In this document: positions 1 through 64,000 of the stretch, one piece after another | How positions within the stretch are numbered: the first letter of the stretch is position 1 | Layout of the letters: every line of letters starts with the position of its first letter | Program-made: the position numbers and the translations under genes | The notes under the pieces: generated by a model | The model's database searches: none | The model's input: the letters and a program-made list of their open reading frames with translations, nothing else | What the model was told of the DNA's origin: nothing | Assembly (NCBI GenBank): GCA_002841435.1 | Contig: PGZS01000001.1 | Coordinates: 5,328 to 69,327, forward strand | Source of the DNA: Firmicutes bacterium HGW-Firmicutes-3 | GTDB lineage: Bacteria > Bacillota > Clostridia > Lachnospirales > Vallitaleaceae | Direction of reading: 5' to 3' | Length of the DNA stretch: 64,000 nucleotides

Positions 1-1026
1 CGGGTCTTTGATTTCTTGTCCCAGCATTTGATAGCCACCACATATACCTATGATGGTCTTACCTTGACCATGAGCCTCTTTAATCCACTGATCCATTTTT
101 AGACTCTTAATATAATCAAGGTCTTTTATGGTACTTTTACTTCCGGGCAAAATAATCAGATCCGATTTTTCAAAATCCTCTTGCGTTGAAATATATTGTA
201 CGCCTACGTCCGGTTCCAATTCAAAAGGTGTAAAATCTGTAAAATTCGACAAATAAGGTAATCGTACAACACCAATCTGTATTGGAGATGTATTTCTACT
301 TAAAAAACGCTCCGTCACACTGTCCTCATCATCCACATTAATAGTTTCAAATGGTATCACGCCAAGACAGGGAATCGGCAAGCGTTCATAAAACATTTCT
401 ATACCCGGTTCTAAAAGCGTTACATCGCCTCTAAACTTATTGATGATATAGCCTTTTATCCTTTTTTGTTCTGATAGTGACAACAGCATATAAGTTCCGT
501 ATATTGAGGCAAAAACACCGCCTTTGTCAATATCTCCTATCAAGATAACAGGTGTATCAATCTCCTCAGCCAAGCCCATATTTACAATATCATTTTTTCT
601 AAGGTTGATTTCAGCTGGACTACCGGCACCTTCAACAACTATGATTTCATAAGCCTCGTCCAATATCTTATACGCTTTTTTCACTTCAGTCATTAGCTTT
701 TCCTTATGACTGTAATAATCCGAGGCAGATAAGTTCATATAGACTTCACCATTAACAATGACCTGGCTTCCCATGTCACTGGTTGGTTTTAGTAATATAG
801 GATTCATACTTACATGTGGTTCTATTCTAGCCGCCTCTGCTTGAACCACCTGTGCTCTACCCATTTCTTTACCTTCTTTTGTAACATAAGCATTTAGAGC
901 CATGTTTTGTGATTTAAATGGGGCAACCTTGTAACCTTCATCATTTAATATGCGACAAAGTGCTGCTGTAATCACACTTTTCCCTACAGTTGACCCGGTC
1001 CCTTGAAACATGATATTCTTTGCCAT
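1..1026 (-). CDS. cobQ: Cobyric acid synthase (partial; runs off the left edge of the window)
   Basis: Not in the ORF track. Reverse strand reads MAKNIMFQGTGSTVGKS...VAPFKSQNMALN...EMGRAQVVQAEAA...MNPILLKP...EGAGSPAEINL, typical CobQ motifs. AGGAG RBS at 1031-1035. Confidence 0.95.
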   Translation of the reverse strand, partial: MAKNIMFQGTGSTVGKSVITAALCRILNDEGYKVAPFKSQNMALNAYVTKEGKEMGRAQVVQAEAARIEPHVSMNPILLKPTSDMGSQVIVNGEVYMNLSASDYYSHKEKLMTEVKKAYKILDEAYEIIVVEGAGSPAEINLRKNDIVNMGLAEEIDTPVILIGDIDKGGVFASIYGTYMLLSLSEQKRIKGYIINKFRGDVTLLEPGIEMFYERLPIPCLGVIPFETINVDDEDSVTERFLSRNTSPIQIGVVRLPYLSNFTDFTPFELEPDVGVQYISTQEDFEKSDLIILPGSKSTIKDLDYIKSLKMDQWIKEAHGQGKTIIGICGGYQMLGQEIKDP

Positions 1027-1104
1027 CATACTCCTTCCAATGAGCACTTTTAAAGAAAGGTAAAATAAAAGTCCCATTATTTCCACGCGAAATTTGGAAT
1101 CAAC

Positions 1105-1256
1105 AAATCATACAGCAAGTATCCTGACTCAGACATCAACCCTCAACACATCTTCCCGACTTTCATCAGTGATTCGCCTTTATGGCCAGTGTTTCAGTAG
1201 TCATTACAGTAGCGGTGGCTGTGTCGGCTTTTACCGACTTCCATGCTGTATGATTT
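1105..1256 (-). ncRNA. Cobalamin riboswitch upstream of cobQ
   Basis: Minus strand has GGAAGTCGGTAAAAGCCGACACAGCCACCGCTACTGTA ... CACTG ... GGGAAG ... GAGTCAGGATAC (B12-box). It is closed by a perfect 13-bp stem (1105-1117 / 1244-1256) and lies in the cobQ leader. Confidence 0.9.
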
Positions 1257-1320
1257 TATATATTCTTTGTCTAACTATACCTATGTCCTAATAAAAAGTC
1301 AATCCTGAATTCCTAATTAA

Positions 1321-1734
1321 TTACTCTAGCCTAGGTTTTTTCATAAATTTTTCCGGATCTTGCATGAAGCCATACTTCTGATAAAGTCCATGAGCATCTC
1401 TCGTTGCCAAAATTCCCATTAAGCCTTCTATGGCCTTGTTTTCTTCAATACAATTCATCAATGCCTTGCCAAGACCTTTACCCCGATGGGCTTCATCAAT
1501 GACAATATCTGCAACCCAATACATGGTTGCATAGTCCGTAACGACTCTACCAAAGCCTACCATTTCACCTTCTAAATAAACGCCGTAGCATATAGAGTTA
1601 GCCACACTTTTTTCTATGACTTGAACCGAACGATCTTTGGCCCAGTATGTACCTTTTAATAAGCCATGAATGATATTCAATTGAAGCTTCTTCTTGTCAT
1701 CACTAATCTCATATTCATTAACAAATATATTCAC
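1321..1734 (-). CDS. GNAT family N-acetyltransferase
   Basis: Acetyl-CoA motif A (IVIDEAHRGKGLGK) and LATRDAHGLYQKYGF; GTG start with GGAGG RBS. Confidence 0.85.
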   Translation of the reverse strand: MNIFVNEYEISDDKKKLQLNIIHGLLKGTYWAKDRSVQVIEKSVANSICYGVYLEGEMVGFGRVVTDYATMYWVADIVIDEAHRGKGLGKALMNCIEENKAIEGLMGILATRDAHGLYQKYGFMQDPEKFMKKPRLE

Positions 1735-1746
1735 AATCCTACCTCC

Positions 1747-2658
1747 TTATAATACTTCATCTACTTCACCATTTTCTATAGCTCTCACTTTTTCACTATT
1801 TTTCATTTCATAAAGTACAATCGAAAGCGTCAACCATATACCTAGTGCAATAATTGTACCATAAAATCCTGAATTTTCCCCTACTTTATACGTATAAAAA
1901 TATTGGTCATGAGATATACCGTTGAAGGTCATATGTAAAGTACCAAAATCTTTTTGCTGATCAATAACCGATTTAGCCCGAATGGCTATGGCACTTAAAA
2001 ATGTTACATTTAGAAAGATATAGTTTAGACCTATTACAACCAAGTTCACAATCGCCAGATTTCTGATTATAGCCATACCAGTAAATGCTTTATACAAGAA
2101 AGCCACACAGCAGGCAGCAAGGCTAGATGCCAATAATACAGCCATGGCTAGCATAATATACATATGTATAGCGGATAGTATTGAAGTAGATAGAACACCA
2201 TCTGATTTCTTAATCATTTTATGTTCATTCATTGCAGATCCACTATAATTAAACAGGTCATATCCTGAAAATTCAATGTAAGATTCATTCTCTGTTTCTT
2301 GAAAATATTTCTGAGTATATGAATTGTTGACAAACCCGTAGTCAACAGTCGTACCGGATATGGTAAACCAATTTGTAAACAAGGATAATATAAATAGAAT
2401 AATCGATACAAAAATCATATACCGAATCCCTTGAATCCATCTATCTCCTGTATTTAATCTCTTAACTTTTCTAAAGCTATTTTTCTTTCCCAGGTCACCA
2501 CCATCGACTTCTATATCTTCTGAAGACCCCATAATATCTTCTTCTATAAGGCTGTTGATAATTAAATCCACATCCTCCATATTAGGCTTACTGTGCCCAC
2601 AAACATGGCAAACCTCTGCCTTATCTTTAAGTTCTGCTTTACACTGAGAACACAACAC
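1747..2658 (-). CDS. Membrane protein with N-terminal zinc ribbon
   Basis: CxxC-x10-CxxC at the N-terminus and about four hydrophobic segments. Confidence 0.7.
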   Translation of the reverse strand: MLCSQCKAELKDKAEVCHVCGHSKPNMEDVDLIINSLIEEDIMGSSEDIEVDGGDLGKKNSFRKVKRLNTGDRWIQGIRYMIFVSIILFILSLFTNWFTISGTTVDYGFVNNSYTQKYFQETENESYIEFSGYDLFNYSGSAMNEHKMIKKSDGVLSTSILSAIHMYIMLAMAVLLASSLAACCVAFLYKAFTGMAIIRNLAIVNLVVIGLNYIFLNVTFLSAIAIRAKSVIDQQKDFGTLHMTFNGISHDQYFYTYKVGENSGFYGTIIALGIWLTLSIVLYEMKNSEKVRAIENGEVDEVL

Positions 2659-2800
2659 ACCATCACCTACCCTCTACTAATAGCCATTAGCACAAGATTA
2701 ATTATAACATAAAAAATGGTATAGAAAACAGTAAGTATACATTCTTCTAACCTTTCCTTTGATTGGACTAGATAAAAATAAACACTTACTGCTAAATTGA

Positions 2801-2831
2801 GTTTTATGGCAGGGTTTTATGGCAGGGTTTT
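2801..2831. repeat. Short tandem duplication, 13-bp unit GTTTTATGGCAGG x2.4
   Basis: Seen directly just downstream of pfkA. Confidence 0.7.
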
Positions 2832-2860
2832 CATAGGACCTATATAACTAAGCCATTCTT

Positions 2861-3838
2861 TTATCTGGTCTCCAACATCTGACTAACCTCATATTGCCTA
2901 CTGCTAATATCTTTTTGCATCGCCAAAGCTTCTTCAATATCAAAATCAACATAAGTATTGTTCTTAAAGCCTACAACACGGTTGCTTTCACCTTTACATA
3001 TCAAATCAACAGCATAAGCACCCATCATGGATGCATGCATGCGATCTAAGGCAGTTGGGCTACCACCCCTTTGTAAATGACCTAGAATCGTTGCTCTGGT
3101 TTCAATGCCCGTAGCCGCCTCAATCCTTTTAGCCAAATCATCCGAACCACCAACACCCTCTGACATAATAATCAGATTATGACGCTTACCTCTTTTACGG
3201 TTCATCAATATCTTTTCAATCAGTTCTTCTTCTTTAATGTTCTCAACTTCCGGTAGAAATACATATTCCGCACCATTTACAATACCACACCACAAAGCAA
3301 TATAGCCGGCATCACGGCCCATGACTTCTACAACAGAACAACGCTCATGGGAGGTTGATGTATCTCTAAGACGATCAATGGCTTCCATAGCTGTATTAAC
3401 AGCCGTATCAAAACCGATGGTATAATCCGTACAATCAATATCAAGATCAATGGTACCCGGAATCCCTATGGTATTAATACCCAGATTTGCCAACTTACCT
3501 GCACCTTTGAAAGAACCGTCACCACCAATAACAACCAACCCGTCGATGCCAAAAACCTTACACATATCAGCACCTTTTTGTTGGACTTCCGGTTGCAAAA
3601 ACTCAATGCAACGCGCTGTATATAACATAGTACCACCTCTTTGGATGGTATCTGAAACACTTCTTGCATCCATTTCAAATATATCGCCATTAATGAGCCC
3701 TTGATAGCCTTTTCGAATACCCATAACTCTTTTTCCACGTGCTAATGCTGTTCGAACAACAGCTCTTATTGCTGCGTTCATACCCGGTGCATCACCACCA
3801 CTTGTTAACACACCAATGGTTTTAATCTCTTTAGACAT
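2861..3838 (-). CDS. pfkA: ATP-dependent 6-phosphofructokinase
   Basis: TSGGDAPGMN, GGDGS, PGTIDxDI, MGR and LGHLQRGG motifs. Confidence 0.97.
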   Translation of the reverse strand: MSKEIKTIGVLTSGGDAPGMNAAIRAVVRTALARGKRVMGIRKGYQGLINGDIFEMDARSVSDTIQRGGTMLYTARCIEFLQPEVQQKGADMCKVFGIDGLVVIGGDGSFKGAGKLANLGINTIGIPGTIDLDIDCTDYTIGFDTAVNTAMEAIDRLRDTSTSHERCSVVEVMGRDAGYIALWCGIVNGAEYVFLPEVENIKEEELIEKILMNRKRGKRHNLIIMSEGVGGSDDLAKRIEAATGIETRATILGHLQRGGSPTALDRMHASMMGAYAVDLICKGESNRVVGFKNNTYVDFDIEEALAMQKDISSRQYEVSQMLETR

Positions 3839-3945
3839 CTTCTTACCTCCACATTTTCATTGAGCTCTTAGCACATTTGTAAATTCACTCAACTATGCCT
3901 CACTTGGTTTCTCATTTTCTCACGCTATATTGTATACCACATTCT

Positions 3946-6900
3946 TTAGAATTTCAATAGACTTTTCACAACTTTGACATTATCCTTATCCATCAAGGCT
4001 TCCAGTTTTTCAATCAAACCGGGCCCAATGGTAACCAGGTAATTGCCACCAAAGTCATTTTTTCGTTTGGTGTCTTTAAGATAGGCTATAACCGGTGACT
4101 GTCCCTGCTCCACTTTTAGCAAAGGCGTTATTTCTTTAATGACAGACTGGTAATGCTCTAAGTTGTCAAACTGAATATAGAGGACTTCTTTTAAAACATC
4201 TTCAAGACGCCTAATCGTTTGACAGACAATCTTACCATCTTGATCCTCTTGAGTGGAAACCCTACCTTTCACAATAACGACTTCATCTTCATTTAAATAA
4301 TGTCGATTGGCCTCATAATCATTTGGAAATACAACAACTTCAACGGTTCCAAACAAGTCTTCCACGCTTAAAAATGCCATTGTTTGGTTGTTTCTCGTGG
4401 TCTTAACTACTTTGTTACTGATGATTCCACCATACTTTACCAAAGTACCATCGGTCACTTTGAAGGTTCCATCCACCAAAGGTTGAAAATCCAAGCTCTT
4501 ATTGGTCAGTACCCTATTTAACACGTCTGCATAATCTTCAAGAGGATGCCCTGACAAATAAATACCCATGACCTCTTTTTCATAGGTTAACAATTGTTCT
4601 TTAGAGAATTCGCCAACTACTTCAAAACGATCGGCTTTGTTTTCCTGCATTTCTTCTGTAAGATCAAAAAGATTGATCTGACCGTTAATCGTTGCTTTCT
4701 TTTCATGGTTGATGGCTTCAAGTACAAATTTGTAATTATGAATATATTGTTTTCTTGTGCCGCCAAGAGATGTAAAAGCACCGGCATATATAAGGTTCTC
4801 CATCATACGTTTGTTAAGGTCTTTAGCATCCATACGGGTACAAAAATCCGTCAAAGATACAAAGGGACCATGAGCTTCTCTCTCAGCAACCAAATGGTCA
4901 ATTACGCCTCTTCCCACGTTCTTCACAGCCGCTAAGCCAAATCGAATCTTACCCCCCGATACTGAAAAGTTGTAATAGCCTTCGTTAATGTCCGGCGGAA
5001 GTACATCAATTCCCATAGCTTTTAGACTGTAAATATATTCTGCTACTTTACCCCCACCAAACATAACGGAAGTTAATAAAGCCGCCATGAATTCCACAGG
5101 ATAATAGGCTTTAAGCCAAGCGGTTTGATAAGCAATAATCGCATAGGCCGCTGCATGTGATTTATTAAAGGCGTATTTTGCAAAATCTGTCATTTTATCA
5201 AATATTCTGTTCGCTGCAGATGCATCTATGCCGTTGTTCACACAACCCAATACGCCTTCTTCTTTATTCCCATATATAAAGTTTGCCCGCTCCTTTAGCA
5301 TCACATCTTCTTTTTTCTTAGACATAGCACGACGTACTAAGTCACTTCGTCCTAAAGTATAGCCCGCCAGATCTCTAACAATCTGCATAACCTGTTCTTG
5401 ATAGACAATGACACCATAAGTCGGCTTAAGAATCGGTTCAAGCTGGGGGCAATCATAAGTGATGTCTTTTGCATGACGGCTACCTTGAATATAAGCCGGG
5501 ATAAATTCCATTGGTCCCGGTCTGTACAATGATATCCCCGCAATAATATCCTCAAGACTTTGTGGTTTTAAGTCTTTCATAAAGTTTTTCATGCCGTCAC
5601 TTTCAAGTTGAAATACACCTTCTGTCTTAGCCGTCCCAATGAGTTCAAACACCTTAGGGTCATTGTCATCAATAAGGTTCATATCCAGTTGGATACCTTG
5701 GGATTTTTTAACATTTAGAATGGCATCTTGAATAACCGTTAATGTACGAAGACCTAAAAAATCCATCTTTAACAATCCCAATCGTTCTAGGGTATTCATG
5801 GTAAACTGAGTCGTAACCGCATCATCATTGGTATTTAGTGGTACATATTCATTGACGGCACGATCGCAAATAACCACACCGGCCGCATGAGTCGAACTGT
5901 GTCTTGTTAATCCTTCTAGGCGTTTTGACATATCAATCAAATACTTAACTTGTTCATCTTCATCATAAAGATTTTGAAGTTCTTTGTTCATCGTTAGAGC
6001 TTTTTTTATCGTGATTTTTAGTTCTTGGGGAATCATTTTGGCAACCTTATCCACTTCATTATAAGGCATATCAAGGGCGCGACCTACATCTCTAATAGCA
6101 GCTCTTGCAGCCATTGTTCCAAAAGTGATAATCTGAGCAACCTTGTCTTCACCATATTTTTTGACAACATAATCAATCACTTCTTGTCTACGTTCATAAC
6201 AAAAATCTATATCAATATCCGGCATACTTATTCGTTCCGGATTCAAAAATCGTTCAAACAACAAGTTGTATTTCAACGGGTCAATATCTGTAATTTTCAA
6301 ACAATAGGAAACCAAACTACCTGCAGCGGAGCCACGACCCGGACCCACCATAATGTGATGGTCTCGTGCAAACTTGATAAAATCCCACGTAATGAGAAAA
6401 TAGTCAATAAAACCCATCTCTTCAATGACCTTTAGCTCATAATTAAGTCGTTCTTCATGTGCCTCTGTTATATTTACATAACGTTCCTTAAGACCTTCAT
6501 AGCAGATATCCTTGATATATATACGTTTGTCTATACTTTCATCCAATTCATACTTAGGTAGTTTGTATTGTCCAAACTCAAAATCAACTTGGCATCGACT
6601 TGCAATTTCCACTGTATTTCTAAGCGCCTCCGGTGCATAAGAAAAAAGTACTGACATCTCCTCCGGTGACTTTAAATAAAACTGTCCTCCCGAATAACGC
6701 ATACGGTCTTCATCTGTCACCTTTTTATTGGTTTGAATACACAGAAGAATATCATGGGCTTCCACATCCTCTTTATACGTATAATGCACGTCATTGGTTG
6801 CAACCAGTGGTATAGAGAGTTCTTCACTCATCTCAATCAACGCTTTATTGACAAGATGCTGTTCCTCGTAACCATGATCTTGTAACTCAAGGAAAAAGTT

Positions 6901-7425
6901 ACCTTGTCCGAAGATTTTATTATAAGTCATAGCAACTTCTTTTGCTTGTATCTTATCGCCTCTAAGAATCTCGTTGGGGACATGGCCGCCTAGACAGGCA
7001 CTGAGTCCAATAATACCTTTACTAAATCTTTCAAGTAAATCCAAATCAATTCTTGGTTTATAGTAAAAACCTTCTGTAAAGCCATCCGACACAAGACGCA
7101 TCAGATTTTGATAACCTTCTTGATTTTCAGCCAACAGTACCAAATGATAGTAGGTATTATCAATGCCTGTTTCTTTATCTGTTCTTTTACGATTCGCCAC
7201 ATAGACTTCACACCCAATAATTGGTTTGATGCCTTGTTTAATGGCCTCGTCGTAAAAGTCAACAACACCATACATGACACCATGGTCTGTTATGGCTATG
7301 CTCTTCATACCCAAATCTTTAACCTGTCCAATAAGTTCATCAATCTTACTGGATCCATCTAACAGACTGTATTGGGTATGAACATGTAAATGGGCAAATT
7401 CTATTTTAGAATCTTTTGTCGTCAT
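3946..7425 (-). CDS. dnaE: DNA polymerase III alpha subunit (DnaE type)
   Basis: PHP domain (HLHVHTQYSLLDG), GPGRGSAAGS, SMPDIDIDF, FAKYAFNKSHA and a C-terminal OB fold. ATG at 7425 has a GAGGA RBS; the track start 7446 is a TTG. Confidence 0.97.
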   Translation of the reverse strand: MTTKDSKIEFAHLHVHTQYSLLDGSSKIDELIGQVKDLGMKSIAITDHGVMYGVVDFYDEAIKQGIKPIIGCEVYVANRKRTDKETGIDNTYYHLVLLAENQEGYQNLMRLVSDGFTEGFYYKPRIDLDLLERFSKGIIGLSACLGGHVPNEILRGDKIQAKEVAMTYNKIFGQGNFFLELQDHGYEEQHLVNKALIEMSEELSIPLVATNDVHYTYKEDVEAHDILLCIQTNKKVTDEDRMRYSGGQFYLKSPEEMSVLFSYAPEALRNTVEIASRCQVDFEFGQYKLPKYELDESIDKRIYIKDICYEGLKERYVNITEAHEERLNYELKVIEEMGFIDYFLITWDFIKFARDHHIMVGPGRGSAAGSLVSYCLKITDIDPLKYNLLFERFLNPERISMPDIDIDFCYERRQEVIDYVVKKYGEDKVAQIITFGTMAARAAIRDVGRALDMPYNEVDKVAKMIPQELKITIKKALTMNKELQNLYDEDEQVKYLIDMSKRLEGLTRHSSTHAAGVVICDRAVNEYVPLNTNDDAVTTQFTMNTLERLGLLKMDFLGLRTLTVIQDAILNVKKSQGIQLDMNLIDDNDPKVFELIGTAKTEGVFQLESDGMKNFMKDLKPQSLEDIIAGISLYRPGPMEFIPAYIQGSRHAKDITYDCPQLEPILKPTYGVIVYQEQVMQIVRDLAGYTLGRSDLVRRAMSKKKEDVMLKERANFIYGNKEEGVLGCVNNGIDASAANRIFDKMTDFAKYAFNKSHAAAYAIIAYQTAWLKAYYPVEFMAALLTSVMFGGGKVAEYIYSLKAMGIDVLPPDINEGYYNFSVSGGKIRFGLAAVKNVGRGVIDHLVAEREAHGPFVSLTDFCTRMDAKDLNKRMMENLIYAGAFTSLGGTRKQYIHNYKFVLEAINHEKKATINGQINLFDLTEEMQENKADRFEVVGEFSKEQLLTYEKEVMGIYLSGHPLEDYADVLNRVLTNKSLDFQPLVDGTFKVTDGTLVKYGGIISNKVVKTTRNNQTMAFLSVEDLFGTVEVVVFPNDYEANRHYLNEDEVVIVKGRVSTQEDQDGKIVCQTIRRLEDVLKEVLYIQFDNLEHYQSVIKEITPLLKVEQGQSPVIAYLKDTKRKNDFGGNYLVTIGPGLIEKLEALMDKDNVKVVKSLLKF

Positions 7426-7516
7426 GTTTTTCCTCGATTCATTCAAGTGTTCTCTCTCTGTAGTAATGTCATTGTATTTAGATTCAATTCTAACATAAAC
7501 TGCAGCAAATTGAAAC

Positions 7517-8062
7517 TCAAGCCATCTTATCTCGAATGGTCATTTTCTCTTCAGCAACATCATTTATATAGTTCAAATAGCGACCGAGGGCATACATATA
7601 GTCTGCAAGTCGATTTAAATACTTCAAATCCGTAGGATAATCATCTCCCACATAGGCTCTAACAAATGCTCTCTCTCCACGTCTAATAATGCTTCTTATG
7701 AGTTGAGCAAAAGTAGCTGTTTGATGCCCACTATAGTAAAGAAATGTTGTCTGAGCCCCAAAAACACCGGTCATCCTGTCAATCTCTACCTCAAGAATTG
7801 ACACATCTTCTTCTATAATAAGTTTTTGGGTAAAGCCATAGGTTATATCACTACCCATTCTAAAAAGGGCATATTGAATATCTCTTAGTATACCTTCTAA
7901 TGTAGGGTGCTTTCCTTCCATCAAGGATCTTAGGTAACCTAAGGCCGCATTCGCTTCATCTATGGTCCCCTGCAACTCTAGTAGTGCTTCTGATTTCTTA
8001 ATTGGTTCTCCATTTATATTACTGGTATAACCTTGATCTCCTTTTTTTGTATATATTTTCAT
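7517..8062 (-). CDS. ATP:cob(I)alamin adenosyltransferase, PduO type
   Basis: MKIYTKKGDxGxT, GTIDEANA, RRGER and KYLNRLADY motifs. Confidence 0.9.
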   Translation of the reverse strand: MKIYTKKGDQGYTSNINGEPIKKSEALLELQGTIDEANAALGYLRSLMEGKHPTLEGILRDIQYALFRMGSDITYGFTQKLIIEEDVSILEVEIDRMTGVFGAQTTFLYYSGHQTATFAQLIRSIIRRGERAFVRAYVGDDYPTDLKYLNRLADYMYALGRYLNYINDVAEEKMTIRDKMA

Positions 8063-8169
8063 TATAGCGCCTCCTTGTTAAGAATCATTATCATAGTTAT
8101 ATTATAGCATTCTCCCATAATAAAACAAATAAAAAAGCCAATCTATAACAGCATTGGCATTTAAATAAT

Positions 8170-8688
8170 CTATGACTGGGTTGGAACTTCAACCTCATCT
8201 ATATCAGGATCACCAAAGCTTGGCTCATCTTCTATCTCAATTTCTATCGAATCTTCTTGATCAACACGCTTGATCTCAAGTCCTGCATATTTAATGTTAT
8301 AGTCAATGGTTAGGCGCTTCGATGTGGTGTCGTCCGGTCTATAATCCACCTGATTACTAACACCCGCCTTATCTGCAATACCATCTACTTTTACATTCCA
8401 ATCCGTAGGCACGATAATCTCCACACCGGCAAATTCAGCATAAATTCTAAGAGATGCACTGTCTCCCACCATTTTTGCCTGACTCAGGTCAATCTCCACT
8501 CCAGCAAATATCGCTGCATAAGAGTCGCCTTCAAATGTTTCATACTTTTTCTCTGATCCGTTAAATGCTATAACTTGATCATAGGTTGCTTTAAGAACCT
8601 TGACCTTTGTCATGGTTTTATACGCTGCATAGCCACCACCGGCTATAGCTGCCAAACCTGCCACACCAATTATCTTACTCTTTTTCAT
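8170..8688 (-). CDS. Membrane-anchored LiaF-related (cell-wall-antibiotic response) domain protein
   Basis: N-terminal hydrophobic anchor and repeated FAGVEIDL/FAGVEIIVPTDW beta motifs. Confidence 0.6.
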   Translation of the reverse strand: MKKSKIIGVAGLAAIAGGGYAAYKTMTKVKVLKATYDQVIAFNGSEKKYETFEGDSYAAIFAGVEIDLSQAKMVGDSASLRIYAEFAGVEIIVPTDWNVKVDGIADKAGVSNQVDYRPDDTTSKRLTIDYNIKYAGLEIKRVDQEDSIEIEIEDEPSFGDPDIDEVEVPTQS

Positions 8689-8703
8689 AGAAATACCTCC
8701 GTT

Positions 8704-9414
8704 TCATTCAACTTCATTAATAATAGTTTCATAGTCGATAACCAAATTCCGACCTTTTTCTTTTGCTTTTCTAAGAGCCATTTCTAGAATCATGACCCAA
8801 TCATCTACATCCATAGCAGCATCTCTATCTGCCACACCAAAAGAGCAGGTTAGATTACCTACTGTATCAAAAGTTGCACTTTCAATAGTTTTTCTTAGTT
8901 TTTGTGCCAGCCACTCTGCTTGTACGTTATTGGTTGTGGGCACAACCAATATAAAGGTTTCTCCATACCAACGTCCTAGTACATCTGTTGTTCGAATATT
9001 ATTTTTAATAACTCCAGCCAATGTTTCAAGGATTTGATCACCTATTTCCCCACCATGCTCTTCAATAATTTCATGCCATCCATCAATTTCAAAAAGTATG
9101 AGAGATAAAGGTGAATGATACCGCTTCCCTCTTGACCATTCAATGTCTATAACACTTTGCATCTTCATCGGATTAAACACTTTTGTTAGTGCATCCATTT
9201 CTGACAATTGAGACATTTCCTCCATACGTAGCTCCATTTTACCAATAAGTGCCATATAATCGTTTAACAGATTTTTTGAAAAATCCTTAAGATTTTTTTT
9301 ATGACCTTCATCTTTAAGATAATTTTTTAGTGCTTCATAACAATCATGGTCTCTCTGGGCATCATACCCATTTTTTTCAAGATACTCAATCGTCTTTTCC
9401 GGTAAATAACGCAT
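8704..9414 (-). CDS. GGDEF-domain protein with degenerate active site (RWYGETF)
   Basis: DALTKVFN...SFGVA...AKEKGRN framework is present, but the signature GG(D/E)EF is replaced by YGETF. Confidence 0.85.
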   Translation of the reverse strand: MRYLPEKTIEYLEKNGYDAQRDHDCYEALKNYLKDEGHKKNLKDFSKNLLNDYMALIGKMELRMEEMSQLSEMDALTKVFNPMKMQSVIDIEWSRGKRYHSPLSLILFEIDGWHEIIEEHGGEIGDQILETLAGVIKNNIRTTDVLGRWYGETFILVVPTTNNVQAEWLAQKLRKTIESATFDTVGNLTCSFGVADRDAAMDVDDWVMILEMALRKAKEKGRNLVIDYETIINEVE

Positions 9415-9481
9415 TATATGCCACCTCTCACTTAATTATAGGATGTAATCACCATTGTGCCAAGTTCTACTCTCTAAAACC

Positions 9482-10705
9482 TTATGCTTCCATTTCTCTT
9501 TTATGAGCATACATTTTTTGATCCGCGAGCTTAATGAGTTCCTTATAATGTTTTTCATCTGTAGGACACTGAACAACACCATAACTATAGGAAACAAAAA
9601 CCACATCTTCGCCAGCTTTAATGGGATCATTTGCCAACTTTTCATTTATTTTCTCAATCAAAGCATAAGCCTCATTCTTTGTCCAGTGTGGTAATAGAAT
9701 ATTAAACTCGTCGCCACCATATCGCCCAAATACACATTTTTCAGTCAATAGACTCGAAACGTTTTTAGTGAAATGTCGAATCAGCCGGTCTCCAATATCA
9801 TGACCATAAGTATCGTTGACTTCTTTTAGATTGTTTAAGTCTGTAGCAATGAAAATATAATCTTTAATTGCCGGATCGCTATAAATCTTCTTATGCATTT
9901 CATAAAAGTAGCCTCTATTATAGATTTTGGTCATATCATCGTATCTAGACAAGTATATATTCTCATTCATAACTTGAGTATAACGAATCATTCTGCCCAC
10001 CTCATAAGCAAATATCTCAAGAGTATCCACTTCTTTCTGAGTAAAAGCATCATACTTACAACTATCTACATTCAGCATACCAAAAACCTTACCATTTACC
10101 ATAATAGGTGTACATACAGTTGACCTAATTGTATTCTTGTCATCCTTTATAATCTGATCTAAATGGGCTAATCTATTTTGCTTTTTGATATACGATACCG
10201 TATCCGGTATGATAACGGTCCGATTCATCTTACCTTCTGTCTCTTTATATAAGTAAGTATTTTTTAAGCTTAATCTCATCTTGTTCAGTTGTTCAAAGCT
10301 ATAACCTTCATAGGCTTTGAACTGTACCAGATCAGGACTTGTCACATCCATGATTGTGCCTCGGTTAGCATAAGGTATCGCTCTAATGGCGGCCTTAAGA
10401 ATCAATTCACAAGTCTCGTCTATGGAATGCTTTAACGATGTCTGGTGGAATAGATCATATAGAATATCCTTCAAAATAAGATCTTGCTTCAAATCCTTTG
10501 TTGCTTTCATAAATCTCACCGATAACAATATGTTAAAGATAATCATGAGTAATGCGTTAATGGCTATTGCTATTGATATTAACATAGTCCGGTCCTGAAT
10601 ATCATATAAGGTAACAAGAATAAAGGTAATTGCAACCGCTAAAATTGCAAGTATAAAGGTAGTAACAATTGCAATATACAATTCTATTGATCTTAGACGG
10701 CCCAT
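9482..10705 (-). CDS. Membrane-bound GAF-GGDEF diguanylate cyclase
   Basis: Two N-terminal TM helices, a GAF-like segment (CTPIMVNGKVFGMLNVDS) and intact NDTYGHDIGD...RYGGDEF. Confidence 0.9.
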   Translation of the reverse strand: MGRLRSIELYIAIVTTFILAILAVAITFILVTLYDIQDRTMLISIAIAINALLMIIFNILLSVRFMKATKDLKQDLILKDILYDLFHQTSLKHSIDETCELILKAAIRAIPYANRGTIMDVTSPDLVQFKAYEGYSFEQLNKMRLSLKNTYLYKETEGKMNRTVIIPDTVSYIKKQNRLAHLDQIIKDDKNTIRSTVCTPIMVNGKVFGMLNVDSCKYDAFTQKEVDTLEIFAYEVGRMIRYTQVMNENIYLSRYDDMTKIYNRGYFYEMHKKIYSDPAIKDYIFIATDLNNLKEVNDTYGHDIGDRLIRHFTKNVSSLLTEKCVFGRYGGDEFNILLPHWTKNEAYALIEKINEKLANDPIKAGEDVVFVSYSYGVVQCPTDEKHYKELIKLADQKMYAHKREMEA

Positions 10706-10853
10706 CCGGTCACCTCACTTATTGATAGGGTTAAAGTGTCATGTAATGACATTTTACCATAGTTCTAAAAAAATATCATTATTTGTCATGGGTTATTTCC
10801 CACTTTCAACTTAATCTTTTTGTGTTTTAGTCCTTTCATATCTTCTGCATCCC

Positions 10854-11606
10854 TTAGCCCCATTGCCAGAAACGTTTAACCTTAATAGCCTTGGAGTTTG
10901 GCGCTTCTAAATCATACCCATTAAGGACTGCTTTTGGGTTGTGAACAAAAAGGAGGTCGGCATCTTCTTTTCCGGTTTTTTCAAGTACTACGTTATAAGC
11001 CTTCTTTATTGACGGTTTTCTTCTTGTTACGCCATGGGCATCGGTACTTATTAAGTGGACCCAACCTGCTCTTATCCATTTCAGTCCTATTTTTCTTGTT
11101 TTCCTTTTTAGCAATGCATTTGATGTCAACTGAATGTATATGTTTCTCTCAACAAGTTCTTTTATTTTATTTGGCTGGTTAATTAGCACCTCATAACGTT
11201 CAGCATGGGCTAGAATCACTTTATAGCCTTTTAATTGTAGTTGATGCAATAGCGCATCGTGAAATGGAAAATAGTGCCTAAAGGGTAATTCTACCAAGAC
11301 ATAGGGACCATCATTCAATGTATATGCCTTTTTCTCTAACAAATCCATAACATTGTCTTCACTTAAATAGATTTCATTACCCATATACAGTTTTAGATTC
11401 AACTTTTGTTTTGCCAGCTCATTTTTTAGCGCTTCATAAGCCTCCGGCACTTTTTCATTTATATATCCGGGCCTTTTGTAATGGGGTGTAACAATCATTT
11501 CCGTAATACCTTCGTCCATTGCCATTTTTGCCATTTCAACCGATTCTGACATCATTTTCGGACCGTCATCCACATTTGGAAGTATATGTATATGCGTATC
11601 AATCAT
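10854..11606 (-). CDS. PHP-family tyrosine-protein phosphatase (CpsB/CapC/YwqE-like)
   Basis: MIDTHIHILPNVDDG, TPH, LAHAERY and STDAH motifs. Start re-placed to ATG 11606 (GAGGA RBS), overlapping the end of galE. Confidence 0.88.
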   Translation of the reverse strand: MIDTHIHILPNVDDGPKMMSESVEMAKMAMDEGITEMIVTPHYKRPGYINEKVPEAYEALKNELAKQKLNLKLYMGNEIYLSEDNVMDLLEKKAYTLNDGPYVLVELPFRHYFPFHDALLHQLQLKGYKVILAHAERYEVLINQPNKIKELVERNIYIQLTSNALLKRKTRKIGLKWIRAGWVHLISTDAHGVTRRKPSIKKAYNVVLEKTGKEDADLLFVHNPKAVLNGYDLEAPNSKAIKVKRFWQWG

Positions 11607-12615
11607 TAACATAATCCTCAGGATACATACTTTGCCAACGCCATGCATCCCTACACATATCTTCTAAACTTCTTTTCGCTTCCCAGCCCAATAGTTCTTT
11701 TGCCTTGCTCACATCTGCGTAACATGTCCCAATATCACCGGGACGTCTATCCATAAAGGTATATGGAATCTTTACATCATTGGCCTTTTCAAAGGTCTTA
11801 ATCACCTCTAAAACACTATGGCCTTTACCTGTTCCAAGGTTTATGGCTTCAATGCCTTGTTGCGTTGTTGTGTAAGCAAGCGCGCTCAAATGGCCCTTTG
11901 CCAGATCCACCACATGTATATAATCTCGAACACCTGTACCATCCGGTGTGTCATAGTCTTTCCCGAAAATGCCCAATTGCTTTCTTTTTCCAATACCGAC
12001 TTGTGTAACATAAGGCATGAGGTTATTGGGTATACCACTTGGATCTTCACCTATAAGACCACTTTCGTGGGCCCCTATAGGATTAAAATAACGCAGTAAT
12101 ACAATCTGCCATGTCGGATCGGCTTGGTATATATCTTCTAAGATTTTCTCTATCATCCACTTTGTTGTACCATAAGGGTTGGTCGTACTAAGAGGTAAAT
12201 CCTCAATAAGCGGCGATAGGTTACTTAATCCATATACCGTTGCTGATGAACTAAATACCAATTTCTTGACACCATATTGATTCATAAGCTTAAAAAGTAT
12301 TAAAGAACCGGTTATATTATTATGATAATAGCTTAGAGGCAAGGCAACCGATTCTCCAACTGCCTTTAATCCGGCAAAATGAATGACCGCCTCTATATCA
12401 TGCTTCTTAAAAACTGCTTCCATGCCTTTTTCATCCAGAAGATCCACTTCATAAAAAGTGACATCTTTACCTGTTATGCGCTTGACTCTATTTAGTGCTT
12501 CCGGTTTACTGTTGCTATAATTATCTACCACCACCACATCTATGGATGCTTCTAATAATTCAACTAGGGTATGACTACCAATATACCCTGCACCGCCTGT
12601 AACCAATACTGCCAT
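11599..12615 (-). CDS. galE: UDP-glucose 4-epimerase
   Basis: GGAGYIGSH, HFAGLKAVGES, YxxxK and LRYFNPIGAH motifs. Start at 12615 after a GGGAGG RBS. Confidence 0.95.
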   Translation of the reverse strand: MAVLVTGGAGYIGSHTLVELLEASIDVVVVDNYSNSKPEALNRVKRITGKDVTFYEVDLLDEKGMEAVFKKHDIEAVIHFAGLKAVGESVALPLSYYHNNITGSLILFKLMNQYGVKKLVFSSSATVYGLSNLSPLIEDLPLSTTNPYGTTKWMIEKILEDIYQADPTWQIVLLRYFNPIGAHESGLIGEDPSGIPNNLMPYVTQVGIGKRKQLGIFGKDYDTPDGTGVRDYIHVVDLAKGHLSALAYTTTQQGIEAINLGTGKGHSVLEVIKTFEKANDVKIPYTFMDRRPGDIGTCYADVSKAKELLGWEAKRSLEDMCRDAWRWQSMYPEDYVND

Positions 12616-12658
12616 TTCGCTACCTCCCTTTATACTCATCATTTATAACTGTATTATC

Positions 12659-13552
12659 TTACTGATAAATCAACCTAATGCCTTGGGCATCAAAATATTT
12701 ACAATTTTCCTCATCCGGTTTCGTATCTGTTATCAAGCTCTCAAAGGCTTGCCATTGTTCTAACTTGGCAAAAGATGAAGTATTCATCTTAGAGCTTTCA
12801 ATCAGCAAAACATTCATCTTGCCTTGCTCAATGATTAAACTGGTTGCCTTTAATTCTTCATAATCACTAAAGGTAATACCATCCGTTTTTGATATCCCTT
12901 CCGGTTCAACAAAAACGATATCAATGTTAAATTGTTTGATAAACTGTTCCATTTGACCGCCTGTTAGGATTTTGTTGTCATTATCCAGTATGCCGCCCGG
13001 TACATGTATTTTTATAAAAGGCTTTTCTGATGCAATCAAAGCATTGGTCAGAGAAGGTGTAATGAGATTGATTTTTAACTTAGGGTCCATGTTTTGAAGT
13101 AGAAGTGCTGAGAGTGTGCCATTACCGACGGCAATAGTATCACCGTCTTTAATATAACCATGGGCTTTACCAACAATCTTATTATAGCGGTCTTTTAATA
13201 TGCTGTCCTCTATGATAATTTCTCGAATTACTTGATCTGGGCAATGTATTTTTGTCCTCATCAAATCTTTCAGCCTATTTTCATAGCTTCTTGAGCCTTC
13301 ACCGGGATATTTAGCTGCAGGGTTTTTATTCATCCATTGTACCCTATTCTTATAAGCAACATCATTTGGAATATCACGTAAATAAGCACCACCATAAGTA
13401 ACAACTAAGCGATCCTCTTCAGCCAACTGCTTTAAGTCTCTTCTAATTGTAGCTTCGCCTACACTATAGGCTTTTGCCAATTCTTTTACCTTGACAGCAC
13501 CATTTTTTTTGATTTCTTTCATAATATCTTGGCGTCGTTCAATTTGATCCAT
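12659..13552 (-). CDS. DeoR/GlpR family transcriptional regulator
   Basis: N-terminal HTH (VGEATIRRDL...TYGGA) and DeoR-type C-terminal sensor; the linker is longer than usual. Confidence 0.85.
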   Translation of the reverse strand: MDQIERRQDIMKEIKKNGAVKVKELAKAYSVGEATIRRDLKQLAEEDRLVVTYGGAYLRDIPNDVAYKNRVQWMNKNPAAKYPGEGSRSYENRLKDLMRTKIHCPDQVIREIIIEDSILKDRYNKIVGKAHGYIKDGDTIAVGNGTLSALLLQNMDPKLKINLITPSLTNALIASEKPFIKIHVPGGILDNDNKILTGGQMEQFIKQFNIDIVFVEPEGISKTDGITFSDYEELKATSLIIEQGKMNVLLIESSKMNTSSFAKLEQWQAFESLITDTKPDEENCKYFDAQGIRLIYQ

Positions 13553-13937
13553 AAGCCCTCCTAGATGTATATTTCATCTTTCATTATAACATTTTCTTTC
13601 TATCTTTCATAATCATTTTATCAGCATTTTAGGATGTTCGAAAGTTATTATAACATGTCAATTAGTAGTTGTTTTATAGCAATATTCTAAACTTCTCTTA
13701 TATTAAATGCTTAATTCGACAATTATATATGCATTTACATATAATTTATATTGATATTATATATAAAAGATATTGACTTTTATATGATTTGTATATATTA
13801 TTAATATTAATACATTATTTATTATCAATATGTATAGGAATGTTATATGAATTTATCGGTATAAGTTGATATTATTAAGAAGGGAGGGGAAAACATTCAA
13901 CTTGCCTACCGATGAAAATAAAAGAACAAAGGAGATT

Positions 13938-14637
13938 ATGATGACACTGTTACATTTATTAATTAGTTTTGGCGGCGGCGTATTTGCTGCTACCATAGGG
14001 GCTTTGTGCCGCTAATAAGAAAAAGCTTATGGGCGATGGCAATGGTACTGACATCGTAACACCTCTGTTTGGCTTAGGAGATCCAACGGTGTTGATAGTA
14101 GGCGGAATTTTTGGTACTTTGGGCTATACAATCAATTACTTACTTTCTTCTGTATTAGCACTTCAAACAGACACCATAGCACTCACCGTTATCATCTCAG
14201 GACTAATTGTCAGACTTATTTTTGGCAAGACAGGTCTTATCGGCGCTTTCGACGGCTCCAAAGGTGAAGCTAGACGTTACTTTCCAAGTGGTAAATTCTT
14301 TCTTTTCATGCTGATTCTGGCAGCCGGTCTTGGGTTAGTTGTCTCTAACATGGCCATTGCTTTGAATATTGCAGCTATTGGTTTTACCATCAGTGCCGCC
14401 TCACTGATTTTTGCAGAAATGGGTTTGCCTGTTCCCGGAACACATCACATCACCTTAATTGCAGGTCTAGCTGCTGTTTCATCCGGTGATCCATACATCG
14501 GTATGGCTTTTGGTATCTTGTCTATGATTGTTGGAGAAGTTTTTGCTCTCATCTTCAACAGCCACAATGATACCCACATTGACCCACCAGCCGGAGCGAT
14601 ATTCATTTGCACCTTTATCGTCCTCGCTATTTTCTAG
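13938..14637 (+). pseudogene. Multi-pass membrane protein, apparently internally deleted and frameshifted
   Basis: AAAGGAG RBS and ATG at 13938 give MMTLLHLLISFGGGVFAATIGALCR*. The rest (ANKKKLMGDGNGTDIVTPL...GTHHIT...THIDPPA) continues in another frame without its own RBS. Confidence 0.65.
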
Positions 14638-14693
14638 TTCATTTATGCAGTGAATACTATCTCCCAAGATAAGAAGCACAAAAAAGAAAAGGC

Positions 14694-14702
14694 CCCAAAC
14701 CT
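14694..14702 (+). repeat. Left target-site duplication CCCAAACCT
   Basis: Directly abuts the IS4 outer IR; an identical 9-mer is at 31830-31838. Confidence 0.85.
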
Positions 14703-16319
14703 CAATGTCATTTAGTTAACGGCGAATAACCAGAAACAGAGATGGAAATATTAGATATTTTCTATCTCTGTTTTTTAATCATATTTTTAGCATGTTTCTT
14801 TCTATGACAAAAAGACAGATTGTCATCTGCCTAAATAAAACATATAATAATTTTGAATTATGCTATTCTATAGAGGAAACTTACTGTTTTCTGGATTTTG
14901 ACTTTGCGAGGGTCTTTGCGTCCAGGTCTTACAGGCAATACGTTCCTCAGTATCAGCAATTCTATATCAGGTGGACTCAAGGCTCTTTTATTCTTTAGGT
15001 ATTCTCTACAGATAAATATTGCCAACGTAAAGTTCACCTGATATATTTTTGCTTTTTTGTTTGTTTCACAATAGCTTTTGTTATTATTGATTCGCAAAAA
15101 TTGTACAATACTAATCTTGCAAAAATTTCTTGTCTTTATGTAGTTAGTCTTTTTTGCATGGAAATTTGATAAGCCTACAGCATACTTTAATTCCCTAAAA
15201 GATGTTTCAATTCCCCATCTCAAGTGGTACAGTTCCTTAATTATATTAGGTGTAAACTCATTTCCATCTAGATTGGTGATGATTGTTTCATATGTGTTAT
15301 CAGTAATTAAAAATCTTACTACTCGAAATAAAATAGGATAATCAATCTTGCTGCCAACAGGTACGTAATCAAACGTCTGACAAGTAGGCATAAATTTATA
15401 ACCATTAGTTAATTTGACTTTCTTTTGACTTCTTGTTAAACGAAAAGAAATAATTTTATCAAATGCACCTTCTTCTGAGATATGCAATCCGGATAGAATC
15501 CCGTTACTACCTTTATCTTTAACGCGTATTATATATTTCCAACCCTTTTCTTCTGCGTGTGCAAAGATATTATAGTTCTCATACCCCCTGTCAGCAATTA
15601 GAATAACATTCTCATCAAATTTAGAACGGTCAATCATCTGTGCACATGCACGAAATTCATTTTTGTTTGCCCAATTTTGTATCGTTGCATCCACATAAAT
15701 TCGGTTCATTACATCGTAGAAAGCGTTTAAATGTAATCGATTGACGCCACCTTCATATTGATTAGAATTGACATATGTCTCTGCATCATTTGGATTTGAT
15801 GCAATTGTCAAATTACTTCCATCACAAGCTAATAGCCTATAACCATTGAATAATTTATTAGATTCCACTACAGATGTAAATTCATGAAATAAAAACTCGA
15901 AGGCTTCAGGTAAAACCTTGGCACGCTGCTGATTATAAGCAGATACCCCCGGAGCATCTTTTGAAAAATCAAAATAATCCAACAGTTCTTTATTCATTGA
16001 ACGCCCAGTCATACCTAATGTAATTTTCATAAATGTCCCAAAATCAATTTTACGTTTTCTGGTAAAATCTTTTTCGGGATTCATAACAAAAAGTGACGAG
16101 ATCTTTTCCATTTCCTCAATAATATTAAACAATAATTTTTTTGCAGTTGAAACAAAGTGCTCTTCCATGTGATAACCTCCTAAAATATAATTTATTCAAG
16201 AGGCTTCGCCACATTTTTTTGGAAAATTGTCAAGTTATTTATATATATTTTTGAAAAAAGAGCCTTGTGTTTTTAATAAACACAAGACGCTTCATGCTTT
16301 TCTTAACTAAATGACATTG
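14703..16319 (-). mobile_element. IS4-family insertion sequence (1617 bp)
   Basis: Perfect 17-bp terminal IRs CAATGTCATTTAGTTAA (14703-14719) and TTAACTAAATGACATTG (16303-16319) enclose a DDE transposase. Confidence 0.92.
14858..16168 (-). CDS. IS4-family DDE transposase, with a likely compensated frameshift near the C-terminus
   Basis: DFTRKRK, LLACDGS, IADRGY and YHLRWGIETSFRELK (Y-x2-R-x3-E-x6-K) motifs. Confidence 0.9.
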   Translation of the reverse strand: MEEHFVSTAKKLLFNIIEEMEKISSLFVMNPEKDFTRKRKIDFGTFMKITLGMTGRSMNKELLDYFDFSKDAPGVSAYNQQRAKVLPEAFEFLFHEFTSVVESNKLFNGYRLLACDGSNLTIASNPNDAETYVNSNQYEGGVNRLHLNAFYDVMNRIYVDATIQNWANKNEFRACAQMIDRSKFDENVILIADRGYENYNIFAHAEEKGWKYIIRVKDKGSNGILSGLHISEEGAFDKIISFRLTRSQKKVKLTNGYKFMPTCQTFDYVPVGSKIDYPILFRVVRFLITDNTYETIITNLDGNEFTPNIIKELYHLRWGIETSFRELKYAVGLSNFHAKKTNYIKTRNFCKISIVQFLRINNNKSYCETNKKAKIYQVNFTLAIFICREYLKNKRALSPPDIELLILRNVLPVRPGRKDPRKVKIQKTVSFLYRIA

Positions 16320-16341
16320 CCCTAATGGGCTCCTAAGTGAA

Positions 16342-16632
16342 TTAAAAGAAGGCTATTGTCTTTTTAACGTTATTATTTTTAAAAAAGTCATCCATATAGC
16401 TTAACAACTCATTAATCTGAGAAAAACGCTCACCTTCCATAAGAGTATATAGAAGATTTTCACAGTCATTTAGACTAAGGTTTAAAGCCTGTAATTCTTC
16501 ATAGTTCTTACTGTTAAGTAATTCAAAAATCTTCAGTTCTTCATTTATTCCCATTCTAGCGTCTGGGATGCCGATATCTGAGGTTTCCATTTTTTCAAGA
16601 AACGCACCAACAGATAAATTATAAAAATACAT
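16342..16632 (-). CDS. Hypothetical protein (96 aa)
   Basis: ORF with strong AGGAGG RBS; no recognisable motif. Confidence 0.55.
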   Translation of the reverse strand: MYFYNLSVGAFLEKMETSDIGIPDARMGINEELKIFELLNSKNYEELQALNLSLNDCENLLYTLMEGERFSQINELLSYMDDFFKNNNVKKTIAFF

Positions 16633-16717
16633 AAAGCTACCTCCTAATTTGCTATAATATCAAGCATTTTCAACATGGCGGTAAATTTACTTACAGCTTT
16701 CATATCTATTAAGATTA

Positions 16718-17257
16718 CTAATTTTGGGTTCCTGAAAAGAAATCCTTTGGAAGAATATTACCCATTAAATCATAATAGGTACGCTGAATTCTCTTCAAAT
16801 ACATCTTGCCACCAGTAACTTCTAAGGTAGCAATTACCATACGTCCAGAAAGCGTGTTCGAAAAGTCTTGGCGATATTTACAAGGTTCTATTCTTACTGA
16901 TGTAGCAGGGTCTTCAAATACAAAAATATTCATATCTTTCCCAACCGGAATAACAATTTTACAATAAACAAAATACTCCTTCGGTTTTAGAATAAGACCC
17001 AAACTTTTTATAGATAAAAACATCATAATATAGGTTAATGCTTCTTGAGCAAAACGATTCATAACATCCGCTCTTGAGAAAATACTATCTTTAAATGGTT
17101 CCTGGTCCATTCTAGGATAAGCAGAATACAGATTTGCTTTCTTTTTATATAAACCCGTTTCTAGAAAAGAATTTCGTGACTTGATAGACTCAAGAGAACC
17201 TAAAAGCTTATGTTTTGATGCATCAAGCTTACTATACTTTTTAGCGAGGGTATACAT
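16718..17257 (-). CDS. Hypothetical protein (179 aa), possibly frameshifted from an upstream TM-anchor segment
   Basis: Long ORF in AT-rich DNA. An upstream ATG near 17325 encodes a hydrophobic stretch (MVEVSAVIFIILINLLVG) in another frame. Confidence 0.5.
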   Translation of the reverse strand: MYTLAKKYSKLDASKHKLLGSLESIKSRNSFLETGLYKKKANLYSAYPRMDQEPFKDSIFSRADVMNRFAQEALTYIMMFLSIKSLGLILKPKEYFVYCKIVIPVGKDMNIFVFEDPATSVRIEPCKYRQDFSNTLSGRMVIATLEVTGGKMYLKRIQRTYYDLMGNILPKDFFSGTQN

Positions 17258-17615
17258 ACTAAAAGTAAGTACCCCACAAGTAAATTAATAAGTATAATAA
17301 AAATAACGGCACTTACCTCAACCATCACACAACCCCCTATGTAAATATACCAAATGATTTAGCAATGGATCTTAAAGTCATTTTGATTACAGAAAAACAA
17401 GATTCCTCATTAACGTCACTTTCTTCATACCAATCACAATCAATAACATCGGAAAACGGATTAATACTTATGTCATTATGGTTTTGCAAATTGATTTCAT
17501 CAAAAAAATCACTGCCCTCCACTACATCACAATCGATAATATCTTTTAAATGTGTTTGCTAATATAAAAGCGTACACTATGCTCTCTCAGAGCGAAATAT
17601 TCAATTGAGAAGGCT

Positions 17616-18485
17616 TTGGTTGAAGAACAGGTAACATTTAATGCTTTTTCAAGACAAAACATAAAAGATTTTATCAGTTGGTTAATAGAAAAGAAGTATG
17701 CTCCAAAAATCATTAACTTAAAGCTTACAGCTATAAGATCATTCTTAAAATACTGTAGCGAAGAAGACTTTGAATTAAGAGGAATCTATACAGAAGTATG
17801 CACAGTTAAAAAGCAAAAGGAAGAAAAACGTCCCATTGAGTATCTTCAGCCAAATGTTACGGCTGCTATTCTTTCAGCTTATGATACATACACCTCTAAG
17901 CATAGACGAAATAGGATGATGTTAATAATGCTTTATGATACTAGATCTCGGGTGCAGGAACTTGCTGATTTAAATCTTAGTTCACTTCATTTAGATACAA
18001 CTAATCCATTTGTAACTTTGATTGGCAAAGGCAAGAAAAGTAGAAATGTTCCTTTATTAAAAAAGACGGTTCAACATTTAGAAGAGTATCTTAAAAAATA
18101 TCATCCTATTGGAGAGGAAAACCCTTTGTTTTATAGCTTCCGCGATAGAAACCCTCATAGATTATCGACTGACAGTATCAGTTTAGTACTTAAAACAGCT
18201 GCTAAAAAAGCTAAAGAATCTTGTGCTGATGTTCCGAAAAGAGTTCATTGTCATATGATTAGAAAAACCAAGGCTATGGATTTATACAAGAATGGTGTGC
18301 CATTACCATTTATCATGCAATTACTTGGTCATGAAAGTATGTCTACGACATCTGGATTTTATGCATTTGCAACACTAGAAATGACGAGCGAAGCAATGAA
18401 TAAGGCAGCACCATCAACAAATTTATCTTTAGAAAAGATTTGGAAAAAAGAAGAAATCAAAAAGATTCTTTATTCCCTAGACTAG
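17616..18485 (+). pseudogene. Tyrosine recombinase, N-terminally truncated; resembles the third recombinase of a RIT element
   Basis: R (SRVQE), GKGKK, HxxR (HMIR), LGH and Y (GFYA) catalytic motifs. TTG start without an RBS; no partner recombinases upstream. Confidence 0.75.
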
Positions 18486-18492
18486 GCAAAAC

Positions 18493-18581
18493 ACTATGCC
18501 GAAGGATCTGAACTAAAACAAGTATTTAAGGAGCTAAATACAAACTTCGGCATAGTATTTTCTTCGGTATAGTCACTATGC
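18493..18581. repeat. RIT-type recombinase binding repeats / element end
   Basis: ACTATGCCGAAG (18493-18504), inverted copies CTTCGGCATAGT (18545-18556) and CTTCGGTATAGT (18562-18573), then ACTATGC. Confidence 0.7.
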
Positions 18582-18762
18582 AAAATTATTTCACCATTAC
18601 TAGGTTCATTTACGAATGAATATGCTTGTCGAATCGTTTCAATAACTATTGGCGTTTAGAATGTGTAGCATAAGCATAATCGAGTATTGCACCATCAAAA
18701 AGGTCCTTTAGTGCTGATAAATATATCGTCCCGTTTAAACCGCTCATCTGGGTAATATCAAT
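18572..18762 (-). pseudogene. IS3-family (IS150-like) transposase core fragment
   Basis: Minus strand reads IDITQMSGLNGTIYLSALKDLFDGAILDY..., then after one frameshift ...EPSNGEIILHSD; this spans the first two catalytic Asp motifs. Confidence 0.7.
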
Positions 18763-18784
18763 GTTATTCTGACATCGGGATAAC

Positions 18785-19329
18785 ATTGATATCACCTATA
18801 TTCGACTTAAGCAGGGGTTCATTTACCTGACAGCTATCATCGATTGGTATAGTCGCTGCATTGCAGCCTGGGATCTGGATGATACACTTGATACTACTTC
18901 AGCATTCAGCACTGAATGCTGTTAAAAAGGCCTTTAAAATAGCAAAACCAGAAATCATAAATTCTGATAAAGCTGACTGTTTACGAGTAAAAAACACACG
19001 GACTACCTCAAAGAACACAAGGTCAAAATCAGTATGGATGGTAAGAATCGATGGGCTGATAATATCATGATTGAAAGTTGATTTCGTACACTAAAGTATG
19101 AGGAAGTCTATTTGAATGACTATGCAAACATCCGTGATGCTAGGACGCGAATCTGAAAAATTATCACCACTTACAACTGGACGAGACATCATTCATAAAT
19201 TGTTTATAAGACTCCTGCAAGTCTTTACTATAGAACTTATGCTAAAGTAGCATAACTACTATGAAACAGGTATCGAATTAGATTCATTAAGAATTTATGT
19301 TTTCGTGTCTTGACTATTAGACCACTATT
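18785..19329 (+). pseudogene. Second IS3-family transposase remnant with its right end
   Basis: IDITYIRLKQGFIYLTAIIDWYSR...PEIINSD...SMDGKNRWADNIMIE...TLKYEEVYL, with frameshifts and stops. Ends in an IS3-like terminus GTGTCTTGACTATTAGACCACTA. Confidence 0.8.
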
Positions 19330-19437
19330 TAATTCAATATATTTAAATATTTCCTTGCGAGCTTGTCCCCTTCTATATATCATGAAGAATACCTTTTCTC
19401 AATAATATAGAATTCTATTCAACTAATTTTTTTTACT

Positions 19438-20307
19438 TTAAGCTCTTAAAGCAAGTTCTAATGAACCCACCAGACCTGCATCCTGACCGTTTTTCGGGTA
19501 TCTAATATATGTATCTAGATTTTCAAGAGCCTGATGCATAACATATCCATTCATATAACGTTTAAAAGCCTCCCTGATTTTTGGAAACATATGCTCCTGT
19601 TGAGAAACTCCACCACCAATCAGAATTATTTCTGGAGATAAAATCAAATTATAAGATACAAGTGCTTGCCCAATATAGTCAGCATTTAGTTCCCAAACTG
19701 AGTTATTCTCCGAAATGAGGGGACCCCTCTTGCCAATTCTTGCTTCGATAGCAGGTCCTGAAACAAGACCCTCGAAGCAGTTTCCGTGAGTCGGACAGAT
19801 ACCTTTGAAGGTATCATCTTTCTTCTGTTTTATAGTGATATGACCCATTTCAGGATGGGTCAAACCATATAGAGTCTCACCTTCTATGACAAAGCCAGCA
19901 CCGATGCCAGTACCAATTGTTATGTATAGAACACTTCGTTTACCTATGCCATATCCATGCCTATATTCGCCAAGAGCAGCTGCATTGACATCTGTGTCTA
20001 TTTTTACCGGTATTTCAAGCGCCTCATAAAAAGTTTTATAAAGATTGATACCACGCCATTTTATCTTCGGTGTATTTTGAATCATACCGTAATCAGGACT
20101 TTCGGGATGGATATCTATCGGACCGAATGTACCAATACCTAGCTTTTGAATCTTATACTTTTTGAAAAAGGCAATAGATTCCTCCAATGTCCTTTCCGGT
20201 TCCAATGTTGGTGTAGTCATCTTATCAATAATATTTAGATTTTCATCCGCTACTGCACAAACGAACTTAGTTCCTCCCGCTTCAATAGCACCTAGCAATT
20301 TTTTCAT
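19438..20307 (-). CDS. ROK-family fructokinase (ScrK/YdhR type)
   Basis: GAIEAGGTKFVCA, GTFGPID, DTDVNAAALGE, TIGTGIG and HPEMGH...CPTHGNCFEG, characteristic of Firmicute fructokinases. Confidence 0.88.
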   Translation of the reverse strand: MKKLLGAIEAGGTKFVCAVADENLNIIDKMTTPTLEPERTLEESIAFFKKYKIQKLGIGTFGPIDIHPESPDYGMIQNTPKIKWRGINLYKTFYEALEIPVKIDTDVNAAALGEYRHGYGIGKRSVLYITIGTGIGAGFVIEGETLYGLTHPEMGHITIKQKKDDTFKGICPTHGNCFEGLVSGPAIEARIGKRGPLISENNSVWELNADYIGQALVSYNLILSPEIILIGGGVSQQEHMFPKIREAFKRYMNGYVMHQALENLDTYIRYPKNGQDAGLVGSLELALRA

Positions 20308-20344
20308 ATTCGTGGTTCTCCAAACAAAGTATTTATATATATTA

Positions 20345-21211
20345 TCATGCTAATATATATCGGCTGAATTCAAGAGCTTGACGCGCTCTATCATCAAGCG
20401 CTTGCTCCGATGCTCCGTCACTTAAATCACGCCATACTTTAATGTCAGTTCCAACTTTTCCACCCATTTTTTCAAATGGTTCCATTACAACAGCATTGTC
20501 ATATCCAATATCATTAAGTGCTTCGTGAATTTCAGCCCAGGGTAAATGTCCTTTTCCAGGTACTTTTCGGTTTGACTCACCGATATGCATATGACCTAGA
20601 TATTTTCCAGCTGTTCTTATAGCTCCGCCAATTGAATCTTCTTCTATATTCATGTGGAATGTGTCTAATAGCACTTTAACATTAGGTGCATCTACTTCTT
20701 GAACAAACTTTACTCCTTCTTCCGCAGTATTCAATAAATATGTCTCAAACCTATTCATAACTTCTATACAAAGAGTTATGCCCTTCTCTTCTGCAATTTT
20801 AGCAATTTCTCTTATCCCTTCGACCCCTCTATTCCAATCCCCAGTCTTATCGACATCAACATCATAGTTTACTGGCCAATAGGTATTTAATGCTCCCCCA
20901 ATAAGATGCACATCCATCTTTTCAAGTTTATCAAACAACGTTTCATAGAATTCTATACCTTTTTTCCTAATACTAACATCTGTAGAAGACAGATTATGTT
21001 CTTTACTTGGGCCATGCCCAACGGTAAGTGTAATGCCATTTTCCCGAGCACAATTTTTAATCTCTTCTATTTGATCATCACTATAATCAACAATGGGTGT
21101 CGCTGCTATTTCGAGTATATCGTATCCAAGTTTTGCAACTTTCTTAATATAATATTTATAATCAGCTTGCCATTCTTTTTCCCAATAAGCATAATATATA
21201 CCAAATTTCAT
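20345..21211 (-). CDS. dpe: D-psicose (D-allulose)/D-tagatose 3-epimerase
   Basis: N-terminus MKFGIYYAYWEKEWQADYKYYI is typical of clostridial DPEases. Metal/catalytic residues are in EVMNRFE, LDTFHMNIEE, HIGESNRKVPG and VMEPF. Confidence 0.9.
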   Translation of the reverse strand: MKFGIYYAYWEKEWQADYKYYIKKVAKLGYDILEIAATPIVDYSDDQIEEIKNCARENGITLTVGHGPSKEHNLSSTDVSIRKKGIEFYETLFDKLEKMDVHLIGGALNTYWPVNYDVDVDKTGDWNRGVEGIREIAKIAEEKGITLCIEVMNRFETYLLNTAEEGVKFVQEVDAPNVKVLLDTFHMNIEEDSIGGAIRTAGKYLGHMHIGESNRKVPGKGHLPWAEIHEALNDIGYDNAVVMEPFEKMGGKVGTDIKVWRDLSDGASEQALDDRARQALEFSRYILA

Positions 21212-21261
21212 TATCTACACTCCTATTCATTCATTAAATATATGTATTTTTAATAATTCGT

Positions 21262-22305
21262 TTATTGATTTCTTGCATTTTCACGTAAGTATTTGTTTCT
21301 CAAATTAGTTGCAAATCGTCGATAAATTATAATTAGTACAAGCAATACGCCCCACATAGTTAATGCAACAAACTGACTTATACCTAGTGCATTTATTCCG
21401 CTATTCAGTATTTGAAGGGTAAACAAAGCTAATATTACACCTCCAACTCTAACATAACCACCTTCAGGATTTGTTCCTCCAAGTACCGCTATAAGAACAC
21501 TCAACAATACGTAGCTCGTTCCAAAACGTGCATTTGCAGAGTTTATTCTGGAAATCATAATAACAGAAGCGATTCCTGACATCAGACCACTAAGCATATA
21601 TGTATATAGAATTGTTTTCTTAACATTTATACCAGAGTATTCTACTGCCTCAGCATTTGAACCAATCATAACTTGATATTTGCCAACAGGTGTTCGCTGT
21701 ATAATAATCAATATTATTACAACAAATATAGCAAAAATAATGAATGGTAAAGGAATACCTAAGATAGAACCATTACCAATTTTCAAAAACATATTCGGCA
21801 ACCCAGATATTCCTTTTCCTTTTGTTATGGAAAGGGAAAATCCTTCATATAAAATCATTGTACTTAACGTTGCCAAAACCGGACTTATTTTAATGTAGCC
21901 GACAAGAATACCATTTAGTAAACCTAATATCATAGCAATGACCAATCCGACAACGATTGCAATGACAACGATAAAAAATGTATATCCAGAGGTTGAGTTT
22001 TCTGCTACAGCTTTTGTCATAATCAAAGCCATAATAACACCAGAAAAGTTTGCTGTGCTAATTACTGAAAGATCAATACCACCAGTCATCATCGCGAGCA
22101 TCATTGCCATAGAAAACAATCCAAGCTCTGGTATTTGAAATGCCATTGATCGTATGTTTGTAAATGAAAGAAATTCAAAAGAAGTTGCTACTGACATGAA
22201 GGATAGGATGACAACAAGCAATATTGGTAATAGAATTTGATCCAAATTCATCCCGGCGGTTCTTTTTAATTTATCATAATTGATTTTATGCTTCTTCAAA
22301 GTCAA
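21262..22305 (-). CDS. Monosaccharide ABC transporter permease (CUT2/RbsC family)
   Basis: TGGIDLS, GSNxEA..YSGINV and AVLGG motifs; multi-pass TM. Confidence 0.9.
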   Translation of the reverse strand: MTLKKHKINYDKLKRTAGMNLDQILLPILLVVILSFMSVATSFEFLSFTNIRSMAFQIPELGLFSMAMMLAMMTGGIDLSVISTANFSGVIMALIMTKAVAENSTSGYTFFIVVIAIVVGLVIAMILGLLNGILVGYIKISPVLATLSTMILYEGFSLSITKGKGISGLPNMFLKIGNGSILGIPLPFIIFAIFVVIILIIIQRTPVGKYQVMIGSNAEAVEYSGINVKKTILYTYMLSGLMSGIASVIMISRINSANARFGTSYVLLSVLIAVLGGTNPEGGYVRVGGVILALFTLQILNSGINALGISQFVALTMWGVLLVLIIIYRRFATNLRNKYLRENARNQ

Positions 22306-23302
22306 CGCCCCCCGCTTTCTTTTTGTCTAACCTGGTTCTAGTCGCAGTAGTTGCTACACTGGCTACCATTATCAAACCGATAAAAATTTGATGCCAGAAT
22401 GTAGGAACTGCCATTACTGTCAGGCCATTTTTAAGAATAGCTACAAACAGTACACCTAAAACAGTTCCTCTTATGGATCCTGCTCCTCCAGATATACTTG
22501 CTCCACCTAGTACAACCGCGGTCAGTACATCAAATTCCTTACCTATCAATGCGTTAGGTGCTGCTGTCTGTGTGAGCATAGCATGTATGATTGCTGCAAC
22601 CCCTGCTACAAGACCTAGAAATGCATGAACAAAAATGCGAGTACGGTTTACATTGATACCTTGTCTATCAGCTGCTATCGTGTTACCACCAACTGCATAG
22701 ATTTTCCTACCAAGCATTGTATAACGAAGAATTACAAATCCAATTATACATACTAGAATCCATATAACGGTTACGGATGAAAGTCCGATGGTAACCCCAT
22801 CATCGTTGAGAACTTTCAGTACTAATTTTCTTGGAAAACTTGTAAACCATTTTGGGAAACCATACAATTGATTTCCTCCTGAAATAAACTGAATTCCACC
22901 ATAGTATGCATTCAAGGTTGCTATCGTAATAATTATTGCTGGTACTTTAAGCCAATTTATTAAAACGCCATTCAATGCTCCTAATAATCCTCCTACCACG
23001 ATTGGTCCTAGTAAGATAACGGCAATAGGGATATTCTTGTCAGACAACAAAAGGGATGCCATGAGGAACTGGACAACTGTTGCTGTTGCTGTAAATGAGA
23101 TGTCTATACCGTTAGTGATTAGTACAAATAGAAAACCTATTGAACATATCCCAATAAAAGTTGCCCCTCTTAGAATATCAAAGGTGTTCTCAAGTGAAAA
23201 AAAGCTAGGACTAATCAATGACATAACTAAAATCATTAGTATAATTATTATTGTTAGTATGTTTTCATTCTTTTTAAATATCTTCAGAGCAGAAAAATTC
23301 AT
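22286..23302 (-). CDS. Monosaccharide ABC transporter permease (CUT2/RbsC family)
   Basis: GIDISF, YAVGGN and AVVLGGASISGGAG motifs. Confidence 0.9.
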   Translation of the reverse strand: MNFSALKIFKKNENILTIIIILMILVMSLISPSFFSLENTFDILRGATFIGICSIGFLFVLITNGIDISFTATATVVQFLMASLLLSDKNIPIAVILLGPIVVGGLLGALNGVLINWLKVPAIIITIATLNAYYGGIQFISGGNQLYGFPKWFTSFPRKLVLKVLNDDGVTIGLSSVTVIWILVCIIGFVILRYTMLGRKIYAVGGNTIAADRQGINVNRTRIFVHAFLGLVAGVAAIIHAMLTQTAAPNALIGKEFDVLTAVVLGGASISGGAGSIRGTVLGVLFVAILKNGLTVMAVPTFWHQIFIGLIMVASVATTATRTRLDKKKAGGVDFEEA

Positions 23303-23330
23303 GGTATTACTTCCTTTTCATTTAAAGTCA

Positions 23331-24827
23331 TTAAGAGAGATTGTATTTTTCTAGAAGTTCGTCTTCTGTCAGTTCATCAGGTTTAAACTCACATAGAATT
23401 TTACCATCTCTCATAATTAAAATTCTATGGCAATTAGTCTGAACTTCTTGAATTTCGGAAGATATCATGATTATTGACATCCCCAAGTTTGCAAGCACCT
23501 TAATTAAAGTATGTATACTGTTTTTAGCAATTACATCAATACCTATTGTAGGTTCATCGAGTATTAAGATTTTCGGATTAACTTTCAGCCATTTAGCAAG
23601 GACTATTTTTTGCTGATTACCTCCTGACAAAGTCTTAACTGCAGCTTCAGGAAGTGACATTCTTATTTTTAATTCCTCTTTCATTTCATTTAACATTTCA
23701 AGTCTCTTGCCATCTTCAAGCAAACCAGCTTTATTGACATAAGATAACAAGGTTGTGATAGTGATATTATCAATTATTGGTTGATCCATAATCAGTCCAT
23801 GATTCATTCTATCCTCTGGAACGTAACCAATTCCTGCGCTAATGGCCTCTCTATTTGAACGCCACTTGACTTCTTGTTTTTCAAAGATTATCTCGCCCGA
23901 ATCTGGAGGATTCATTCCAAACAATGAAAGTGCAAGTTCCGTTCTTCCTGATCCAAGTAAACCTGTTATGCCTAAAATTTCACCCTTTTTCAATTCAAAT
24001 GAAATGTCTTTATAATTTCTGGCTTTAGTTAGGTTCTTAACATTTAAGATTACATCTGCATCATCTTCCAATGGTTTAGGGTGATTTTTATCTTCTCTTG
24101 TATTTGTCATAAAGTATACCAATTTATCATGATCAAGTTCTTTTGGTGAATAGACTCCAATTTTCAGCCCATCCCTTAAGATGGTAACTTGTTCAGCAAC
24201 TTCAAACACCTCATTTAGTTTATGACTTACAAAAAGTATAGAAATACCTTTTTCTTTTAAACGACTTATTACTCTAAAAAGAGAATTAACTTCACGTTTT
24301 GTCAAAGATGCAGTTGGTTCATCAAGGATTAATAATTTCAACTCCACAGTCAATGCTTTGGCAATTTCTACAAGTTGTTGCTGTGCGATTGACAACTCTT
24401 CAACTTTTTTATGTAGTTGGATATTAACTCCAATCTCGTCTAATGCTTTCCGTGCAATCTTGTCCATATTTTTCCAGTTAACAAATTTAGAATGTTTTTC
24501 TCTGTTGCTTCCAAATGCAATATTTTCAGCTACAGTGAGATTTGGAAATAATGAAAGATCTTGATATATTACCTGGATTCCTTTTTCCATGCTGATTTTT
24601 GAGTTTAAATGATTGCACAACTCCCCATCAATAATTATCTTTGAATCTGGTTCAGGTTTCTCGACTCCTGATAATATTTTTATTAGCGTTGACTTTCCAC
24701 TACCATTCTGACCAACCAGACAATGAGCCTCACCGCGCCTGATTATAAAATCTACACCATTAAGGGCTTGTATGCCCGGATAAAGCTTGTTAATGTTTTT
24801 CATTTCAATGATATTTTTTGTAGGCAT
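23331..24827 (-). CDS. Sugar ABC transporter ATP-binding protein (two fused ABC domains, RbsA type)
   Basis: GQNGSGKST, LILDEPT and LSGGNQQK motifs. Start re-placed to 24827 (GGAGAGG RBS). Confidence 0.92.
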   Translation of the reverse strand: MPTKNIIEMKNINKLYPGIQALNGVDFIIRRGEAHCLVGQNGSGKSTLIKILSGVEKPEPDSKIIIDGELCNHLNSKISMEKGIQVIYQDLSLFPNLTVAENIAFGSNREKHSKFVNWKNMDKIARKALDEIGVNIQLHKKVEELSIAQQQLVEIAKALTVELKLLILDEPTASLTKREVNSLFRVISRLKEKGISILFVSHKLNEVFEVAEQVTILRDGLKIGVYSPKELDHDKLVYFMTNTREDKNHPKPLEDDADVILNVKNLTKARNYKDISFELKKGEILGITGLLGSGRTELALSLFGMNPPDSGEIIFEKQEVKWRSNREAISAGIGYVPEDRMNHGLIMDQPIIDNITITTLLSYVNKAGLLEDGKRLEMLNEMKEELKIRMSLPEAAVKTLSGGNQQKIVLAKWLKVNPKILILDEPTIGIDVIAKNSIHTLIKVLANLGMSIIMISSEIQEVQTNCHRILIMRDGKILCEFKPDELTEDELLEKYNLS

Positions 24828-24867
24828 ACAAACCTCTCCATTCATTTATTCTTATGTGGTTACATTC

Positions 24868-25932
24868 TTAGAATCCAAAAGAATCAATATTCTCAAGTGT
24901 TACTTCAGAGTCTGCGTGAAATGTGATAACTTTTCCATCAGCTACCGTTTCACCGTATATCGGTACTTCTGTTATACTTGAAATATCCATACCATTTTCA
25001 CTTAGAGTTTTTACAACATAGCTTGTAACATAACCAATATTGTAGGGGCTACCAATAATTGCGCTTGTAATACTTCCATCTTCAATAAAAGGTTTTGCTT
25101 GACTAGGAACCGCTGTTCCTACAACTACAAATTTGCCAATAAGATTTTTCTCTTGAATAGCTGTAGCTGCGCCTATCGGTCCATTTGTACCAATATAGAT
25201 CATACCACCTAGATCTTCATGTGCTTTGATCAGCTCTAGTGTTGTATCATGAGCTTGGCTTACATCTTCCGATCCTTCAACTCTACTTGTTACTTCATAC
25301 ATATCAGGATAATTTTCTTTTTGATATGCTATTGCTGCATCTGCACGAGCATTGTGATTTTCAACTGTCAATCCACCAACCATAATTGCATAGCCGCCCT
25401 TTTCTCCCATACCTTTTGCCAAAGCATCCATGTATTGTTGACCAACTCTGTCAATAAATAAGAATTCGATATCAGCATCTGCATTTTCTATTGAAGACGC
25501 TTCTTGTGATATAACCAATATACCGGCTGCTCTTGCTTTTTCAAGAACTGGTTCAAGCACTTGTGTGTCATTTGGTACTACAACAATAACATCAGGTTTT
25601 CTTGCAATGACGTCTTCTAATGCTTTTACTTGCTGTAAAGGATCGGCTTCAGCTGGTCCACTTACTGATATGTTTAACCCACCAAACTCTTTAGCATAAT
25701 CCTTCATTCCTTTTTCCATCGCATTAAACCAAGGAATACCTGTAATTTTTGGCACAAACACAACTTCAAGAATTTTTTCTTCCGTTATTTTAGATGTTGA
25801 TTCTTCCGTCTTCGTCGCTGTTTCTTCGTTACTTTCTGATTTGGATGTACATCCGGATAACCCTAAAATCAATCCTGTAACTAATGTAAAAACAAACCCC
25901 ATAAATACTAATTTCTTCACTACATTTACCAT
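24868..25932 (-). CDS. Sugar ABC substrate-binding lipoprotein (LsrB/RhaS-like class)
   Basis: Lipobox LSGC, VPKITGIPWF and GPAEADPLQQ motifs; periplasmic-binding-protein type I character. Confidence 0.88.
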   Translation of the reverse strand: MVNVVKKLVFMGFVFTLVTGLILGLSGCTSKSESNEETATKTEESTSKITEEKILEVVFVPKITGIPWFNAMEKGMKDYAKEFGGLNISVSGPAEADPLQQVKALEDVIARKPDVIVVVPNDTQVLEPVLEKARAAGILVISQEASSIENADADIEFLFIDRVGQQYMDALAKGMGEKGGYAIMVGGLTVENHNARADAAIAYQKENYPDMYEVTSRVEGSEDVSQAHDTTLELIKAHEDLGGMIYIGTNGPIGAATAIQEKNLIGKFVVVGTAVPSQAKPFIEDGSITSAIIGSPYNIGYVTSYVVKTLSENGMDISSITEVPIYGETVADGKVITFHADSEVTLENIDSFGF

Positions 25933-26119
25933 TTTACTCCTCCTATTAAATTTATTTTGTAATTGTTATCAACTTAATAATAGCACTCACCGCATCTTTT
26001 GTCAATGTCTTTTACTAAAGATACGGCAATATGTTTTTAACATATTTGTTACTTAACCAACTATTATTAAAGAAAGTTAGTGTATAATTATTATAGGTAA
26101 AAGAAAAGCTTAAATATGA

Positions 26120-26825
26120 AAATATACTACAGATGAAATTGAACTACGAATACTGAATGGTAATGAAGGCAGTTAGATAAAAGATCCATATGAGGCAGAT
26201 ACAATATTTCAAGTAGATCGTTTTCATATACATCAAGATATTAAACATAAAATCAAAGATAAGCAAGCACAAAAGCAGACTACAGAATTGTTTGAGTCAG
26301 AAAAGCCAGAGGAAATGTTTGAGTATATACAGATGTATGCAGATAGCGTTGCAAGTAATTAAGAAAACGATAAACGAAATGAAAATGCAATGAGGCTATA
26401 TCAATATTCAGATAATAACAGAGAAGGATTATCCCATATCAGAGCAGAGTTAGAAATCTTCCAGAACCTAAAGAAGGGCTTGTATGTAAAAATATGGGAG
26501 TTCAAGAAAATCAGAACTGTACTACAATTACCATGAGAATGAAAGGTAGACGGACGAGAGGATCTGAATCAAGTGCAAATAATATGGCGAAATTATTGTA
26601 TAGCAAAGAAAATAAGCAGTTAGCTGAAACGATTGAAAGATATACAGACGGGTTAATATTTGCAATAAAAATGGAAGAAGTATTAACGATTTTAAGTGCT
26701 GCAAAGGCACCTAAAAAAGATGGTAAAGGTAATCCTCATATGTAGATGTTATTAATCATCACGTGCCATTAAGAGATACAATGCAGACAGCTTCAAGAAA
26801 AATATTCAAGAGAGTATTTTCATAA
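26120..26825 (+). pseudogene. ISLre2-family (UPF0236) transposase remnant
   Basis: Broken frames RILNGNEGS*IKDP...FQVDRFHI and MGVQENQNCTTITMRMKGR...ANNMAK. Confidence 0.65.
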
Positions 26826-26975
26826 GAAGAAATATGTTGCTAAGGCTTATTTAAAGACCATAAAAAAATAATGATTTATAAGAGCTAAAAAGTCACAAAA
26901 TCTAATATTAATTTTTTGAAATAAAATAGACTGGAACCTTTGCCTATGTGCCTATAAATAGTTGATATTAAATAT

Positions 26976-27005
26976 TTGATAAAACATAATAAGCTATGTT
27001 ATAAT
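26976..27005 (+). promoter_or_regulatory. Candidate sigma-A promoter facing the ROK regulator, now separated from it by IS30
   Basis: TTGATA-18 nt-TATAAT with an extended -10 TG. Confidence 0.4.
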
Positions 27006-27153
27006 ATGTTTAACAAAAGATGTACTCTTAAGTTTTGTCGGATTTTCATATTTATGTATTCAAATCAATTTTACCTTTTTTAACAATATTTATAAGTATA
27101 TTAATCTAAATACCTTATCGTTAAGTTTTAATGGATTTATAATTTAAATAAGG

Positions 27154-28692
27154 TGAATTGAAATCCGAGATACCAGTTTATAAAATCAACTTCCAGTTCA
27201 GCATTTCCCTTGCAAGACTAAATTCTTATAAACTAAGTTACTACTAAAATACTGGAAGTAAGTATTGCAAATAGTTCTATAGCTGTAACTTACCATACCA
27301 AACAGATTGTTTTATGGTCCAATAGCTATTATGCTTTTTTTGAGGTTAATACCACTGAAAAAAAAGTGCACTCTAACCGGAAATCGAATTTAGCTTCCCT
27401 TTTCGCAAGATTAATTTTCACCCCTATACAGTTCGATATCGATTCCGAATGGCGTTTACTATTTTACTTTTTTAGCAACAGAGGTGTTAGATTAATCTCA
27501 TTAGCGGGAATGAGCTTAATAATAAGCTTATCAAGAATTTCCACGCTATTTAGGAAGCTGAACATCTGGTGTGCGGACTGGTTATTCAGCTTTCTTCTGG
27601 TATATGAATTGATATGACTCATCATCAGGGAAGTATCATTCTGATTCAGTTCATCAAAGGATATTCCTTTTGGTAACACACGTCGCATCATTTCATGCGT
27701 CACCTCACACCCACCTTTTTGATCAGAGCGTTGTGGATTGCATTAAAACATACGGGTTCTGCGCTCATTATCCTTGTTAAACTCTATAACAAGAGGATTT
27801 GTAAATTTATTCCTTCTGTCTGCGAGGATGACTTGGAATAAATCAGTAAATGTATCATGACCTAAAAGTTCGTACATCCAATCAAATATTTCTGTTACTG
27901 TTCTGGACGTATTTGTGTCTCGGATAAAATGCTAACATAAGACTGCTGCCTCTAAAGTAGATAGTGAGAAGTACATTTTCACCTTTGCATTCTTCTATAG
28001 AATTCATTTCTACGATAGGGATATAAGGATTTACAGCAATGTAGGACTCGAACTCTTCATGGGTTCGCTCTATATGACATTGATTATCTACTATTACAGG
28101 TTTTTTGCGTGAGCGGGTACGGTATCTAAACTTCCTGGGAAGATCGATGTTGTCAACGGATAAAAGACCTGCATCAATGAATTATTGATAGTCTTTTCAT
28201 CCAACATGATATTGTTAGAATTATTGACACAAATTATGTGTATCGATTGTCCTTGCTTAACCAATGGTGAGTTGATTCCATCGATACGTTTTAGTTCCGC
28301 CGGGGTAATAGCTATTCCTTGGTGGCTCTCAGGACGAATGGACTCGGATTTCTTTTGTGCATTATTAGCATTATAAAGATGACGTTCCAGCTTGCAGCGC
28401 ATGCGGGAATCACAGCTGTTACAGACATAAGGTGGTTTATCCAGTTCTTTTCAAATCTCAGCAAATGAGTCTCCTTCTCTATAGGAGACTTCAATATGGA
28501 CTCTTTCATCAAGAGTCAGATGTGCGTTTTTCGCCATGGTAATTTCTCCTTGGATTTATGCCATCCGGACTCTGTTTCTAAGCCATTAGTATATCAGACC
28601 AGAGCATTTGCAACAGAAAATTCTGGTAGTAACTTTTCAATAATAAGTTCCAGTTTTTGGCTGAATGAATTGGAATTTAACTTTTCAATTCA
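27154..28692 (-). mobile_element. Degraded IS30-family element
   Basis: Terminal IR TGAATTGAAA / TTTCAATTCA. Fragmented transposase runs from ATG 28537 (MAKNAHLTLDER) to 27464 (RRVLPKGISFD...HINSYTR), with stops, frameshifts and a deletion. Confidence 0.75.
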
Positions 28693-28717
28693 GCATAATT
28701 TACATAAAGGAAATAAT

Positions 28718-29917
28718 ATGAAAAAAAATACAACAGCTTTAGTACGGAAAGCGAACAAAGCATTAGTACTTACCACAATTAAAGATAATGAGCCTATAAC
28801 ACTTGAAGATGTTCTAAAAATCACAAATTTAAGTCGTCCCACTGCCCATACTATTATTAAAGAACTTATGGATGATAAATTAGTTTACAAACATGGTTAC
28901 GCTGAATCATCTGGTGGTAGAATGCCAATCCTCTACTGTTTTAATGCAACAGCTCACTATGCAATAGGTGTTGATTTCGAGTTTCCCCCTGTTAGACTTA
29001 TTATTTCCGATTTAAAAGGAAAACTTATACATTCAAAAGGATGGGTCTTTAGTAGAAACGTTTCAAAAGAGAAAGTTATAGATGATTTGTTACATGGCAT
29101 TGAAGAAATAATTATTGATTCAGGTATTTCAAAAGAAAAATTCATAGGTATCGGCGTCGGGTTACCTGGTATTATCGATTATGAAAAAGGTTTATCAAAA
29201 AATATCGAAAGAATAGCCAACTGGCATAATGTGAATATCAAAGAAATTCTACAAAAAAGATTAGAACTACCTGTATATATTAGAAATGATGTACACTTAT
29301 TAGGATTGATAGAAAAGGAATTATACCAAGGTGTTAACATGTCAAACTTTATATATATAGGTATAAGAGCCGGAACTGGTATGGCTATATTCATCAATGA
29401 TACTTTTTTTAAAGGAATGATGGGTAACGCAGGATTTCTTGGTCATACTATCGTTGAATCTGAAGGTCCTAATTGCACATGTGGAAATAAAGGCTGTTTA
29501 GAAACATATACTAGTGAGCTTGCAATAGTACGTAGATATTTAGAAGCTGCAAATCTTGGATTTTCTGAAGAAAATGATAATTTATCAGTGTCGGATATAA
29601 TCGAAAAAGCTAATGAAAACGATCCGCTTGCAATTGAAATTTTAGAGAGTTCAGGACAATATCTAGGAATAGCAATTTCAAATTTAATCAAAATTCTCGA
29701 AATTCCTACTGTCATAATAGGTGGCCTTGTTGATACAAAAAAACAAATTTTTCTTAACAGTGTTATTCAAGAAGCTAATAAAAATTTACTAAACTATTCT
29801 ATTGATACTCCATTCATTATAAAAGGTTCACTTACTCATGAAAGTTTTGCTTTAGGAGGATGCTTATTGGTCATAGATAATTTCAATAAAGCACCTTTCC
29901 TTCGTGTACATATATAG
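28718..29917 (+). CDS. ROK-family transcriptional repressor (XylR/NagC type)
   Basis: N-terminal wHTH (TNLSRPTA...SSGGR), YIRNDV and GFLGH...GPNCTCGNKGCLE. True start is ATG 28718 (AAAGGA RBS); the track's extension to 28496 lies inside IS30. Confidence 0.9.
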   Translation: MKKNTTALVRKANKALVLTTIKDNEPITLEDVLKITNLSRPTAHTIIKELMDDKLVYKHGYAESSGGRMPILYCFNATAHYAIGVDFEFPPVRLIISDLKGKLIHSKGWVFSRNVSKEKVIDDLLHGIEEIIIDSGISKEKFIGIGVGLPGIIDYEKGLSKNIERIANWHNVNIKEILQKRLELPVYIRNDVHLLGLIEKELYQGVNMSNFIYIGIRAGTGMAIFINDTFFKGMMGNAGFLGHTIVESEGPNCTCGNKGCLETYTSELAIVRRYLEAANLGFSEENDNLSVSDIIEKANENDPLAIEILESSGQYLGIAISNLIKILEIPTVIIGGLVDTKKQIFLNSVIQEANKNLLNYSIDTPFIIKGSLTHESFALGGCLLVIDNFNKAPFLRVHI

Positions 29918-30005
29918 AATCATTGTTTATGTTATAGATAAATAATGACACAGTTATTTACACTCGTTACTTAATGAAAAACTGTTTATTAAAGGAGTAG
30001 CTTAT

Positions 30006-31811
30006 ATGGAATATCTACATTTACAAAAAGGACTTCGACTTAGAGGCAATTTACCTAAAATTGGGATTAGAATAATTGTTGACGGAAGAAGAGATGGTAT
30101 TAGGGAAATGCTTGAAGAGCCAATCTTGATTCAGGCTAAGAAAGTTAAGTTACTGCTTGAAAACAACTTGTTTTACCCAAGTGGAGATAAGGTGCAGGTT
30201 ATACTTTCAGAAACTAGCATAGGTGGCGTCAGCGAAGCGGCAAAGGTGCAAGCACAATTTAACAAAGAGGGTGTTGGCGCAATACTTGATATAACTCGAG
30301 ATTGGGCATATCCATCGGAAGTTATCGATTTGGACCCTGTAATTCCCAAAGCAATCTGGGGATTCAATGGTAGTGAACGGCCCGGTTCAGTCTATCTAGC
30401 ATGTGCCACTGCAACGAGTGAACAAAAGGGATTGCCTGTATTTAAAATTTTTGGGCGCGATGTTCAAGATGCTGATGACTATTCAATTCCAAATGATGTA
30501 GCAGAACAAATTTTACTATTTTGTAAAGCCGCTCTAGCCATAAACATCATGAGAAACAAATCATATCTCTCTATAGGATCTGTTAGTATGGGTATTGGGG
30601 GATCTATCCTAATTCCCGATTTATTTCAAACATATTTTGGTATGAGAAATGAATTTGTAGATATGACTGAAATCATCCGTCGAATAGACAAGGAAATATA
30701 TGACGTTAATGAATTTCATGAAGCTCAAAAATGGGTACAAGAAAATTGTATTGAATATGAAGACACTAATCCTTCTATGATTCAAGAATCAAAAGAAAAA
30801 AAAGCTTCTAACTGGGAAATTGTAATCAAGATGTACCTTATCGCTAGAGACTTAATGATCGGCAATGAAAAATTAAGTGATATTGGTTATAAAGAAGAAA
30901 GCGAAGGACATAATGCTATTCTTGCAGGATTTCAAGGTCAACGGAGTTGGACAGATCACTTTCCTAACGGCGACTTCATGGAAGCGATGCTAAACTCATC
31001 ATTTGACTGGAACGGTATCAGACAGCCTTATTTAATGGCAACAGAAAATGACAGTCTTAATGGATTGTCAATGTTAATGGGACATCTTTTAACAGGTACA
31101 TCACAAATTTTTGCTGATGTACGAACCTACTGGAGTCCTTATGCAATAATGCGAGTCACAAATATGTCCTCGTTGCCAGAGGAAATTTTAAATGGTTTTA
31201 TTTATCTTTCTAATTCAGGTGCTGCTGCTTTAGATGGTACAGGAGAGTCAAGTAAAGATAATAAATCTGCTATATTACCACATTGGGAGATGACAACTAA
31301 TGATGTCAAAAAATGTATCAACGCAACTTCCTGGGGGCCTGCGAAACTATCAGCTTTTAGAGGTGGTGGCTTTTCATCTAACTATACGACAAAAGGTGAT
31401 ATGCCCATGACAATTGTTAAATTAAATTTCATTAAAAATCAAGGTCCAGTACTTCAATTAGCAGAAGGTTTTTCAATTGATCTTCCTACTGATATTAGAG
31501 ACATTATTGTTTCACGTACAGATGAGACTTGGCCCAAGACTTTTTTTGTTCCAAAATTGACAGGAACTGGTGTATTTAAAGATGTTTATTCAGTTATGAA
31601 TAAATGGGCTTCTAATCACTGCTCCATTTCATATGGACACATAGGTCATGAGTTAATAACATTAGCTTCAATGCTTAGAATACCCGTTATGATGCATAAT
31701 GTTGAAGAAGAAAGAATATTTAGACCTAGTATATGGAGCACTATGGGTACCGAATCACTTGAGTCTGCAGATTATAGGGCATGCAATTTACTTGGTTCCT
31801 TATATAAATGA
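30006..31811 (+). CDS. fucI: L-fucose/D-arabinose isomerase family protein (divergent)
   Basis: DGRR, WGFNGSERPG, SMGIGGS, GFQGQR, ATENDSLN (metal Glu), FADVRTYWSP (metal Asp) and WASNH (metal His); 601 aa. Confidence 0.9.
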   Translation: MEYLHLQKGLRLRGNLPKIGIRIIVDGRRDGIREMLEEPILIQAKKVKLLLENNLFYPSGDKVQVILSETSIGGVSEAAKVQAQFNKEGVGAILDITRDWAYPSEVIDLDPVIPKAIWGFNGSERPGSVYLACATATSEQKGLPVFKIFGRDVQDADDYSIPNDVAEQILLFCKAALAINIMRNKSYLSIGSVSMGIGGSILIPDLFQTYFGMRNEFVDMTEIIRRIDKEIYDVNEFHEAQKWVQENCIEYEDTNPSMIQESKEKKASNWEIVIKMYLIARDLMIGNEKLSDIGYKEESEGHNAILAGFQGQRSWTDHFPNGDFMEAMLNSSFDWNGIRQPYLMATENDSLNGLSMLMGHLLTGTSQIFADVRTYWSPYAIMRVTNMSSLPEEILNGFIYLSNSGAAALDGTGESSKDNKSAILPHWEMTTNDVKKCINATSWGPAKLSAFRGGGFSSNYTTKGDMPMTIVKLNFIKNQGPVLQLAEGFSIDLPTDIRDIIVSRTDETWPKTFFVPKLTGTGVFKDVYSVMNKWASNHCSISYGHIGHELITLASMLRIPVMMHNVEEERIFRPSIWSTMGTESLESADYRACNLLGSLYK

Positions 31812-31829
31812 TGAAAATAAATGACATTG

Positions 31830-31838
31830 CCCAAACCT
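31830..31838 (+). repeat. Right target-site duplication CCCAAACCT
   Basis: Directly follows the cryptic IS end TAAATGACATTG (31818-31829). Confidence 0.85.
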
Positions 31839-31884
31839 TTTCTTTTTTTGTGTTTTTATTTCTATTTTAATCTGTTGAAGTCCA

Positions 31885-33531
31885 TTATTTTAATACTTTC
31901 GCTACCCGATTACGTCCTTCAGCTTTTGCCTTATACAGTGCTTTATCAACCCTTGATATAACCGTAGCAGGATCTTCATCTTCTTGCCATATGGCTACAC
32001 CGAAGCTACATGTTAGGCCATCAATTTTATCGAAATTATATGCTTCTATTTTTTTTCTTAGTTTTTCCGCTAAAACACAAGTACCTTCAACATCCGTCTT
32101 TGGCGCAATGATTATAAATTCTTCTCCACCCCACCTACCTAAGATATCGATTTCTCTTACATTTTTCTCCATCAATCTCGACAAGTCATAAAGGGTTTTG
32201 TCACCAATTTGATGTCCAAAGTTATCATTTACATGCTTGAAATGGTCGATGTCAAGTAGTATAACACCAAAGGGCCACTGTGTTCTTTGCGCCCTCTCAA
32301 GTTCCATTTCTAATACTTCATCAATTTTCAGACGGTTGTAGAGTTGGGTTAACTTATCCGTAACCGATAATCTTCTTATTTCTTCTTCCATTTCTTTTCT
32401 CTCTGTATAATCCTCAACGATACCAATACCACCCGTCATGAGTCCCGAGTCATCAAATACCGGCGCAAAAGTAGCACGCACATACACTTCCTTACCTGTT
32501 ATGTTTGATTTATATAAGTCTTCATAAAAAACCGTATTTCCTGTTAAGGATTTTTTAATTACTTGTGCTAGGTTTTCGTCAGGAAGTAACAGCATATTAA
32601 GATTTAGCAACTGTTCTCTTGTCGCACCAATTAAATTACAAAAATATTGATTAATGTTAAGAATCATCCCTTCAGGATTATATTGTATGATTCCGATAGG
32701 TGAGTTTTCAAATATAAGTTCTAACTGCATTTCTCTGTCTTTAATCGATCTTTCATAAGCTTTAAGTAAGGTAATATCCCGAATAACATGAACCACCATT
32801 GTAACATCTTCAACCATATATAGCCTTGCCGAAACTAACCCAATCCGAATTCTATCCGTTTTTGTTTTGAATTTCACTTCGATGTTTTCACAATAGCCTT
32901 GCTCATGCAGCATATGCTTTATGATATCTCTTTTTTCAGGATCATTGGTGTAAATATGAATACTTTCTTCGTTTAATGCTTCTATATCTTCTTCCGAGTA
33001 TCCACTGTTGCTTAAATATGCATTATTATAATCCAGTATCCGAAAATCATCCAATGTTGATATCACCGTAGGTTCTGGTATCATATGAAAAATTGTTTTA
33101 AAGTGGCGTTTCAACTCTTGTTCCATAAGCCTAGCACGTTCTAGGGCTTCCATATCCTCAAAGAGTCTTTCTTTCATCAGTAAAAAAGCACTTGAAAACT
33201 CTCCAAAATAATCCGTATCTTGGGAAAAATCACCTTCCGAAAGTGCCTCCATCTGTGTATTCAAGTATTTTAATTTTGTCTGAAGCTTCGTGATGGCATC
33301 AAAAATTGGCCCTATACCAACAATTTCAAAAGATATATTTCCGTCACTCATCTTTCTCATTATCTCCCTGATTTTCCACATGTCAAGGATCATGCTTTCC
33401 AAACTCTCAAACACAAGTGCCCGCCCATCCAATTCCGACAAAATAGGATCATCCTGTTCGTCTTGGTAGAGTATTAAAGAGATTAAACGTCTAAATTTAT
33501 CAAAGTCTATTTTTTCTTTCATTTCTATCAC
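31885..33531 (-). CDS. PAS-PAS-GGDEF diguanylate cyclase
   Basis: Two PAS-like regions (FHMIPEP..., FENSPIG...), TDKLTQLYNR, NDNFGHQIGD and RWGGEEF. Confidence 0.92.
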   Translation of the reverse strand: MIEMKEKIDFDKFRRLISLILYQDEQDDPILSELDGRALVFESLESMILDMWKIREIMRKMSDGNISFEIVGIGPIFDAITKLQTKLKYLNTQMEALSEGDFSQDTDYFGEFSSAFLLMKERLFEDMEALERARLMEQELKRHFKTIFHMIPEPTVISTLDDFRILDYNNAYLSNSGYSEEDIEALNEESIHIYTNDPEKRDIIKHMLHEQGYCENIEVKFKTKTDRIRIGLVSARLYMVEDVTMVVHVIRDITLLKAYERSIKDREMQLELIFENSPIGIIQYNPEGMILNINQYFCNLIGATREQLLNLNMLLLPDENLAQVIKKSLTGNTVFYEDLYKSNITGKEVYVRATFAPVFDDSGLMTGGIGIVEDYTERKEMEEEIRRLSVTDKLTQLYNRLKIDEVLEMELERAQRTQWPFGVILLDIDHFKHVNDNFGHQIGDKTLYDLSRLMEKNVREIDILGRWGGEEFIIIAPKTDVEGTCVLAEKLRKKIEAYNFDKIDGLTCSFGVAIWQEDEDPATVISRVDKALYKAKAEGRNRVAKVLK

Positions 33532-33653
33532 CTCTACTAAAAGGGCAAACTTATAAACGATAGTATCCTTCCATTATACCACACATTTTAGTCCTTTGAC
33601 ATTATTTATGGGTCTATGGAACTATTTTTATGACTACACCTATAAAAGTTCAT

Positions 33654-33792
33654 AAAAAAAGGTTATAAATCACAATCAAATCAAACGTAGCTGCTAGTGA
33701 TATACACTCTTGCAGCCGAAATTTTATGATCGGTTAGGCTTTACCGAAAATAAAAGTATCTATACGTGTCATTTAACCCAATTTATAACCCA
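33654..33792 (-). ncRNA. Putative structured small RNA of unknown family (~140 nt)
   Basis: Consensus promoter immediately upstream, a 10-bp 5'/3' closing stem, two internal hairpins and a U7 tail; no ORF. Confidence 0.6.
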
Positions 33793-33798
33793 ATCATT

Positions 33799-33827
33799 AT
33801 TATATGATTTAGTGAAATATTTGTCAA
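33799..33827 (-). promoter_or_regulatory. Perfect sigma-A consensus promoter
   Basis: TTGACA (33827-33822), 17-nt spacer, TATAAT (33804-33799) on the minus strand. Confidence 0.8.
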
Positions 33828-33855
33828 TTTAGTGACTCTATTTTTTCGTTTTAAT

Positions 33856-35064
33856 CTAGTACTCGATTTTCTCTTTCTGTATGATGTTAACATTTTTTTC
33901 TACAATATATGCTTCCATTGCCTGAACATCTTTATCACCTCGTCCTGAGAGGTTGACTATAATAATTTTATCCTTAGACAATGTGGGTGCCAGCTTCATA
34001 ATATAGGCAATGGCATGGGCACTTTCAATCGCGGGGATGATACCTTCTGTCTGTGATAAGTATAAGAAAGCTTTTACTGCTTCATCATCTGTAATAGATA
34101 CATATGTTGCTCTATTCGTGTCCTTGAGATAAGCGTGTTCCGGACCTACACCGGGATAATCCAAGCCTGCTGAGATGGAGTAAACCGGACTGATTTCTCC
34201 AGCATCATCTTGAACATAAATGGTATTCATACCATGAATAACGCCTTCTCTACCTTTTGCCATTGTTGCCGCATGCATATCCGTTTCCACGCCCAGCCCA
34301 GCCGCTTCAACACCAATGATGCCAACTTCCTCATAGGGTAAAAATGCATGAAACAATCCAATGGCATTACTACCACCGCCCACACAGGCCACACAATAAT
34401 CCGGAAGTCTTTTTTCCTTTTCTTGTATCTGTGCTAAGGCTTCTTCACCGATAATCTTCTGAAACTCACGAACCATACTTGGATAAGGGTGTGGACCAAC
34501 AGCAGAACCAAGCAAATAGAAGGTATCATCAATACGCTCCACCCATGTCTTTATAGCAGCATCTACAGCATCACTTAAGGTTCTGGTACCTTCTTTGACC
34601 GCCACGACTTTGGCCCCAAGAAGCTCCATGCGAAAAACATTCAGTTGTTGTCTAACTGTATCTTCTTCACCCATATAGATTTCACATTCCATATCAAACA
34701 TGGCCGCTGCTGTGGCTGTAGCCACGCCATGTTGACCAGCTCCAGTCTCGGCAATGATTTTCTTCTTACCCATTCTCTTTGCCAACAGAATCTGTCCGAT
34801 AGCATTGTTAATCTTATGAGCACCTGTATGATTTAGATCCTCACGTTTTAAGTAAATCTTAGCCCCACCCAGTCTACTTGTTAAATTTGCCGCAAAATAT
34901 AAAGGATTCTCGCGCCCTACATATTCTTTTAGATAATACTTGTAATCTTTGATAAAGCTCTCGTCGACAATGGCCGATTCATAGGCTTCTTCTAGTTCTT
35001 GTAGTGCTTTAATGACAGGTTCAGGGACATACTGCCCCCCAAATCTTCCAAACTGATGTTTCAT
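33856..35064 (-). CDS. trpB: Tryptophan synthase beta chain (stand-alone)
   Basis: [39 protein letters not shown] and NLSGRGDKD motifs. Confidence 0.96.
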
Positions 35065-35132
35065 AATATCATCCTCCCATAAGTTGAATTATTTATCATA
35101 CTACCATAGCACTGTAATAAATTCAATATCAA

Positions 35133-36854
35133 TCATAGCTTATAGACCTTAAGTTCTTTACCAATCTCTTCAACACTTGATTTCAGTAGTTCCATATTTG
35201 ACACTACCACTTCTGTATTAGCCGTCTGTTCTTCTATCAATGCTGTCATTTCTTGTATTTGTGCGGTAGCGTCTTGAGATATATCACTTATAACGACAAA
35301 CTTATCCATAACATCATTTTTGTGCATCATGACAACGTCTGACTTCTTGCCCAGATCATCAATCTCCGACATAACATGATCCATGGAATCTTTTAACTCA
35401 CCGTAAGCCGTCACAGTCTCTTCTAATCTGTTTGTTGATCCGCTGATTAGAGTTGTATTATCCCTATTGGTAATCATTGCCTCATCGATGTCTTTTAAAA
35501 CACTTCCAATGATTGCTTCAATCTCTGTCACAGATTTATTCGATTCTTCCGCCAAGTTACGTATCTCGTTCGCAACCACTGCAAATCCTCTACCTGCTTC
35601 ACCTGCTCTTGCTGCCTCTATTGAAGCATTTAGAGCAAGTAAGTTGGTCTGACTGGCAATCCTTCTAATGGTTTCGATAATGTTCACCACACTGCCTGAT
35701 TTCTCTTCAAGACTTACAAATTTTAAGGTGTTTTTATCAAATCCAACAACCGCGTTTTGAAGACTTTCAGATAGTTTTTCAAGTTCTTCCTCTGAATCTG
35801 CCGTTTTTGTTTTCAGCACTTCCATACCTTTTGATGCTTTACTGATACATGCATCCATAGCACTAATTTCTTCGTCTAAGCGTTCGCCAAGGCTTTTAGC
35901 TAGGATTACTTCTTCTTCTTCTTTAACAACACCATCCGACAATTTCCCAATACGTATGGCATTTTCATTAGAGGAGTCCGAAAGCATTTCCATAGCTTGG
36001 GTTACTTCTAAGTAAGATATAATGACTTTGTTTGTTACTTCTGTGATTTCTGTTATCATTTTCCTATTATTACCAATCATCTGGTTCAAGCTTCTTTGTA
36101 ATATACCCAGTTCAGACTTTAGAGCCTTATGTTGAAATTCCTGCGAAAGATCAAACTTAGCAATCCTAGTAAAAGCTTCCGCCATGGCATTAATTGGATT
36201 CACCAATTGTTTTGTAAAAGTCATAATTATAACCAGCGAGAGTCCTAAAACACCAAGGGAAATAAAGAGGCCCTTTATGAAACCATCTATAAAGCGTTGA
36301 TAATCAGCAGTAATATCAAAATCCGTTCCAATAACAGCTACAACGGTTCCGTCATTATTTTTTATAGGGTAATAGCTGCTCATCATCTTCCCATATTCAC
36401 CGGACTCATATTCTCCAGGCATAGGCACGCCCGTTGATGTTAATGTTTCATAGATTTTTACATAGTCTTCCTCAATAGGTGTTCCAAGGGGGGTGTATAA
36501 TTCGTCACCATCATTATATGCATCTACCAGATAAATCCATTCACCTTTATCATTCAACTTAGAGATATAAACAAATTTTGCACCACTAGACTCTTTTAAG
36601 CCCGTGATAAGACGTTTTAATTCTTGGTAGCCTTCCATGGCTTGATCTTTTTCTAGATTGTAAGCATCTAGCGTTGTAAAATCTACCTGACTGATAATAT
36701 AATTCTTTGTATTGTTGGCTCTGTCTATTGCAGATGACTTAACCATTTCAAACATGATATTAAAGGACGTGATCTGTAATGCAGTACTGCACAAAAAGAT
36801 TAACAGAAATACGATGGATGTCAGCTTAAAGCCGATCTTGTAAATGACTTTCAT
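35133..36854 (-). CDS. Methyl-accepting chemotaxis protein
   Basis: Two TM helices around a Cache-like sensor, HAMP, and [30 protein letters not shown]. Start re-placed to 36854 (GGAGG RBS). Confidence 0.93.
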
Positions 36855-37107
36855 AAATTGTTGGTTACCTCCGTGTATTTTGACCTCTTGGTCTTTATAT
36901 TTGGAACTGATAAACAATCCCCTCTGTGAAATTTTATCATTAATCATTCCATTTTTCTACATCTATATTGGTTAATTACTATTTGCACGACTGTAATTTT
37001 TACAATTTATACAACTACATAAGAATATCCATATATTTTTATGGTAAGATGCTTTATATAATGTTAAAATATAGTATAACCTATAGCTTCCATATTCATA
37101 GGCATCT

Positions 37108-37190
37108 AATTATAATAGGCACACCCATTGAAAAATAGGGTCGCAAAACTTGAGTCTAAGGCTTATGCTATGACCGTTTTGTTGCAAAAT
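37108..37190 (+). ncRNA. c-di-GMP-I (GEMM-I) riboswitch
   Basis: AGGCACACCCATT-GAAA-AATAGGGTCGCAAAAC...GAGTCTAAGG...CTATGAC...GTTGC matches the GEMM-I pattern (P2 with GAAA loop, GCAAA junction, P3 with receptor). Confidence 0.85.
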
Positions 37191-37217
37191 TTATCTTAGA
37201 ATTTATGCAACTTTTTT
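37181..37217 (+). terminator. Intrinsic terminator forming the riboswitch expression platform
   Basis: GTTGCAAAAT...ATTTATGCAAC stem followed by TTTTTT; the 5' arm overlaps the aptamer 3' end. Confidence 0.7.
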
Positions 37218-37246
37218 GTGAATCAACTAACTCTGTGAGGTCTTCT

Positions 37247-38479
37247 ATGGCTAGATCAAAGCATACCAAAAATAAACATTTGCATATTTTTACAATCTAT
37301 ACTTTGGGGCATTTTGATGTTATTAAGAATGGTCACTCTCTAATAACATCTACATCTACCTCCAAAAAAATATGGGAGCTCTACAAGTTCATGTTGACCC
37401 ATAGAGATCGCTCTTTTACACCAGAAGCACTCTTGGATCAATTATGGATTTATGAAGAATACAACAATCCAAGAAGTACTTTACGTAGGCAAATGCATCG
37501 ACTCAGGCAGACACTACAAGAAGACAGCAAAAATGACGAAGAAACCACAATCCTCTATGTCAATGGCTATTACAAATGGAATGCCCAAATCGAGCTCATA
37601 TTAGATGCCGACCTATTAGAAGCTCTCCTATTAGAAGGAAATTTACTAAAAAGTTCCAATCCAGAATTGGCACTAGAATCTTATCTCAAAGCTATCGACC
37701 TTTATCTTGGGGATTATCTACCGGAATGTGCTGATCAACATTGGGTTTTTCCTATTCGAAATCAGTATAGAAGACTTTTTGTAAAAGCCATCTACAGTGC
37801 TATCGAACTGTTAAAAACTCAAAGCAATTATGACACCATCATAAAACTATGCCAAAAGGCTATAAAAATCGACATATACGAAGAATCCTTTCATCTCAAT
37901 CTAATGGATGCCTTTCTTGCTATCGGTGAACAACGTCAAGCCTTTAATCATTACCAGTATATTACCGAATTCTATGATCGAGAGATGGGTATCAAGCCTT
38001 CAGATGAAATGAAAGCCATTTACAAGAAGTTACTACAAACCCAACAGTCCCTCTATACAGAGGAGGATCTTCTCAAAGTACTTGAAGCTAATGTTCTTAT
38101 TGAAAATGCCTTCTATTGTGAACCAGATGTCTTCAAGTCTATCTATGAACTCGAACGTCGCCGAAGTGAACGTAGTGGTAATGACTTTAGTATCGGTGTC
38201 CTTAAGCTTAATTTCTCACTCAAAGATACCTTAGCCCAGCGGGACCATCGTATCCGGTTATTAAAAGAATTGCTTATAACCCATCTAAGAAAAGGTGATA
38301 CATTCACACAGTGGAATGACCAACAAATGGTCATACTACTGCCGGGGGTTGATAAAGTTATTACCGAAAAAGTATTAAAAAGGGTGCTTGAACAAGAAGT
38401 CCATGCACCCTCTGTATCGGTCCATCAGATTGACAGTTTAAAAGCTGACTCTAGTCTTAACCTAAATCCATTACTGTAA
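37247..38479 (+). CDS. SARP-like regulator: winged helix + BTAD + degenerate GGDEF-like C-terminal domain
   Basis: IYTLGHF...LLDQLW...TLRRQMHRLR (wHTH), LYLGDYL...E..HL.LM...EMGIKPS (BTAD), and ELERRRSERSG...LRKGD.FTQW (GGDEF-like fold without the signature). Start re-placed to 37247 (GAGG RBS), after the terminator. Confidence 0.82.
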   Translation: MARSKHTKNKHLHIFTIYTLGHFDVIKNGHSLITSTSTSKKIWELYKFMLTHRDRSFTPEALLDQLWIYEEYNNPRSTLRRQMHRLRQTLQEDSKNDEETTILYVNGYYKWNAQIELILDADLLEALLLEGNLLKSSNPELALESYLKAIDLYLGDYLPECADQHWVFPIRNQYRRLFVKAIYSAIELLKTQSNYDTIIKLCQKAIKIDIYEESFHLNLMDAFLAIGEQRQAFNHYQYITEFYDREMGIKPSDEMKAIYKKLLQTQQSLYTEEDLLKVLEANVLIENAFYCEPDVFKSIYELERRRSERSGNDFSIGVLKLNFSLKDTLAQRDHRIRLLKELLITHLRKGDTFTQWNDQQMVILLPGVDKVITEKVLKRVLEQEVHAPSVSVHQIDSLKADSSLNLNPLL

Positions 38480-38501
38480 CTTGTTGATATCAATTTTGTG
38501 G

Positions 38502-38534
38502 TGTAACAGTGTTGTAACGGCCATCTGCTATACT
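38502..38534 (+). promoter_or_regulatory. Direct-repeat activator site (TGTAAC x2, 11-bp period) with extended -10
   Basis: TGTAAC at 38502 and 38513, and TGcTATACT ending at 38534; no canonical -35. Confidence 0.5.
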
Positions 38535-38577
38535 ATATATCACCTACTCTTTTATGGTGATCCTTGTTAGGAGGTAT

Positions 38578-38832
38578 ATGAAAATGTCGAACAAACAATC
38601 TCAAGAATCTAAGACCCAACCTAAAAAAGGCACCAATTTTCTAATCACGATACATCACACTGAAAACTATAGCTACCAAGGTGTCATCCAGTGGCTTGAC
38701 AGCGGAGAAAAGATTCATTTCAGAAGTGAACTCGAACTGATAACGCTTATACACAGTGCTGTCGCAAGACATACTGAAGACGATAAATGTATGCGTGACT
38801 GGGGTCAGACCAAAAAAATAAGTGCTTCATAA
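38578..38832 (+). CDS. Small hypothetical protein (84 aa) downstream of the BTAD regulator
   Basis: AGGAGG RBS; FLITI...ENYSYQGVIQW...FRSELEL motif. Confidence 0.75.
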   Translation: MKMSNKQSQESKTQPKKGTNFLITIHHTENYSYQGVIQWLDSGEKIHFRSELELITLIHSAVARHTEDDKCMRDWGQTKKISAS

Positions 38833-38859
38833 TCTCGCTTTATTCAATTCAATTTTTTT

Positions 38860-38899
38860 AATAAGAGGTTCAAACCATTAGTGGGTTGAACCTCTTATT
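38860..38899. terminator. Hairpin terminator between convergent genes
   Basis: 14-bp perfect stem AATAAGAGGTTCAA / TTGAACCTCTTATT. Confidence 0.8.
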
Positions 38900-38915
38900 G
38901 TGAACTTAGATAAAC

Positions 38916-39590
38916 TTAGTTTTGACCCTTTAACCATTGATTAACCACGAGATCAAATGTCATTTTTTCAGTATTTTCAAATATAATATCTGCACCGATG
39001 AGTTCAGATTTCTTTCCGATACCTACTGCAAACATATTTGCTGCTTTAATAGCTTCTATTCCTGCTTGAGCATCTTCAATGCCAATACATTCTGTACTTT
39101 CAAAACCAAACCCGTGCATTACATCTAAAAAAACATCCGGAGCCGGTTTTGAATTCGGAATTTTAGTAGCGTCCGCAATATAATCAAAGTAGTGCCTTAT
39201 GCCAAGTCTATCTATGACCTCAAAAGCATTCTCGCTGGCAGAGGCCAAACCTATTTTGATGTTTTTATTCCTCAGGCTTTGTAAGAGCGACAAAATATTA
39301 GGTAATACATCCTCTTTGGTTATTTTTGAAACCAGATCTACATAAGCTTTGTTCTTTTCATTTGCCAGCCTAACTTTTTCCTCATTTGTATATACATCTG
39401 CTTTATTGCCATAAGTTAATATACGTTCTAGCGAACCCATACGACTAACACCTTTTAGTGTCTCATTGAATGAACGGTCAAAATCAATGCCCAACGCTTC
39501 CCCTAAAATTCTCCAAGCCATAAAATGACATTCTGCAGTGTCTGTTATGACACCATCCAAATCAAAAATAAATGCTTTCGGTAATAACAT
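38916..39590 (-). CDS. pgmB: Beta-phosphoglucomutase
   Basis: HAD motif FDLDGVITDTA, LKGVSR, KPAPDVF and IEDAQAG. Confidence 0.93.
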   Translation of the reverse strand: MLLPKAFIFDLDGVITDTAECHFMAWRILGEALGIDFDRSFNETLKGVSRMGSLERILTYGNKADVYTNEEKVRLANEKNKAYVDLVSKITKEDVLPNILSLLQSLRNKNIKIGLASASENAFEVIDRLGIRHYFDYIADATKIPNSKPAPDVFLDVMHGFGFESTECIGIEDAQAGIEAIKAANMFAVGIGKKSELIGADIIFENTEKMTFDLVVNQWLKGQN

Positions 39591-39626
39591 ATATAATCCT
39601 CTCTTTACTATAACGCATTATAATTC

Positions 39627-40454
39627 TTATTTGTCCCCATCCATTCTTATACCTTTCATAAAATATTTATTCAGTACTATATAGATTATCAATATTGGAA
39701 CGAGCGAAATAACACTCGCAGCCATAACGTGATCCCATTGGGTAATACCCCCATATCGACTCATCATAGATTGAATACCAACCGTCAATGTATATTTAGA
39801 AGGGGTTGATAAATATAATTTCGGTCTTATAAATTCATTCCAAAAACCTAAGAAAATAAAAACGCCCTGAGTGGCCAAAGCTGTTTTAGCTAACGGTAAC
39901 GCAATTTTGAAGAATATACCAATACGCCCTAACCCGTCTATAGAAGCTGCTTCTTCCAGACTTTTTGGGAAATTAATATAGAACTGTCGCATCATAAAAA
40001 TATAAGTCGCATTAATAGCAGACGGGAAAAGAATAGCAGCGTATGAGTCCAATAATCCCAAAGATTTTATGATGATATAGTTTGGAATCAACAACACTTG
40101 ACTTGGTATCATAATTGTAACCAGAATTAGATTAAAAATAAGATTTCTACCCCTATATTCTAACCTTGCCAAAGAATAACCTGCCAGAGAATTCAAAAAT
40201 ACATTTATGACTGTACCTAGTGTACATATAAAAAATGAATTTCTAATCCACCCCAAAAAGTTGTCATCCATAAGAAATAATGCTTTAAAAGCAGCTAAAG
40301 TTGGTTCTTTGGGCAGTAAGTTCAATGCGCCTTCTGTAATCTCTTTATATGGCTTAAAGGATGCAAATAGCGCCCATAAAAATGGGTATAATGTTATCCC
40401 AGCATATGTTATAAGCAGAAGGTAAAGAAATACTTTAAATATTTTTTTCTTCAT
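39627..40454 (-). CDS. Carbohydrate ABC permease (MalG type)
   Basis: EAA loop LEEAASIDG; six TM helices. Confidence 0.92.
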   Translation of the reverse strand: MKKKIFKVFLYLLLITYAGITLYPFLWALFASFKPYKEITEGALNLLPKEPTLAAFKALFLMDDNFLGWIRNSFFICTLGTVINVFLNSLAGYSLARLEYRGRNLIFNLILVTIMIPSQVLLIPNYIIIKSLGLLDSYAAILFPSAINATYIFMMRQFYINFPKSLEEAASIDGLGRIGIFFKIALPLAKTALATQGVFIFLGFWNEFIRPKLYLSTPSKYTLTVGIQSMMSRYGGITQWDHVMAASVISLVPILIIYIVLNKYFMKGIRMDGDK

Positions 40455-40468
40455 ATTTTCCTTCCCTC

Positions 40469-41356
40469 CTAATATAATGTATCTGATTTATTAAGCTTTT
40501 GTGCAATGAGTGATACAACCAATATAAGAAGTGCAAGAACAAGTGCGATTGCAGCTGCAAATCCCATGGTGCTATTTTGACCAAAGGCATATCTATAACT
40601 CAGTAGCGCCACCGTTAATGTTGAATTTTCAGGCCCTCCCGAACCATTTGAAAAGATATATGCTTGATCAAACATCTGAAAAGTACCAATAATACCCATA
40701 AGTAAAACAAATGTAGTTATGGGTTTAAGCTGTGGAATTGTAATTTTGAAAAACTGCTGAACATTTGTAGCCCCATCCACTCTCGCTGCCTCATAAATGG
40801 CTTCAGGAACTTCTTGTAAGGCCGCTAAATAAATCACCATAAAGAAAGGTACAGTTGACCAAATATTCATTGACATAATAACCTTTAGAGCAACTTTTGC
40901 ATCATTCAAAAAATTGATGGGTTCATTTATAATGTTTAATTGAAGTGCTATTTGGTTAATCGGTCCATATAAACTAAATAAAAACATAAAAATCATTGTG
41001 AGGGCCGCGCTAGAGGTCAATGTTGGCAAAAAATATGCAATCCTAAAAACTTTTACACCTTTTATTTTAGCATTGAGTACCGAGGCCATGACCATCGCCA
41101 AAAAAGTTTGAATGGGTACCACAACAGCAACAAAACTCAGCGTGTTCTTAAAGGCTATTAGAACCTTCGTATCATTAAATAGTCTTTTATAATTATCCAA
41201 TCCAATGAATTCATAATACCCCGTAAAAAGATTCACTCTGTGAAATGATATATATATTGTAAAAATAATTGAGCCTATAACAAAAATAGAAATGACAATC
41301 AGTGCAGGTGATATAAATGACCAGCCCTGTAGGGCTTCCAGTTTTTTCCTATTCAT
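40469..41356 (-). CDS. Carbohydrate ABC permease (MalF type)
   Basis: YEAARVDGA...ITIPQLKP motif. Start re-placed to 41356 (GGAAGG RBS). Confidence 0.92.
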   Translation of the reverse strand: MNRKKLEALQGWSFISPALIVISIFVIGSIIFTIYISFHRVNLFTGYYEFIGLDNYKRLFNDTKVLIAFKNTLSFVAVVVPIQTFLAMVMASVLNAKIKGVKVFRIAYFLPTLTSSAALTMIFMFLFSLYGPINQIALQLNIINEPINFLNDAKVALKVIMSMNIWSTVPFFMVIYLAALQEVPEAIYEAARVDGATNVQQFFKITIPQLKPITTFVLLMGIIGTFQMFDQAYIFSNGSGGPENSTLTVALLSYRYAFGQNSTMGFAAAIALVLALLILVVSLIAQKLNKSDTLY

Positions 41357-41376
41357 AACCCAGCCTTCCTTCTTAG

Positions 41377-41409
41377 TAAGGTTCTCCATAACACGACTGG
41401 AGAACCTTA
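41377..41409. other. Intercistronic 12-bp stem-loop between the SBP and permease genes
   Basis: TAAGGTTCTCCA / TGGAGAACCTTA; position is typical of an mRNA-stabilising or partial-termination hairpin. Confidence 0.6.
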
Positions 41410-41451
41410 AAAATATTTACTCAACTTCCCTAGATGAATTATAAATGACTA

Positions 41452-42693
41452 TTAATTATTTGCCTCAATGGTTTTATTCGCTTCATCTTCTGCTATCTTC
41501 AAAGCCGCTTCCAAACTACGTTCTCCAGATATAACAGATGGTACATAGTTTTGAAATTCAACATTAATCGTGTCCATTGTCGTACCTTTTTGCCATGGTA
41601 TTGCATAAACAGCACCTGCAATATGAGGCATCTTAAGGGGTTCCTTTTCAACATTTGTAGCTGTGGTCACATCCATTCTTGAAGGTAATACCCCTGCACC
41701 CATACACCAAGTCGCCATACCTTCCGCACCCGTCATATACTTGACAAATTCTTTAGACGCATCGGCTTCTTTTGTCACCATATTAATACCATATCCTACA
41801 GTAAATACCATCGTACCTTTTTCGCCTTTTACTGTCGGAAGCTCAAGAACACCAAAATCTACATCCGGAAAATTTGTTTGCAAATGACCCAAAACCCAGT
41901 TTCCCTCTATCATAATAGCTGTTTTAAGATTGCCAAATGCATCCCCATTCCAGCCTTGTCCCAAATCTGCCGGTGTTACTATTTTCTTAGCTACTGCTGC
42001 ATCATACTCAAGCTTAAGATTTTCAACAACCCTTGGATCACTCAGATTGGATAAATTACCTTCCTTAACAATTTCCACTCCACCGGCTTGAGCCATAAAC
42101 ATACTTCTGGCCAAGTCTTGATTATAAGTCATTGCAACCATGTCCTTAGGCAAACCCGTTGCCAGATTGATAAGAAAATCCCCACCCAGGAGTTCTTCCA
42201 TGGTTATAGGAATGTCACTTTCATTAACGTATGCTTTATTATAATAAAGTGCTAATGTTGAATAGTCTTTGCTGGCTGCATAATACTCTCCATCACTTAA
42301 GAATGCATTTTTTAGAGGTTCATAAAATTGATCCAAATCAAATTCTTGCTCATCAAGTGGCATCAAAACGCCTTGTTGAATATAGAATGGCGCCATATAC
42401 GCATCTACATAGAACACATCCGGTGCAGTACCACCAATCATTTCTGCTTGTAATTCAGTGTTATAATCTGAATATACTTTTTCAGTAACTTTTATACCTG
42501 TTGCTGTTGTAAAATCATTAACCGCCTTGGTAAAAGCTGCCGTTTCCGAATCATTTCCTCCCCATCTTCCCACAACAACCGTCTTCCCCATTAATTCTTG
42601 TGCTGTGCCATCATTCACTTCCTTTTTACCACACCCCACAAACATACCAACCGCCAACATCAGAATCATTAAAACCGGTAACAATCTTTTCAT
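41452..42693 (-). CDS. Carbohydrate ABC substrate-binding lipoprotein (CUT1)
   Basis: Lipobox FVGC, APDVFY, LYYNK and IMIEGNW motifs. Confidence 0.9.
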   Translation of the reverse strand: MKRLLPVLMILMLAVGMFVGCGKKEVNDGTAQELMGKTVVVGRWGGNDSETAAFTKAVNDFTTATGIKVTEKVYSDYNTELQAEMIGGTAPDVFYVDAYMAPFYIQQGVLMPLDEQEFDLDQFYEPLKNAFLSDGEYYAASKDYSTLALYYNKAYVNESDIPITMEELLGGDFLINLATGLPKDMVAMTYNQDLARSMFMAQAGGVEIVKEGNLSNLSDPRVVENLKLEYDAAVAKKIVTPADLGQGWNGDAFGNLKTAIMIEGNWVLGHLQTNFPDVDFGVLELPTVKGEKGTMVFTVGYGINMVTKEADASKEFVKYMTGAEGMATWCMGAGVLPSRMDVTTATNVEKEPLKMPHIAGAVYAIPWQKGTTMDTINVEFQNYVPSVISGERSLEAALKIAEDEANKTIEANN

Positions 42694-42769
42694 TTTAAAC
42701 TTCCTCCTTCATATTATATTATAACGTATACTGACCTCGTGTTTTTGCACAAATCAGTCACAATTACAA

Positions 42770-45106
42770 TTAGTTGTACGAAACAGCTACAGTGTCCACC
42801 AACGAAATGGTTTCATGATAAATCTTTATATCAATTGACCGATTCATCTGTGTCAATTTGTCAACTCTGACAGAAATCCGGTCTATAGTAATTAGAAGTC
42901 GATCACCTTTAAAATACATTGGAAAAGATATTTTTTTCCATGACCGAGGTAAATTCGGCTCAATTTTCAGTATTCCATCCGCCACACGTATACCACCAAA
43001 ACCATTCACCACACATTGCCATAATCCTCCTAAGGATGCAGCATGAATGCCATGATTACTTGACATTTTATCCGGACCCAAATCAATTTGTGCGGTTTTC
43101 AAAAACAGTTCATAAGCCCATTCTATTTCATTCAATTTGCTGGCAAAAATACAATGGGTTGCTAAGCTCAAAGAAGAATCATGCAAAGTTCTTGGTTCAT
43201 AATATGCCCAATTGGCTTTTTTTACATGATCATCAAATAAGTCCTCCAATAGATATAACAACAACAACACATCTGCTTGCTTTGATACTTGAAGTTCATT
43301 GACTCTTTCCAAATTATAGTCTTTAAATATTGATCCAACCTGCTCTTGGTTTTTGTATTTGGATAAATCAATGCTCTCTTTCGTTAAATATGTATCGTCT
43401 TGAGGTACAATAAGATTTGAATCTGGACAGGGTAGGTAAATTTTGTCGATTTGTACAACCCATTGTTTATAAGCTTGATTAAGCTCTAGTTTGTTGTTCA
43501 ATCGGTTAAATACCTCCGGCTTTTTTATTTTTATCAATTCATAATAAACCATTGCATTTTTCAGCGTCCAGTGAGCCATATAATTAACAAAAGCATTATT
43601 ATTGACATGTTCTTTGTATTCATCAGGTCCAACAACATCATTGATGTAGTATACTTTTTCTTCCTCTGACCACTCTAATCGAGATGACCAAAAAAGAGCT
43701 GTATCCATAAACAATTCGTAACCATATTTTTCCATATAATCTTCGTCATTGGTCATTTGATAATAGTGCCAAACGGCATATGAAACGTCCGAAGTAATGT
43801 GTTGTTCAATAAAACCCGACCATATTTTTGTTGGCATGCCTGTAACAATATCTGCCGCACCCCATTCCGGTGTAACCTCACCATCTTCAAGCCAAGCGGA
43901 CTCCCAGGGAAACATCGCGCCTTTAAAGCCATTCTCTTTTGCTTTTTTATGTGCACCCGGCAGAGATAGATACCGATATTCCAACAAGGATCTGGCAATT
44001 TGAGGATCTGTATAAATAAAAAAGGGTAGAATGAATATCTCCGTATCCCAAAAAGTATGCCCTTTGTATCCTTCACCTGTCAAACCTTTTGCACCTATAC
44101 TCATTCTTTTGTCGTGGGCCGGTGTCATAATGGTTAGGTGATAAATGGCAAATCGTAGGGCAAGTTGGTCAAAACCTTGTGGGCAATCAATAATAATATC
44201 ATACTTTTGCCATATCTTTTCATCCCAGGAAACGGCACTTTCTTGATACAATTTTTCATATCCTTTTTCCGATACACTTTTGATATGTTTGCTAGAACGC
44301 TTTTTTAGTACCTCTAAGTCAACGCCCTCATTTTCCAATTCTCGAGAACAATAAATATTAGATATTTTTTCAATTCTTAAAGTTTTATCTTTAGGTATTT
44401 CAACGTTAAAATCTAACATAATTTTTCTGCGTTCCATACGGATTAGAGCACTGGCGTCAAAATGTAACTCATCCATATAAAAGTTATGTACCGTGCTTAG
44501 TACCAAATGTATCTTAGATTGTGTTGTCGTTTGCACCATTTGTAAAACCCTGCCGTCATACAATCTTTTATCACCTTCTAAAAAATGTTGTACCCCTGAA
44601 TTTGTAACTTGTCCGTTTATACCGGATGCTATTTTTGCAGTTGCTGTAGCATCTAATGGTTTTATTTCCACACTTTGAGCCATGAGATTTTTATCGTTTA
44701 AAGAGATAAATCTCCTGAACATTAAGAAAAATCTTTCCCCGGTGGGCAAATGCCAGGTAACTTCTCTTGTCAGTTCTCCTGTTCTTAGATTTAAAGCTTT
44801 GGTATAACCTTCTATTTTACCTTTTGTTAAGTCTAGCTTATAGCCATTGAGCTCGATATCCATTTGTATCAAGTCTGCACAATTAGGTAGTTCGGTTACT
44901 TCGTTTTCCTCAAATTTGTTAAAGGTACCTGCAATAAAAGTATTTCTTACTTCTCCTACATAGGTTTCTTCTGTTGTAGAACGCATACCCATGTAACCAT
45001 TACCTTGGGCAGCTGTCACTTCACTCTTACCAAGAAAAGCGGGGTCGAAATCATCTTCAGCTACAATCCAGTTCTCATATAAGCCTTTTCCTTTGTCATA
45101 TTTCAT
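42770..45106 (-). CDS. GH65 inverting alpha-glucoside phosphorylase (kojibiose phosphorylase KojP/YcjT-like)
   Basis: GNGYMGMR, GLTGEGYKGHTFWDTE, GPDEY, KQADV and HDSSLS motifs; next to pgmB. Start re-placed to 45106. Confidence 0.88.
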   Translation of the reverse strand: MKYDKGKGLYENWIVAEDDFDPAFLGKSEVTAAQGNGYMGMRSTTEETYVGEVRNTFIAGTFNKFEENEVTELPNCADLIQMDIELNGYKLDLTKGKIEGYTKALNLRTGELTREVTWHLPTGERFFLMFRRFISLNDKNLMAQSVEIKPLDATATAKIASGINGQVTNSGVQHFLEGDKRLYDGRVLQMVQTTTQSKIHLVLSTVHNFYMDELHFDASALIRMERRKIMLDFNVEIPKDKTLRIEKISNIYCSRELENEGVDLEVLKKRSSKHIKSVSEKGYEKLYQESAVSWDEKIWQKYDIIIDCPQGFDQLALRFAIYHLTIMTPAHDKRMSIGAKGLTGEGYKGHTFWDTEIFILPFFIYTDPQIARSLLEYRYLSLPGAHKKAKENGFKGAMFPWESAWLEDGEVTPEWGAADIVTGMPTKIWSGFIEQHITSDVSYAVWHYYQMTNDEDYMEKYGYELFMDTALFWSSRLEWSEEEKVYYINDVVGPDEYKEHVNNNAFVNYMAHWTLKNAMVYYELIKIKKPEVFNRLNNKLELNQAYKQWVVQIDKIYLPCPDSNLIVPQDDTYLTKESIDLSKYKNQEQVGSIFKDYNLERVNELQVSKQADVLLLLYLLEDLFDDHVKKANWAYYEPRTLHDSSLSLATHCIFASKLNEIEWAYELFLKTAQIDLGPDKMSSNHGIHAASLGGLWQCVVNGFGGIRVADGILKIEPNLPRSWKKISFPMYFKGDRLLITIDRISVRVDKLTQMNRSIDIKIYHETISLVDTVAVSYN

Positions 45107-45129
45107 AAGTCGGTCTCCAAGAAATTTTT

Positions 45130-45209
45130 TCCGAAACGTTTTGGTTGTAAGGCAAAAAAATATATTTTGTGTATAGTGCATACTTTTTAACTATCCGAAA
45201 CGTTTTGGT
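45130..45209. promoter_or_regulatory. Two identical LacI-type operators TCCGAAACGTTTTGGT
   Basis: Copies at 45130-45145 and 45194-45209; imperfect palindrome centred on CG, between the LacI and GH65 genes. Confidence 0.8.
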
Positions 45210-45216
45210 ATGTTTA

Positions 45217-46227
45217 TTATATCATGCGAACGCTATCTCTTGCAAGTATTTTATGCTCTAAATAAATATGTTTTTTTGCCACTTCATTTTGCATCATTTT
45301 TAACAACTGAATTGCTGCAGCTTCTCCCATCAAATAAAAGTCCTGATTAACCGTTGTTAATGCCGGTGTTGAGTATTCTGACAAAGGAATGTTATCAAAC
45401 CCTATAATAGATATATCCTCCGGTATTGATAGGTTCATATCTTTTATAGCTTTCATTGCACTAAGCGCCATCAAATCACTTGCGCAAAATAGAGCTGTAA
45501 TTTCAGGATGTCTACCTAACAATTCCTTGGCCATATCATAAGCCATGTCTTCCATAAAGTCAGCATATACCACATAATTTTCCGGTAATACAATACCCTT
45601 GTCATCCAGTGCTTCTTTGTAACCCTTATATCTTTCAATAGATACAGCCGCTGCTTTTCTTCCATTAATCATACCAATATGTTTGTGATTGTGATCAATT
45701 AAATATATTGTTGCTTCTTTTGCCGCTTGCTTATTATCAATTGAAACACTGCTTATATTTCTTCCTTCTTTTTCTAAATCAATCAATACACAAGGTAGTT
45801 CACTGTTAAGCAGTTCCTTAACATAAGGATCATCTGTTCGAATACCCGCTACAACCGCACCACCAATATTATGTTCATTACAAAATTGGACAAAAGACTT
45901 TTCTCTTTGGTGGGCAGAACTTGAAGTATAAAGTGCAACCTCATAGTTGACAGTTTCTGCATAACTATACATACCACTAAGCAAGCGGTAAACAATATTG
46001 TCTTTACCACCATTTCTCTCCAACTCGGTTAATATGATGCCTAAACGATTACTTTTTTTCATTACCAGTGATTGTGCTGCTCTATTAGGAATGTATCCAA
46101 TTTCTTTAGCTATATTAAAAATACGTTCTCTTGTTGCTTCATTTACATCATCGTAATTATTCAACGCTCTTGATACCGTTGTAATAGAAATACCTGCACG
46201 TTTCGCAATATCTTTTATCGTTACCAT
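45217..46227 (-). CDS. LacI family transcriptional regulator
   Basis: MVTIKDIAKRAGISITTVSRALN, YIPNRAAQSL and IPEDISIIGFDN. Confidence 0.95.
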   Translation of the reverse strand: MVTIKDIAKRAGISITTVSRALNNYDDVNEATRERIFNIAKEIGYIPNRAAQSLVMKKSNRLGIILTELERNGGKDNIVYRLLSGMYSYAETVNYEVALYTSSSAHQREKSFVQFCNEHNIGGAVVAGIRTDDPYVKELLNSELPCVLIDLEKEGRNISSVSIDNKQAAKEATIYLIDHNHKHIGMINGRKAAAVSIERYKGYKEALDDKGIVLPENYVVYADFMEDMAYDMAKELLGRHPEITALFCASDLMALSAMKAIKDMNLSIPEDISIIGFDNIPLSEYSTPALTTVNQDFYLMGEAAAIQLLKMMQNEVAKKHIYLEHKILARDSVRMI

Positions 46228-46367
46228 TACACACCTCTGTCTGTTTTTATTGTCAACTTCACTTCATTGTCTCTTGAACCAATCTACATCTTAACGCTTT
46301 GATTCTATCATAGATCTGTTCAAAAAGCAGTATAACAAAAACACTTCAATATCATACCTACTGTTTT

Positions 46368-47747
46368 CTAAGACGACTTTGCTTTTATACCCACCTTAAG
46401 ACCTTTGGCTTCAAGATCGGTAATAATAATCTCACCTTCTTCGACACCTTCTTCAATAACAGTACGTCCTGTTAATTCATAGCCAAGTATAACCGCCACC
46501 TCTTCTACCTTCCCGTTTCGAATGGCTAAGACCATGTCTTTGTCATCTTTTTTATATAAGGCACTGTTAGGTAGAATCAACTTATTCGGTTCATTAAAAA
46601 CAATAAATTTAACATCCACCTCATAGCCCGTCTCCAGATATTCGTTAACCTCAGGCTCAATGATAACCAGGACTTTTCGTTCTTCTATACCAAGAGGCGA
46701 TAGCTCAACCGTAGCGTTGTCCGCCACATAAGTGATTCTACCTGTTAATTCCACTTCACCGGAACGACGATTATAGATAAGCACAACTGCGTCCCCTTTG
46801 CGAACATATTCAATGTCTCTGGTATTCACCTTAACTTGTATCTCTCTTAATCCATCGCCTATGAGTAAGAAAGCCGGCTCCATGCCGCTTACACGATTGG
46901 TGCCATCTACCATGATATCACTGATATACCCATCATGTGGGGCTTTGATTTCCAATTCTTCCGCCTGAACTTTCAACCCCGTAAGACTCGCCCCTGCACT
47001 ATCAATCATAGACTGATAATAGGCTTCTGTGGTGGTTAGACGGTCTCTTTTTAACGTGGCATCTATACTGCTTATTTGAGCATGGATGGCACTTTTCATA
47101 CTATTATAATAATCCGCTCCTGAAACTTTTGATACCTGACTCATCTGATAATCCGCTTCTAATCCATTTACCATCGCTTTGAAATCATTTAATTCACTCT
47201 CGGAAATGATACCTTCTTCTAAAAGTAATCGCTGTTTTTCAAGATCAGCAAGACCTTGTTCATATCTTTCCTTACTTTGTGACACCAGCATTGCTTCTAA
47301 TGCTCTTTGATCCTCTGTACCGATTTCTGCCTCAAGTGCATTTAACTGGCCTACCAATTGAGCTCTGGTGAGTCTCATCGTGTCCATACTCACTTGAACA
47401 TCCACTTTGGCACCATTTTTTTGCGCCTGATAGCCTTTTATCATTTCTTCCTGAGCCAGAATTTGTTGGATTATCTGAGTGTTGTCCATACTTGCCAGCA
47501 CATCACCTGCGCTAACCTGATCCCCTCTTTTTACATGAATTTTTTTCACTTCACCTGCCATAGGAGGGTATAAGTACACTTCTTTGTTATTGACCACATG
47601 ACCTTTTTCAACAAAAAAAATCTCCGACTGATCCTTAGTCAATGTCATGGTCTCAATCGTTAAAGGCTGAAAATAAGCATATACGAAATAACCAATGACA
47701 AATAGAGCGACAAGTCCAATTCCGATGTGTTTAATATGTTTTTTCAT
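46368..47747 (-). CDS. Efflux membrane-fusion (HlyD/MacA-like) adaptor protein
   Basis: TM anchor, lipoyl halves (GEVKKIHVKRGDQV / IKAPHDGYI) and a long coiled coil. Confidence 0.85.
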   Translation of the reverse strand: MKKHIKHIGIGLVALFVIGYFVYAYFQPLTIETMTLTKDQSEIFFVEKGHVVNNKEVYLYPPMAGEVKKIHVKRGDQVSAGDVLASMDNTQIIQQILAQEEMIKGYQAQKNGAKVDVQVSMDTMRLTRAQLVGQLNALEAEIGTEDQRALEAMLVSQSKERYEQGLADLEKQRLLLEEGIISESELNDFKAMVNGLEADYQMSQVSKVSGADYYNSMKSAIHAQISSIDATLKRDRLTTTEAYYQSMIDSAGASLTGLKVQAEELEIKAPHDGYISDIMVDGTNRVSGMEPAFLLIGDGLREIQVKVNTRDIEYVRKGDAVVLIYNRRSGEVELTGRITYVADNATVELSPLGIEERKVLVIIEPEVNEYLETGYEVDVKFIVFNEPNKLILPNSALYKKDDKDMVLAIRNGKVEEVAVILGYELTGRTVIEEGVEEGEIIITDLEAKGLKVGIKAKSS

Positions 47748-50104
47748 TATTCTCTCTCCTTTAACACTTCAACTAAGTCTAGTTTTTTGATGGCTTTTAT
47801 CGATGTCAGATTGGCAAATGCCACAGCCAACATGCACCCCGCTGCGCCTATAAAAAATGCACTGGTTGGTATTGTTGACGGCCAAGAAAAGGCATCTACC
47901 TCGATGGCGTTAAGCAACCCTTGATTCAATACTCGAGCAAATGGTATGCCTAGTAGAATACCTATAAAGCATAGAATCCAATATTCAAAACTCATGATCT
48001 CCTTTACTTCTTTAATATGAAGGCCCAGAACCCTTAGAGTGGCGTACTCCCTACTTCGTTCAGATAAAGATATAACCGCTGTATTGTAAATAATGGTAAA
48101 TCCGATGATAACCGCAATAAACTGAAGAACCACAATGATGAAGTCATAAGAACCTAACAGGGTTTCATAGAGTTCTAGGGTCTTATCCTTGCTTTCCACT
48201 TTACTCACCGTCCCACTATATAAGAGTTCTTTTCTAATACCATCCATATCCCCGGACTGGACAATCAGACTGTTAAGTTTCATGTCTTGTCCGGTTAATT
48301 TCGACAAAAGGGATAAATCTATATAAGCGCTAGAACCGATACTTTGACTTACCACTTCCGTAACATATAGTTCCTGATCTTGAGACAAGTAAGGGCTAGA
48401 TAAGAAAACCCTATCACCTTTTTTCACTTCAAGTTTTTTTGCCAGTATACTACCTAATATAACACCATCTTTATTCAACTTCAAATTAAAGTGTCGCTCA
48501 TCATCATAGAGCTTATATAGATAGTTCCCTTCCTTAATCCCCACTAATTCTGTACCTGATTTCTTAAAGCCGTTGCTTATCATAACCGGCAGAGTTAGTA
48601 TACCTTCAACATAATTCACTTGTTCCATCGCCATGGCCGACTGAACACCCTGAGCATATGGTACGGATTCATTTAATACAATTTCTCCATCATACTTAAG
48701 CACATGGGTGAACTGATTATAAAACATCGTATCGACAAAACCATTCATCATGCCAATCATAACCATCATGCTATAGGAAAACACAATCCCCAGCACCACA
48801 AACCCAGACCTGATTTTATTTCGGGTAATATTCCTGACAGCCATAAACCCTCTGCTGTTTAAAATATACTTGAGAAAGGGTAACATATGAGTAATGTCCT
48901 TTTTTATTGGTCTTGGTGCTTTTGGGCGCATGGCTTCAGCCGGTTTAAGCTTCACCACATTTTTCGCACCAAAGTAGGCACCCACACTACCACCAATAAT
49001 CGACATAAAACCGCCTACATAATAATATCGATAATCCGTCACTACGGTACCTATGGGGATTTTGTAATAATCCAAATAAAACTGTATATAAGGTCCGATG
49101 CTTGCCATACTAATGAGTATGCCGACTATGGTACCTATAAGACCGGTTACAAATCCATAGAAAATATAATGATATAAAATGGTAGTATTGGCGTAACCAA
49201 AGGCCTTTAGGGTTCCAATCTGTGTCCGATCTTGCTCAATAATACGTTTGAGCATAAGGTATAAAACCACCGCCGCCATGGCAACAAAAGTCATGGGCAA
49301 AGTGGTGGACATGGACCTTCCGCTTGATATTTCTTCTTCTAACATCAAATAACTAAAAAGATCGTCCCGCTCATACAGCTCAATCAAACCATATTTTTTT
49401 AAAGCATGTTCCAGTTCGTCTTTGACATCATCATAGTCATAGCCTTCCTCGAAGGAAAAAGATAAGTCATTGTAAAGACCTTCCATACCTAGAAGACTCA
49501 TAAGAACCACTTCATCCATATACGCTATATTATATTTTGTTGTATCCGAAAAAAATTCATTTATATTTTCAACTATATAAACATACTCAGGAGAATAAAT
49601 AGATCCCTGTACGGTAAAATCATAAGTTCTTTGCCTGATAATTAAGGTTACACGATCACCCGGTACAAAGTCATAAGCCTGATAAAAATCATGACCAATC
49701 AGAATATCTTCAATAGAGCTTAGATCATTTCCATCTCTAACATAGGCATTAAGCCTTCTATTATTGGTGTCCATGATTGTCGAAATGGTTTTTAATTTTA
49801 TAACATCATCAGGATAATCTGGCATTATAACCCGAAAAGTCTCTACAACTCTGCCATCAACCTGAGCAATACCCTCTATAGCTTCAAGGTAAGTCAATGC
49901 TGTTTTGGGAATCTGAGCAACACTGGCAAATGCATCTCCCAGACGTTGTTCTTTATAATAACCGTCTTTTCCCTTTTCAATCTCCAATAAGGCGGTGTTC
50001 ATGGTGGCATAGGTCCATACACCTAAAGCCATCAATACAATACAGGAGATATATGCTTTCTTATGCCGCAACATGGAACGAATGGCTTTCTTAAATAGAA
50101 TCAC
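47747..50104 (-). CDS. FtsX/MacB-type ABC exporter permease (duplicated FtsX domains)
   Basis: RTQIGTLKAFG and ERSREYATLRVLG motifs. Confidence 0.9.
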   Translation of the reverse strand: MILFKKAIRSMLRHKKAYISCIVLMALGVWTYATMNTALLEIEKGKDGYYKEQRLGDAFASVAQIPKTALTYLEAIEGIAQVDGRVVETFRVIMPDYPDDVIKLKTISTIMDTNNRRLNAYVRDGNDLSSIEDILIGHDFYQAYDFVPGDRVTLIIRQRTYDFTVQGSIYSPEYVYIVENINEFFSDTTKYNIAYMDEVVLMSLLGMEGLYNDLSFSFEEGYDYDDVKDELEHALKKYGLIELYERDDLFSYLMLEEEISSGRSMSTTLPMTFVAMAAVVLYLMLKRIIEQDRTQIGTLKAFGYANTTILYHYIFYGFVTGLIGTIVGILISMASIGPYIQFYLDYYKIPIGTVVTDYRYYYVGGFMSIIGGSVGAYFGAKNVVKLKPAEAMRPKAPRPIKKDITHMLPFLKYILNSRGFMAVRNITRNKIRSGFVVLGIVFSYSMMVMIGMMNGFVDTMFYNQFTHVLKYDGEIVLNESVPYAQGVQSAMAMEQVNYVEGILTLPVMISNGFKKSGTELVGIKEGNYLYKLYDDERHFNLKLNKDGVILGSILAKKLEVKKGDRVFLSSPYLSQDQELYVTEVVSQSIGSSAYIDLSLLSKLTGQDMKLNSLIVQSGDMDGIRKELLYSGTVSKVESKDKTLELYETLLGSYDFIIVVLQFIAVIIGFTIIYNTAVISLSERSREYATLRVLGLHIKEVKEIMSFEYWILCFIGILLGIPFARVLNQGLLNAIEVDAFSWPSTIPTSAFFIGAAGCMLAVAFANLTSIKAIKKLDLVEVLKERE

Positions 50105-50811
50105 CAGTTCACCTCCTCCGGATTCATGGGATGCGCGTTCACGACAACTTTTTCAATAACACCGTCTTTAACATAAAAGACCCGGTCAGCCATATCACCT
50201 ATTGACTTATTATGCGTGATAATGGCCACTGTCTTTTTATAGTTTCGGTTAAAAGAACGTAACACCTTCAGGGCACCGATACCCGTGGTCACATCAAGAG
50301 CTCCTGTTGGTTCGTCACATAAGAGTATGGCAGGATTTTTCGCTACAGCCCTTGCTATGGCCACCCTTTGCTGCTGCCCACCTGATAATTGAGAAGGAAA
50401 ATGGTTGCCACGATCCTCAAGTTCGATTTCTTTTAGTAAATCGTCCACAGAAATGGCTTCATCTGATAGCTCTGAAGCCAGAAGTATGTTCTCTCTAGCC
50501 GTTAGATTAGGTACCAAGTTATAAAACTGGAACACAAAACCAATGGCTTCACGACGATACTTGGTCAAAGCCTTTTCATCCAGCTCGCCAATCTCTGTCC
50601 CTTTATAGTTCACTTTTCCGTTTGTTGGTGTATCAATACCGCCGATAATGTTTAATATGGTGCTTTTACCGGATCCACTGGGTCCTAAAATGACCACAAA
50701 TTCACCTGCATATAGCTCCATGTTGACACCTCTTAGGGCATGGACCACCACCTCGCCCATTTGGTATTCTTTGGTCAAATTATGTACTTCCAGTATTTTT
50801 TCCTTATCCAT
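50101..50811 (-). CDS. ABC transporter ATP-binding protein (LolD/MacB type)
   Basis: GPSGSGKST, GFVFQFYNL, LSGGQQQRV and LCDEPTGALD motifs. Confidence 0.93.
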   Translation of the reverse strand: MDKEKILEVHNLTKEYQMGEVVVHALRGVNMELYAGEFVVILGPSGSGKSTILNIIGGIDTPTNGKVNYKGTEIGELDEKALTKYRREAIGFVFQFYNLVPNLTARENILLASELSDEAISVDDLLKEIELEDRGNHFPSQLSGGQQQRVAIARAVAKNPAILLCDEPTGALDVTTGIGALKVLRSFNRNYKKTVAIITHNKSIGDMADRVFYVKDGVIEKVVVNAHPMNPEEVNW

Positions 50812-50816
50812 TTAGC

Positions 50817-51443
50817 TTAACCCTCCAGTTTTGTACTGAAATAAAGATGTACTTTATGCTCTATGCGCTCATAGACTGTGTCCATTTCTCTCGTGGCATC
50901 AAACATGCTATAGAGTACCTCACATCCTGCAATAGAATAGATGTTTTCTGAATGCAACAGACTATCAAAACTAGAGGGTAGCTTTCCCTGTTGCTTTCTC
51001 AATTCAAAGGCTTTGACCAGCTTGCTCATTACTAATTGATCGAGCTTCAAAAGGCCTTGAATCATGCCTGATGGCAACTTCACACTCATCATCGCCTTCA
51101 TTAAAGAAAAAAGTGTTTTCTGGTCCATTTTTATATAAGGGTCTAAATACTTCAATACGTAACGCATCACCAGATCTGTTAGATCGTCTGCTTCCTGAAC
51201 TTCTTCATAAAACTTAAAGTCTTCACTTCTATTCTCGAGATCCGCCATTATAGATACATAGAGTTCAGGTTTCGATGCGAAGTAATTATATACTGTGCCT
51301 ACGCCGATATCACAGCGCCTTGCTATTTCACTAATATTTGTGTCTTCGTATCCCTTCTCTTCAAAAATCTTCTTGGCAACTTCAAGAATTTGCGTTTTGA
51401 TTCGCTCTTTTTTCTTTTCTCTAAGGTTAATAGCGCTCGCCAA
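50817..51443 (-). CDS. TetR/AcrR family regulator
   Basis: LREKKK...GYEDTNISEIA...IGVGTVYNYFASK; start codon uncertain (TTG). Confidence 0.9.
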   Translation of the reverse strand: MASAINLREKKKERIKTQILEVAKKIFEEKGYEDTNISEIARRCDIGVGTVYNYFASKPELYVSIMADLENRSEDFKFYEEVQEADDLTDLVMRYVLKYLDPYIKMDQKTLFSLMKAMMSVKLPSGMIQGLLKLDQLVMSKLVKAFELRKQQGKLPSSFDSLLHSENIYSIAGCEVLYSMFDATREMDTVYERIEHKVHLYFSTKLEG

Positions 51444-51480
51444 CTTTCTATAATAATGCTAAGGCATAATCCATGCACTT

Positions 51481-51546
51481 AATATGAATTGATTCTAATA
51501 TGAATGAGTTCATTTTTAGGATACGCTCTCTTTTTTAATTTGTCAA
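51481..51546 (-). promoter_or_regulatory. Promoter and candidate TetR operator(s)
   Basis: TTGACA (51546-51541)-17-TATCCT, palindrome ATGAAtgagTTCAT at 51500-51513 and a related copy at 51484-51497. Confidence 0.5.
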
Positions 51547-51648
51547 GTATAATTCTACACAATGGTTTAAGTGAAATAATCTGTTAAATGGTTGTGGTTT
51601 TAGAGGGGTTGTTATAGAATGTAGATAGAGTGAAAATTATGGAGGTAT

Positions 51649-52566
51649 TTGATTATGAAGCGATTAGGTTTGTTAACAATGGCACTGACTGGTGCCTATG
51701 GTGTACTAAGCTATCATGTCTATAAAAATGTATCTAAGCCAACAATATTTACCCATGAAGAAGCCTATGATTATGATATACAACAAGGCAGTTATAATGC
51801 TGTCCTGATTCATAGCATGGCAAAAGAAGCTGTCATCATTCCCTCCTCTTTTGGCTACGATTTATTTGCCTATTGGATTCCTTACAGAGGTGCCACAAAA
51901 ACCGTCATTCTCACACATGGTGTGACCTCAAATATTTATGGAGCTCTAAAATACTTCCAGCTCTATTATGACTTAGGCTTTAACGTTCTCGCTTACGACC
52001 ATAGAAACCATGGTGAAAGCGGTGGTACAACCACCACCCATGGCTATTATGAAAAGCATGACCTTGAAGATGTGGTTTGTTGGGTCAGAGAAAAAGTAGG
52101 TTCTAATGCTGTTATTGGTACCCATGGCGAATCCATGGGCGCTTCAATTGCATTACAACACATAGCTACATACGATAATCTTGATTTTGTTGTAGCTGAC
52201 TGCCCTTACCAAGATTTATTCACCATTCTAAAATACAGAATGAAGGTTGAACACAAGTTACCCGTCTGGTTAGGTTTATATGGTGCATCCCTTGTCAATA
52301 AACTTATGAGGCAAGGCTTTTATCATGATGTATCACCTATCGCCGAAATGGAACAAGTACATACACCTGTCCTTTTCATCCACGGTGCAAAAGATCACTA
52401 TATTCCTTATAATCATTCTGTGAATCTATATGAGCACAAGTTAGAAGGTATTCGGGAGCTTTATTTGGCAAAGAACGGAGATCATGCTAATTCTATTATC
52501 GTAGACAATGAGCACTATACGGATGCTGTCTATGATTTTCTTAAACAAATAGGTTTAAAGAAATAA
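51649..52566 (+). CDS. Alpha/beta hydrolase (YqkD-like)
   Basis: Nucleophile elbow HGESMG, YDHRNHGES, IHGAKD and a catalytic His (GDHA). Confidence 0.88.
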   Translation: MIMKRLGLLTMALTGAYGVLSYHVYKNVSKPTIFTHEEAYDYDIQQGSYNAVLIHSMAKEAVIIPSSFGYDLFAYWIPYRGATKTVILTHGVTSNIYGALKYFQLYYDLGFNVLAYDHRNHGESGGTTTTHGYYEKHDLEDVVCWVREKVGSNAVIGTHGESMGASIALQHIATYDNLDFVVADCPYQDLFTILKYRMKVEHKLPVWLGLYGASLVNKLMRQGFYHDVSPIAEMEQVHTPVLFIHGAKDHYIPYNHSVNLYEHKLEGIRELYLAKNGDHANSIIVDNEHYTDAVYDFLKQIGLKK

Positions 52567-52595
52567 TATATACCACAAACCAAGGAGGTAAATTC

Positions 52596-52943
52596 ATGCA
52601 CCATTCAAAATGTTGTGCCGATGATGGCTTTGTTGATCAAGTAAAAGAAGCCCTTGAAGTCCCTGAAACCTTAGATGCCTTAGGTGATTTTTTTAAGATT
52701 TTCGGCGATGCTACAAGACTTAAGATACTCAGTGCTCTCCTGGAAGGGGAAATGTGTGTTGGGACCATCACGGAAGTCTTGGAAATGACCCAGTCTTCCG
52801 TGTCTCACCAGTTGCGCACACTTAAAAGAGCAAGGCTTATCAAGTCTAGAAAAGACGGCAAATGGGTTTATTACAGTATCAATGATGAACATGTACAAAT
52901 CATATATAAAATGGGCCTTAGTCACATTAAAGAAAGTGACTAA
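52596..52943 (+). CDS. ArsR/SmtB family metalloregulator
   Basis: FFKIFGDATRLKIL, EMCV, SSVSHQLRTL and DEHV...H alpha-5 site. Confidence 0.92.
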   Translation: MHHSKCCADDGFVDQVKEALEVPETLDALGDFFKIFGDATRLKILSALLEGEMCVGTITEVLEMTQSSVSHQLRTLKRARLIKSRKDGKWVYYSINDEHVQIIYKMGLSHIKESD

Positions 52944-53083
52944 AGCCCATTTTTTTGTATTGTTCTTCTCTAGGAAATTCCTATCAAAGCTTTCAGCCTT
53001 GAAACATAGCTGAAAGCGTCAAGGAACTTTCCCTCCGCGAACAATTTGCAAGCAAAGCGAGGCAGAGCCTCTTTGTTCTTCTC

Positions 53084-54994
53084 CTAATCCACGCCGCCAC
53101 TTGAACCACCGGAACCGCCGCCGGCATCACTGCCACCGGATGAGAAGCCGCCACCGGCACCTTTTGATGCGGCTTTTTGGGCTATGTTCACCGTATCTCT
53201 CATAGCTTCACTCATAGTCTTGCCAATATCATTAAAACCTTCAAAGTTATTATAATCTCTATTATAATAAGCTAAATATAGAAGTCTTGAATCATAACCC
53301 ACGTTAGCAAGCTCCGGATATCTGGCATACAATTGCTTAAGTAGCTTACCTGCTACGCCTAGAACGGTTGCATATACCAAATATTTTTCCCACATAAACA
53401 ACTCCGGTAATTCTTTTTGTTCAAAAGTCGTAAAGTCTGAGATGAAATCCTTAAAAGCCTGCCATAGGGCTAGCTCATTTTCGCCCTTTTGAGTTAAGAG
53501 CTTTTTGGTTTTGCCGCCAAAAATAATCGTAATCATAAAACCAATAACACTGGCTATGGATATGTAATATATAGGTGAATTCTCTAAGGCTTTCACTTGA
53601 CTCACCAAAATCATAGGTAAAACCATCAAAACAACATAGACCAAAACATAGGTCGTTACAGTTTTTGGTAATGCATTACGCTTTGTTTCAATAAACCCTC
53701 TACTATTGACTTTTTTGCCGACCTTACTTTCGAAATCCAGGTAAAAACCAAAAGCCTCACTATTTAACTTTTTATTCGAACAGTATTTCTTAATACCTTT
53801 TAATGTGACGGTTCCTGTCCCACCACCTACAGTGACGAACATGAATGCCATCAGTATTTTTTCATGAGGTGCTAGCCCATCCCACTGAGTCAACTGATTG
53901 GTAAAAACCGTATCTCTCTTGTTCCCAAAAGTAGACGCTTCTTCCGTAATAGTGGCAAATATCGCCTTTTTATGAATCAGATCCAACAAAGTGGCTGAAA
54001 TCTGATTGGATGTATTTTCCTTGCCACTATAATAATGCATCAGCCGATCCAGTTCTGCTGGATAGATGTTCGAAGGTAAATCTCTGTAATAGCTCGGTGC
54101 CAACTCAGGCTTGTATCGCTTAAGTTTGCTGTGATACCTAATCAGTGTGCTTATTGGTAGAAGAATGATTATGCCGGACACCATAATAGCTACAAGGTTA
54201 ACAATACCATTGATTCTTCTTTCTCTTGTGCTTTTTTCTGCCGCTTCATTCTCCATATCGCGAAGGGCTTCATAACGATTTTGGTCCACTTGTAAATGTT
54301 CGCCATAAATGACACCCATCGGCATTAGAAAACGTGCCTCAATAAATTCCCCGGGTGGTACATTTTCTATTTGAAGCTGAACCGTTCCCGCATCAAAAAA
54401 AGATATATCACCACCACTGGGCCCATGAGCCCAGATTTCTGTGTTATCGGCGTTAGCCCCTTCCGGCAGATGAACCGTTACCGTTAGATTCTTAATCTTA
54501 TATACGTTGCTACTGCTGACGTATTTATGAAAATAGTCCACACAATCATTATAGATTGTAGCCACTTCCGGTATGAGATAAGTAATCTTAAAAGTTTTTG
54601 TCATTTTCTCATCTACTCTATAATACCACTCGACCCTTGTTCCGCTACCGGAAGGTTGTACCGCATAGTAACCTTCCGGTCTATTGGTATCAAATCCTTC
54701 CATCTTCATAAATGGCGTCTCTCCATCATAGACCGCCACTTGATCAATAGAACCTTCTACGTCCAAATAGCCTCTTGAGAAATCACCTTGAAGAAAGGCA
54801 TAGGTACGATACTCCTCAATATAAGCTTTGCCATCTTCCATAATTGTCACTTCGTAATGTAAATCTTTTAGTATGGATTTCCTACCATCGGCATTAAGAA
54901 TACCTTGTTGGTTTTCATAGATTCCAAAAACAATTAAACCTACAATAAGCATTAAAAATAGCGTCAAAAAAAACTTTTTAATCACTTTATTCAC
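53084..54994 (-). CDS. DUF2207-type membrane protein
   Basis: WAHGP, FIEARFL, ATLLDL, W.AFK.F..DF, WEKYLVYATVLGVA and a Gly/Ser-rich tail. Confidence 0.85.
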   Translation of the reverse strand: MNKVIKKFFLTLFLMLIVGLIVFGIYENQQGILNADGRKSILKDLHYEVTIMEDGKAYIEEYRTYAFLQGDFSRGYLDVEGSIDQVAVYDGETPFMKMEGFDTNRPEGYYAVQPSGSGTRVEWYYRVDEKMTKTFKITYLIPEVATIYNDCVDYFHKYVSSSNVYKIKNLTVTVHLPEGANADNTEIWAHGPSGGDISFFDAGTVQLQIENVPPGEFIEARFLMPMGVIYGEHLQVDQNRYEALRDMENEAAEKSTRERRINGIVNLVAIMVSGIIILLPISTLIRYHSKLKRYKPELAPSYYRDLPSNIYPAELDRLMHYYSGKENTSNQISATLLDLIHKKAIFATITEEASTFGNKRDTVFTNQLTQWDGLAPHEKILMAFMFVTVGGGTGTVTLKGIKKYCSNKKLNSEAFGFYLDFESKVGKKVNSRGFIETKRNALPKTVTTYVLVYVVLMVLPMILVSQVKALENSPIYYISIASVIGFMITIIFGGKTKKLLTQKGENELALWQAFKDFISDFTTFEQKELPELFMWEKYLVYATVLGVAGKLLKQLYARYPELANVGYDSRLLYLAYYNRDYNNFEGFNDIGKTMSEAMRDTVNIAQKAASKGAGGGFSSGGSDAGGGSGGSSGGVD

Positions 54995-55054
54995 CTCATT
55001 CTCTATTTTTTCTACAGAAAATAAAACTTTGATTTGAAATGCTTCTGGTTTCTC

Positions 55055-55222
55055 TTAAACGGTTGTATTTTTTTCTATGTAAATATCCAATGCCTTTATA
55101 GCTCTAAAGGCTATCTTAATACCCAGCACCATTATAAATAATGATAACCCTACTAAAGCTAATACAAAAACTGCATAAATAACTAAGAAAATAGATAGTC
55201 CAATCCCTGCTACTGCATTCAT
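55055..55222 (-). CDS. Small membrane protein (55 aa), below the ORF-track cutoff
   Basis: GAGGGGG RBS; MNAVAGIGLSIFLVIYAVFVLALVGLSLFIMVLGIKIAFRAIKALDIYIEKNTTV. Confidence 0.7.
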   Translation of the reverse strand: MNAVAGIGLSIFLVIYAVFVLALVGLSLFIMVLGIKIAFRAIKALDIYIEKNTTV

Positions 55223-55303
55223 TTTTCTTCCCCCTCTTCATATTAGTATTTCTAATTATTATATTATCTTATTTTGTATTATTTTTCTAGCCTTCTTAAG
55301 ATA

Positions 55304-56704
55304 TTAACGTGTTGCCATGGCTTCAATGGCTTTCTTAATGGCTTCTGCCTTTTCCTTTGTCATGCTGTACCTTTTATAAAAATGATATGCCATGAGCAAA
55401 GCCACCAGTGTACCAAAGGCGACCACAAGGCCTAACCCAACAACGGTTACAGTTGGCTGAACAGAGAGACTTGAGTCAAAGCCAACCAAATCTAAAATAA
55501 TCCCTAGTAAAAAAATGGCAACCGATTGAGAAATCTTATAGCTAAAGGTCAGACCACCATAATATAAGCCTTCCGACCGATGACCGGTCATCAGTTCTTC
55601 TTCATCTACTGTATCTGCTATCATGGAAAACGGTAGGGTAATCAAACCACCGATACCGATACCGGAAGGAATAACATATGCCATCATCCATATGGGATGG
55701 GCAATAACATACTCCCTAAACAATACCAATATTATGAAGAAAATAGAGCTTATAATCGATAGCTTAACCGCCAACAGTGCGGATGTTTTTTTATCCCGCC
55801 TCTTTGTATACGCCACCCAAAATTGTTGGGAAAGTACACTCAGACCAAACATAACACCAAAAAGTATACCAATCCCGTAATTATTAATCTTGAAAGTATA
55901 AGTATAGACATGAAGCCCCACTGCACCAACAATTGCCGTTGCTATATTGGCAGAAAGATAAGCCCCTGCTACATATAAATAATTCTTATTCTCCAGAATC
56001 ACTTTGAATTCCATGATCATTAGCTTAATACTGCTTTTCTGAGTCACTTTGGTGTTCTTAGGTAAGAAAGGTATATATTTAAGCGTTGTTATAGTGGCAA
56101 TACCTGCACAAATCAGAACAATCAGGGATAGGCTGATTCCCAACTGCTGATAAGCTAATGGGTTCAGTTGTCCTAATGGGTATAAAGATGTTGGCTTGAA
56201 GTAAAAAACCATACCAGCAACGGTGGTAAAAGCAACCCCAAGGATAAAAAAAACGGTTCTATAAGCCTGAATGGAAGTTCTTTCATGATAATCGCTAGAC
56301 AATTCAGCACCAAGAGCATTATAAGGTGTTACTAGAATGGTCATGAAAGTTTTGACCATCATAACAGAAACAAATAAGAGAATCACTTTTAAGGCATAGG
56401 ACCAAGAAGGTTGTATGCTCCATAACAGTCCGTTAAAAATAACCAGTCCAAAAGTACCTACAATCATAAACAGATGTCTTCGCCCAAATCGTTTACTCAC
56501 GGCATAATCTGACATATGACCGATTAACAGATCACTAACCGCGTCCCACACCACACTGACGGCTATCACAAGACCAATGATTGTCCCTGATAAACCTAAG
56601 ATGGTGGTTCCGAAAAATACCAAATAAGATGTTAATGCCTGCAGTATAATACCGTTTGACACATTTCCAATGCCATATGTCAACTTATCTTTAGTTTTTA
56701 TCAT
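55304..56704 (-). CDS. MFS glycoside-pentoside-hexuronide (MelB-like) transporter
   Basis: WDAVSDLLIG..SD...RFGRR, PYNALGAEL...ERT and MIADTVD...EGLY motifs. Confidence 0.9.
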   Translation of the reverse strand: MIKTKDKLTYGIGNVSNGIILQALTSYLVFFGTTILGLSGTIIGLVIAVSVVWDAVSDLLIGHMSDYAVSKRFGRRHLFMIVGTFGLVIFNGLLWSIQPSWSYALKVILLFVSVMMVKTFMTILVTPYNALGAELSSDYHERTSIQAYRTVFFILGVAFTTVAGMVFYFKPTSLYPLGQLNPLAYQQLGISLSLIVLICAGIATITTLKYIPFLPKNTKVTQKSSIKLMIMEFKVILENKNYLYVAGAYLSANIATAIVGAVGLHVYTYTFKINNYGIGILFGVMFGLSVLSQQFWVAYTKRRDKKTSALLAVKLSIISSIFFIILVLFREYVIAHPIWMMAYVIPSGIGIGGLITLPFSMIADTVDEEELMTGHRSEGLYYGGLTFSYKISQSVAIFLLGIILDLVGFDSSLSVQPTVTVVGLGLVVAFGTLVALLMAYHFYKRYSMTKEKAEAIKKAIEAMATR

Positions 56705-56963
56705 ACATACTCAACTTTCATGGTTTTAATGACTTCGACATGACCCATAGCGTATTGGAAAAACTGGGTACGACTTAGTATATCAAATTCTTCGACGATA
56801 TCCTAGGTATGTGTTTAATTTTTAACCTAAACTTAATGCACCTGTTATGATTTTTGTTTACAAAAATTTCATATTCATTACCATAAGAAATAGCTTTCAA
56901 TACTACATGTTTTATGGTAGAATATAAAATAGTTTGACACTCAAAGTAATTAAGGAGATTCTT

Positions 56964-58022
56964 ATGCATACGAAAGCACTACAAATCGGAGATTTAACCA
57001 TAAAAGTACCTATTATACAGGGTGGAATGGGCGTTGGTGTATCCAAATCACGCCTAGCAGCGGCTGTAGCCAATGCAGGTGGTGTTGGTGTCATCTCAGG
57101 TGCCCAGATCGGCTATATGGAAGATGACTTTCAAGCCAATCCTATAGAGGCCAATAAAAGAGCCCTAAGAAATGAAATCATAAAAGCAAAAACCAATGCG
57201 CCAACAGGGGTCGTCGCTGTCAACCTTATGGTCGCTATGCAAAATTACGCTGAATTTGTGAAGGTTGCTGTTGAAGCCAAAGTGGATATGATTATATCAG
57301 GAGCAGGCCTACCACTTGACTTGCCGGATCTTGTCAAGGACTCAAAAGTCAAAATCGTACCCATTATCTCTTCCTTAAGAGGCGCACAACTGATTATTAA
57401 ACGGTGGCAGAAAAAATATGACAAAACACCGGATGCCATCGTGGTGGAAGGCGCTAAAGCCGGAGGTCATCTTGGCTTTAAATATGAGGAATTGATAGAC
57501 GGCAGCAACCAAAGTCTGGTAGATATCGTTTCCGAACTAACGACTCACCTTAAAGAAGCTGGGCTTAAGATACCGGTTATTGCTGCCGGTGGTATCTATG
57601 ATGTTCATGATATCAAAGAAGTCTTAGACGCAGGCGCTGAAGGTGTACAAATCGGTACAAGATTCGTTGTAACTGAGGAATGTGACGCCTCAGAAGCTTA
57701 TAAAAAAGCATATTTAGATGCCACAGAAGAAGACATCAAAATCATGATGAGTCCTGTCGGATTACCTGGGCGAGCACTTAACAATCCTTTTCTTAGGCAT
57801 GTAGAAGCTACACAGAAAGTTAAAATTGATCGCTGCTATAAATGTATTTATAAATGCAACCCGGCCCAAACACCTTTTTGTATAACCAAGGCGCTCATCG
57901 ATGCCGTCGAAGGTCGGGTGGATGAAGGTTTGGTTTTTGTTGGTGCCAATGCCTTCCGCGTTAGTCACATGACCACCGTACAAGCTATTTTCGATGAGTT
58001 ATCACCGGCTTTTGCCTTATAA
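56964..58022 (+). CDS. Nitronate monooxygenase/FabK-FabX family flavoprotein with a C-terminal Cys cluster
   Basis: PIIQGGMG, EGAKAGGH, AAGGI, QIGTRF, SPVGLPGRA and CxxCxxxC-x7-C. Start re-placed to 56964 (AAGGAG RBS). Confidence 0.85.
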   Translation: MHTKALQIGDLTIKVPIIQGGMGVGVSKSRLAAAVANAGGVGVISGAQIGYMEDDFQANPIEANKRALRNEIIKAKTNAPTGVVAVNLMVAMQNYAEFVKVAVEAKVDMIISGAGLPLDLPDLVKDSKVKIVPIISSLRGAQLIIKRWQKKYDKTPDAIVVEGAKAGGHLGFKYEELIDGSNQSLVDIVSELTTHLKEAGLKIPVIAAGGIYDVHDIKEVLDAGAEGVQIGTRFVVTEECDASEAYKKAYLDATEEDIKIMMSPVGLPGRALNNPFLRHVEATQKVKIDRCYKCIYKCNPAQTPFCITKALIDAVEGRVDEGLVFVGANAFRVSHMTTVQAIFDELSPAFAL

Positions 58023-59144
58023 AGTCTTAATTATGGTTAATTTATAATTTTCATGGGCCATTAAATCAATTTTTTTAAGGTCATCTAACTTTTTATTTTC
58101 TTCAATCACTTTTAAGATGGGTCTAAGTGGGTTATTCACATTGTAGCCCACTACTACGGCCATCTCATTACTTGACAACATCACATAACTGCCGACGGCG
58201 TAAGGCACAACCCGTCTTACAAAACGTCTGGCAATATCAATATCAAAAAGACCGGTTTCCCCTGAGTTGCCCATAATATATTCAATGGCCTCACTGGGTT
58301 GGATAAATGTTCCGTCAATACCTGATGTCATTTTATCGTAAACATTGGCTACCGATACGATTCTAGCATTTTTATGGATTTTGTTGCCTTTTCTTCCCAT
58401 AGGATAACCTTCACCATTATAGGTTTCGTGATGCTCCAATATAGGTATAATGCTGGCACCGGTTAACATGGTGTTTTCTTTTATGAATTCATACCCCAAT
58501 TCGACATGACTTTTGTAGATATTTTTCTCTTCTTCAGTAAAATCATCTTTATAAATCCACAGGTTATGATCTATCATGGCTAGACCTATGTCATGAAGCA
58601 TAGCACCAATGGCCAATTCTTTTAGATTCATTCTTCCCATCATCATATCGATGCCTACAACTAAAGATAGTACGGTTACTTGAACCGCATGTTGATATAA
58701 GAAACCATTCATGTTTTTGATATCAACAAGACCCACCATAGCATCTTTGTTTTTTCCAATGTCCTCCATCATGTCATCAATAACGCCACTGATCTGATCA
58801 AAATACTTTTGATCCGCCATCATTGTCAATCTTTTTTTGATAGATTTTTTCTCTTTTTTTAGCTCAGTGATTTGATCATGAAGATCTCTTTGGACCATTT
58901 CGAAAACATGCTTCACTTCCCTAACTGCTTTGTTTCTAAGTTCCGGAGAAATCACATCCTGTATTTCACCTAAGCTATAATCATCTTTAATATAAACACT
59001 TATAATACCATTATCTCTTAGTTTTTCAATCAAATTCTCTGATAATCTAATGTTCGACTTAAGCAGCACGCTGCCTCTTTCGTTATAGATTGTTTTTGCA
59101 ACGATGCTATCATTTTTAAGAGAATTAATAGGTACCAGTCTCAT
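58017..59144 (-). CDS. HD-GYP domain protein (c-di-GMP phosphodiesterase family)
   Basis: LHDIG and HHETYNGEGYPMG motifs. Start re-placed to 59144. Confidence 0.88.
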   Translation of the reverse strand: MRLVPINSLKNDSIVAKTIYNERGSVLLKSNIRLSENLIEKLRDNGIISVYIKDDYSLGEIQDVISPELRNKAVREVKHVFEMVQRDLHDQITELKKEKKSIKKRLTMMADQKYFDQISGVIDDMMEDIGKNKDAMVGLVDIKNMNGFLYQHAVQVTVLSLVVGIDMMMGRMNLKELAIGAMLHDIGLAMIDHNLWIYKDDFTEEEKNIYKSHVELGYEFIKENTMLTGASIIPILEHHETYNGEGYPMGRKGNKIHKNARIVSVANVYDKMTSGIDGTFIQPSEAIEYIMGNSGETGLFDIDIARRFVRRVVPYAVGSYVMLSSNEMAVVVGYNVNNPLRPILKVIEENKKLDDLKKIDLMAHENYKLTIIKTL

Positions 59145-59396
59145 AATATCACTCTCCAATAATCTTTCTCATTATTTCTAATCTACATTAAATATACTAA
59201 ACCTTAGAGATTAAGTAAACAGTTAGCGACTTAACTCTATTCAACTATTCACTATCTGTATTCTTTTTATATTTTACCCTATACATTTTATCGTTCCAAT
59301 GATAAAATGATACTAGCTTTCCTACCCCCTAACTTTTTTAGTTCATCGGTTTGGACTTAGCCACTTCTACGGATTATTCTTATTGGAGGCAATCAC

Positions 59397-59642
59397 ATGA
59401 ATACGACAGACTTCTCACCCATGATAACGGCCGAACCTATAGGTTTTATTGTTTATATCCAAAAAGATGGTGTCAACCTTACCTTTGCTCAATTTTGCAA
59501 TGCATCTGAAATGGATGTTCTGGATGTTATGAGGGTCTTGACATCCTCAAGTGGTTTTAAAGCTGAACCTACCGATGCTATCGGCTTTTTCTTATTTGAA
59601 GATAATGCCAACAGATTTGTTAATGCCCTATTATCTCAGTGA
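59397..59642 (+). CDS. Hypothetical protein (81 aa)
   Basis: GGAGG RBS; followed by a terminator. Confidence 0.6.
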   Translation: MNTTDFSPMITAEPIGFIVYIQKDGVNLTFAQFCNASEMDVLDVMRVLTSSSGFKAEPTDAIGFFLFEDNANRFVNALLSQ

Positions 59643-59645
59643 GTG

Positions 59646-59672
59646 AAGACGATGCAGACGTATCGTCTTTTT
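59646..59672 (+). terminator. Intrinsic terminator
   Basis: AAGACGAT-loop-ATCGTCTT followed by a T-run. Confidence 0.65.
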
Positions 59673-59704
59673 TGATTTTTACTTATATGCTCTAAAAAAC
59701 GATA

Positions 59705-59735
59705 CCTTTAATCTAGCACAGAGAGGCTAAAAAGG
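59705..59735 (+). promoter_or_regulatory. PyrR-binding RNA hairpin overlapping the pyrB RBS
   Basis: CCTTTAA-tct-AGCACAGAGAGGCT-aaAAAGG resembles the PyrR consensus UUUAA / AGUCCnGnGAGGCU. Confidence 0.75.
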
Positions 59736-59743
59736 AGATAATT

Positions 59744-60658
59744 ATGTTAAAAGGAAAACATCTAATTGAATCCAACGATTTTTCTTTGGAAGAACAGGAA
59801 GAGATTTTCACCCTTGCCGACCGGATTATGGCTAATGAAGTCAACTATCTGGATGCTTGTCGAGGAAAACTTCTCTCAACCCTATTTTATGAACCCTCTA
59901 CCAGAACCCGTTTCAGTTTTGAAGCTGCTATGCTTAGGCTTGGCGGTCAAGTTGTTGGCTTTTCCGAGCCCAACTCGTCCTCCGTATCCAAAGGTGAGAG
60001 TATTGCCGACACCATACGCACAGTCGGTTGCTACGCGGATATTGCCGTCATCCGGCATCCAAAAGAAGGTGCTCCAAAACTGGCTTCCAAAAACGCCAAC
60101 ATACCGGTGATTAATGCCGGCGACGGTGGCCACCAACATCCCACACAAACCTTAACCGATCTGCTCACCATACGGTCCCTAAAAAAATCCATCAACCATC
60201 AAGTCATCGGTCTTTGTGGCGATCTGAAGTTTGGCCGTACCGCCCATTCATTAGTTAAGGCTTTAAACAAATATGAAAATATCCGCTTTATTTTCATATC
60301 ACCCATCGAGCTAACCATACCTGAATATATCCTTGAGGACTTGGATCCCGCTTCTTACACCTTAACCGACAACCTGGATGAAGTCATCGACCAACTGGAT
60401 ATCCTATATATGACTCGTATCCAAAAGGAACGTTTCTTTAATGAAGAGGAATACTTGCGACTTAAAGGTTATTACATCTTGACAAAAGACAAGTTGGTCA
60501 CCGCCAAAGAGGATATGATTGTCATGCACCCTCTACCTCGGGTAGATGAAATCTGCTCTGATGTGGATGATGACCCAAGAGCTGTCTACTTCAAACAGGC
60601 CAAATTCGGTATGTACGTTCGTATGGCCTTGATTCTTAAACTACTGGGAGGTGCTTAA
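59744..60658 (+). CDS. pyrB: Aspartate carbamoyltransferase catalytic subunit
   Basis: [26 protein letters not shown] and HPLPR motifs. Confidence 0.97.
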
Positions 60659-60659
60659 T

Positions 60660-61082
60660 ATGTTGGAAATTACCGGAATACACCGAGGTATTGTCATCGA
60701 TCACATTAAGGCCGGTCTTGGCTATAAGATCTTCAAAGAATTAAAATTACAAGAGGTAGCTTATCCAACCGCCCTAATTCGTAATGTCCACTCCAACAAA
60801 CTGGGCAAGAAGGATCTTATAAAAATTGATAACGTCATTGATTTGAACCTTAATGTTCTGGGTTTAATTGATCCTAATTTGACCATTACCATTATAGAAA
60901 ACGGTCTGGTCATTGAAAAGAAGCAGATTAAGTTACCTGAAACGGTCGTCGGTATCCTATCCTGCAAGAACCCTAGGTGCATCACAACCACCGAGCACAA
61001 CGTGGATACCACTTTTCATTTGGTCAATCGTCAAACCAAAGAATACCGATGTGAATTTTGCAATACCCGCGCCAAGTTATAA
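60660..61082 (+). CDS. pyrI: Aspartate carbamoyltransferase regulatory subunit
   Basis: GIVIDHI, GKKDLIKI and the Zn motif CKNPRC...CEFC. ATG 60660 follows GGAGG. Confidence 0.93.
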   Translation: MLEITGIHRGIVIDHIKAGLGYKIFKELKLQEVAYPTALIRNVHSNKLGKKDLIKIDNVIDLNLNVLGLIDPNLTITIIENGLVIEKKQIKLPETVVGILSCKNPRCITTTEHNVDTTFHLVNRQTKEYRCEFCNTRAKL

Positions 61083-61258
61083 ACCTATCACCTAGATTCT
61101 ATGTGTAAAAAAATCCCAATTGCCTTTAAGCAAGCATTTGATAGGTCACTGGTCATTATCGCAAGTCCTTACACTTCAATTAAGCTGACTGTCCAAGATG
61201 TCCTTGATGCTCAATAGAAATTCTCGAGAAATGACTCATGACACTGTAAGGAGAAGAT

Positions 61259-61993
61259 ATGCCACGATTAGATCATTTGCTGCCCAATGTGATTGATGTA
61301 TTTGAAAGTTACCCCTATAAAGTCAATATCAGCCTAAAAGATGGCCTTCTTATTTATGGCAACTCAAAATTTCTAGAAGGCACGCATCCTGAGGTTGCAT
61401 CCCAGCTCATCGGTAACTACAACATCTTAACAGACCCACAACTTGAAAACTGGGGGTTAAAAGAACATGTAGAACTGGCCTTTAAAGGCCAGTTCGTTAA
61501 AACTACCATGATTAAATTTCCTTCAAAAACACTTCCTGATTTACTTTATCGCAAAGAAAGTGCATTTTTGATGATCTATCAAGATATTACATCCTTCCCT
61601 TTGTTGACCGCAGCAGGGGAATGGACACATGTGGTGACCTTGTTTGAACCGTGTATTCAACAAGCACAGCGCTCAGAATTATTGCTGGCCAAACATTACA
61701 TAGAAAACAATTGGCAACAGACTATCACCATCGCTGAAGTGGCAAAAGCCGCTAATTTGAGCGCCTCACGCTTAAATGCCCTTTTTCGTAAAGAGCTCGG
61801 TTTTACCGTGCATGCCTATCAATTAGAGGTTCGCATGAAACATTTATGTGCATTGCTTTTAAACCCTGACATCTCTATTTCTAGCGCTTTTGAACACTGT
61901 GGCTTATCTTACAACAGCCACTATACGACTCAATTCAAAGCCTATTCCGGCCTTAATCCAACGCAATACCGTCAAAGAAACAACGCACGCTAA
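61259..61993 (+). CDS. AraC family regulator with a PAS-like N-terminus
   Basis: C-terminal double HTH (IAEVAKAANLS...FRKELG...FKAYSGLNPTQYR). The N-terminus (FESYPY...DGLLIYGNSKF) resembles a PAS core. Confidence 0.82.
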   Translation: MPRLDHLLPNVIDVFESYPYKVNISLKDGLLIYGNSKFLEGTHPEVASQLIGNYNILTDPQLENWGLKEHVELAFKGQFVKTTMIKFPSKTLPDLLYRKESAFLMIYQDITSFPLLTAAGEWTHVVTLFEPCIQQAQRSELLLAKHYIENNWQQTITIAEVAKAANLSASRLNALFRKELGFTVHAYQLEVRMKHLCALLLNPDISISSAFEHCGLSYNSHYTTQFKAYSGLNPTQYRQRNNAR

Positions 61994-62140
61994 GTTTAAA
62001 TAATAGTCGTTTTCTTACATATTCATAAGCCTTTTCTGACTAGGGGACCCTTTCGTTTAAAAGCTATAATAAGGCGTGGGGTCTTTTTCCCAAAACCGAA
62101 ATTCTTAGTTTAGGTACTAGCATGAAAGGAGCTCTCAAAC

Positions 62141-63217
62141 ATGAAAAAACACTTCAGTTCTAAACAGCAATACAAGCAAATAGTCGGTCTGCTATTAATA
62201 TCATTTTTAATGCTCTCCACGCTCTTTGCAATACCCGTTTTTGCAGATACCACACTACCGCATCCCAATCTCAACACCATCAAAGTCTATGACCTCAACG
62301 CAGCACCCATGCCTGTCGACGACTTACATCCCTATGGCTCAGCGCTACTGACGTTCAAAATCGACAACCTTCCAGGCGACACCGGTGATACCACCTTGGT
62401 TTGGTATGTCAATGTCGAAAAAAAAATCGGCACGAATGATTGGGTAATTGTCTCCAATCTACCGACTGTGGATTTTATGGTCAACAACATCGTCAGTGGT
62501 ACCGCAAATATGTATCAATTTGAGCAACTTTGGATTGAAGACTACGAGTGGGACGGCAGTCGCACAATTAATTACCGCGTCAATGTGATGCTCGACGATA
62601 TCGTCTCAAATCGTGGGGGCAATACTGCCTACAGCAATGTAGCCAGTTTAGGTTTAGTCTCCAGTCCTTGGGCACTTACAGAGTTACAACAAGCCCAAAG
62701 CCTCGGCTTAATCCCCCCTATTCTCAGTGGGGCAGACCTCACGAAGCCCATCACACGTGAGGAATTTTGTGAACTTGCCTTATTACTCTACGAAAAAACA
62801 ATGGACACCACTGCACAAACTGTCAGCCCGAATCCCTTTACTGACACCTCAAATGCTCAAATACTCAAGGCCTTTAAGTTAGGCATTACCAACGGTATGT
62901 CGCCAACCACTTTCGAACCGAAAACCCTCATCAATCGGGAGCAATGTGCTGCTATGCTCTTTAGAACCATTCAGGCGATGAATCCCGATGGCGACTATAA
63001 TATTGGTCATGTCAAAGATTTCCCCGATCAAAAATATATTTCCAGTTGGGCTGTTCAAGGTGCTAAGTACATGGCAGGTCTTGGCATCATTAAAGGCGAC
63101 CCCGATGGTAGCTTCAAACCTAAAGCAATCACACCCGCTCAAACTGCAACCGGTTATGGACTGGCTACCCGTGAAGCCGCTATACTCATGTCTGTAAGAA
63201 CATTTACTCAACCTTAA
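62141..63217 (+). CDS. Secreted S-layer homology (SLH) domain protein
   Basis: Signal peptide ending VFA-D, and SLH repeats (ITREEF, FTD...GITNG...FEP...INREQ, FPD...WA...GIIKG...TREAA). Confidence 0.88.
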   Translation: MKKHFSSKQQYKQIVGLLLISFLMLSTLFAIPVFADTTLPHPNLNTIKVYDLNAAPMPVDDLHPYGSALLTFKIDNLPGDTGDTTLVWYVNVEKKIGTNDWVIVSNLPTVDFMVNNIVSGTANMYQFEQLWIEDYEWDGSRTINYRVNVMLDDIVSNRGGNTAYSNVASLGLVSSPWALTELQQAQSLGLIPPILSGADLTKPITREEFCELALLLYEKTMDTTAQTVSPNPFTDTSNAQILKAFKLGITNGMSPTTFEPKTLINREQCAAMLFRTIQAMNPDGDYNIGHVKDFPDQKYISSWAVQGAKYMAGLGIIKGDPDGSFKPKAITPAQTATGYGLATREAAILMSVRTFTQP

Positions 63218-63342
63218 CAGCGCCGGGGACTGTTCTAACTTTGGCTCTTCCTTTGTAGTCATGCCTAAAACTTTAGATATGAGTAATCGCCATTATCATC
63301 AGAGTCATTCTGATAGAGAATTCGGATATAAGTAGTCCTGCA

Positions 63343-63392
63343 AAAAAAGTGCTGTTAGAAGACATGGATACCTTCTTCTATAAGCACTTTTT
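63343..63392. terminator. Bidirectional terminator hairpin
   Basis: AAAAAAGTGCT...AGAAG / CTTCT...AGCACTTTTTT between convergent genes. Confidence 0.7.
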
Positions 63393-63418
63393 TCCTTTTT
63401 TTACTTAATCGCTTATTA

Positions 63419-64000
63419 TTATGCAAAACTTAAAACTTTACCTAAAAACATCTGTAAGGCTTCTGTTTTCGGATTGGCCAATATGTCTCTACCTTGCTCA
63501 ACCACTTGACCTTCATCCATGAAAATAACATAATCTGCAACGTGTTTTACAAAACCTATTTCATGGGTAACCAATATAACATCTTTCTTCTCATCCACCA
63601 ACTTCTTAATCGCATACAATACTTCCCAAGTTAAAACGGGATCAAGGGATGATGTCGGCTCATCTAGAAGAATGATTTCAGGTTTGATGGCCAAAGCTCT
63701 TGCAATAGAAGCCCTTTGAGATTGACCCCCACTAATTTGATGGGGCAACTTATCCTTGTGTTCTTCTAAACCAAAGTAAGTAAGGAGACTTAGTATTTCA
63801 GATGTGAAGGCTACTCTTTTTTGTCCGTGCACTTTTTCAAGGATCAGACTGATGTTCTCGAAGATTGACAAATGAGAAAAAAGATTATGATCTTGGAATA
63901 CAAAGCCTACTTTCTTCCTATAGTCCCTGATATCTTCACGGCTCATCCAATCATCATTAATGGCAATGTCACCACTTTCAAAAGTTTCAAGACCTGCAAT
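63419..64000 (-). CDS. Polar amino-acid ABC transporter ATP-binding protein (GlnQ-like; N-terminus beyond the window)
   Basis: IAGLETFESGDI at the window edge, VGFVFQDHNLF, ISGGQSQR, LLDEPTSSLDP and VTHEIGF. Confidence 0.88.
   Translation of the reverse strand: MAGLETFESGDIAINDDWMSREDIRDYRKKVGFVFQDHNLFSHLSIFENISLILEKVHGQKRVAFTSEILSLLTYFGLEEHKDKLPHQISGGQSQRASIARALAIKPEIILLDEPTSSLDPVLTWEVLYAIKKLVDEKKDVILVTHEIGFVKHVADYVIFMDEGQVVEQGRDILANPKTEALQMFLGKVLSFA

What the first reader, a model, noticed from the sequence alone, without database searches (positions are those of the whole stretch)
14694..31838. A single IS4 appears to have moved 17.1 kb using a cryptic surrogate end
Seen: the IS has two perfect 17-bp IRs, but its inner end (16319) is not followed by the duplicated target. 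Instead, CCCAAACCT (14694-14702) reappears at 31830-31838, directly after GAAAATAAATGACATTG. That sequence matches the IR at 14/17 nt with the terminal 12 identical, and lies right after the fucI stop codon. There is no second IS4 copy. Inference: the transposase paired the downstream IR with an IR-like sequence 15.5 kb beyond its own upstream end and captured a whole catabolic cluster. Such one-IS transposition units are well known for ISEcp1 (IS1380 family); I do not recall them as a standard feature of this IS4 group.
Basis: partly seen in the sequence, partly recalled or inferred. Interest (0 to 1): 0.82.

Follow-up and report, generated by a model that had tools for sequence, protein, structure and literature searches.

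The report
Sugar-cluster transposon with one stub end
A 17-kilobase block with rare-sugar genes sits between two conserved genes of a bacterium, bounded by one whole insertion sequence and a 12-base stub of the same end; the stub is likely the leftover of a lost second copy rather than a chance look-alike end, which would make this an ordinary kind of jumping element.

Summary
Observation confirmed. A 17,127-bp unit (14703-31829) carries an exact 9-bp target duplication. Four of five congeneric genomes show the empty site with one CCCAAACCT in a terminator-like hairpin. The left end is a complete IS4-family element (single copy in the genome; transposase hit by two compensating frameshifts). 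The right end matches only the terminal 12 bp of its inverted repeat. IS4-type transposition of the whole unit is therefore well supported. How the right end arose is not settled: no donor was found. I favour a composite whose second IS or MITE copy was later deleted to a stub (0.55) over a native cryptic end (0.30). This IS clade inserts just behind stop codons, leaves 5-18-bp end relics, and gave no second one-ended unit among 42 paired and 49 unpaired ends. The stub also lacks three conserved IR bases. Neither route is new to the family: ISAba1 (IS4 family) forms the single-copy, 9-bp-duplicated Tn2008, and ISApl1 stumps mimic one-ended units. This scan noted a similar unit in another genome (e1-5299586). 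Cargo: D-psicose 3-epimerase, sugar ABC transporter, ROK kinase and regulator, L-fucose isomerase, and five mobile-element scars.

The parts
14694..14702 (+). Left copy of the 9-bp target duplication CCCAAACCT, in the loop of a terminator-like hairpin between two convergent host genes
   Evidence: (empty site folds at z -4.3 and -3.8)
14703..14719 (+). Right IR (downstream of the transposase) of the IS; outer left end of the unit
14858..16168 (-). IS4-family DDE transposase, 436 aa (D116, D193, Y314-R317-E321-K328). An extra base near 15133 and a missing base near 15054 put about 27 codons out of frame; likely inactive
   Evidence: (NF033592, 143.9 bits, cut-off 115)
16303..16319 (-). Left IR of the IS (inner end). 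It is followed by CCCTAATGGG, likely half of an older target site
   Evidence: older-target reading inferred from the near-palindromic targets of relatives (this flank alone does not fold significantly)
16342..17257 (-). Two hypothetical ORFs (96 and 179 aa), no family, no DNA match in 34 family genomes
17570..17603 (+). 34-bp stub identical to the right end of IS21-family elements in G005
17616..18579 (+). 3' part of a tyrosine recombinase and the end of its element, 78% identical to a three-recombinase (RIT-like; label recalled) element in G005
18773..19297 (+). IS3-family transposase remnant
19438..25932 (-). Sugar operon: ABC solute-binding protein, ATPase, two permeases, D-psicose 3-epimerase (NF051856, 456.8 bits, cut-off 300), ROK kinase (fructokinase-like, below cut-off)
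26177..26745 (+). ISLre2-family transposase remnant (weak hits)
27154..28695 (-). IS30-family remnant, 89-90% identical to a copy in G005
28718..29917 (+). ROK-family transcriptional regulator. Likely start MKKNTT; the longer ORF from 28496 runs through IS30 sequence
30006..31811 (+). L-fucose isomerase FucI, 601 aa (NF008220, 899 bits, cut-off 775); nearest other protein 69% identical
31813..31829 (+). Far end: terminal 12 bp (31818-31829) identical to the IR; differs at IR positions 13, 16 and 17
31830..31838 (+). Right copy of the 9-bp target duplication

Best explanation
The 17.1-kb block is a single insertion with a 9-bp target duplication, bounded by one whole IS4-family element and a 12-bp stub of its end, and it likely moved as an ordinary composite transposon whose second copy (full IS or miniature derivative) was later deleted down to that stub. 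Shown: the two ends, the duplication, the empty site in relatives, the single IS copy and the frameshifted transposase. Inferred sequence of events: (1) in a foreign donor, one IS copy landed in the hairpin behind the 96-aa ORF (leaving CCCTAATGGG at 16320) and a second behind fucI, as this clade habitually lands behind stop codons; (2) the transposase paired the two outer ends, cut out the block and pasted it into the terminator loop of the host; (3) a slip between a few bases just after the fucI stop and the same bases inside the far IR removed the second copy except its last 12 bp and kept the duplication; (4) the remaining transposase took two frameshifts, so the unit is probably fixed.
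For: Insertion: empty site in 4 of 5 congeners; cargo GC3 0.21-0.30 against 0.31-0.37 for host genes. Targeting: 18 of 26 duplication-flanked relatives sit in strong hairpins and 15 of 26 lie within 60 bp of a stop codon, whereas 1.4% of window positions lie within 20 bp after a stop (the ORF thresholds differ, 100 and 150 aa). In G008 an end of this IS clade lies 28 bp after the stop of another fucI. Relics with a break inside or at the IR exist in this clade: a 24-bp relic with a 5-6-bp stub and an exact 10-bp duplication (L141), a 32-bp relic with a 12-bp stub (L136), a lone 18-bp IR (L140), and a derivative ending at an internal 9-bp repeat of the IR tip (L151). The stub misses G13, A16 and A17, held in 52, 52 and 49 of 52 ends (partly circular, since these ends were found by the pattern, but the ends found through the transposase keep them too). 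A chance 12-bp match within the cargo has only 0.3-0.5% odds. No relative showed an intact IS plus external cargo closed by a distant IR-like end: 0 of 42 paired and 0 of 49 unpaired ends. The cargo holds another end stub (IS21, 34 bp) and four more scars. Precedent: single-ended mcr-1 units arise by loss of the second ISApl1 (PMC5821093, passages and part 1 of the Discussion read).
Against: No trace of a second copy remains beyond 12 bp: the last 400 bp show no IS homology other than the IR tip. In the relics seen, the deletions stayed inside the element and spared the other IR; here the inner IR would have to be lost as well. No terminator arm is left between the fucI stop and the stub. The ISApl1 loss route depends on copy-out chemistry of the IS30 family, not IS4. 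Single-copy IS4-family units do transpose in nature (Tn2008). L151 can equally be read as transposase use of a native 9-bp cryptic end. The survey reached at most 20 kb from each end and could only find ends of 17 bp.
Confidence: 0.55

Rival explanations
1. One-ended capture, the first reader's model: the transposase paired the right IR with a native 12-bp look-alike just after fucI, skipped its own left IR and moved 15.5 kb of neighbouring DNA. No second copy ever existed.
For: Exactly one IS copy. The stub holds the whole tip of the IR and fits the published IS4-subgroup end signature -AATR--------WTW (PMC2266710, Table 1 read). The divergence is abrupt at position 13, with no IS sequence behind it. 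ISAba1 of the same family forms single-copy Tn2008/Tn2008B, seen at several sites with 9-bp duplications. L151 proves that a duplication-flanked unit of this clade can end at a native IR-like 9-mer.
Against: It needs a 0.3-0.5% chance match that also falls within 20 bp of a stop codon (1.4% of positions). It must outcompete a perfect IR 1.6 kb away with an end that lacks three conserved bases. No second example among 91 related ends. Only one insertion site is known.
Confidence: 0.3
2. Recycled stump: a second copy had already decayed to the 12-bp stub in the donor, and the transposase then used that stub as a substitute end. The move is one-ended, but the end is not cryptic.
For: It explains the exact 12-bp match and the position behind a stop codon without chance. 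The cargo region is full of stubs and scars. ISApl1 units that keep the whole far IR appear mobile.
Against: It needs both rare steps, the deletion and the use of a deficient end. The mobile ISApl1 cases keep the entire IR, while this one keeps 12 of 17 bp.
Confidence: 0.1
3. Coincidence or misassembly: the IS and the sugar island arrived separately or were joined by the assembler, and the repeats are chance.
For: The assembly is fragmented (343 contigs). Source-run contigs break at a 34-bp repeat inside the cargo (17570-17603), and the window seems to lack about 149 bp at 14006.
Against: Contigs bridge both junctions without differences and at equal depth. The two flanks are adjacent in four congeners with a 9-bp overlap. 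The 12-mer beside the 9-mer is far beyond chance.
Confidence: 0.03

Closest known systems
Tn2008 / Tn2008B of Acinetobacter (one ISAba1, IS4 family) (PMC9771954 and PMC6861865, passages read; PMC9165733, part 1 of 2 read)
   Same: One complete IS4-family element, adjacent cargo, and a 9-bp duplication around the whole unit.
   Different: Tn2008 is seen at many sites with different duplications and its donor chromosome is known; this unit is known at one site with no donor. The cargo here is 15.5 kb of catabolic genes, the IS belongs to a different, hairpin-targeting clade, and its transposase is frameshifted. I could not obtain the far-end sequence of Tn2008 to compare.
Single-ended ISApl1-mcr-1 derivatives of Tn6330 (IS30 family) (PMC5821093, passages and Discussion part 1 read)
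   Same: One whole IS, cargo, a short IR-like far end and a flanking duplication; first read as one-ended transposition, later as decay of a composite.
   Different: Different family and chemistry (copy-out, 2-bp duplication). Here the 9-bp duplication is unambiguous, and no intact composite is available to prove the decay.
IS4-family composite transposons (Tn5/IS50, Tn10/IS10, Tn2006, Tn1999) (PMC9330008, passages read; Tn10 details recalled)
   Same: IS4-family outer ends, about 9-bp duplication, non-matching inner flank, and one copy with a defective transposase as in IS50L.
   Different: Only one IS copy is present today; the other end is 12 bp.
ISEcp1 / ISPme1 transposition units (IS1380 family) (PMC9330008 and PMC7046756, passages read)
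   Same: Architecture of one IS plus neighbouring DNA closed by an IR-like sequence.
   Different: Not an IS1380 transposase (31.6 bits, cut-off 180). Those elements capture DNA beyond their 3' end with variable end points as a habit; here the cargo lies beyond the 5' end and no second case was found in the clade.
IS231-type passenger elements and mobile insertion cassettes (PMC2266710, parts 1-2 of the main section and passages read)
   Same: IS4-family ends carrying extra genes; this clade also forms such cassettes (4.27 kb in G001 and G005).
   Different: There the passengers lie between the element's own two full IRs; here they lie outside a complete IS.

Membership tests
IS4 family (the 1,617-bp element) | D(60-110)D(100-150)E triad | tested here: met
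   D116, D193, E321: spacings 77 and 128 (protein; definition)
IS4 family (the 1,617-bp element) | Y(2)R(3)E(6)K motif | tested here: met
   Y314-R317-E321-K328; NF033592 above cut-off
IS4 family (the 1,617-bp element) | Single-ORF transposase | tested here: met
   One 436-aa ORF, but with a compensated frameshift pair that is mutational, absent from 9 aligned relatives
IS4 family (the 1,617-bp element) | Target duplication of about one helix turn | tested here: met
   9 bp here; 9-12 bp in 26 of 42 paired relatives
IS4 subgroup of the IS4 family | Ends -AATR--------WTW and size 1400-1650 bp | tested here: met
   CAATGTCATTTAGTTAA, 1,617 bp
IS4 subgroup of the IS4 family | Direct repeat of 10-13 bp | tested here: inconclusive
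   9 bp at this site; relatives give 10 bp in 22 of 26, 9 bp in 2, 11 and 12 bp in 1 each. Filed as IS4-subgroup-like only
IS4 subgroup of the IS4 family | Transposase clusters with named subgroup members | not tested
Composite transposon | Two copies of the IS bracket the cargo | tested here: not met
   One copy only; a former second copy is inferred, not seen, so this is not filed as an intact composite
Composite transposon | Duplication flanks the outer ends; inner flank differs | tested here: met
One-ended transposition unit (Tn2008 / ISEcp1 type) | One IS plus adjacent cargo inside one target duplication | tested here: met
One-ended transposition unit (Tn2008 / ISEcp1 type) | Far end is native donor sequence, not IS-derived | tested here: inconclusive
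   No donor found:
One-ended transposition unit (Tn2008 / ISEcp1 type) | Same unit, or variable end points, at several sites with different duplications | tested here: inconclusive
   Only one site known; holders are 4 runs of one study; 0 of 91 related ends gave a comparable unit, within at most 20 kb
One-ended transposition unit (Tn2008 / ISEcp1 type) | Transposase moves the unit with the imperfect end | not testable with these tools
   Needs a transposition assay
IS1380 family (ISEcp1) | IS1380 transposase | tested here: not met
   NF033539 31.6 bits, cut-off 180
IS231-type passenger element / mobile insertion cassette | Passenger genes between the element's own two IRs | tested here: not met
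   The cargo lies outside a complete IS with both IRs

The most novel reading that the evidence does not exclude
A hairpin-targeting, IS4-subgroup-like element performed a true one-ended capture: its transposase accepted a native 12-bp end lacking three conserved IR bases, skipped a perfect end 1.6 kb away and moved 15.5 kb of rare-sugar catabolic genes. That would extend ISEcp1/Tn2008-type gene capture to a widespread clade (ends in 86 of 401 genomes of the order) and show that the terminal 12 bp suffice as an end over 17 kb.
Probability: 0.3. Interest if true: 0.5.

Novelty: new member of a known kind. Interest (0 to 1): 0.3.

Why it matters
It is a clean natural record of an IS4-family element delivering a catabolic cluster (D-psicose epimerase, transporter, kinase, fucose isomerase) into a chromosome, with an exact empty site in four species. 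It also illustrates a trap: units that look one-ended can be decayed composites, and in this clade deletion relics and surrogate ends give the same sequence. If the cryptic-end reading held, it would define a minimal 12-bp end for this clade and add a non-resistance, 15-kb case to the few IS4-family one-ended units. That would interest IS specialists but would not be a new mechanism.

Tried and rejected
Donor searches, all without a usable donor: FucI protein search, best other hit 69%; exact 28-nt junction in metagenome contigs, 0; FucI C-terminal 239 aa in metagenome contigs, 0 confirmed of 23 candidates; DNA 16320-17620 in 34 family genomes, only the IS21 stub matched; DNA 28720-31829 in 398 other genomes of the class, 0 at E 1e-120, with 2 more not scored; the unit against 30 relatives, no match above 78% for the sugar genes or fucI. 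Run X5 (another study, small share) holds two short contigs near 96-98% to the regulator and the start of fucI, but none of its listed pieces covers the fucI end (19 pieces not shown): a lead only. The IR-like site at 26003-26019 (3 mismatches) was considered as an inner end and rejected as chance (0.65 expected per window; 21 other sites with up to 3 mismatches in the genome). Reading ATGACATTG in the stub as the start of a next gene was dropped: no purine-rich ribosome-binding site precedes it. Misassembly was rejected. A hairpin at the inner flank could not be shown by folding (z 0.2). The far end of Tn2008 could not be compared: one review was not held, one recalled accession was not in the plasmid collection, and the passages read do not give it. 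Nine paper searches were run; none of the listings or passages I read describes a one-ended unit for this clade, but subscription papers such as Nigro and Hall 2016 (seen only as a reference) are not held. No structure prediction, complex prediction or tree was run.
Full report
1. Observation. The IS spans 14703-16319 (1,617 bp) with perfect 17-bp IRs. CCCAAACCT stands at 14694-14702 and 31830-31838, and 31813-31829 matches the IR at 14 of 17 positions with the last 12 exact. The unit between the duplications is 17,127 bp. The genome (2.99 Mb, 343 contigs, 86% complete, 36.8% GC) has no other copy or fragment of the IS. The 12-mer is expected 0.003-0.005 times in the 15.5-kb cargo on one strand under Markov models of order 0-3.

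2. The insertion is real. The left flank matched 4 of 5 congeneric genomes; G003 had no match. The site is the loop of a strong hairpin between convergent genes (z -4.3 and -3.8). A co-occurring population in runs X2-X4 also shows the empty site. Contigs from the possible source runs cross the left junction, the whole IS and its inner end in one piece and the right junction in another, without differences and at equal depth (16.8 and 16 in X1; 12.1 and 12 in X3). These runs are not independent evidence; they argue against misassembly and for a single IS copy.

3. The IS. The transposase passes the NCBIfam IS4 model and has the DDE spacing and YREK motif defined in PMC2266710 (parts 1-2 of the main section and passages read). 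Its ends fit the IS4-subgroup signature. Alignment with 9 relatives shows one extra base near 15133 and one missing near 15054. The frame is restored, but about 27 residues just after YREK are replaced, including 6 of 66 positions invariant in 16 other intact transposases; only one further invariant position differs. The enzyme is likely inactive, and recently so (inference).

4. The clade. The exact end pattern occurs in 86 of 401 genomes of the order. Of 42 IR-paired elements with both flanks (8 at contig ends and 1 duplicate dropped; some are not independent, such as three G205 copies in one repeat and the shared G001/G005 cassette), 26 have exact duplications: 22 of 10 bp, 2 of 9 bp, and 1 each of 11 and 12 bp. 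Five have one mismatch and 11 have none. Of the 26 rebuilt targets, 18 are strong hairpins, 15 lie within 60 bp of a stop codon and 2 lie inside ORFs. Non-autonomous forms are common: a 153-bp miniature element, internally deleted copies, and a 4.27-kb passenger cassette.

5. The cargo. After two orphan ORFs come a 34-bp IS21 end, a truncated tyrosine recombinase and an IS3 remnant. Then follow the operon for a sugar ABC transporter, D-psicose 3-epimerase and a ROK kinase, ISLre2 and IS30 remnants, a ROK regulator and fucI. GC3 is 0.21-0.30 against 0.31-0.37 in host genes, and the host has no other fucI, epimerase or similar binding protein. The likely use is D-psicose to D-fructose to fructose 6-phosphate (inference from family names). 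No fuculose kinase or aldolase is in the cargo, so it is not a full fucose pathway; FucI may feed in an aldose such as D-altrose (recalled activity, untested). G003 has a 64-70% similar epimerase-ABC cluster without fucI in the 20 kb read.

6. Cryptic end or stump. The decisive test, the donor sequence beyond fucI, failed for lack of a donor. Indirect evidence for a stump: (a) a cryptic end needs a 0.3-0.5% match that also lands within 20 bp of a stop (1.4% of positions), while a second copy would land there by habit, as one does 28 bp behind another fucI in G008; (b) the end lacks G13, A16 and A17; (c) breaks inside the IR occur in this clade: L141, L136, L140 and L151; (d) no intact IS with external cargo closed by a surrogate was seen among 42 paired and 49 unpaired ends (one duplicate among the 49; five had under 5 kb to scan and one had too little flank). 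Evidence for a cryptic end: no IS sequence survives behind the 12 bp; the relics seen keep their other IR; L151 ends at a native internal ATGACATTG of the intact IS and could be surrogate use as well as a slip between 9-bp repeats; and ISAba1 does form such units. My rough rate estimates for the two routes overlap. I put them at 0.55 (composite, then deletion), 0.30 (native cryptic end), 0.10 (older stump reused) and 0.03 (artefact).

7. Known systems. One-ended transposition with a surrogate end is described as a rare general mechanism (PMC3333477, passages) and as habitual for IS1380 elements (PMC9330008 and PMC7046756, passages). For the IS4 family, Tn2008 and Tn2008B carry one ISAba1 and occur at several sites with 9-bp duplications (PMC9771954, PMC6861865 and PMC8942029, passages; PMC9165733, part 1). 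The opposite lesson comes from mcr-1, where single-ended units proved to be decayed composites (PMC5821093). PMC5313175 (passages) added nothing on the far end. I read no supplements; the end alignments in the additional files of PMC2266710 bear on the subgroup assignment.

8. Verdict. A real and well-documented IS4-family cargo insertion of a known kind. Interest 0.3.

Noticed in passing
L064:133-4405 (G001:C2) and L061:6647-10928 (G005:C1): A 4.27-kb non-autonomous cassette with a 10-bp duplication. Its left 304 bp are 90% identical to the window's IS and its right 86 bp resemble the end of a related IS. It carries a DMT-type transporter, a PaaX-like regulator and a membrane protease-like gene.
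   Followed up: partly
L151 (G205:C1, 3,537 bp ending at 4908519): A decayed IS with a 590-aa passenger ORF, ending exactly at a native internal ATGACATTG of the transposase gene and flanked by a 10-bp duplication with one mismatch.
   Followed up: yes
L141:101-124, L136 (G346), L140:101-118: Tiny relics of this IS clade in hairpin loops: 24 bp with an exact 10-bp duplication, 32 bp with a 12-bp stub, and a lone 18-bp IR.
   Followed up: partly
L109:4544-15199 (G069:C14): Two IS copies 7.4 kb apart whose left flanks are reverse complements of one 10-mer, suggesting an IS-mediated inversion.
   Followed up: no
L051:11995-12024 (G008:C11): An end of the same IS clade 28 bp after the stop of another fucI (66% DNA identity).
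   Followed up: partly
window 17570-17603; L158, L161 (G004): A 34-bp IS21 right-end stub in the cargo; G004 has similar short IS21-end relics, one of about 47 bp with both ends.
   Followed up: partly
window 14006-14007: Four congeners have about 145-150 extra bases here, and contigs identical to the window's own strain run on with other letters at this point. The assembly has probably lost about 149 bp, which may truncate the ORF 14029-14637.
   Followed up: partly
window 26003-26019: IR-like site with 3 mismatches in the promoter region of the sugar-binding protein gene; compatible with chance.
   Followed up: yes
window 28678-28849 and 29837-30099: Run X5, from another study, has short low-depth contigs near 96-98% identical to the regulator and the start of fucI: a possible donor relative.
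   Followed up: partly
L053:5462-14881 (G003): A related epimerase-ABC cluster with a xylulokinase-like gene, an M24-like gene and a LacI-like regulator (labels from my reading of the sequences, not from a family scan).
   Followed up: no
window 7813-7848 and 13152-13187: 36-nt inverted repeat, 83% complementary, 5.3 kb apart, the top-ranked in the window.
   Followed up: no

Follow-up and report, generated by a model that had tools for sequence, protein, structure and literature searches.

A probable psi-type allulose operon beside a divergent FucI-fold isomerase, and a possible D-altro sugar route, in an uncultured groundwater bacterium

Organization of the locus

The window (the whole 64,000-nucleotide stretch of DNA that was analyzed) comes from an uncultured groundwater bacterium whose genome is 86% complete. 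Eight genes in it, all real and intact, form a cluster in two halves. The minus-strand half is an operon encoding a ScrK/YdhR-like ROK kinase, likely a fructokinase, with a second copy in the genome (19438..20307), a D-psicose (D-allulose) 3-epimerase (DPEase; 20345..21211), ABC permease 2 (21262..22305), ABC permease 1 (22286..23302), a monosaccharide ABC ATPase (23331..24845), and a sugar-binding protein (SBP) of the AauA/psi type (24868..25932), with intergenic gaps of -20 to 50 bp. The plus-strand half encodes a ROK-family repressor of 399 aa (28718..29917, the start at 28718 being probable; PF00480 plus HTH) and an L-fucose isomerase-fold enzyme of the FucI family (30006..31811). An earlier note on this DNA had described the same six-gene operon, divergent repressor, and isomerase, and its genes and strands are correct; it missed the 2.8-kb spacer, mostly insertion sequence (IS) debris, that separates the halves.

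The spacer contains a broken ISLre2-family transposase remnant (26177..26745, plus strand; partial matches to NF033529, E = 2e-4 and 5e-4) and an IS30-family element with a broken transposase (27152..28694, minus strand, ends approximate; NF033563, E = 1.3e-6). The inverted ends of the IS30 element, read by eye, match at 11/12 bp, and a second inverted pair of 25 bp lies at 27247/28658. More IS and integrase genes are found on the flanks of the cluster. The value of GC3 is 0.19 to 0.30 in both halves versus 0.31 to 0.37 in six flanking genes. Misassembly between the halves was considered and dropped: there was no sign of it, and no joint in any of four sequencing runs (4/4). Positions 18500 to 33000 are on one contig in two runs; this DNA may itself derive from those runs.

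The ROK repressor is the only regulator adjoining either half. Its nearest relative among 301 genomes is 38% identical and stands last in an operon of ABC, RpiB, ROK kinase, DeoC, and Rpe/AlsE-like genes. Candidate sigma70-like promoters, each with 11/12 matches and a TG, precede the ABC operon (25977..26020, minus strand) and point at the ROK gene (26976..27005, plus strand), the IS30 element now lying between the latter and its gene; promoter-like matches overall numbered 22, which is not above shuffled sequence (28.4). An imperfect 25-bp palindrome that overlaps the first promoter is a candidate operator, and a genome search with it gave nothing else of similar score. The palindromes (18/25 bp) upstream of the SBP gene and of fucI are unlike one another, and no ROK operator shared between the two halves was found. 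We nevertheless suppose that the ROK protein may control both halves.

The transporter, epimerase, and kinase operon

The DPEase scores 456.8 bits against NF051856 (cut-off, 300) and matches structure 3VNK with E = 5e-136. In the alignment it has E150, E156, D183, H186, H209, R215, and E244, which we take to be the catalytic and metal-binding residues of D-psicose 3-epimerases, and the set E150, D183, H209, and E244 is identical to that of 3VNK. For the kinase, ScrK (NF045550) is by far the best family, although at 294 bits it falls under the cut-off of 400; the match to the putative fructokinase of Bacillus subtilis, 1XC3, has E = 1.7e-88, and the ROK sugar- and zinc-binding motifs are present as in 1XC3, at 104, 152, and 171. 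A 65% identical paralogue lies on another contig of the genome (C128), so that the gene is duplicated here versus a single copy in each of five congeners (5/5). By these homologies the kinase is likely a fructokinase that phosphorylates fructose.

The SBP matches 9I1M with E = 8e-71. The AauA ligand residues K37, W43, E118, H167, E196, and S223 align to K62, W68, E144, H193, E222, and T249, so that all six sugar contacts are kept, five identical and one changed from Ser to Thr. Retention of the contacts of a D-ribulose binder argues that the system likely imports a ketose, and the SBP likely binds a D-ribo-configured one, allulose or ribulose. The enterohemorrhagic Escherichia coli Aau and Citrobacter rodentium Rbl D-ribulose ABC systems, as presented in the accessible part of bioRxiv 10.1101/2025.02.06.636802, share the SBP family and the six ligand contacts. 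They differ in that an FGGY kinase phosphorylates D-ribulose there, whereas an epimerase and a ScrK-like kinase are found here, and Trp170 of AauA is Arg in the window SBP.

A close known system is the psi cluster of the Rhizobiaceae, which is predicted to serve D-psicose utilization and whose regulator, PsiR, responds to psicose (PMC7445875, available text). Two psi loci have the same order (SBP, ATPase, permease, permease, and, further on, DPEase) with a divergent regulator. Identities are 41 to 44% for the SBP, 43% for the ATPase, 38% for permease 1 and 40 to 42% for permease 2 (both PF02653), and 61 to 62% for the DPEase, and the six sugar-contact residues are common to the SBPs. A PsiO site with 0 to 1 mismatches lies upstream in both psi loci, which were the sequences searched, and appeared in 0 of 200 shuffles. 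In contrast to the present cluster, the psi loci have the LacI-type regulator PsiR instead of a ROK protein, a second TIM barrel and a PRK09270 P-loop kinase instead of a ScrK-like kinase, and no gene of the FucI fold.

The earlier note's route from allulose through fructose to fructose 6-phosphate (F6P) is thus supported, the transporter and epimerase being orthologous to PsiO-bearing psi operons and the ScrK-like gene being an extra copy. The transporter likely imports D-allulose, a ligand assigned from these likenesses; the DPEase would then turn D-allulose into D-fructose and the kinase would make F6P. That this half by itself imports allulose, epimerizes it, and phosphorylates the product is, in our judgment, probable. 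It is a known kind of system, and the physiological context for DPEases that the note saw in it is not supported as a first one, clusters under PsiR control having already been predicted for psicose use in what is accessible of PMC7445875. The E. coli als pathway, as outlined in bioRxiv 10.1101/2024.11.07.622513, likewise involves psico-to-fructo epimerization at C3 and ends in F6P (AlsE converts allulose 6-phosphate to F6P), but with phosphorylated intermediates; AlsK, RpiB, and AlsE are absent from this cluster.

Within the order, only 10 of the 401 genomes surveyed have a DPEase gene. Searches with the SBP gave 5 matches, including its own, in 399 genomes of the class and 2 in 401 genomes of another phylum; apart from its own, these are distant relatives in mixed gene contexts and without fucI.

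The isomerase and its clade

The isomerase gives split family scores: 899 bits against NF008220, above the cut-off of 775, and 841 against TIGR01089, below the cut-off of 850. An AlphaFold model confirmed the fold, with TM scores of 0.94 to 0.95 to the L-fucose/D-arabinose isomerases 1FUI (E. coli), 3A9R (Aeribacillus pallidus), and 6K1F (Raoultella). Residues were compared with the list in the available text of PMC6894278. In E. coli numbering, the Mn ligands E337, D361, and H528 are kept, as are R18, W90, Q302, W499, and N527, which are five of the six substrate-recognition residues. This retention argues for unchanged recognition of the D-arabino configuration at C2 to C4. The sixth, Y440, is Ala, I437 and T501 are Lys, and there is a further Lys at 147.

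Among the 120 top homologues, Tyr440 is kept in 94, and the remaining 26 carry Lys447 and Lys or Arg511. The window enzyme falls in a separate clade (support of 1.0 in a FastTree tree) that has lost the pocket tyrosine and gained three Lys or Arg residues, which are K147, K447, and K511 in this enzyme; a profile search of 50% representatives left the clade unresolved. By its pocket and its place in the tree the enzyme is not a canonical FucI but a member of an unnamed clade; the earlier note had left out the remodeled pocket. The branch of the window isomerase is long, and at 12 positions conserved in the clade it has changes of its own.

We surveyed 63 loci of the clade, which make up 27 nonredundant groups. 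A C3-epimerase lies within 10 kb of the isomerase in 58 of the loci and 25 of the groups; it is FrlC-like in 19 groups and Rpe/AlsE-like in 6, and the two never occur together. For 13 of 25 clade proteins, the longest contig was of the same size as that for an FrlC-like homologue, versus 0 of 94 canonical proteins. Organic-acid transporters are usual at the clade loci, and uxuA, uxuB, uxaC, and kdgK are often nearby; a neighboring D-mannonate oxidoreductase scores 410 bits (cut-off, 281), with UxuA also present. Queries for FGGY kinases and FucA had no match in the 63 loci, and neither a DPEase of >26% identity nor a ScrK was found in them. DPEase genes at E ≤ 1e-40 occur in 4 of 26 genomes with clade isomerases; in the two loci inspected they are not beside fucI.

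The hexuronate isomerase pathway consists of UxaC, UxuB, UxuA, and KdgK, and IolO is a keto-uronate epimerase. Genes of this pathway neighbor the clade isomerases, and D-fructuronate is the likely entry point; the difference is that entry for the clade would use a FucI-fold isomerase and a dedicated C3-epimerase. The epimerase, acid transporter, and uxu/uxa/kdgK neighbors point to conversion of D-altruronate to D-psicuronate to D-fructuronate and, with the epimerase pairing, therefore support altro-to-psico-to-fructo chemistry; we infer that in most hosts the clade acts on D-altro sugars and that the route continues to D-mannonate and KDG. The order proposed in the earlier note, in which a C3-epimerase acts after an aldose isomerase, is supported by this pairing. 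The window isomerase is likely an isomerase of a D-altro aldose or uronate. D-Mannuronate was set aside as a clade substrate, since a C3-epimerase would then be superfluous and the residues that contact C3 and C4 have not changed.

Two other substrates were weighed against these data. A plain L-fucose isomerase whose partners fucK and fucA were lost in assembly would agree with the NF008220 score and with the automatic names, which say L-fucose isomerase. We consider it very improbable, given the loss of Tyr440, the 63 clade loci with neither FGGY kinase nor FucA, and the lack of fucK, fucA, and fucU in this 86%-complete genome; in relatives, a RhaB/FucK-type kinase is the usual neighbor of canonical fucI. 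A series starting from L-galactose or L-galacturonate (to L-tagatose or L-tagaturonate and on to L-sorbose or 5-keto-D-gluconate) would share the D-arabino configuration at C2 to C4, and FucI enzymes isomerize L-galactose according to the title of a paper cited in PMC6894278. It too is quite unlikely, because the fructokinase-like kinase here and the D-mannonate oxidoreductase and UxuA in the clade both imply D-fructo products.

Several other features of the clade loci were noted. An 843-aa neighbor has no match in Pfam, NCBIfam, or the PDB, and a protein atlas gives a GH38N/GH57-like lead. Sulfoquinovose pathways were considered for the clade on account of a linked GH31 protein; its best solved relatives are of the alpha-glucosidase type, and 0 of 34 matches are named SQase (sulfoquinovosidase). 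A TRAP binding protein gave generic acid-binding matches in the PDB and no specific ligand. An apparent epimerase-isomerase fusion of 866 aa was rejected, its extra N terminus matching nothing.

Other enzymes in the genome and occurrence of the trio

As the earlier note stated, the cluster has no fucK, fucA, fucU, ribulokinase, or xylulokinase. Only one FGGY kinase is encoded in the genome (86% complete); it scores 260 as XylB (cut-off, 380) and 114 as ribulokinase NF003154 (cut-off, 428), so that no XylB passes its cut-off. The single class II aldolase scores as AraD/UlaF, and RbsD/FucU is absent. The one match to the Rpe family is on another contig. No FrlC-like partner was found in this genome, which leaves the DPEase, 8.8 kb from the isomerase, as the only free-ketose 3-epimerase found. 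The genome does have uxaC, uxuA, and, adjacent to uxuA, a fructuronate-reductase-like gene below cut-off.

The trio of fucI, dpe, and scrK, for which the earlier note had advised a neighborhood search, is absent from all 63 clade loci and from 14 dpe loci, the latter having neither fucI nor scrK; among the loci examined it is seen only here. The note had also held that homologous clusters lacking the isomerase would count against its proposal as a sign of chance juxtaposition, and this is partly the case: a congener (G003) has an orthologous ABC-DPEase operon (70% identity for the ATPase, 62% and 57% for permeases 1 and 2) that includes a LacI regulator and an M24-family gene, lacks fucI, and ends in xylB (482 bits; cut-off, 380).

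This congener bears on a pentose route, in which D-arabinose would give D-ribulose by the isomerase (or D-ribulose would be imported directly), the DPEase would make D-xylulose, and a kinase that is unassembled or unrecognized would make xylulose 5-phosphate. Besides the terminal xylB in G003 and the incomplete genome, the best characterized relative of the SBP binds D-ribulose with a KD of 2 uM (bioRxiv 10.1101/2025.02.06.636802, accessible portion), and FucI enzymes are good on D-arabinose and D-ribulose (PMC6894278, available text). However, the kinase slot is taken by a ScrK-like ROK kinase, the genome has no XylB over the cut-off, FGGY kinases are absent from all 63 clade loci, and a pentose has no need of basic residues in the C5/C6 pocket of the isomerase. 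We regard this route as improbable.

Discussion

We favor, tentatively and at somewhat less than even chance, a two-part mosaic: a psi-type allulose operon and a divergent FucI-fold isomerase that feeds a D-altro aldose to the same epimerase. Gene clusters for sugar acids are the likely origin of the isomerase, and the DPEase here may have replaced the clade's usual epimerase, a replacement that would give D-altrose to D-allulose to D-fructose to F6P with free sugars. Neutral D-altrose is a plausible substrate, and D99 and A450, found in this isomerase alone, may reflect a move toward a neutral sugar. Against the mosaic, none of the three basic residues typical of the acid-linked relatives has been lost from the isomerase, the halves are separated by two IS remnants, and no glycosidase that would free altrose inside the cell is present. 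Free D-altrose is rare (Table 1 of PMC11803239, as available, gives a single plant source), and a canonical FucI turned over altrose poorly in the data accessible from PMC6894278. Whether altrose entry is physiological is doubtful; we lean slightly against it. Of the earlier proposal that the whole unit serves neutral D-altrose, the altro-to-psico-to-fructo chemistry stands, but the ketose-type SBP, the acid-linked clade, the absence of the trio elsewhere, and the congener's operon without fucI weaken the rest.

An alternative is an isomerase that is still a uronate enzyme, uncoupled from the fructokinase branch. It would either have been stranded by loss of an FrlC-like partner or make D-psicuronate, which the DPEase would convert to D-fructuronate for uxuB and uxuA elsewhere in the genome. 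K147, K447, and K511 are retained, the two nearest relatives of the isomerase appear to sit with an FrlC-like epimerase, uxuA, uxaC, and the reductase-like gene are present, and the IS insertions, long branch, and private changes agree with such a history. It is unlikely, if a serious contender: the clade is rare and almost without exception partnered by a C3-epimerase, and here it adjoins another C3-epimerase, itself rare in the order, the reading frame and catalytic residues are intact, the cluster lacks an acid transporter, and D99 and A450 could signal neutral-sugar use.

More broadly, and with less than even confidence, we propose that the clade consists of D-altruronate isomerases, the entry to an undescribed D-altro pathway. 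On three occasions they would have acquired a C3-epimerase partner, each time an unrelated or only distantly related one (FrlC-like, Rpe/AlsE-like, and true DPEase), and they would be fed by uncharacterized GH38/GH57-like and GH31 glycosidases, the mosaic locus being a neutral version that runs from D-altrose through D-allulose and D-fructose to F6P. No described altruronate or FucI-plus-epimerase route was found in the literature, most subscription papers lying beyond the search. Each step is ordinary isomerase, epimerase, or kinase chemistry, and the system is not new in kind. The breakdown route for an altrose-type sugar is likely undescribed.

If the proposal is true, bacteria of anaerobic habitats do draw carbon from D-altro glycosides, and D-altrose or D-altruronate as a natural bacterial food becomes testable. 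A new uronate/aldose isomerase specificity would be defined within a family whose sole annotation is L-fucose isomerase, and with it would come candidates for two keto-uronate 3-epimerases and for a glycosidase family (843 aa). The isomerase is an obvious candidate for D-altrose production from allulose, which is poor with canonical FucI. The allulose half is the equivalent, in a Firmicute, of the rhizobial psi operon and carries a recognizable fructokinase; it helps to settle the natural role of industrial DPEases.

Gene layout of the cluster.

All eight genes of the cluster were found in the window with intact frames and on the strands given in the earlier note, but that description lacked the 2.8-kb spacer, bearing insertion sequences (ISs), that separates the two halves. 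On the minus strand (19438 to 25932) are genes for a sugar-binding protein (SBP), an ATPase, two permeases, a D-psicose (D-allulose) 3-epimerase (DPEase; 456.8 bits against NF051856, cutoff 300), and a ScrK-like ROK kinase, with intergenic gaps of −20 to 50 bp. On the plus strand, a ROK repressor (28718 to 29917, start probable) is followed 88 bp downstream by the FucI-fold gene (30006 to 31811). The spacer contains broken ISLre2 and IS30 transposases; the IS30 is inserted between a good promoter-like site (26976 to 27005) and the repressor start. A weak promoter-like site that spans the IS30 end just 5′ of that start (28670 to 28699) could be a hybrid promoter. To the left of the cluster are an IS4 transposase (14858 to 16168), a tyrosine recombinase (17616 to 18485), a probable transposase remnant (near 18700 to 19250), and two open reading frames (ORFs) with no Pfam match, one of 202 amino acids (aa) and membrane-like (14029 to 14637) and one of 179 aa (16718 to 17257). 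The cluster stretch was a single contig in sequencing runs X1 and X2, possibly the source of the DNA, and no joints were seen in any of four runs. The source genome is 86% complete with 4.9% contamination.

The left half resembles psi operons.

A protein search of plasmids turned up a close DPEase in 13 records, of which three (loci L141, L142, and L143) were examined. L141 and L142 have the order LacI ← SBP-ATPase-permease-permease-TIM barrel-P-loop kinase-DPEase, and both carry the published operator of PsiR, the LacI regulator of the Rhizobiaceae psi operon, at 0 to 1 mismatches (0 matches in 200 shuffles). The window proteins, in the same order, are 41 to 44% (SBP), 43% (ATPase), 38% and 40 to 42% (permeases), and 61 to 62% (DPEase) identical to theirs. 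L143 has a transporter of a different kind. Judged by sequence, the genes of the left half make up an operon of the psi type, although the adjacent regulator is ROK and the kinase is ScrK-like, whereas psi operons have LacI, a TIM barrel, and a P-loop kinase; the FrcK type of P-loop kinase is not a proven fructokinase, according to PMC10433430. PMC7445875 predicts such eight-gene clusters for psicose use and reports that PsiR responds to psicose, and growth on D-psicose is listed for Sinorhizobium meliloti in PMC4207669. Thus, a physiological setting for DPEase has already been proposed in print, and the idea that the window would provide the first is not supported; genetic proof of the route was not among the material found.

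The best solved relatives of the window SBP are 3D02 and 9I1M. As described in the 9I1M paper (bioRxiv 10.1101/2025.02.06.636802), AauA of enterohemorrhagic E. coli binds D-ribulose with a KD of 2 μM through K37, W43, E118, H167, E196, and S223. These residues align, in that order, to K62, W68, E144, H193, E222, and T249 of the window SBP, and all six are shared by the psi SBPs. Because the contacts are kept and D-allulose and D-ribulose have the same configuration at C3 and C4, the cargo is likely one or the other of these two ketoses rather than an aldose.

Which ketose it is would be decided by the gene that follows the epimerase. In the orthologous operon of a congener (G003; 56 to 70% identity), the terminal gene is a XylB above its cutoff, and fucI is absent from that genome. 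In the window this slot holds the ScrK-like gene, the second copy in a genome whose congeners each have one (5 of 5), and so we infer a hexose route, allulose to fructose to F6P. This segment of the proposed pathway gains from the psi orthology and the extra gene copy, but the kinase scored 294 bits, below the ScrK cutoff of 400, while matching 1XC3 (E = 1.7e-88). A pentose route would suit the ribulose-type contacts and the congener's XylB; the only FGGY kinase of the window's genome scores under the XylB cutoff, and we consider this route unlikely.

In the G003 operon, an M24-family (peptidase/amidohydrolase-fold) gene (L098, 10387 to 11535) lies between permease and DPEase, with xylB after; its cargo may be a sugar-amino acid conjugate. 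DPEase genes also occur in other settings (L099, L100, and L104 to L106), where their neighbors are either DeoC and an FGGY kinase or an FGGY kinase together with an aldolase and a galactitol-1-P dehydrogenase-like gene. There are several ketose routes in which DPEases take part.

The isomerase belongs to a distinct FucI clade.

The model of the window isomerase (pLDDT, 84.9) superposes on 3A9R, 4C20, and 1FUI with TM scores of 0.94 to 0.95. The enzyme retains its metal ligands and, of the six FucI substrate residues named in PMC6894278, all but one; in place of Tyr440, Ile437, and Thr501 (E. coli numbering) it has Ala, Lys, and Lys, respectively. Of the best 120 homologues, 94 keep the Tyr without either basic residue, and the other 26 combine both basic residues with loss of the Tyr. 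The 26 form a single clade with support of 1.0 (FastTree, 80 sequences), so the pocket changed only once in evolution. A further lysine, Lys147, lay outside the search pattern and is present at all 57 clade loci that cover the site. The assignment to the FucI family thus holds for the fold, metal ligands, and five substrate residues, but with Tyr440 lost and its clade distinct, the enzyme is, on sequence grounds, a noncanonical FucI. It sits on a long branch and has changes of its own (D99, A450, and S314), which could reflect relaxed selection or, equally, a shift toward a neutral sugar by adaptation.

A search of 185,579 genomes with the exact clade pattern yielded 26 loci and a search of metagenomes 39, which is a lower bound; two loci without a usable ORF were left out, and the remaining 63 fall into 27 groups at 90% identity. 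No FGGY kinase or FucA is present at any of the 63. In the window's 86%-complete genome, the one class II aldolase scores as AraD/UlaF and no FucU was found. Ordinary fucose use is the least probable of the readings, and a substrate of the L-galacto series is very improbable.

A C3-epimerase-type gene is near the clade isomerase at 58 of 63 loci (25 of 27 groups): an FrlC-like barrel with a Glu-Asp-His-Glu set in 19 groups or an Rpe/AlsE-like protein in 6, never both. An indirect sign of linkage is that the longest contig equaled in length that of an FrlC-like homologue for 13 of 25 clade proteins, among them the window isomerase's two nearest relatives, versus 0 of 94 canonical ones. The Rpe-like partners (e.g., L075, 5284 to 5955, and relatives) keep the metal ligands and mostly lack the phosphate-loop Ser, a phosphate-binding residue in Rpe; their candidate substrate is a sugar acid without a phosphate group, which they would epimerize. 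Of the 27 groups, 20 have TRAP or GPH transporters, 13 have uxuA/uxuB/uxaC/kdgK, 10 have an 843-aa GH38/GH57-like protein that lacks annotation, and 4 have a GH31. The 843-aa protein (L067, 10606 to 13137; relatives at 19 loci) is encoded directly upstream of the epimerase-isomerase pair. It had no Pfam, NCBIfam, or PDB match, language-model features place it near GH38N/GH57, and it is a candidate new glycosidase family. At four loci (L028, L063, L070, and L084) the isomerase is followed by a split transketolase and uxu genes are absent, possibly reflecting a different keto-acid fate.

Whether the two halves form one system.

The best reading, which we hold tentatively and at somewhat short of even chances, is that an allulose operon of the psi type has recruited a D-altro isomerase. 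It is favored because the clade is nearly always accompanied by a C3-epimerase, the usual FrlC-like epimerase was not found in this genome, and a close DPEase is rare in the order (10 of 401 genomes). Low GC3 in both halves also counts for it, and the ROK repressor is the only regulator adjoining either half. The repressor's nearest relative among 301 genomes (38% identity) is the last gene of an allose-pathway-like operon, a weak pointer; that operon (L140, 572 to 10980, in genome G019) also encodes two sugar ABC ATPases, RpiB, a ROK kinase, DeoC, and an Rpe/AlsE-like protein.

Counted against one system are the retention of all three basic residues by the window isomerase, the location of uxuA and uxaC elsewhere in the genome, and the crowding of IS elements around the cluster. 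No operator common to both halves was found in a search of them. Several of these points suit a uronate isomerase uncoupled from the kinase, a reading we regard as possible but doubtful. The proposed single altrose-to-F6P unit agrees with the clade's habitual C3-epimerase pairing but not with the ketose-type importer; with that importer and no glycosidase in the cluster, altrose uptake would be poorly explained. Nor was the expected co-occurrence of fucI, dpe, and scrK seen elsewhere, either at the 63 clade loci or at 14 dpe loci: a DPEase above 26% identity, ScrK, the window SBP, and the window ROK repressor were each absent from all 63 clade loci.

A proposed D-altruronate pathway.

For the clade as a whole, the unchanged C2-C4 contacts would make the substrate a D-arabino-configured aldose, and the basic residues gained near the C5/C6 pocket, taken with the acid transporters and the neighboring D-mannonate enzymes, predict a C6 carboxylate and an end point at D-fructuronate. 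D-Altruronate would be the only D-arabino-type aldose to reach D-fructuronate by isomerization and C3 epimerization, and together these features point to it. We know of no abundant natural source of D-altrosides or D-altruronosides. Natural examples exist, such as the fungal virescenosides described in PMC6891331. In the literature searched, whose coverage is incomplete, we found no such route described, either for D-altruronate or pairing a FucI-fold isomerase with a C3-epimerase. The unnamed FucI clade, which likely marks an undescribed D-altruronate pathway, is the most valuable lead from this analysis, although it lies for the most part beyond the window.
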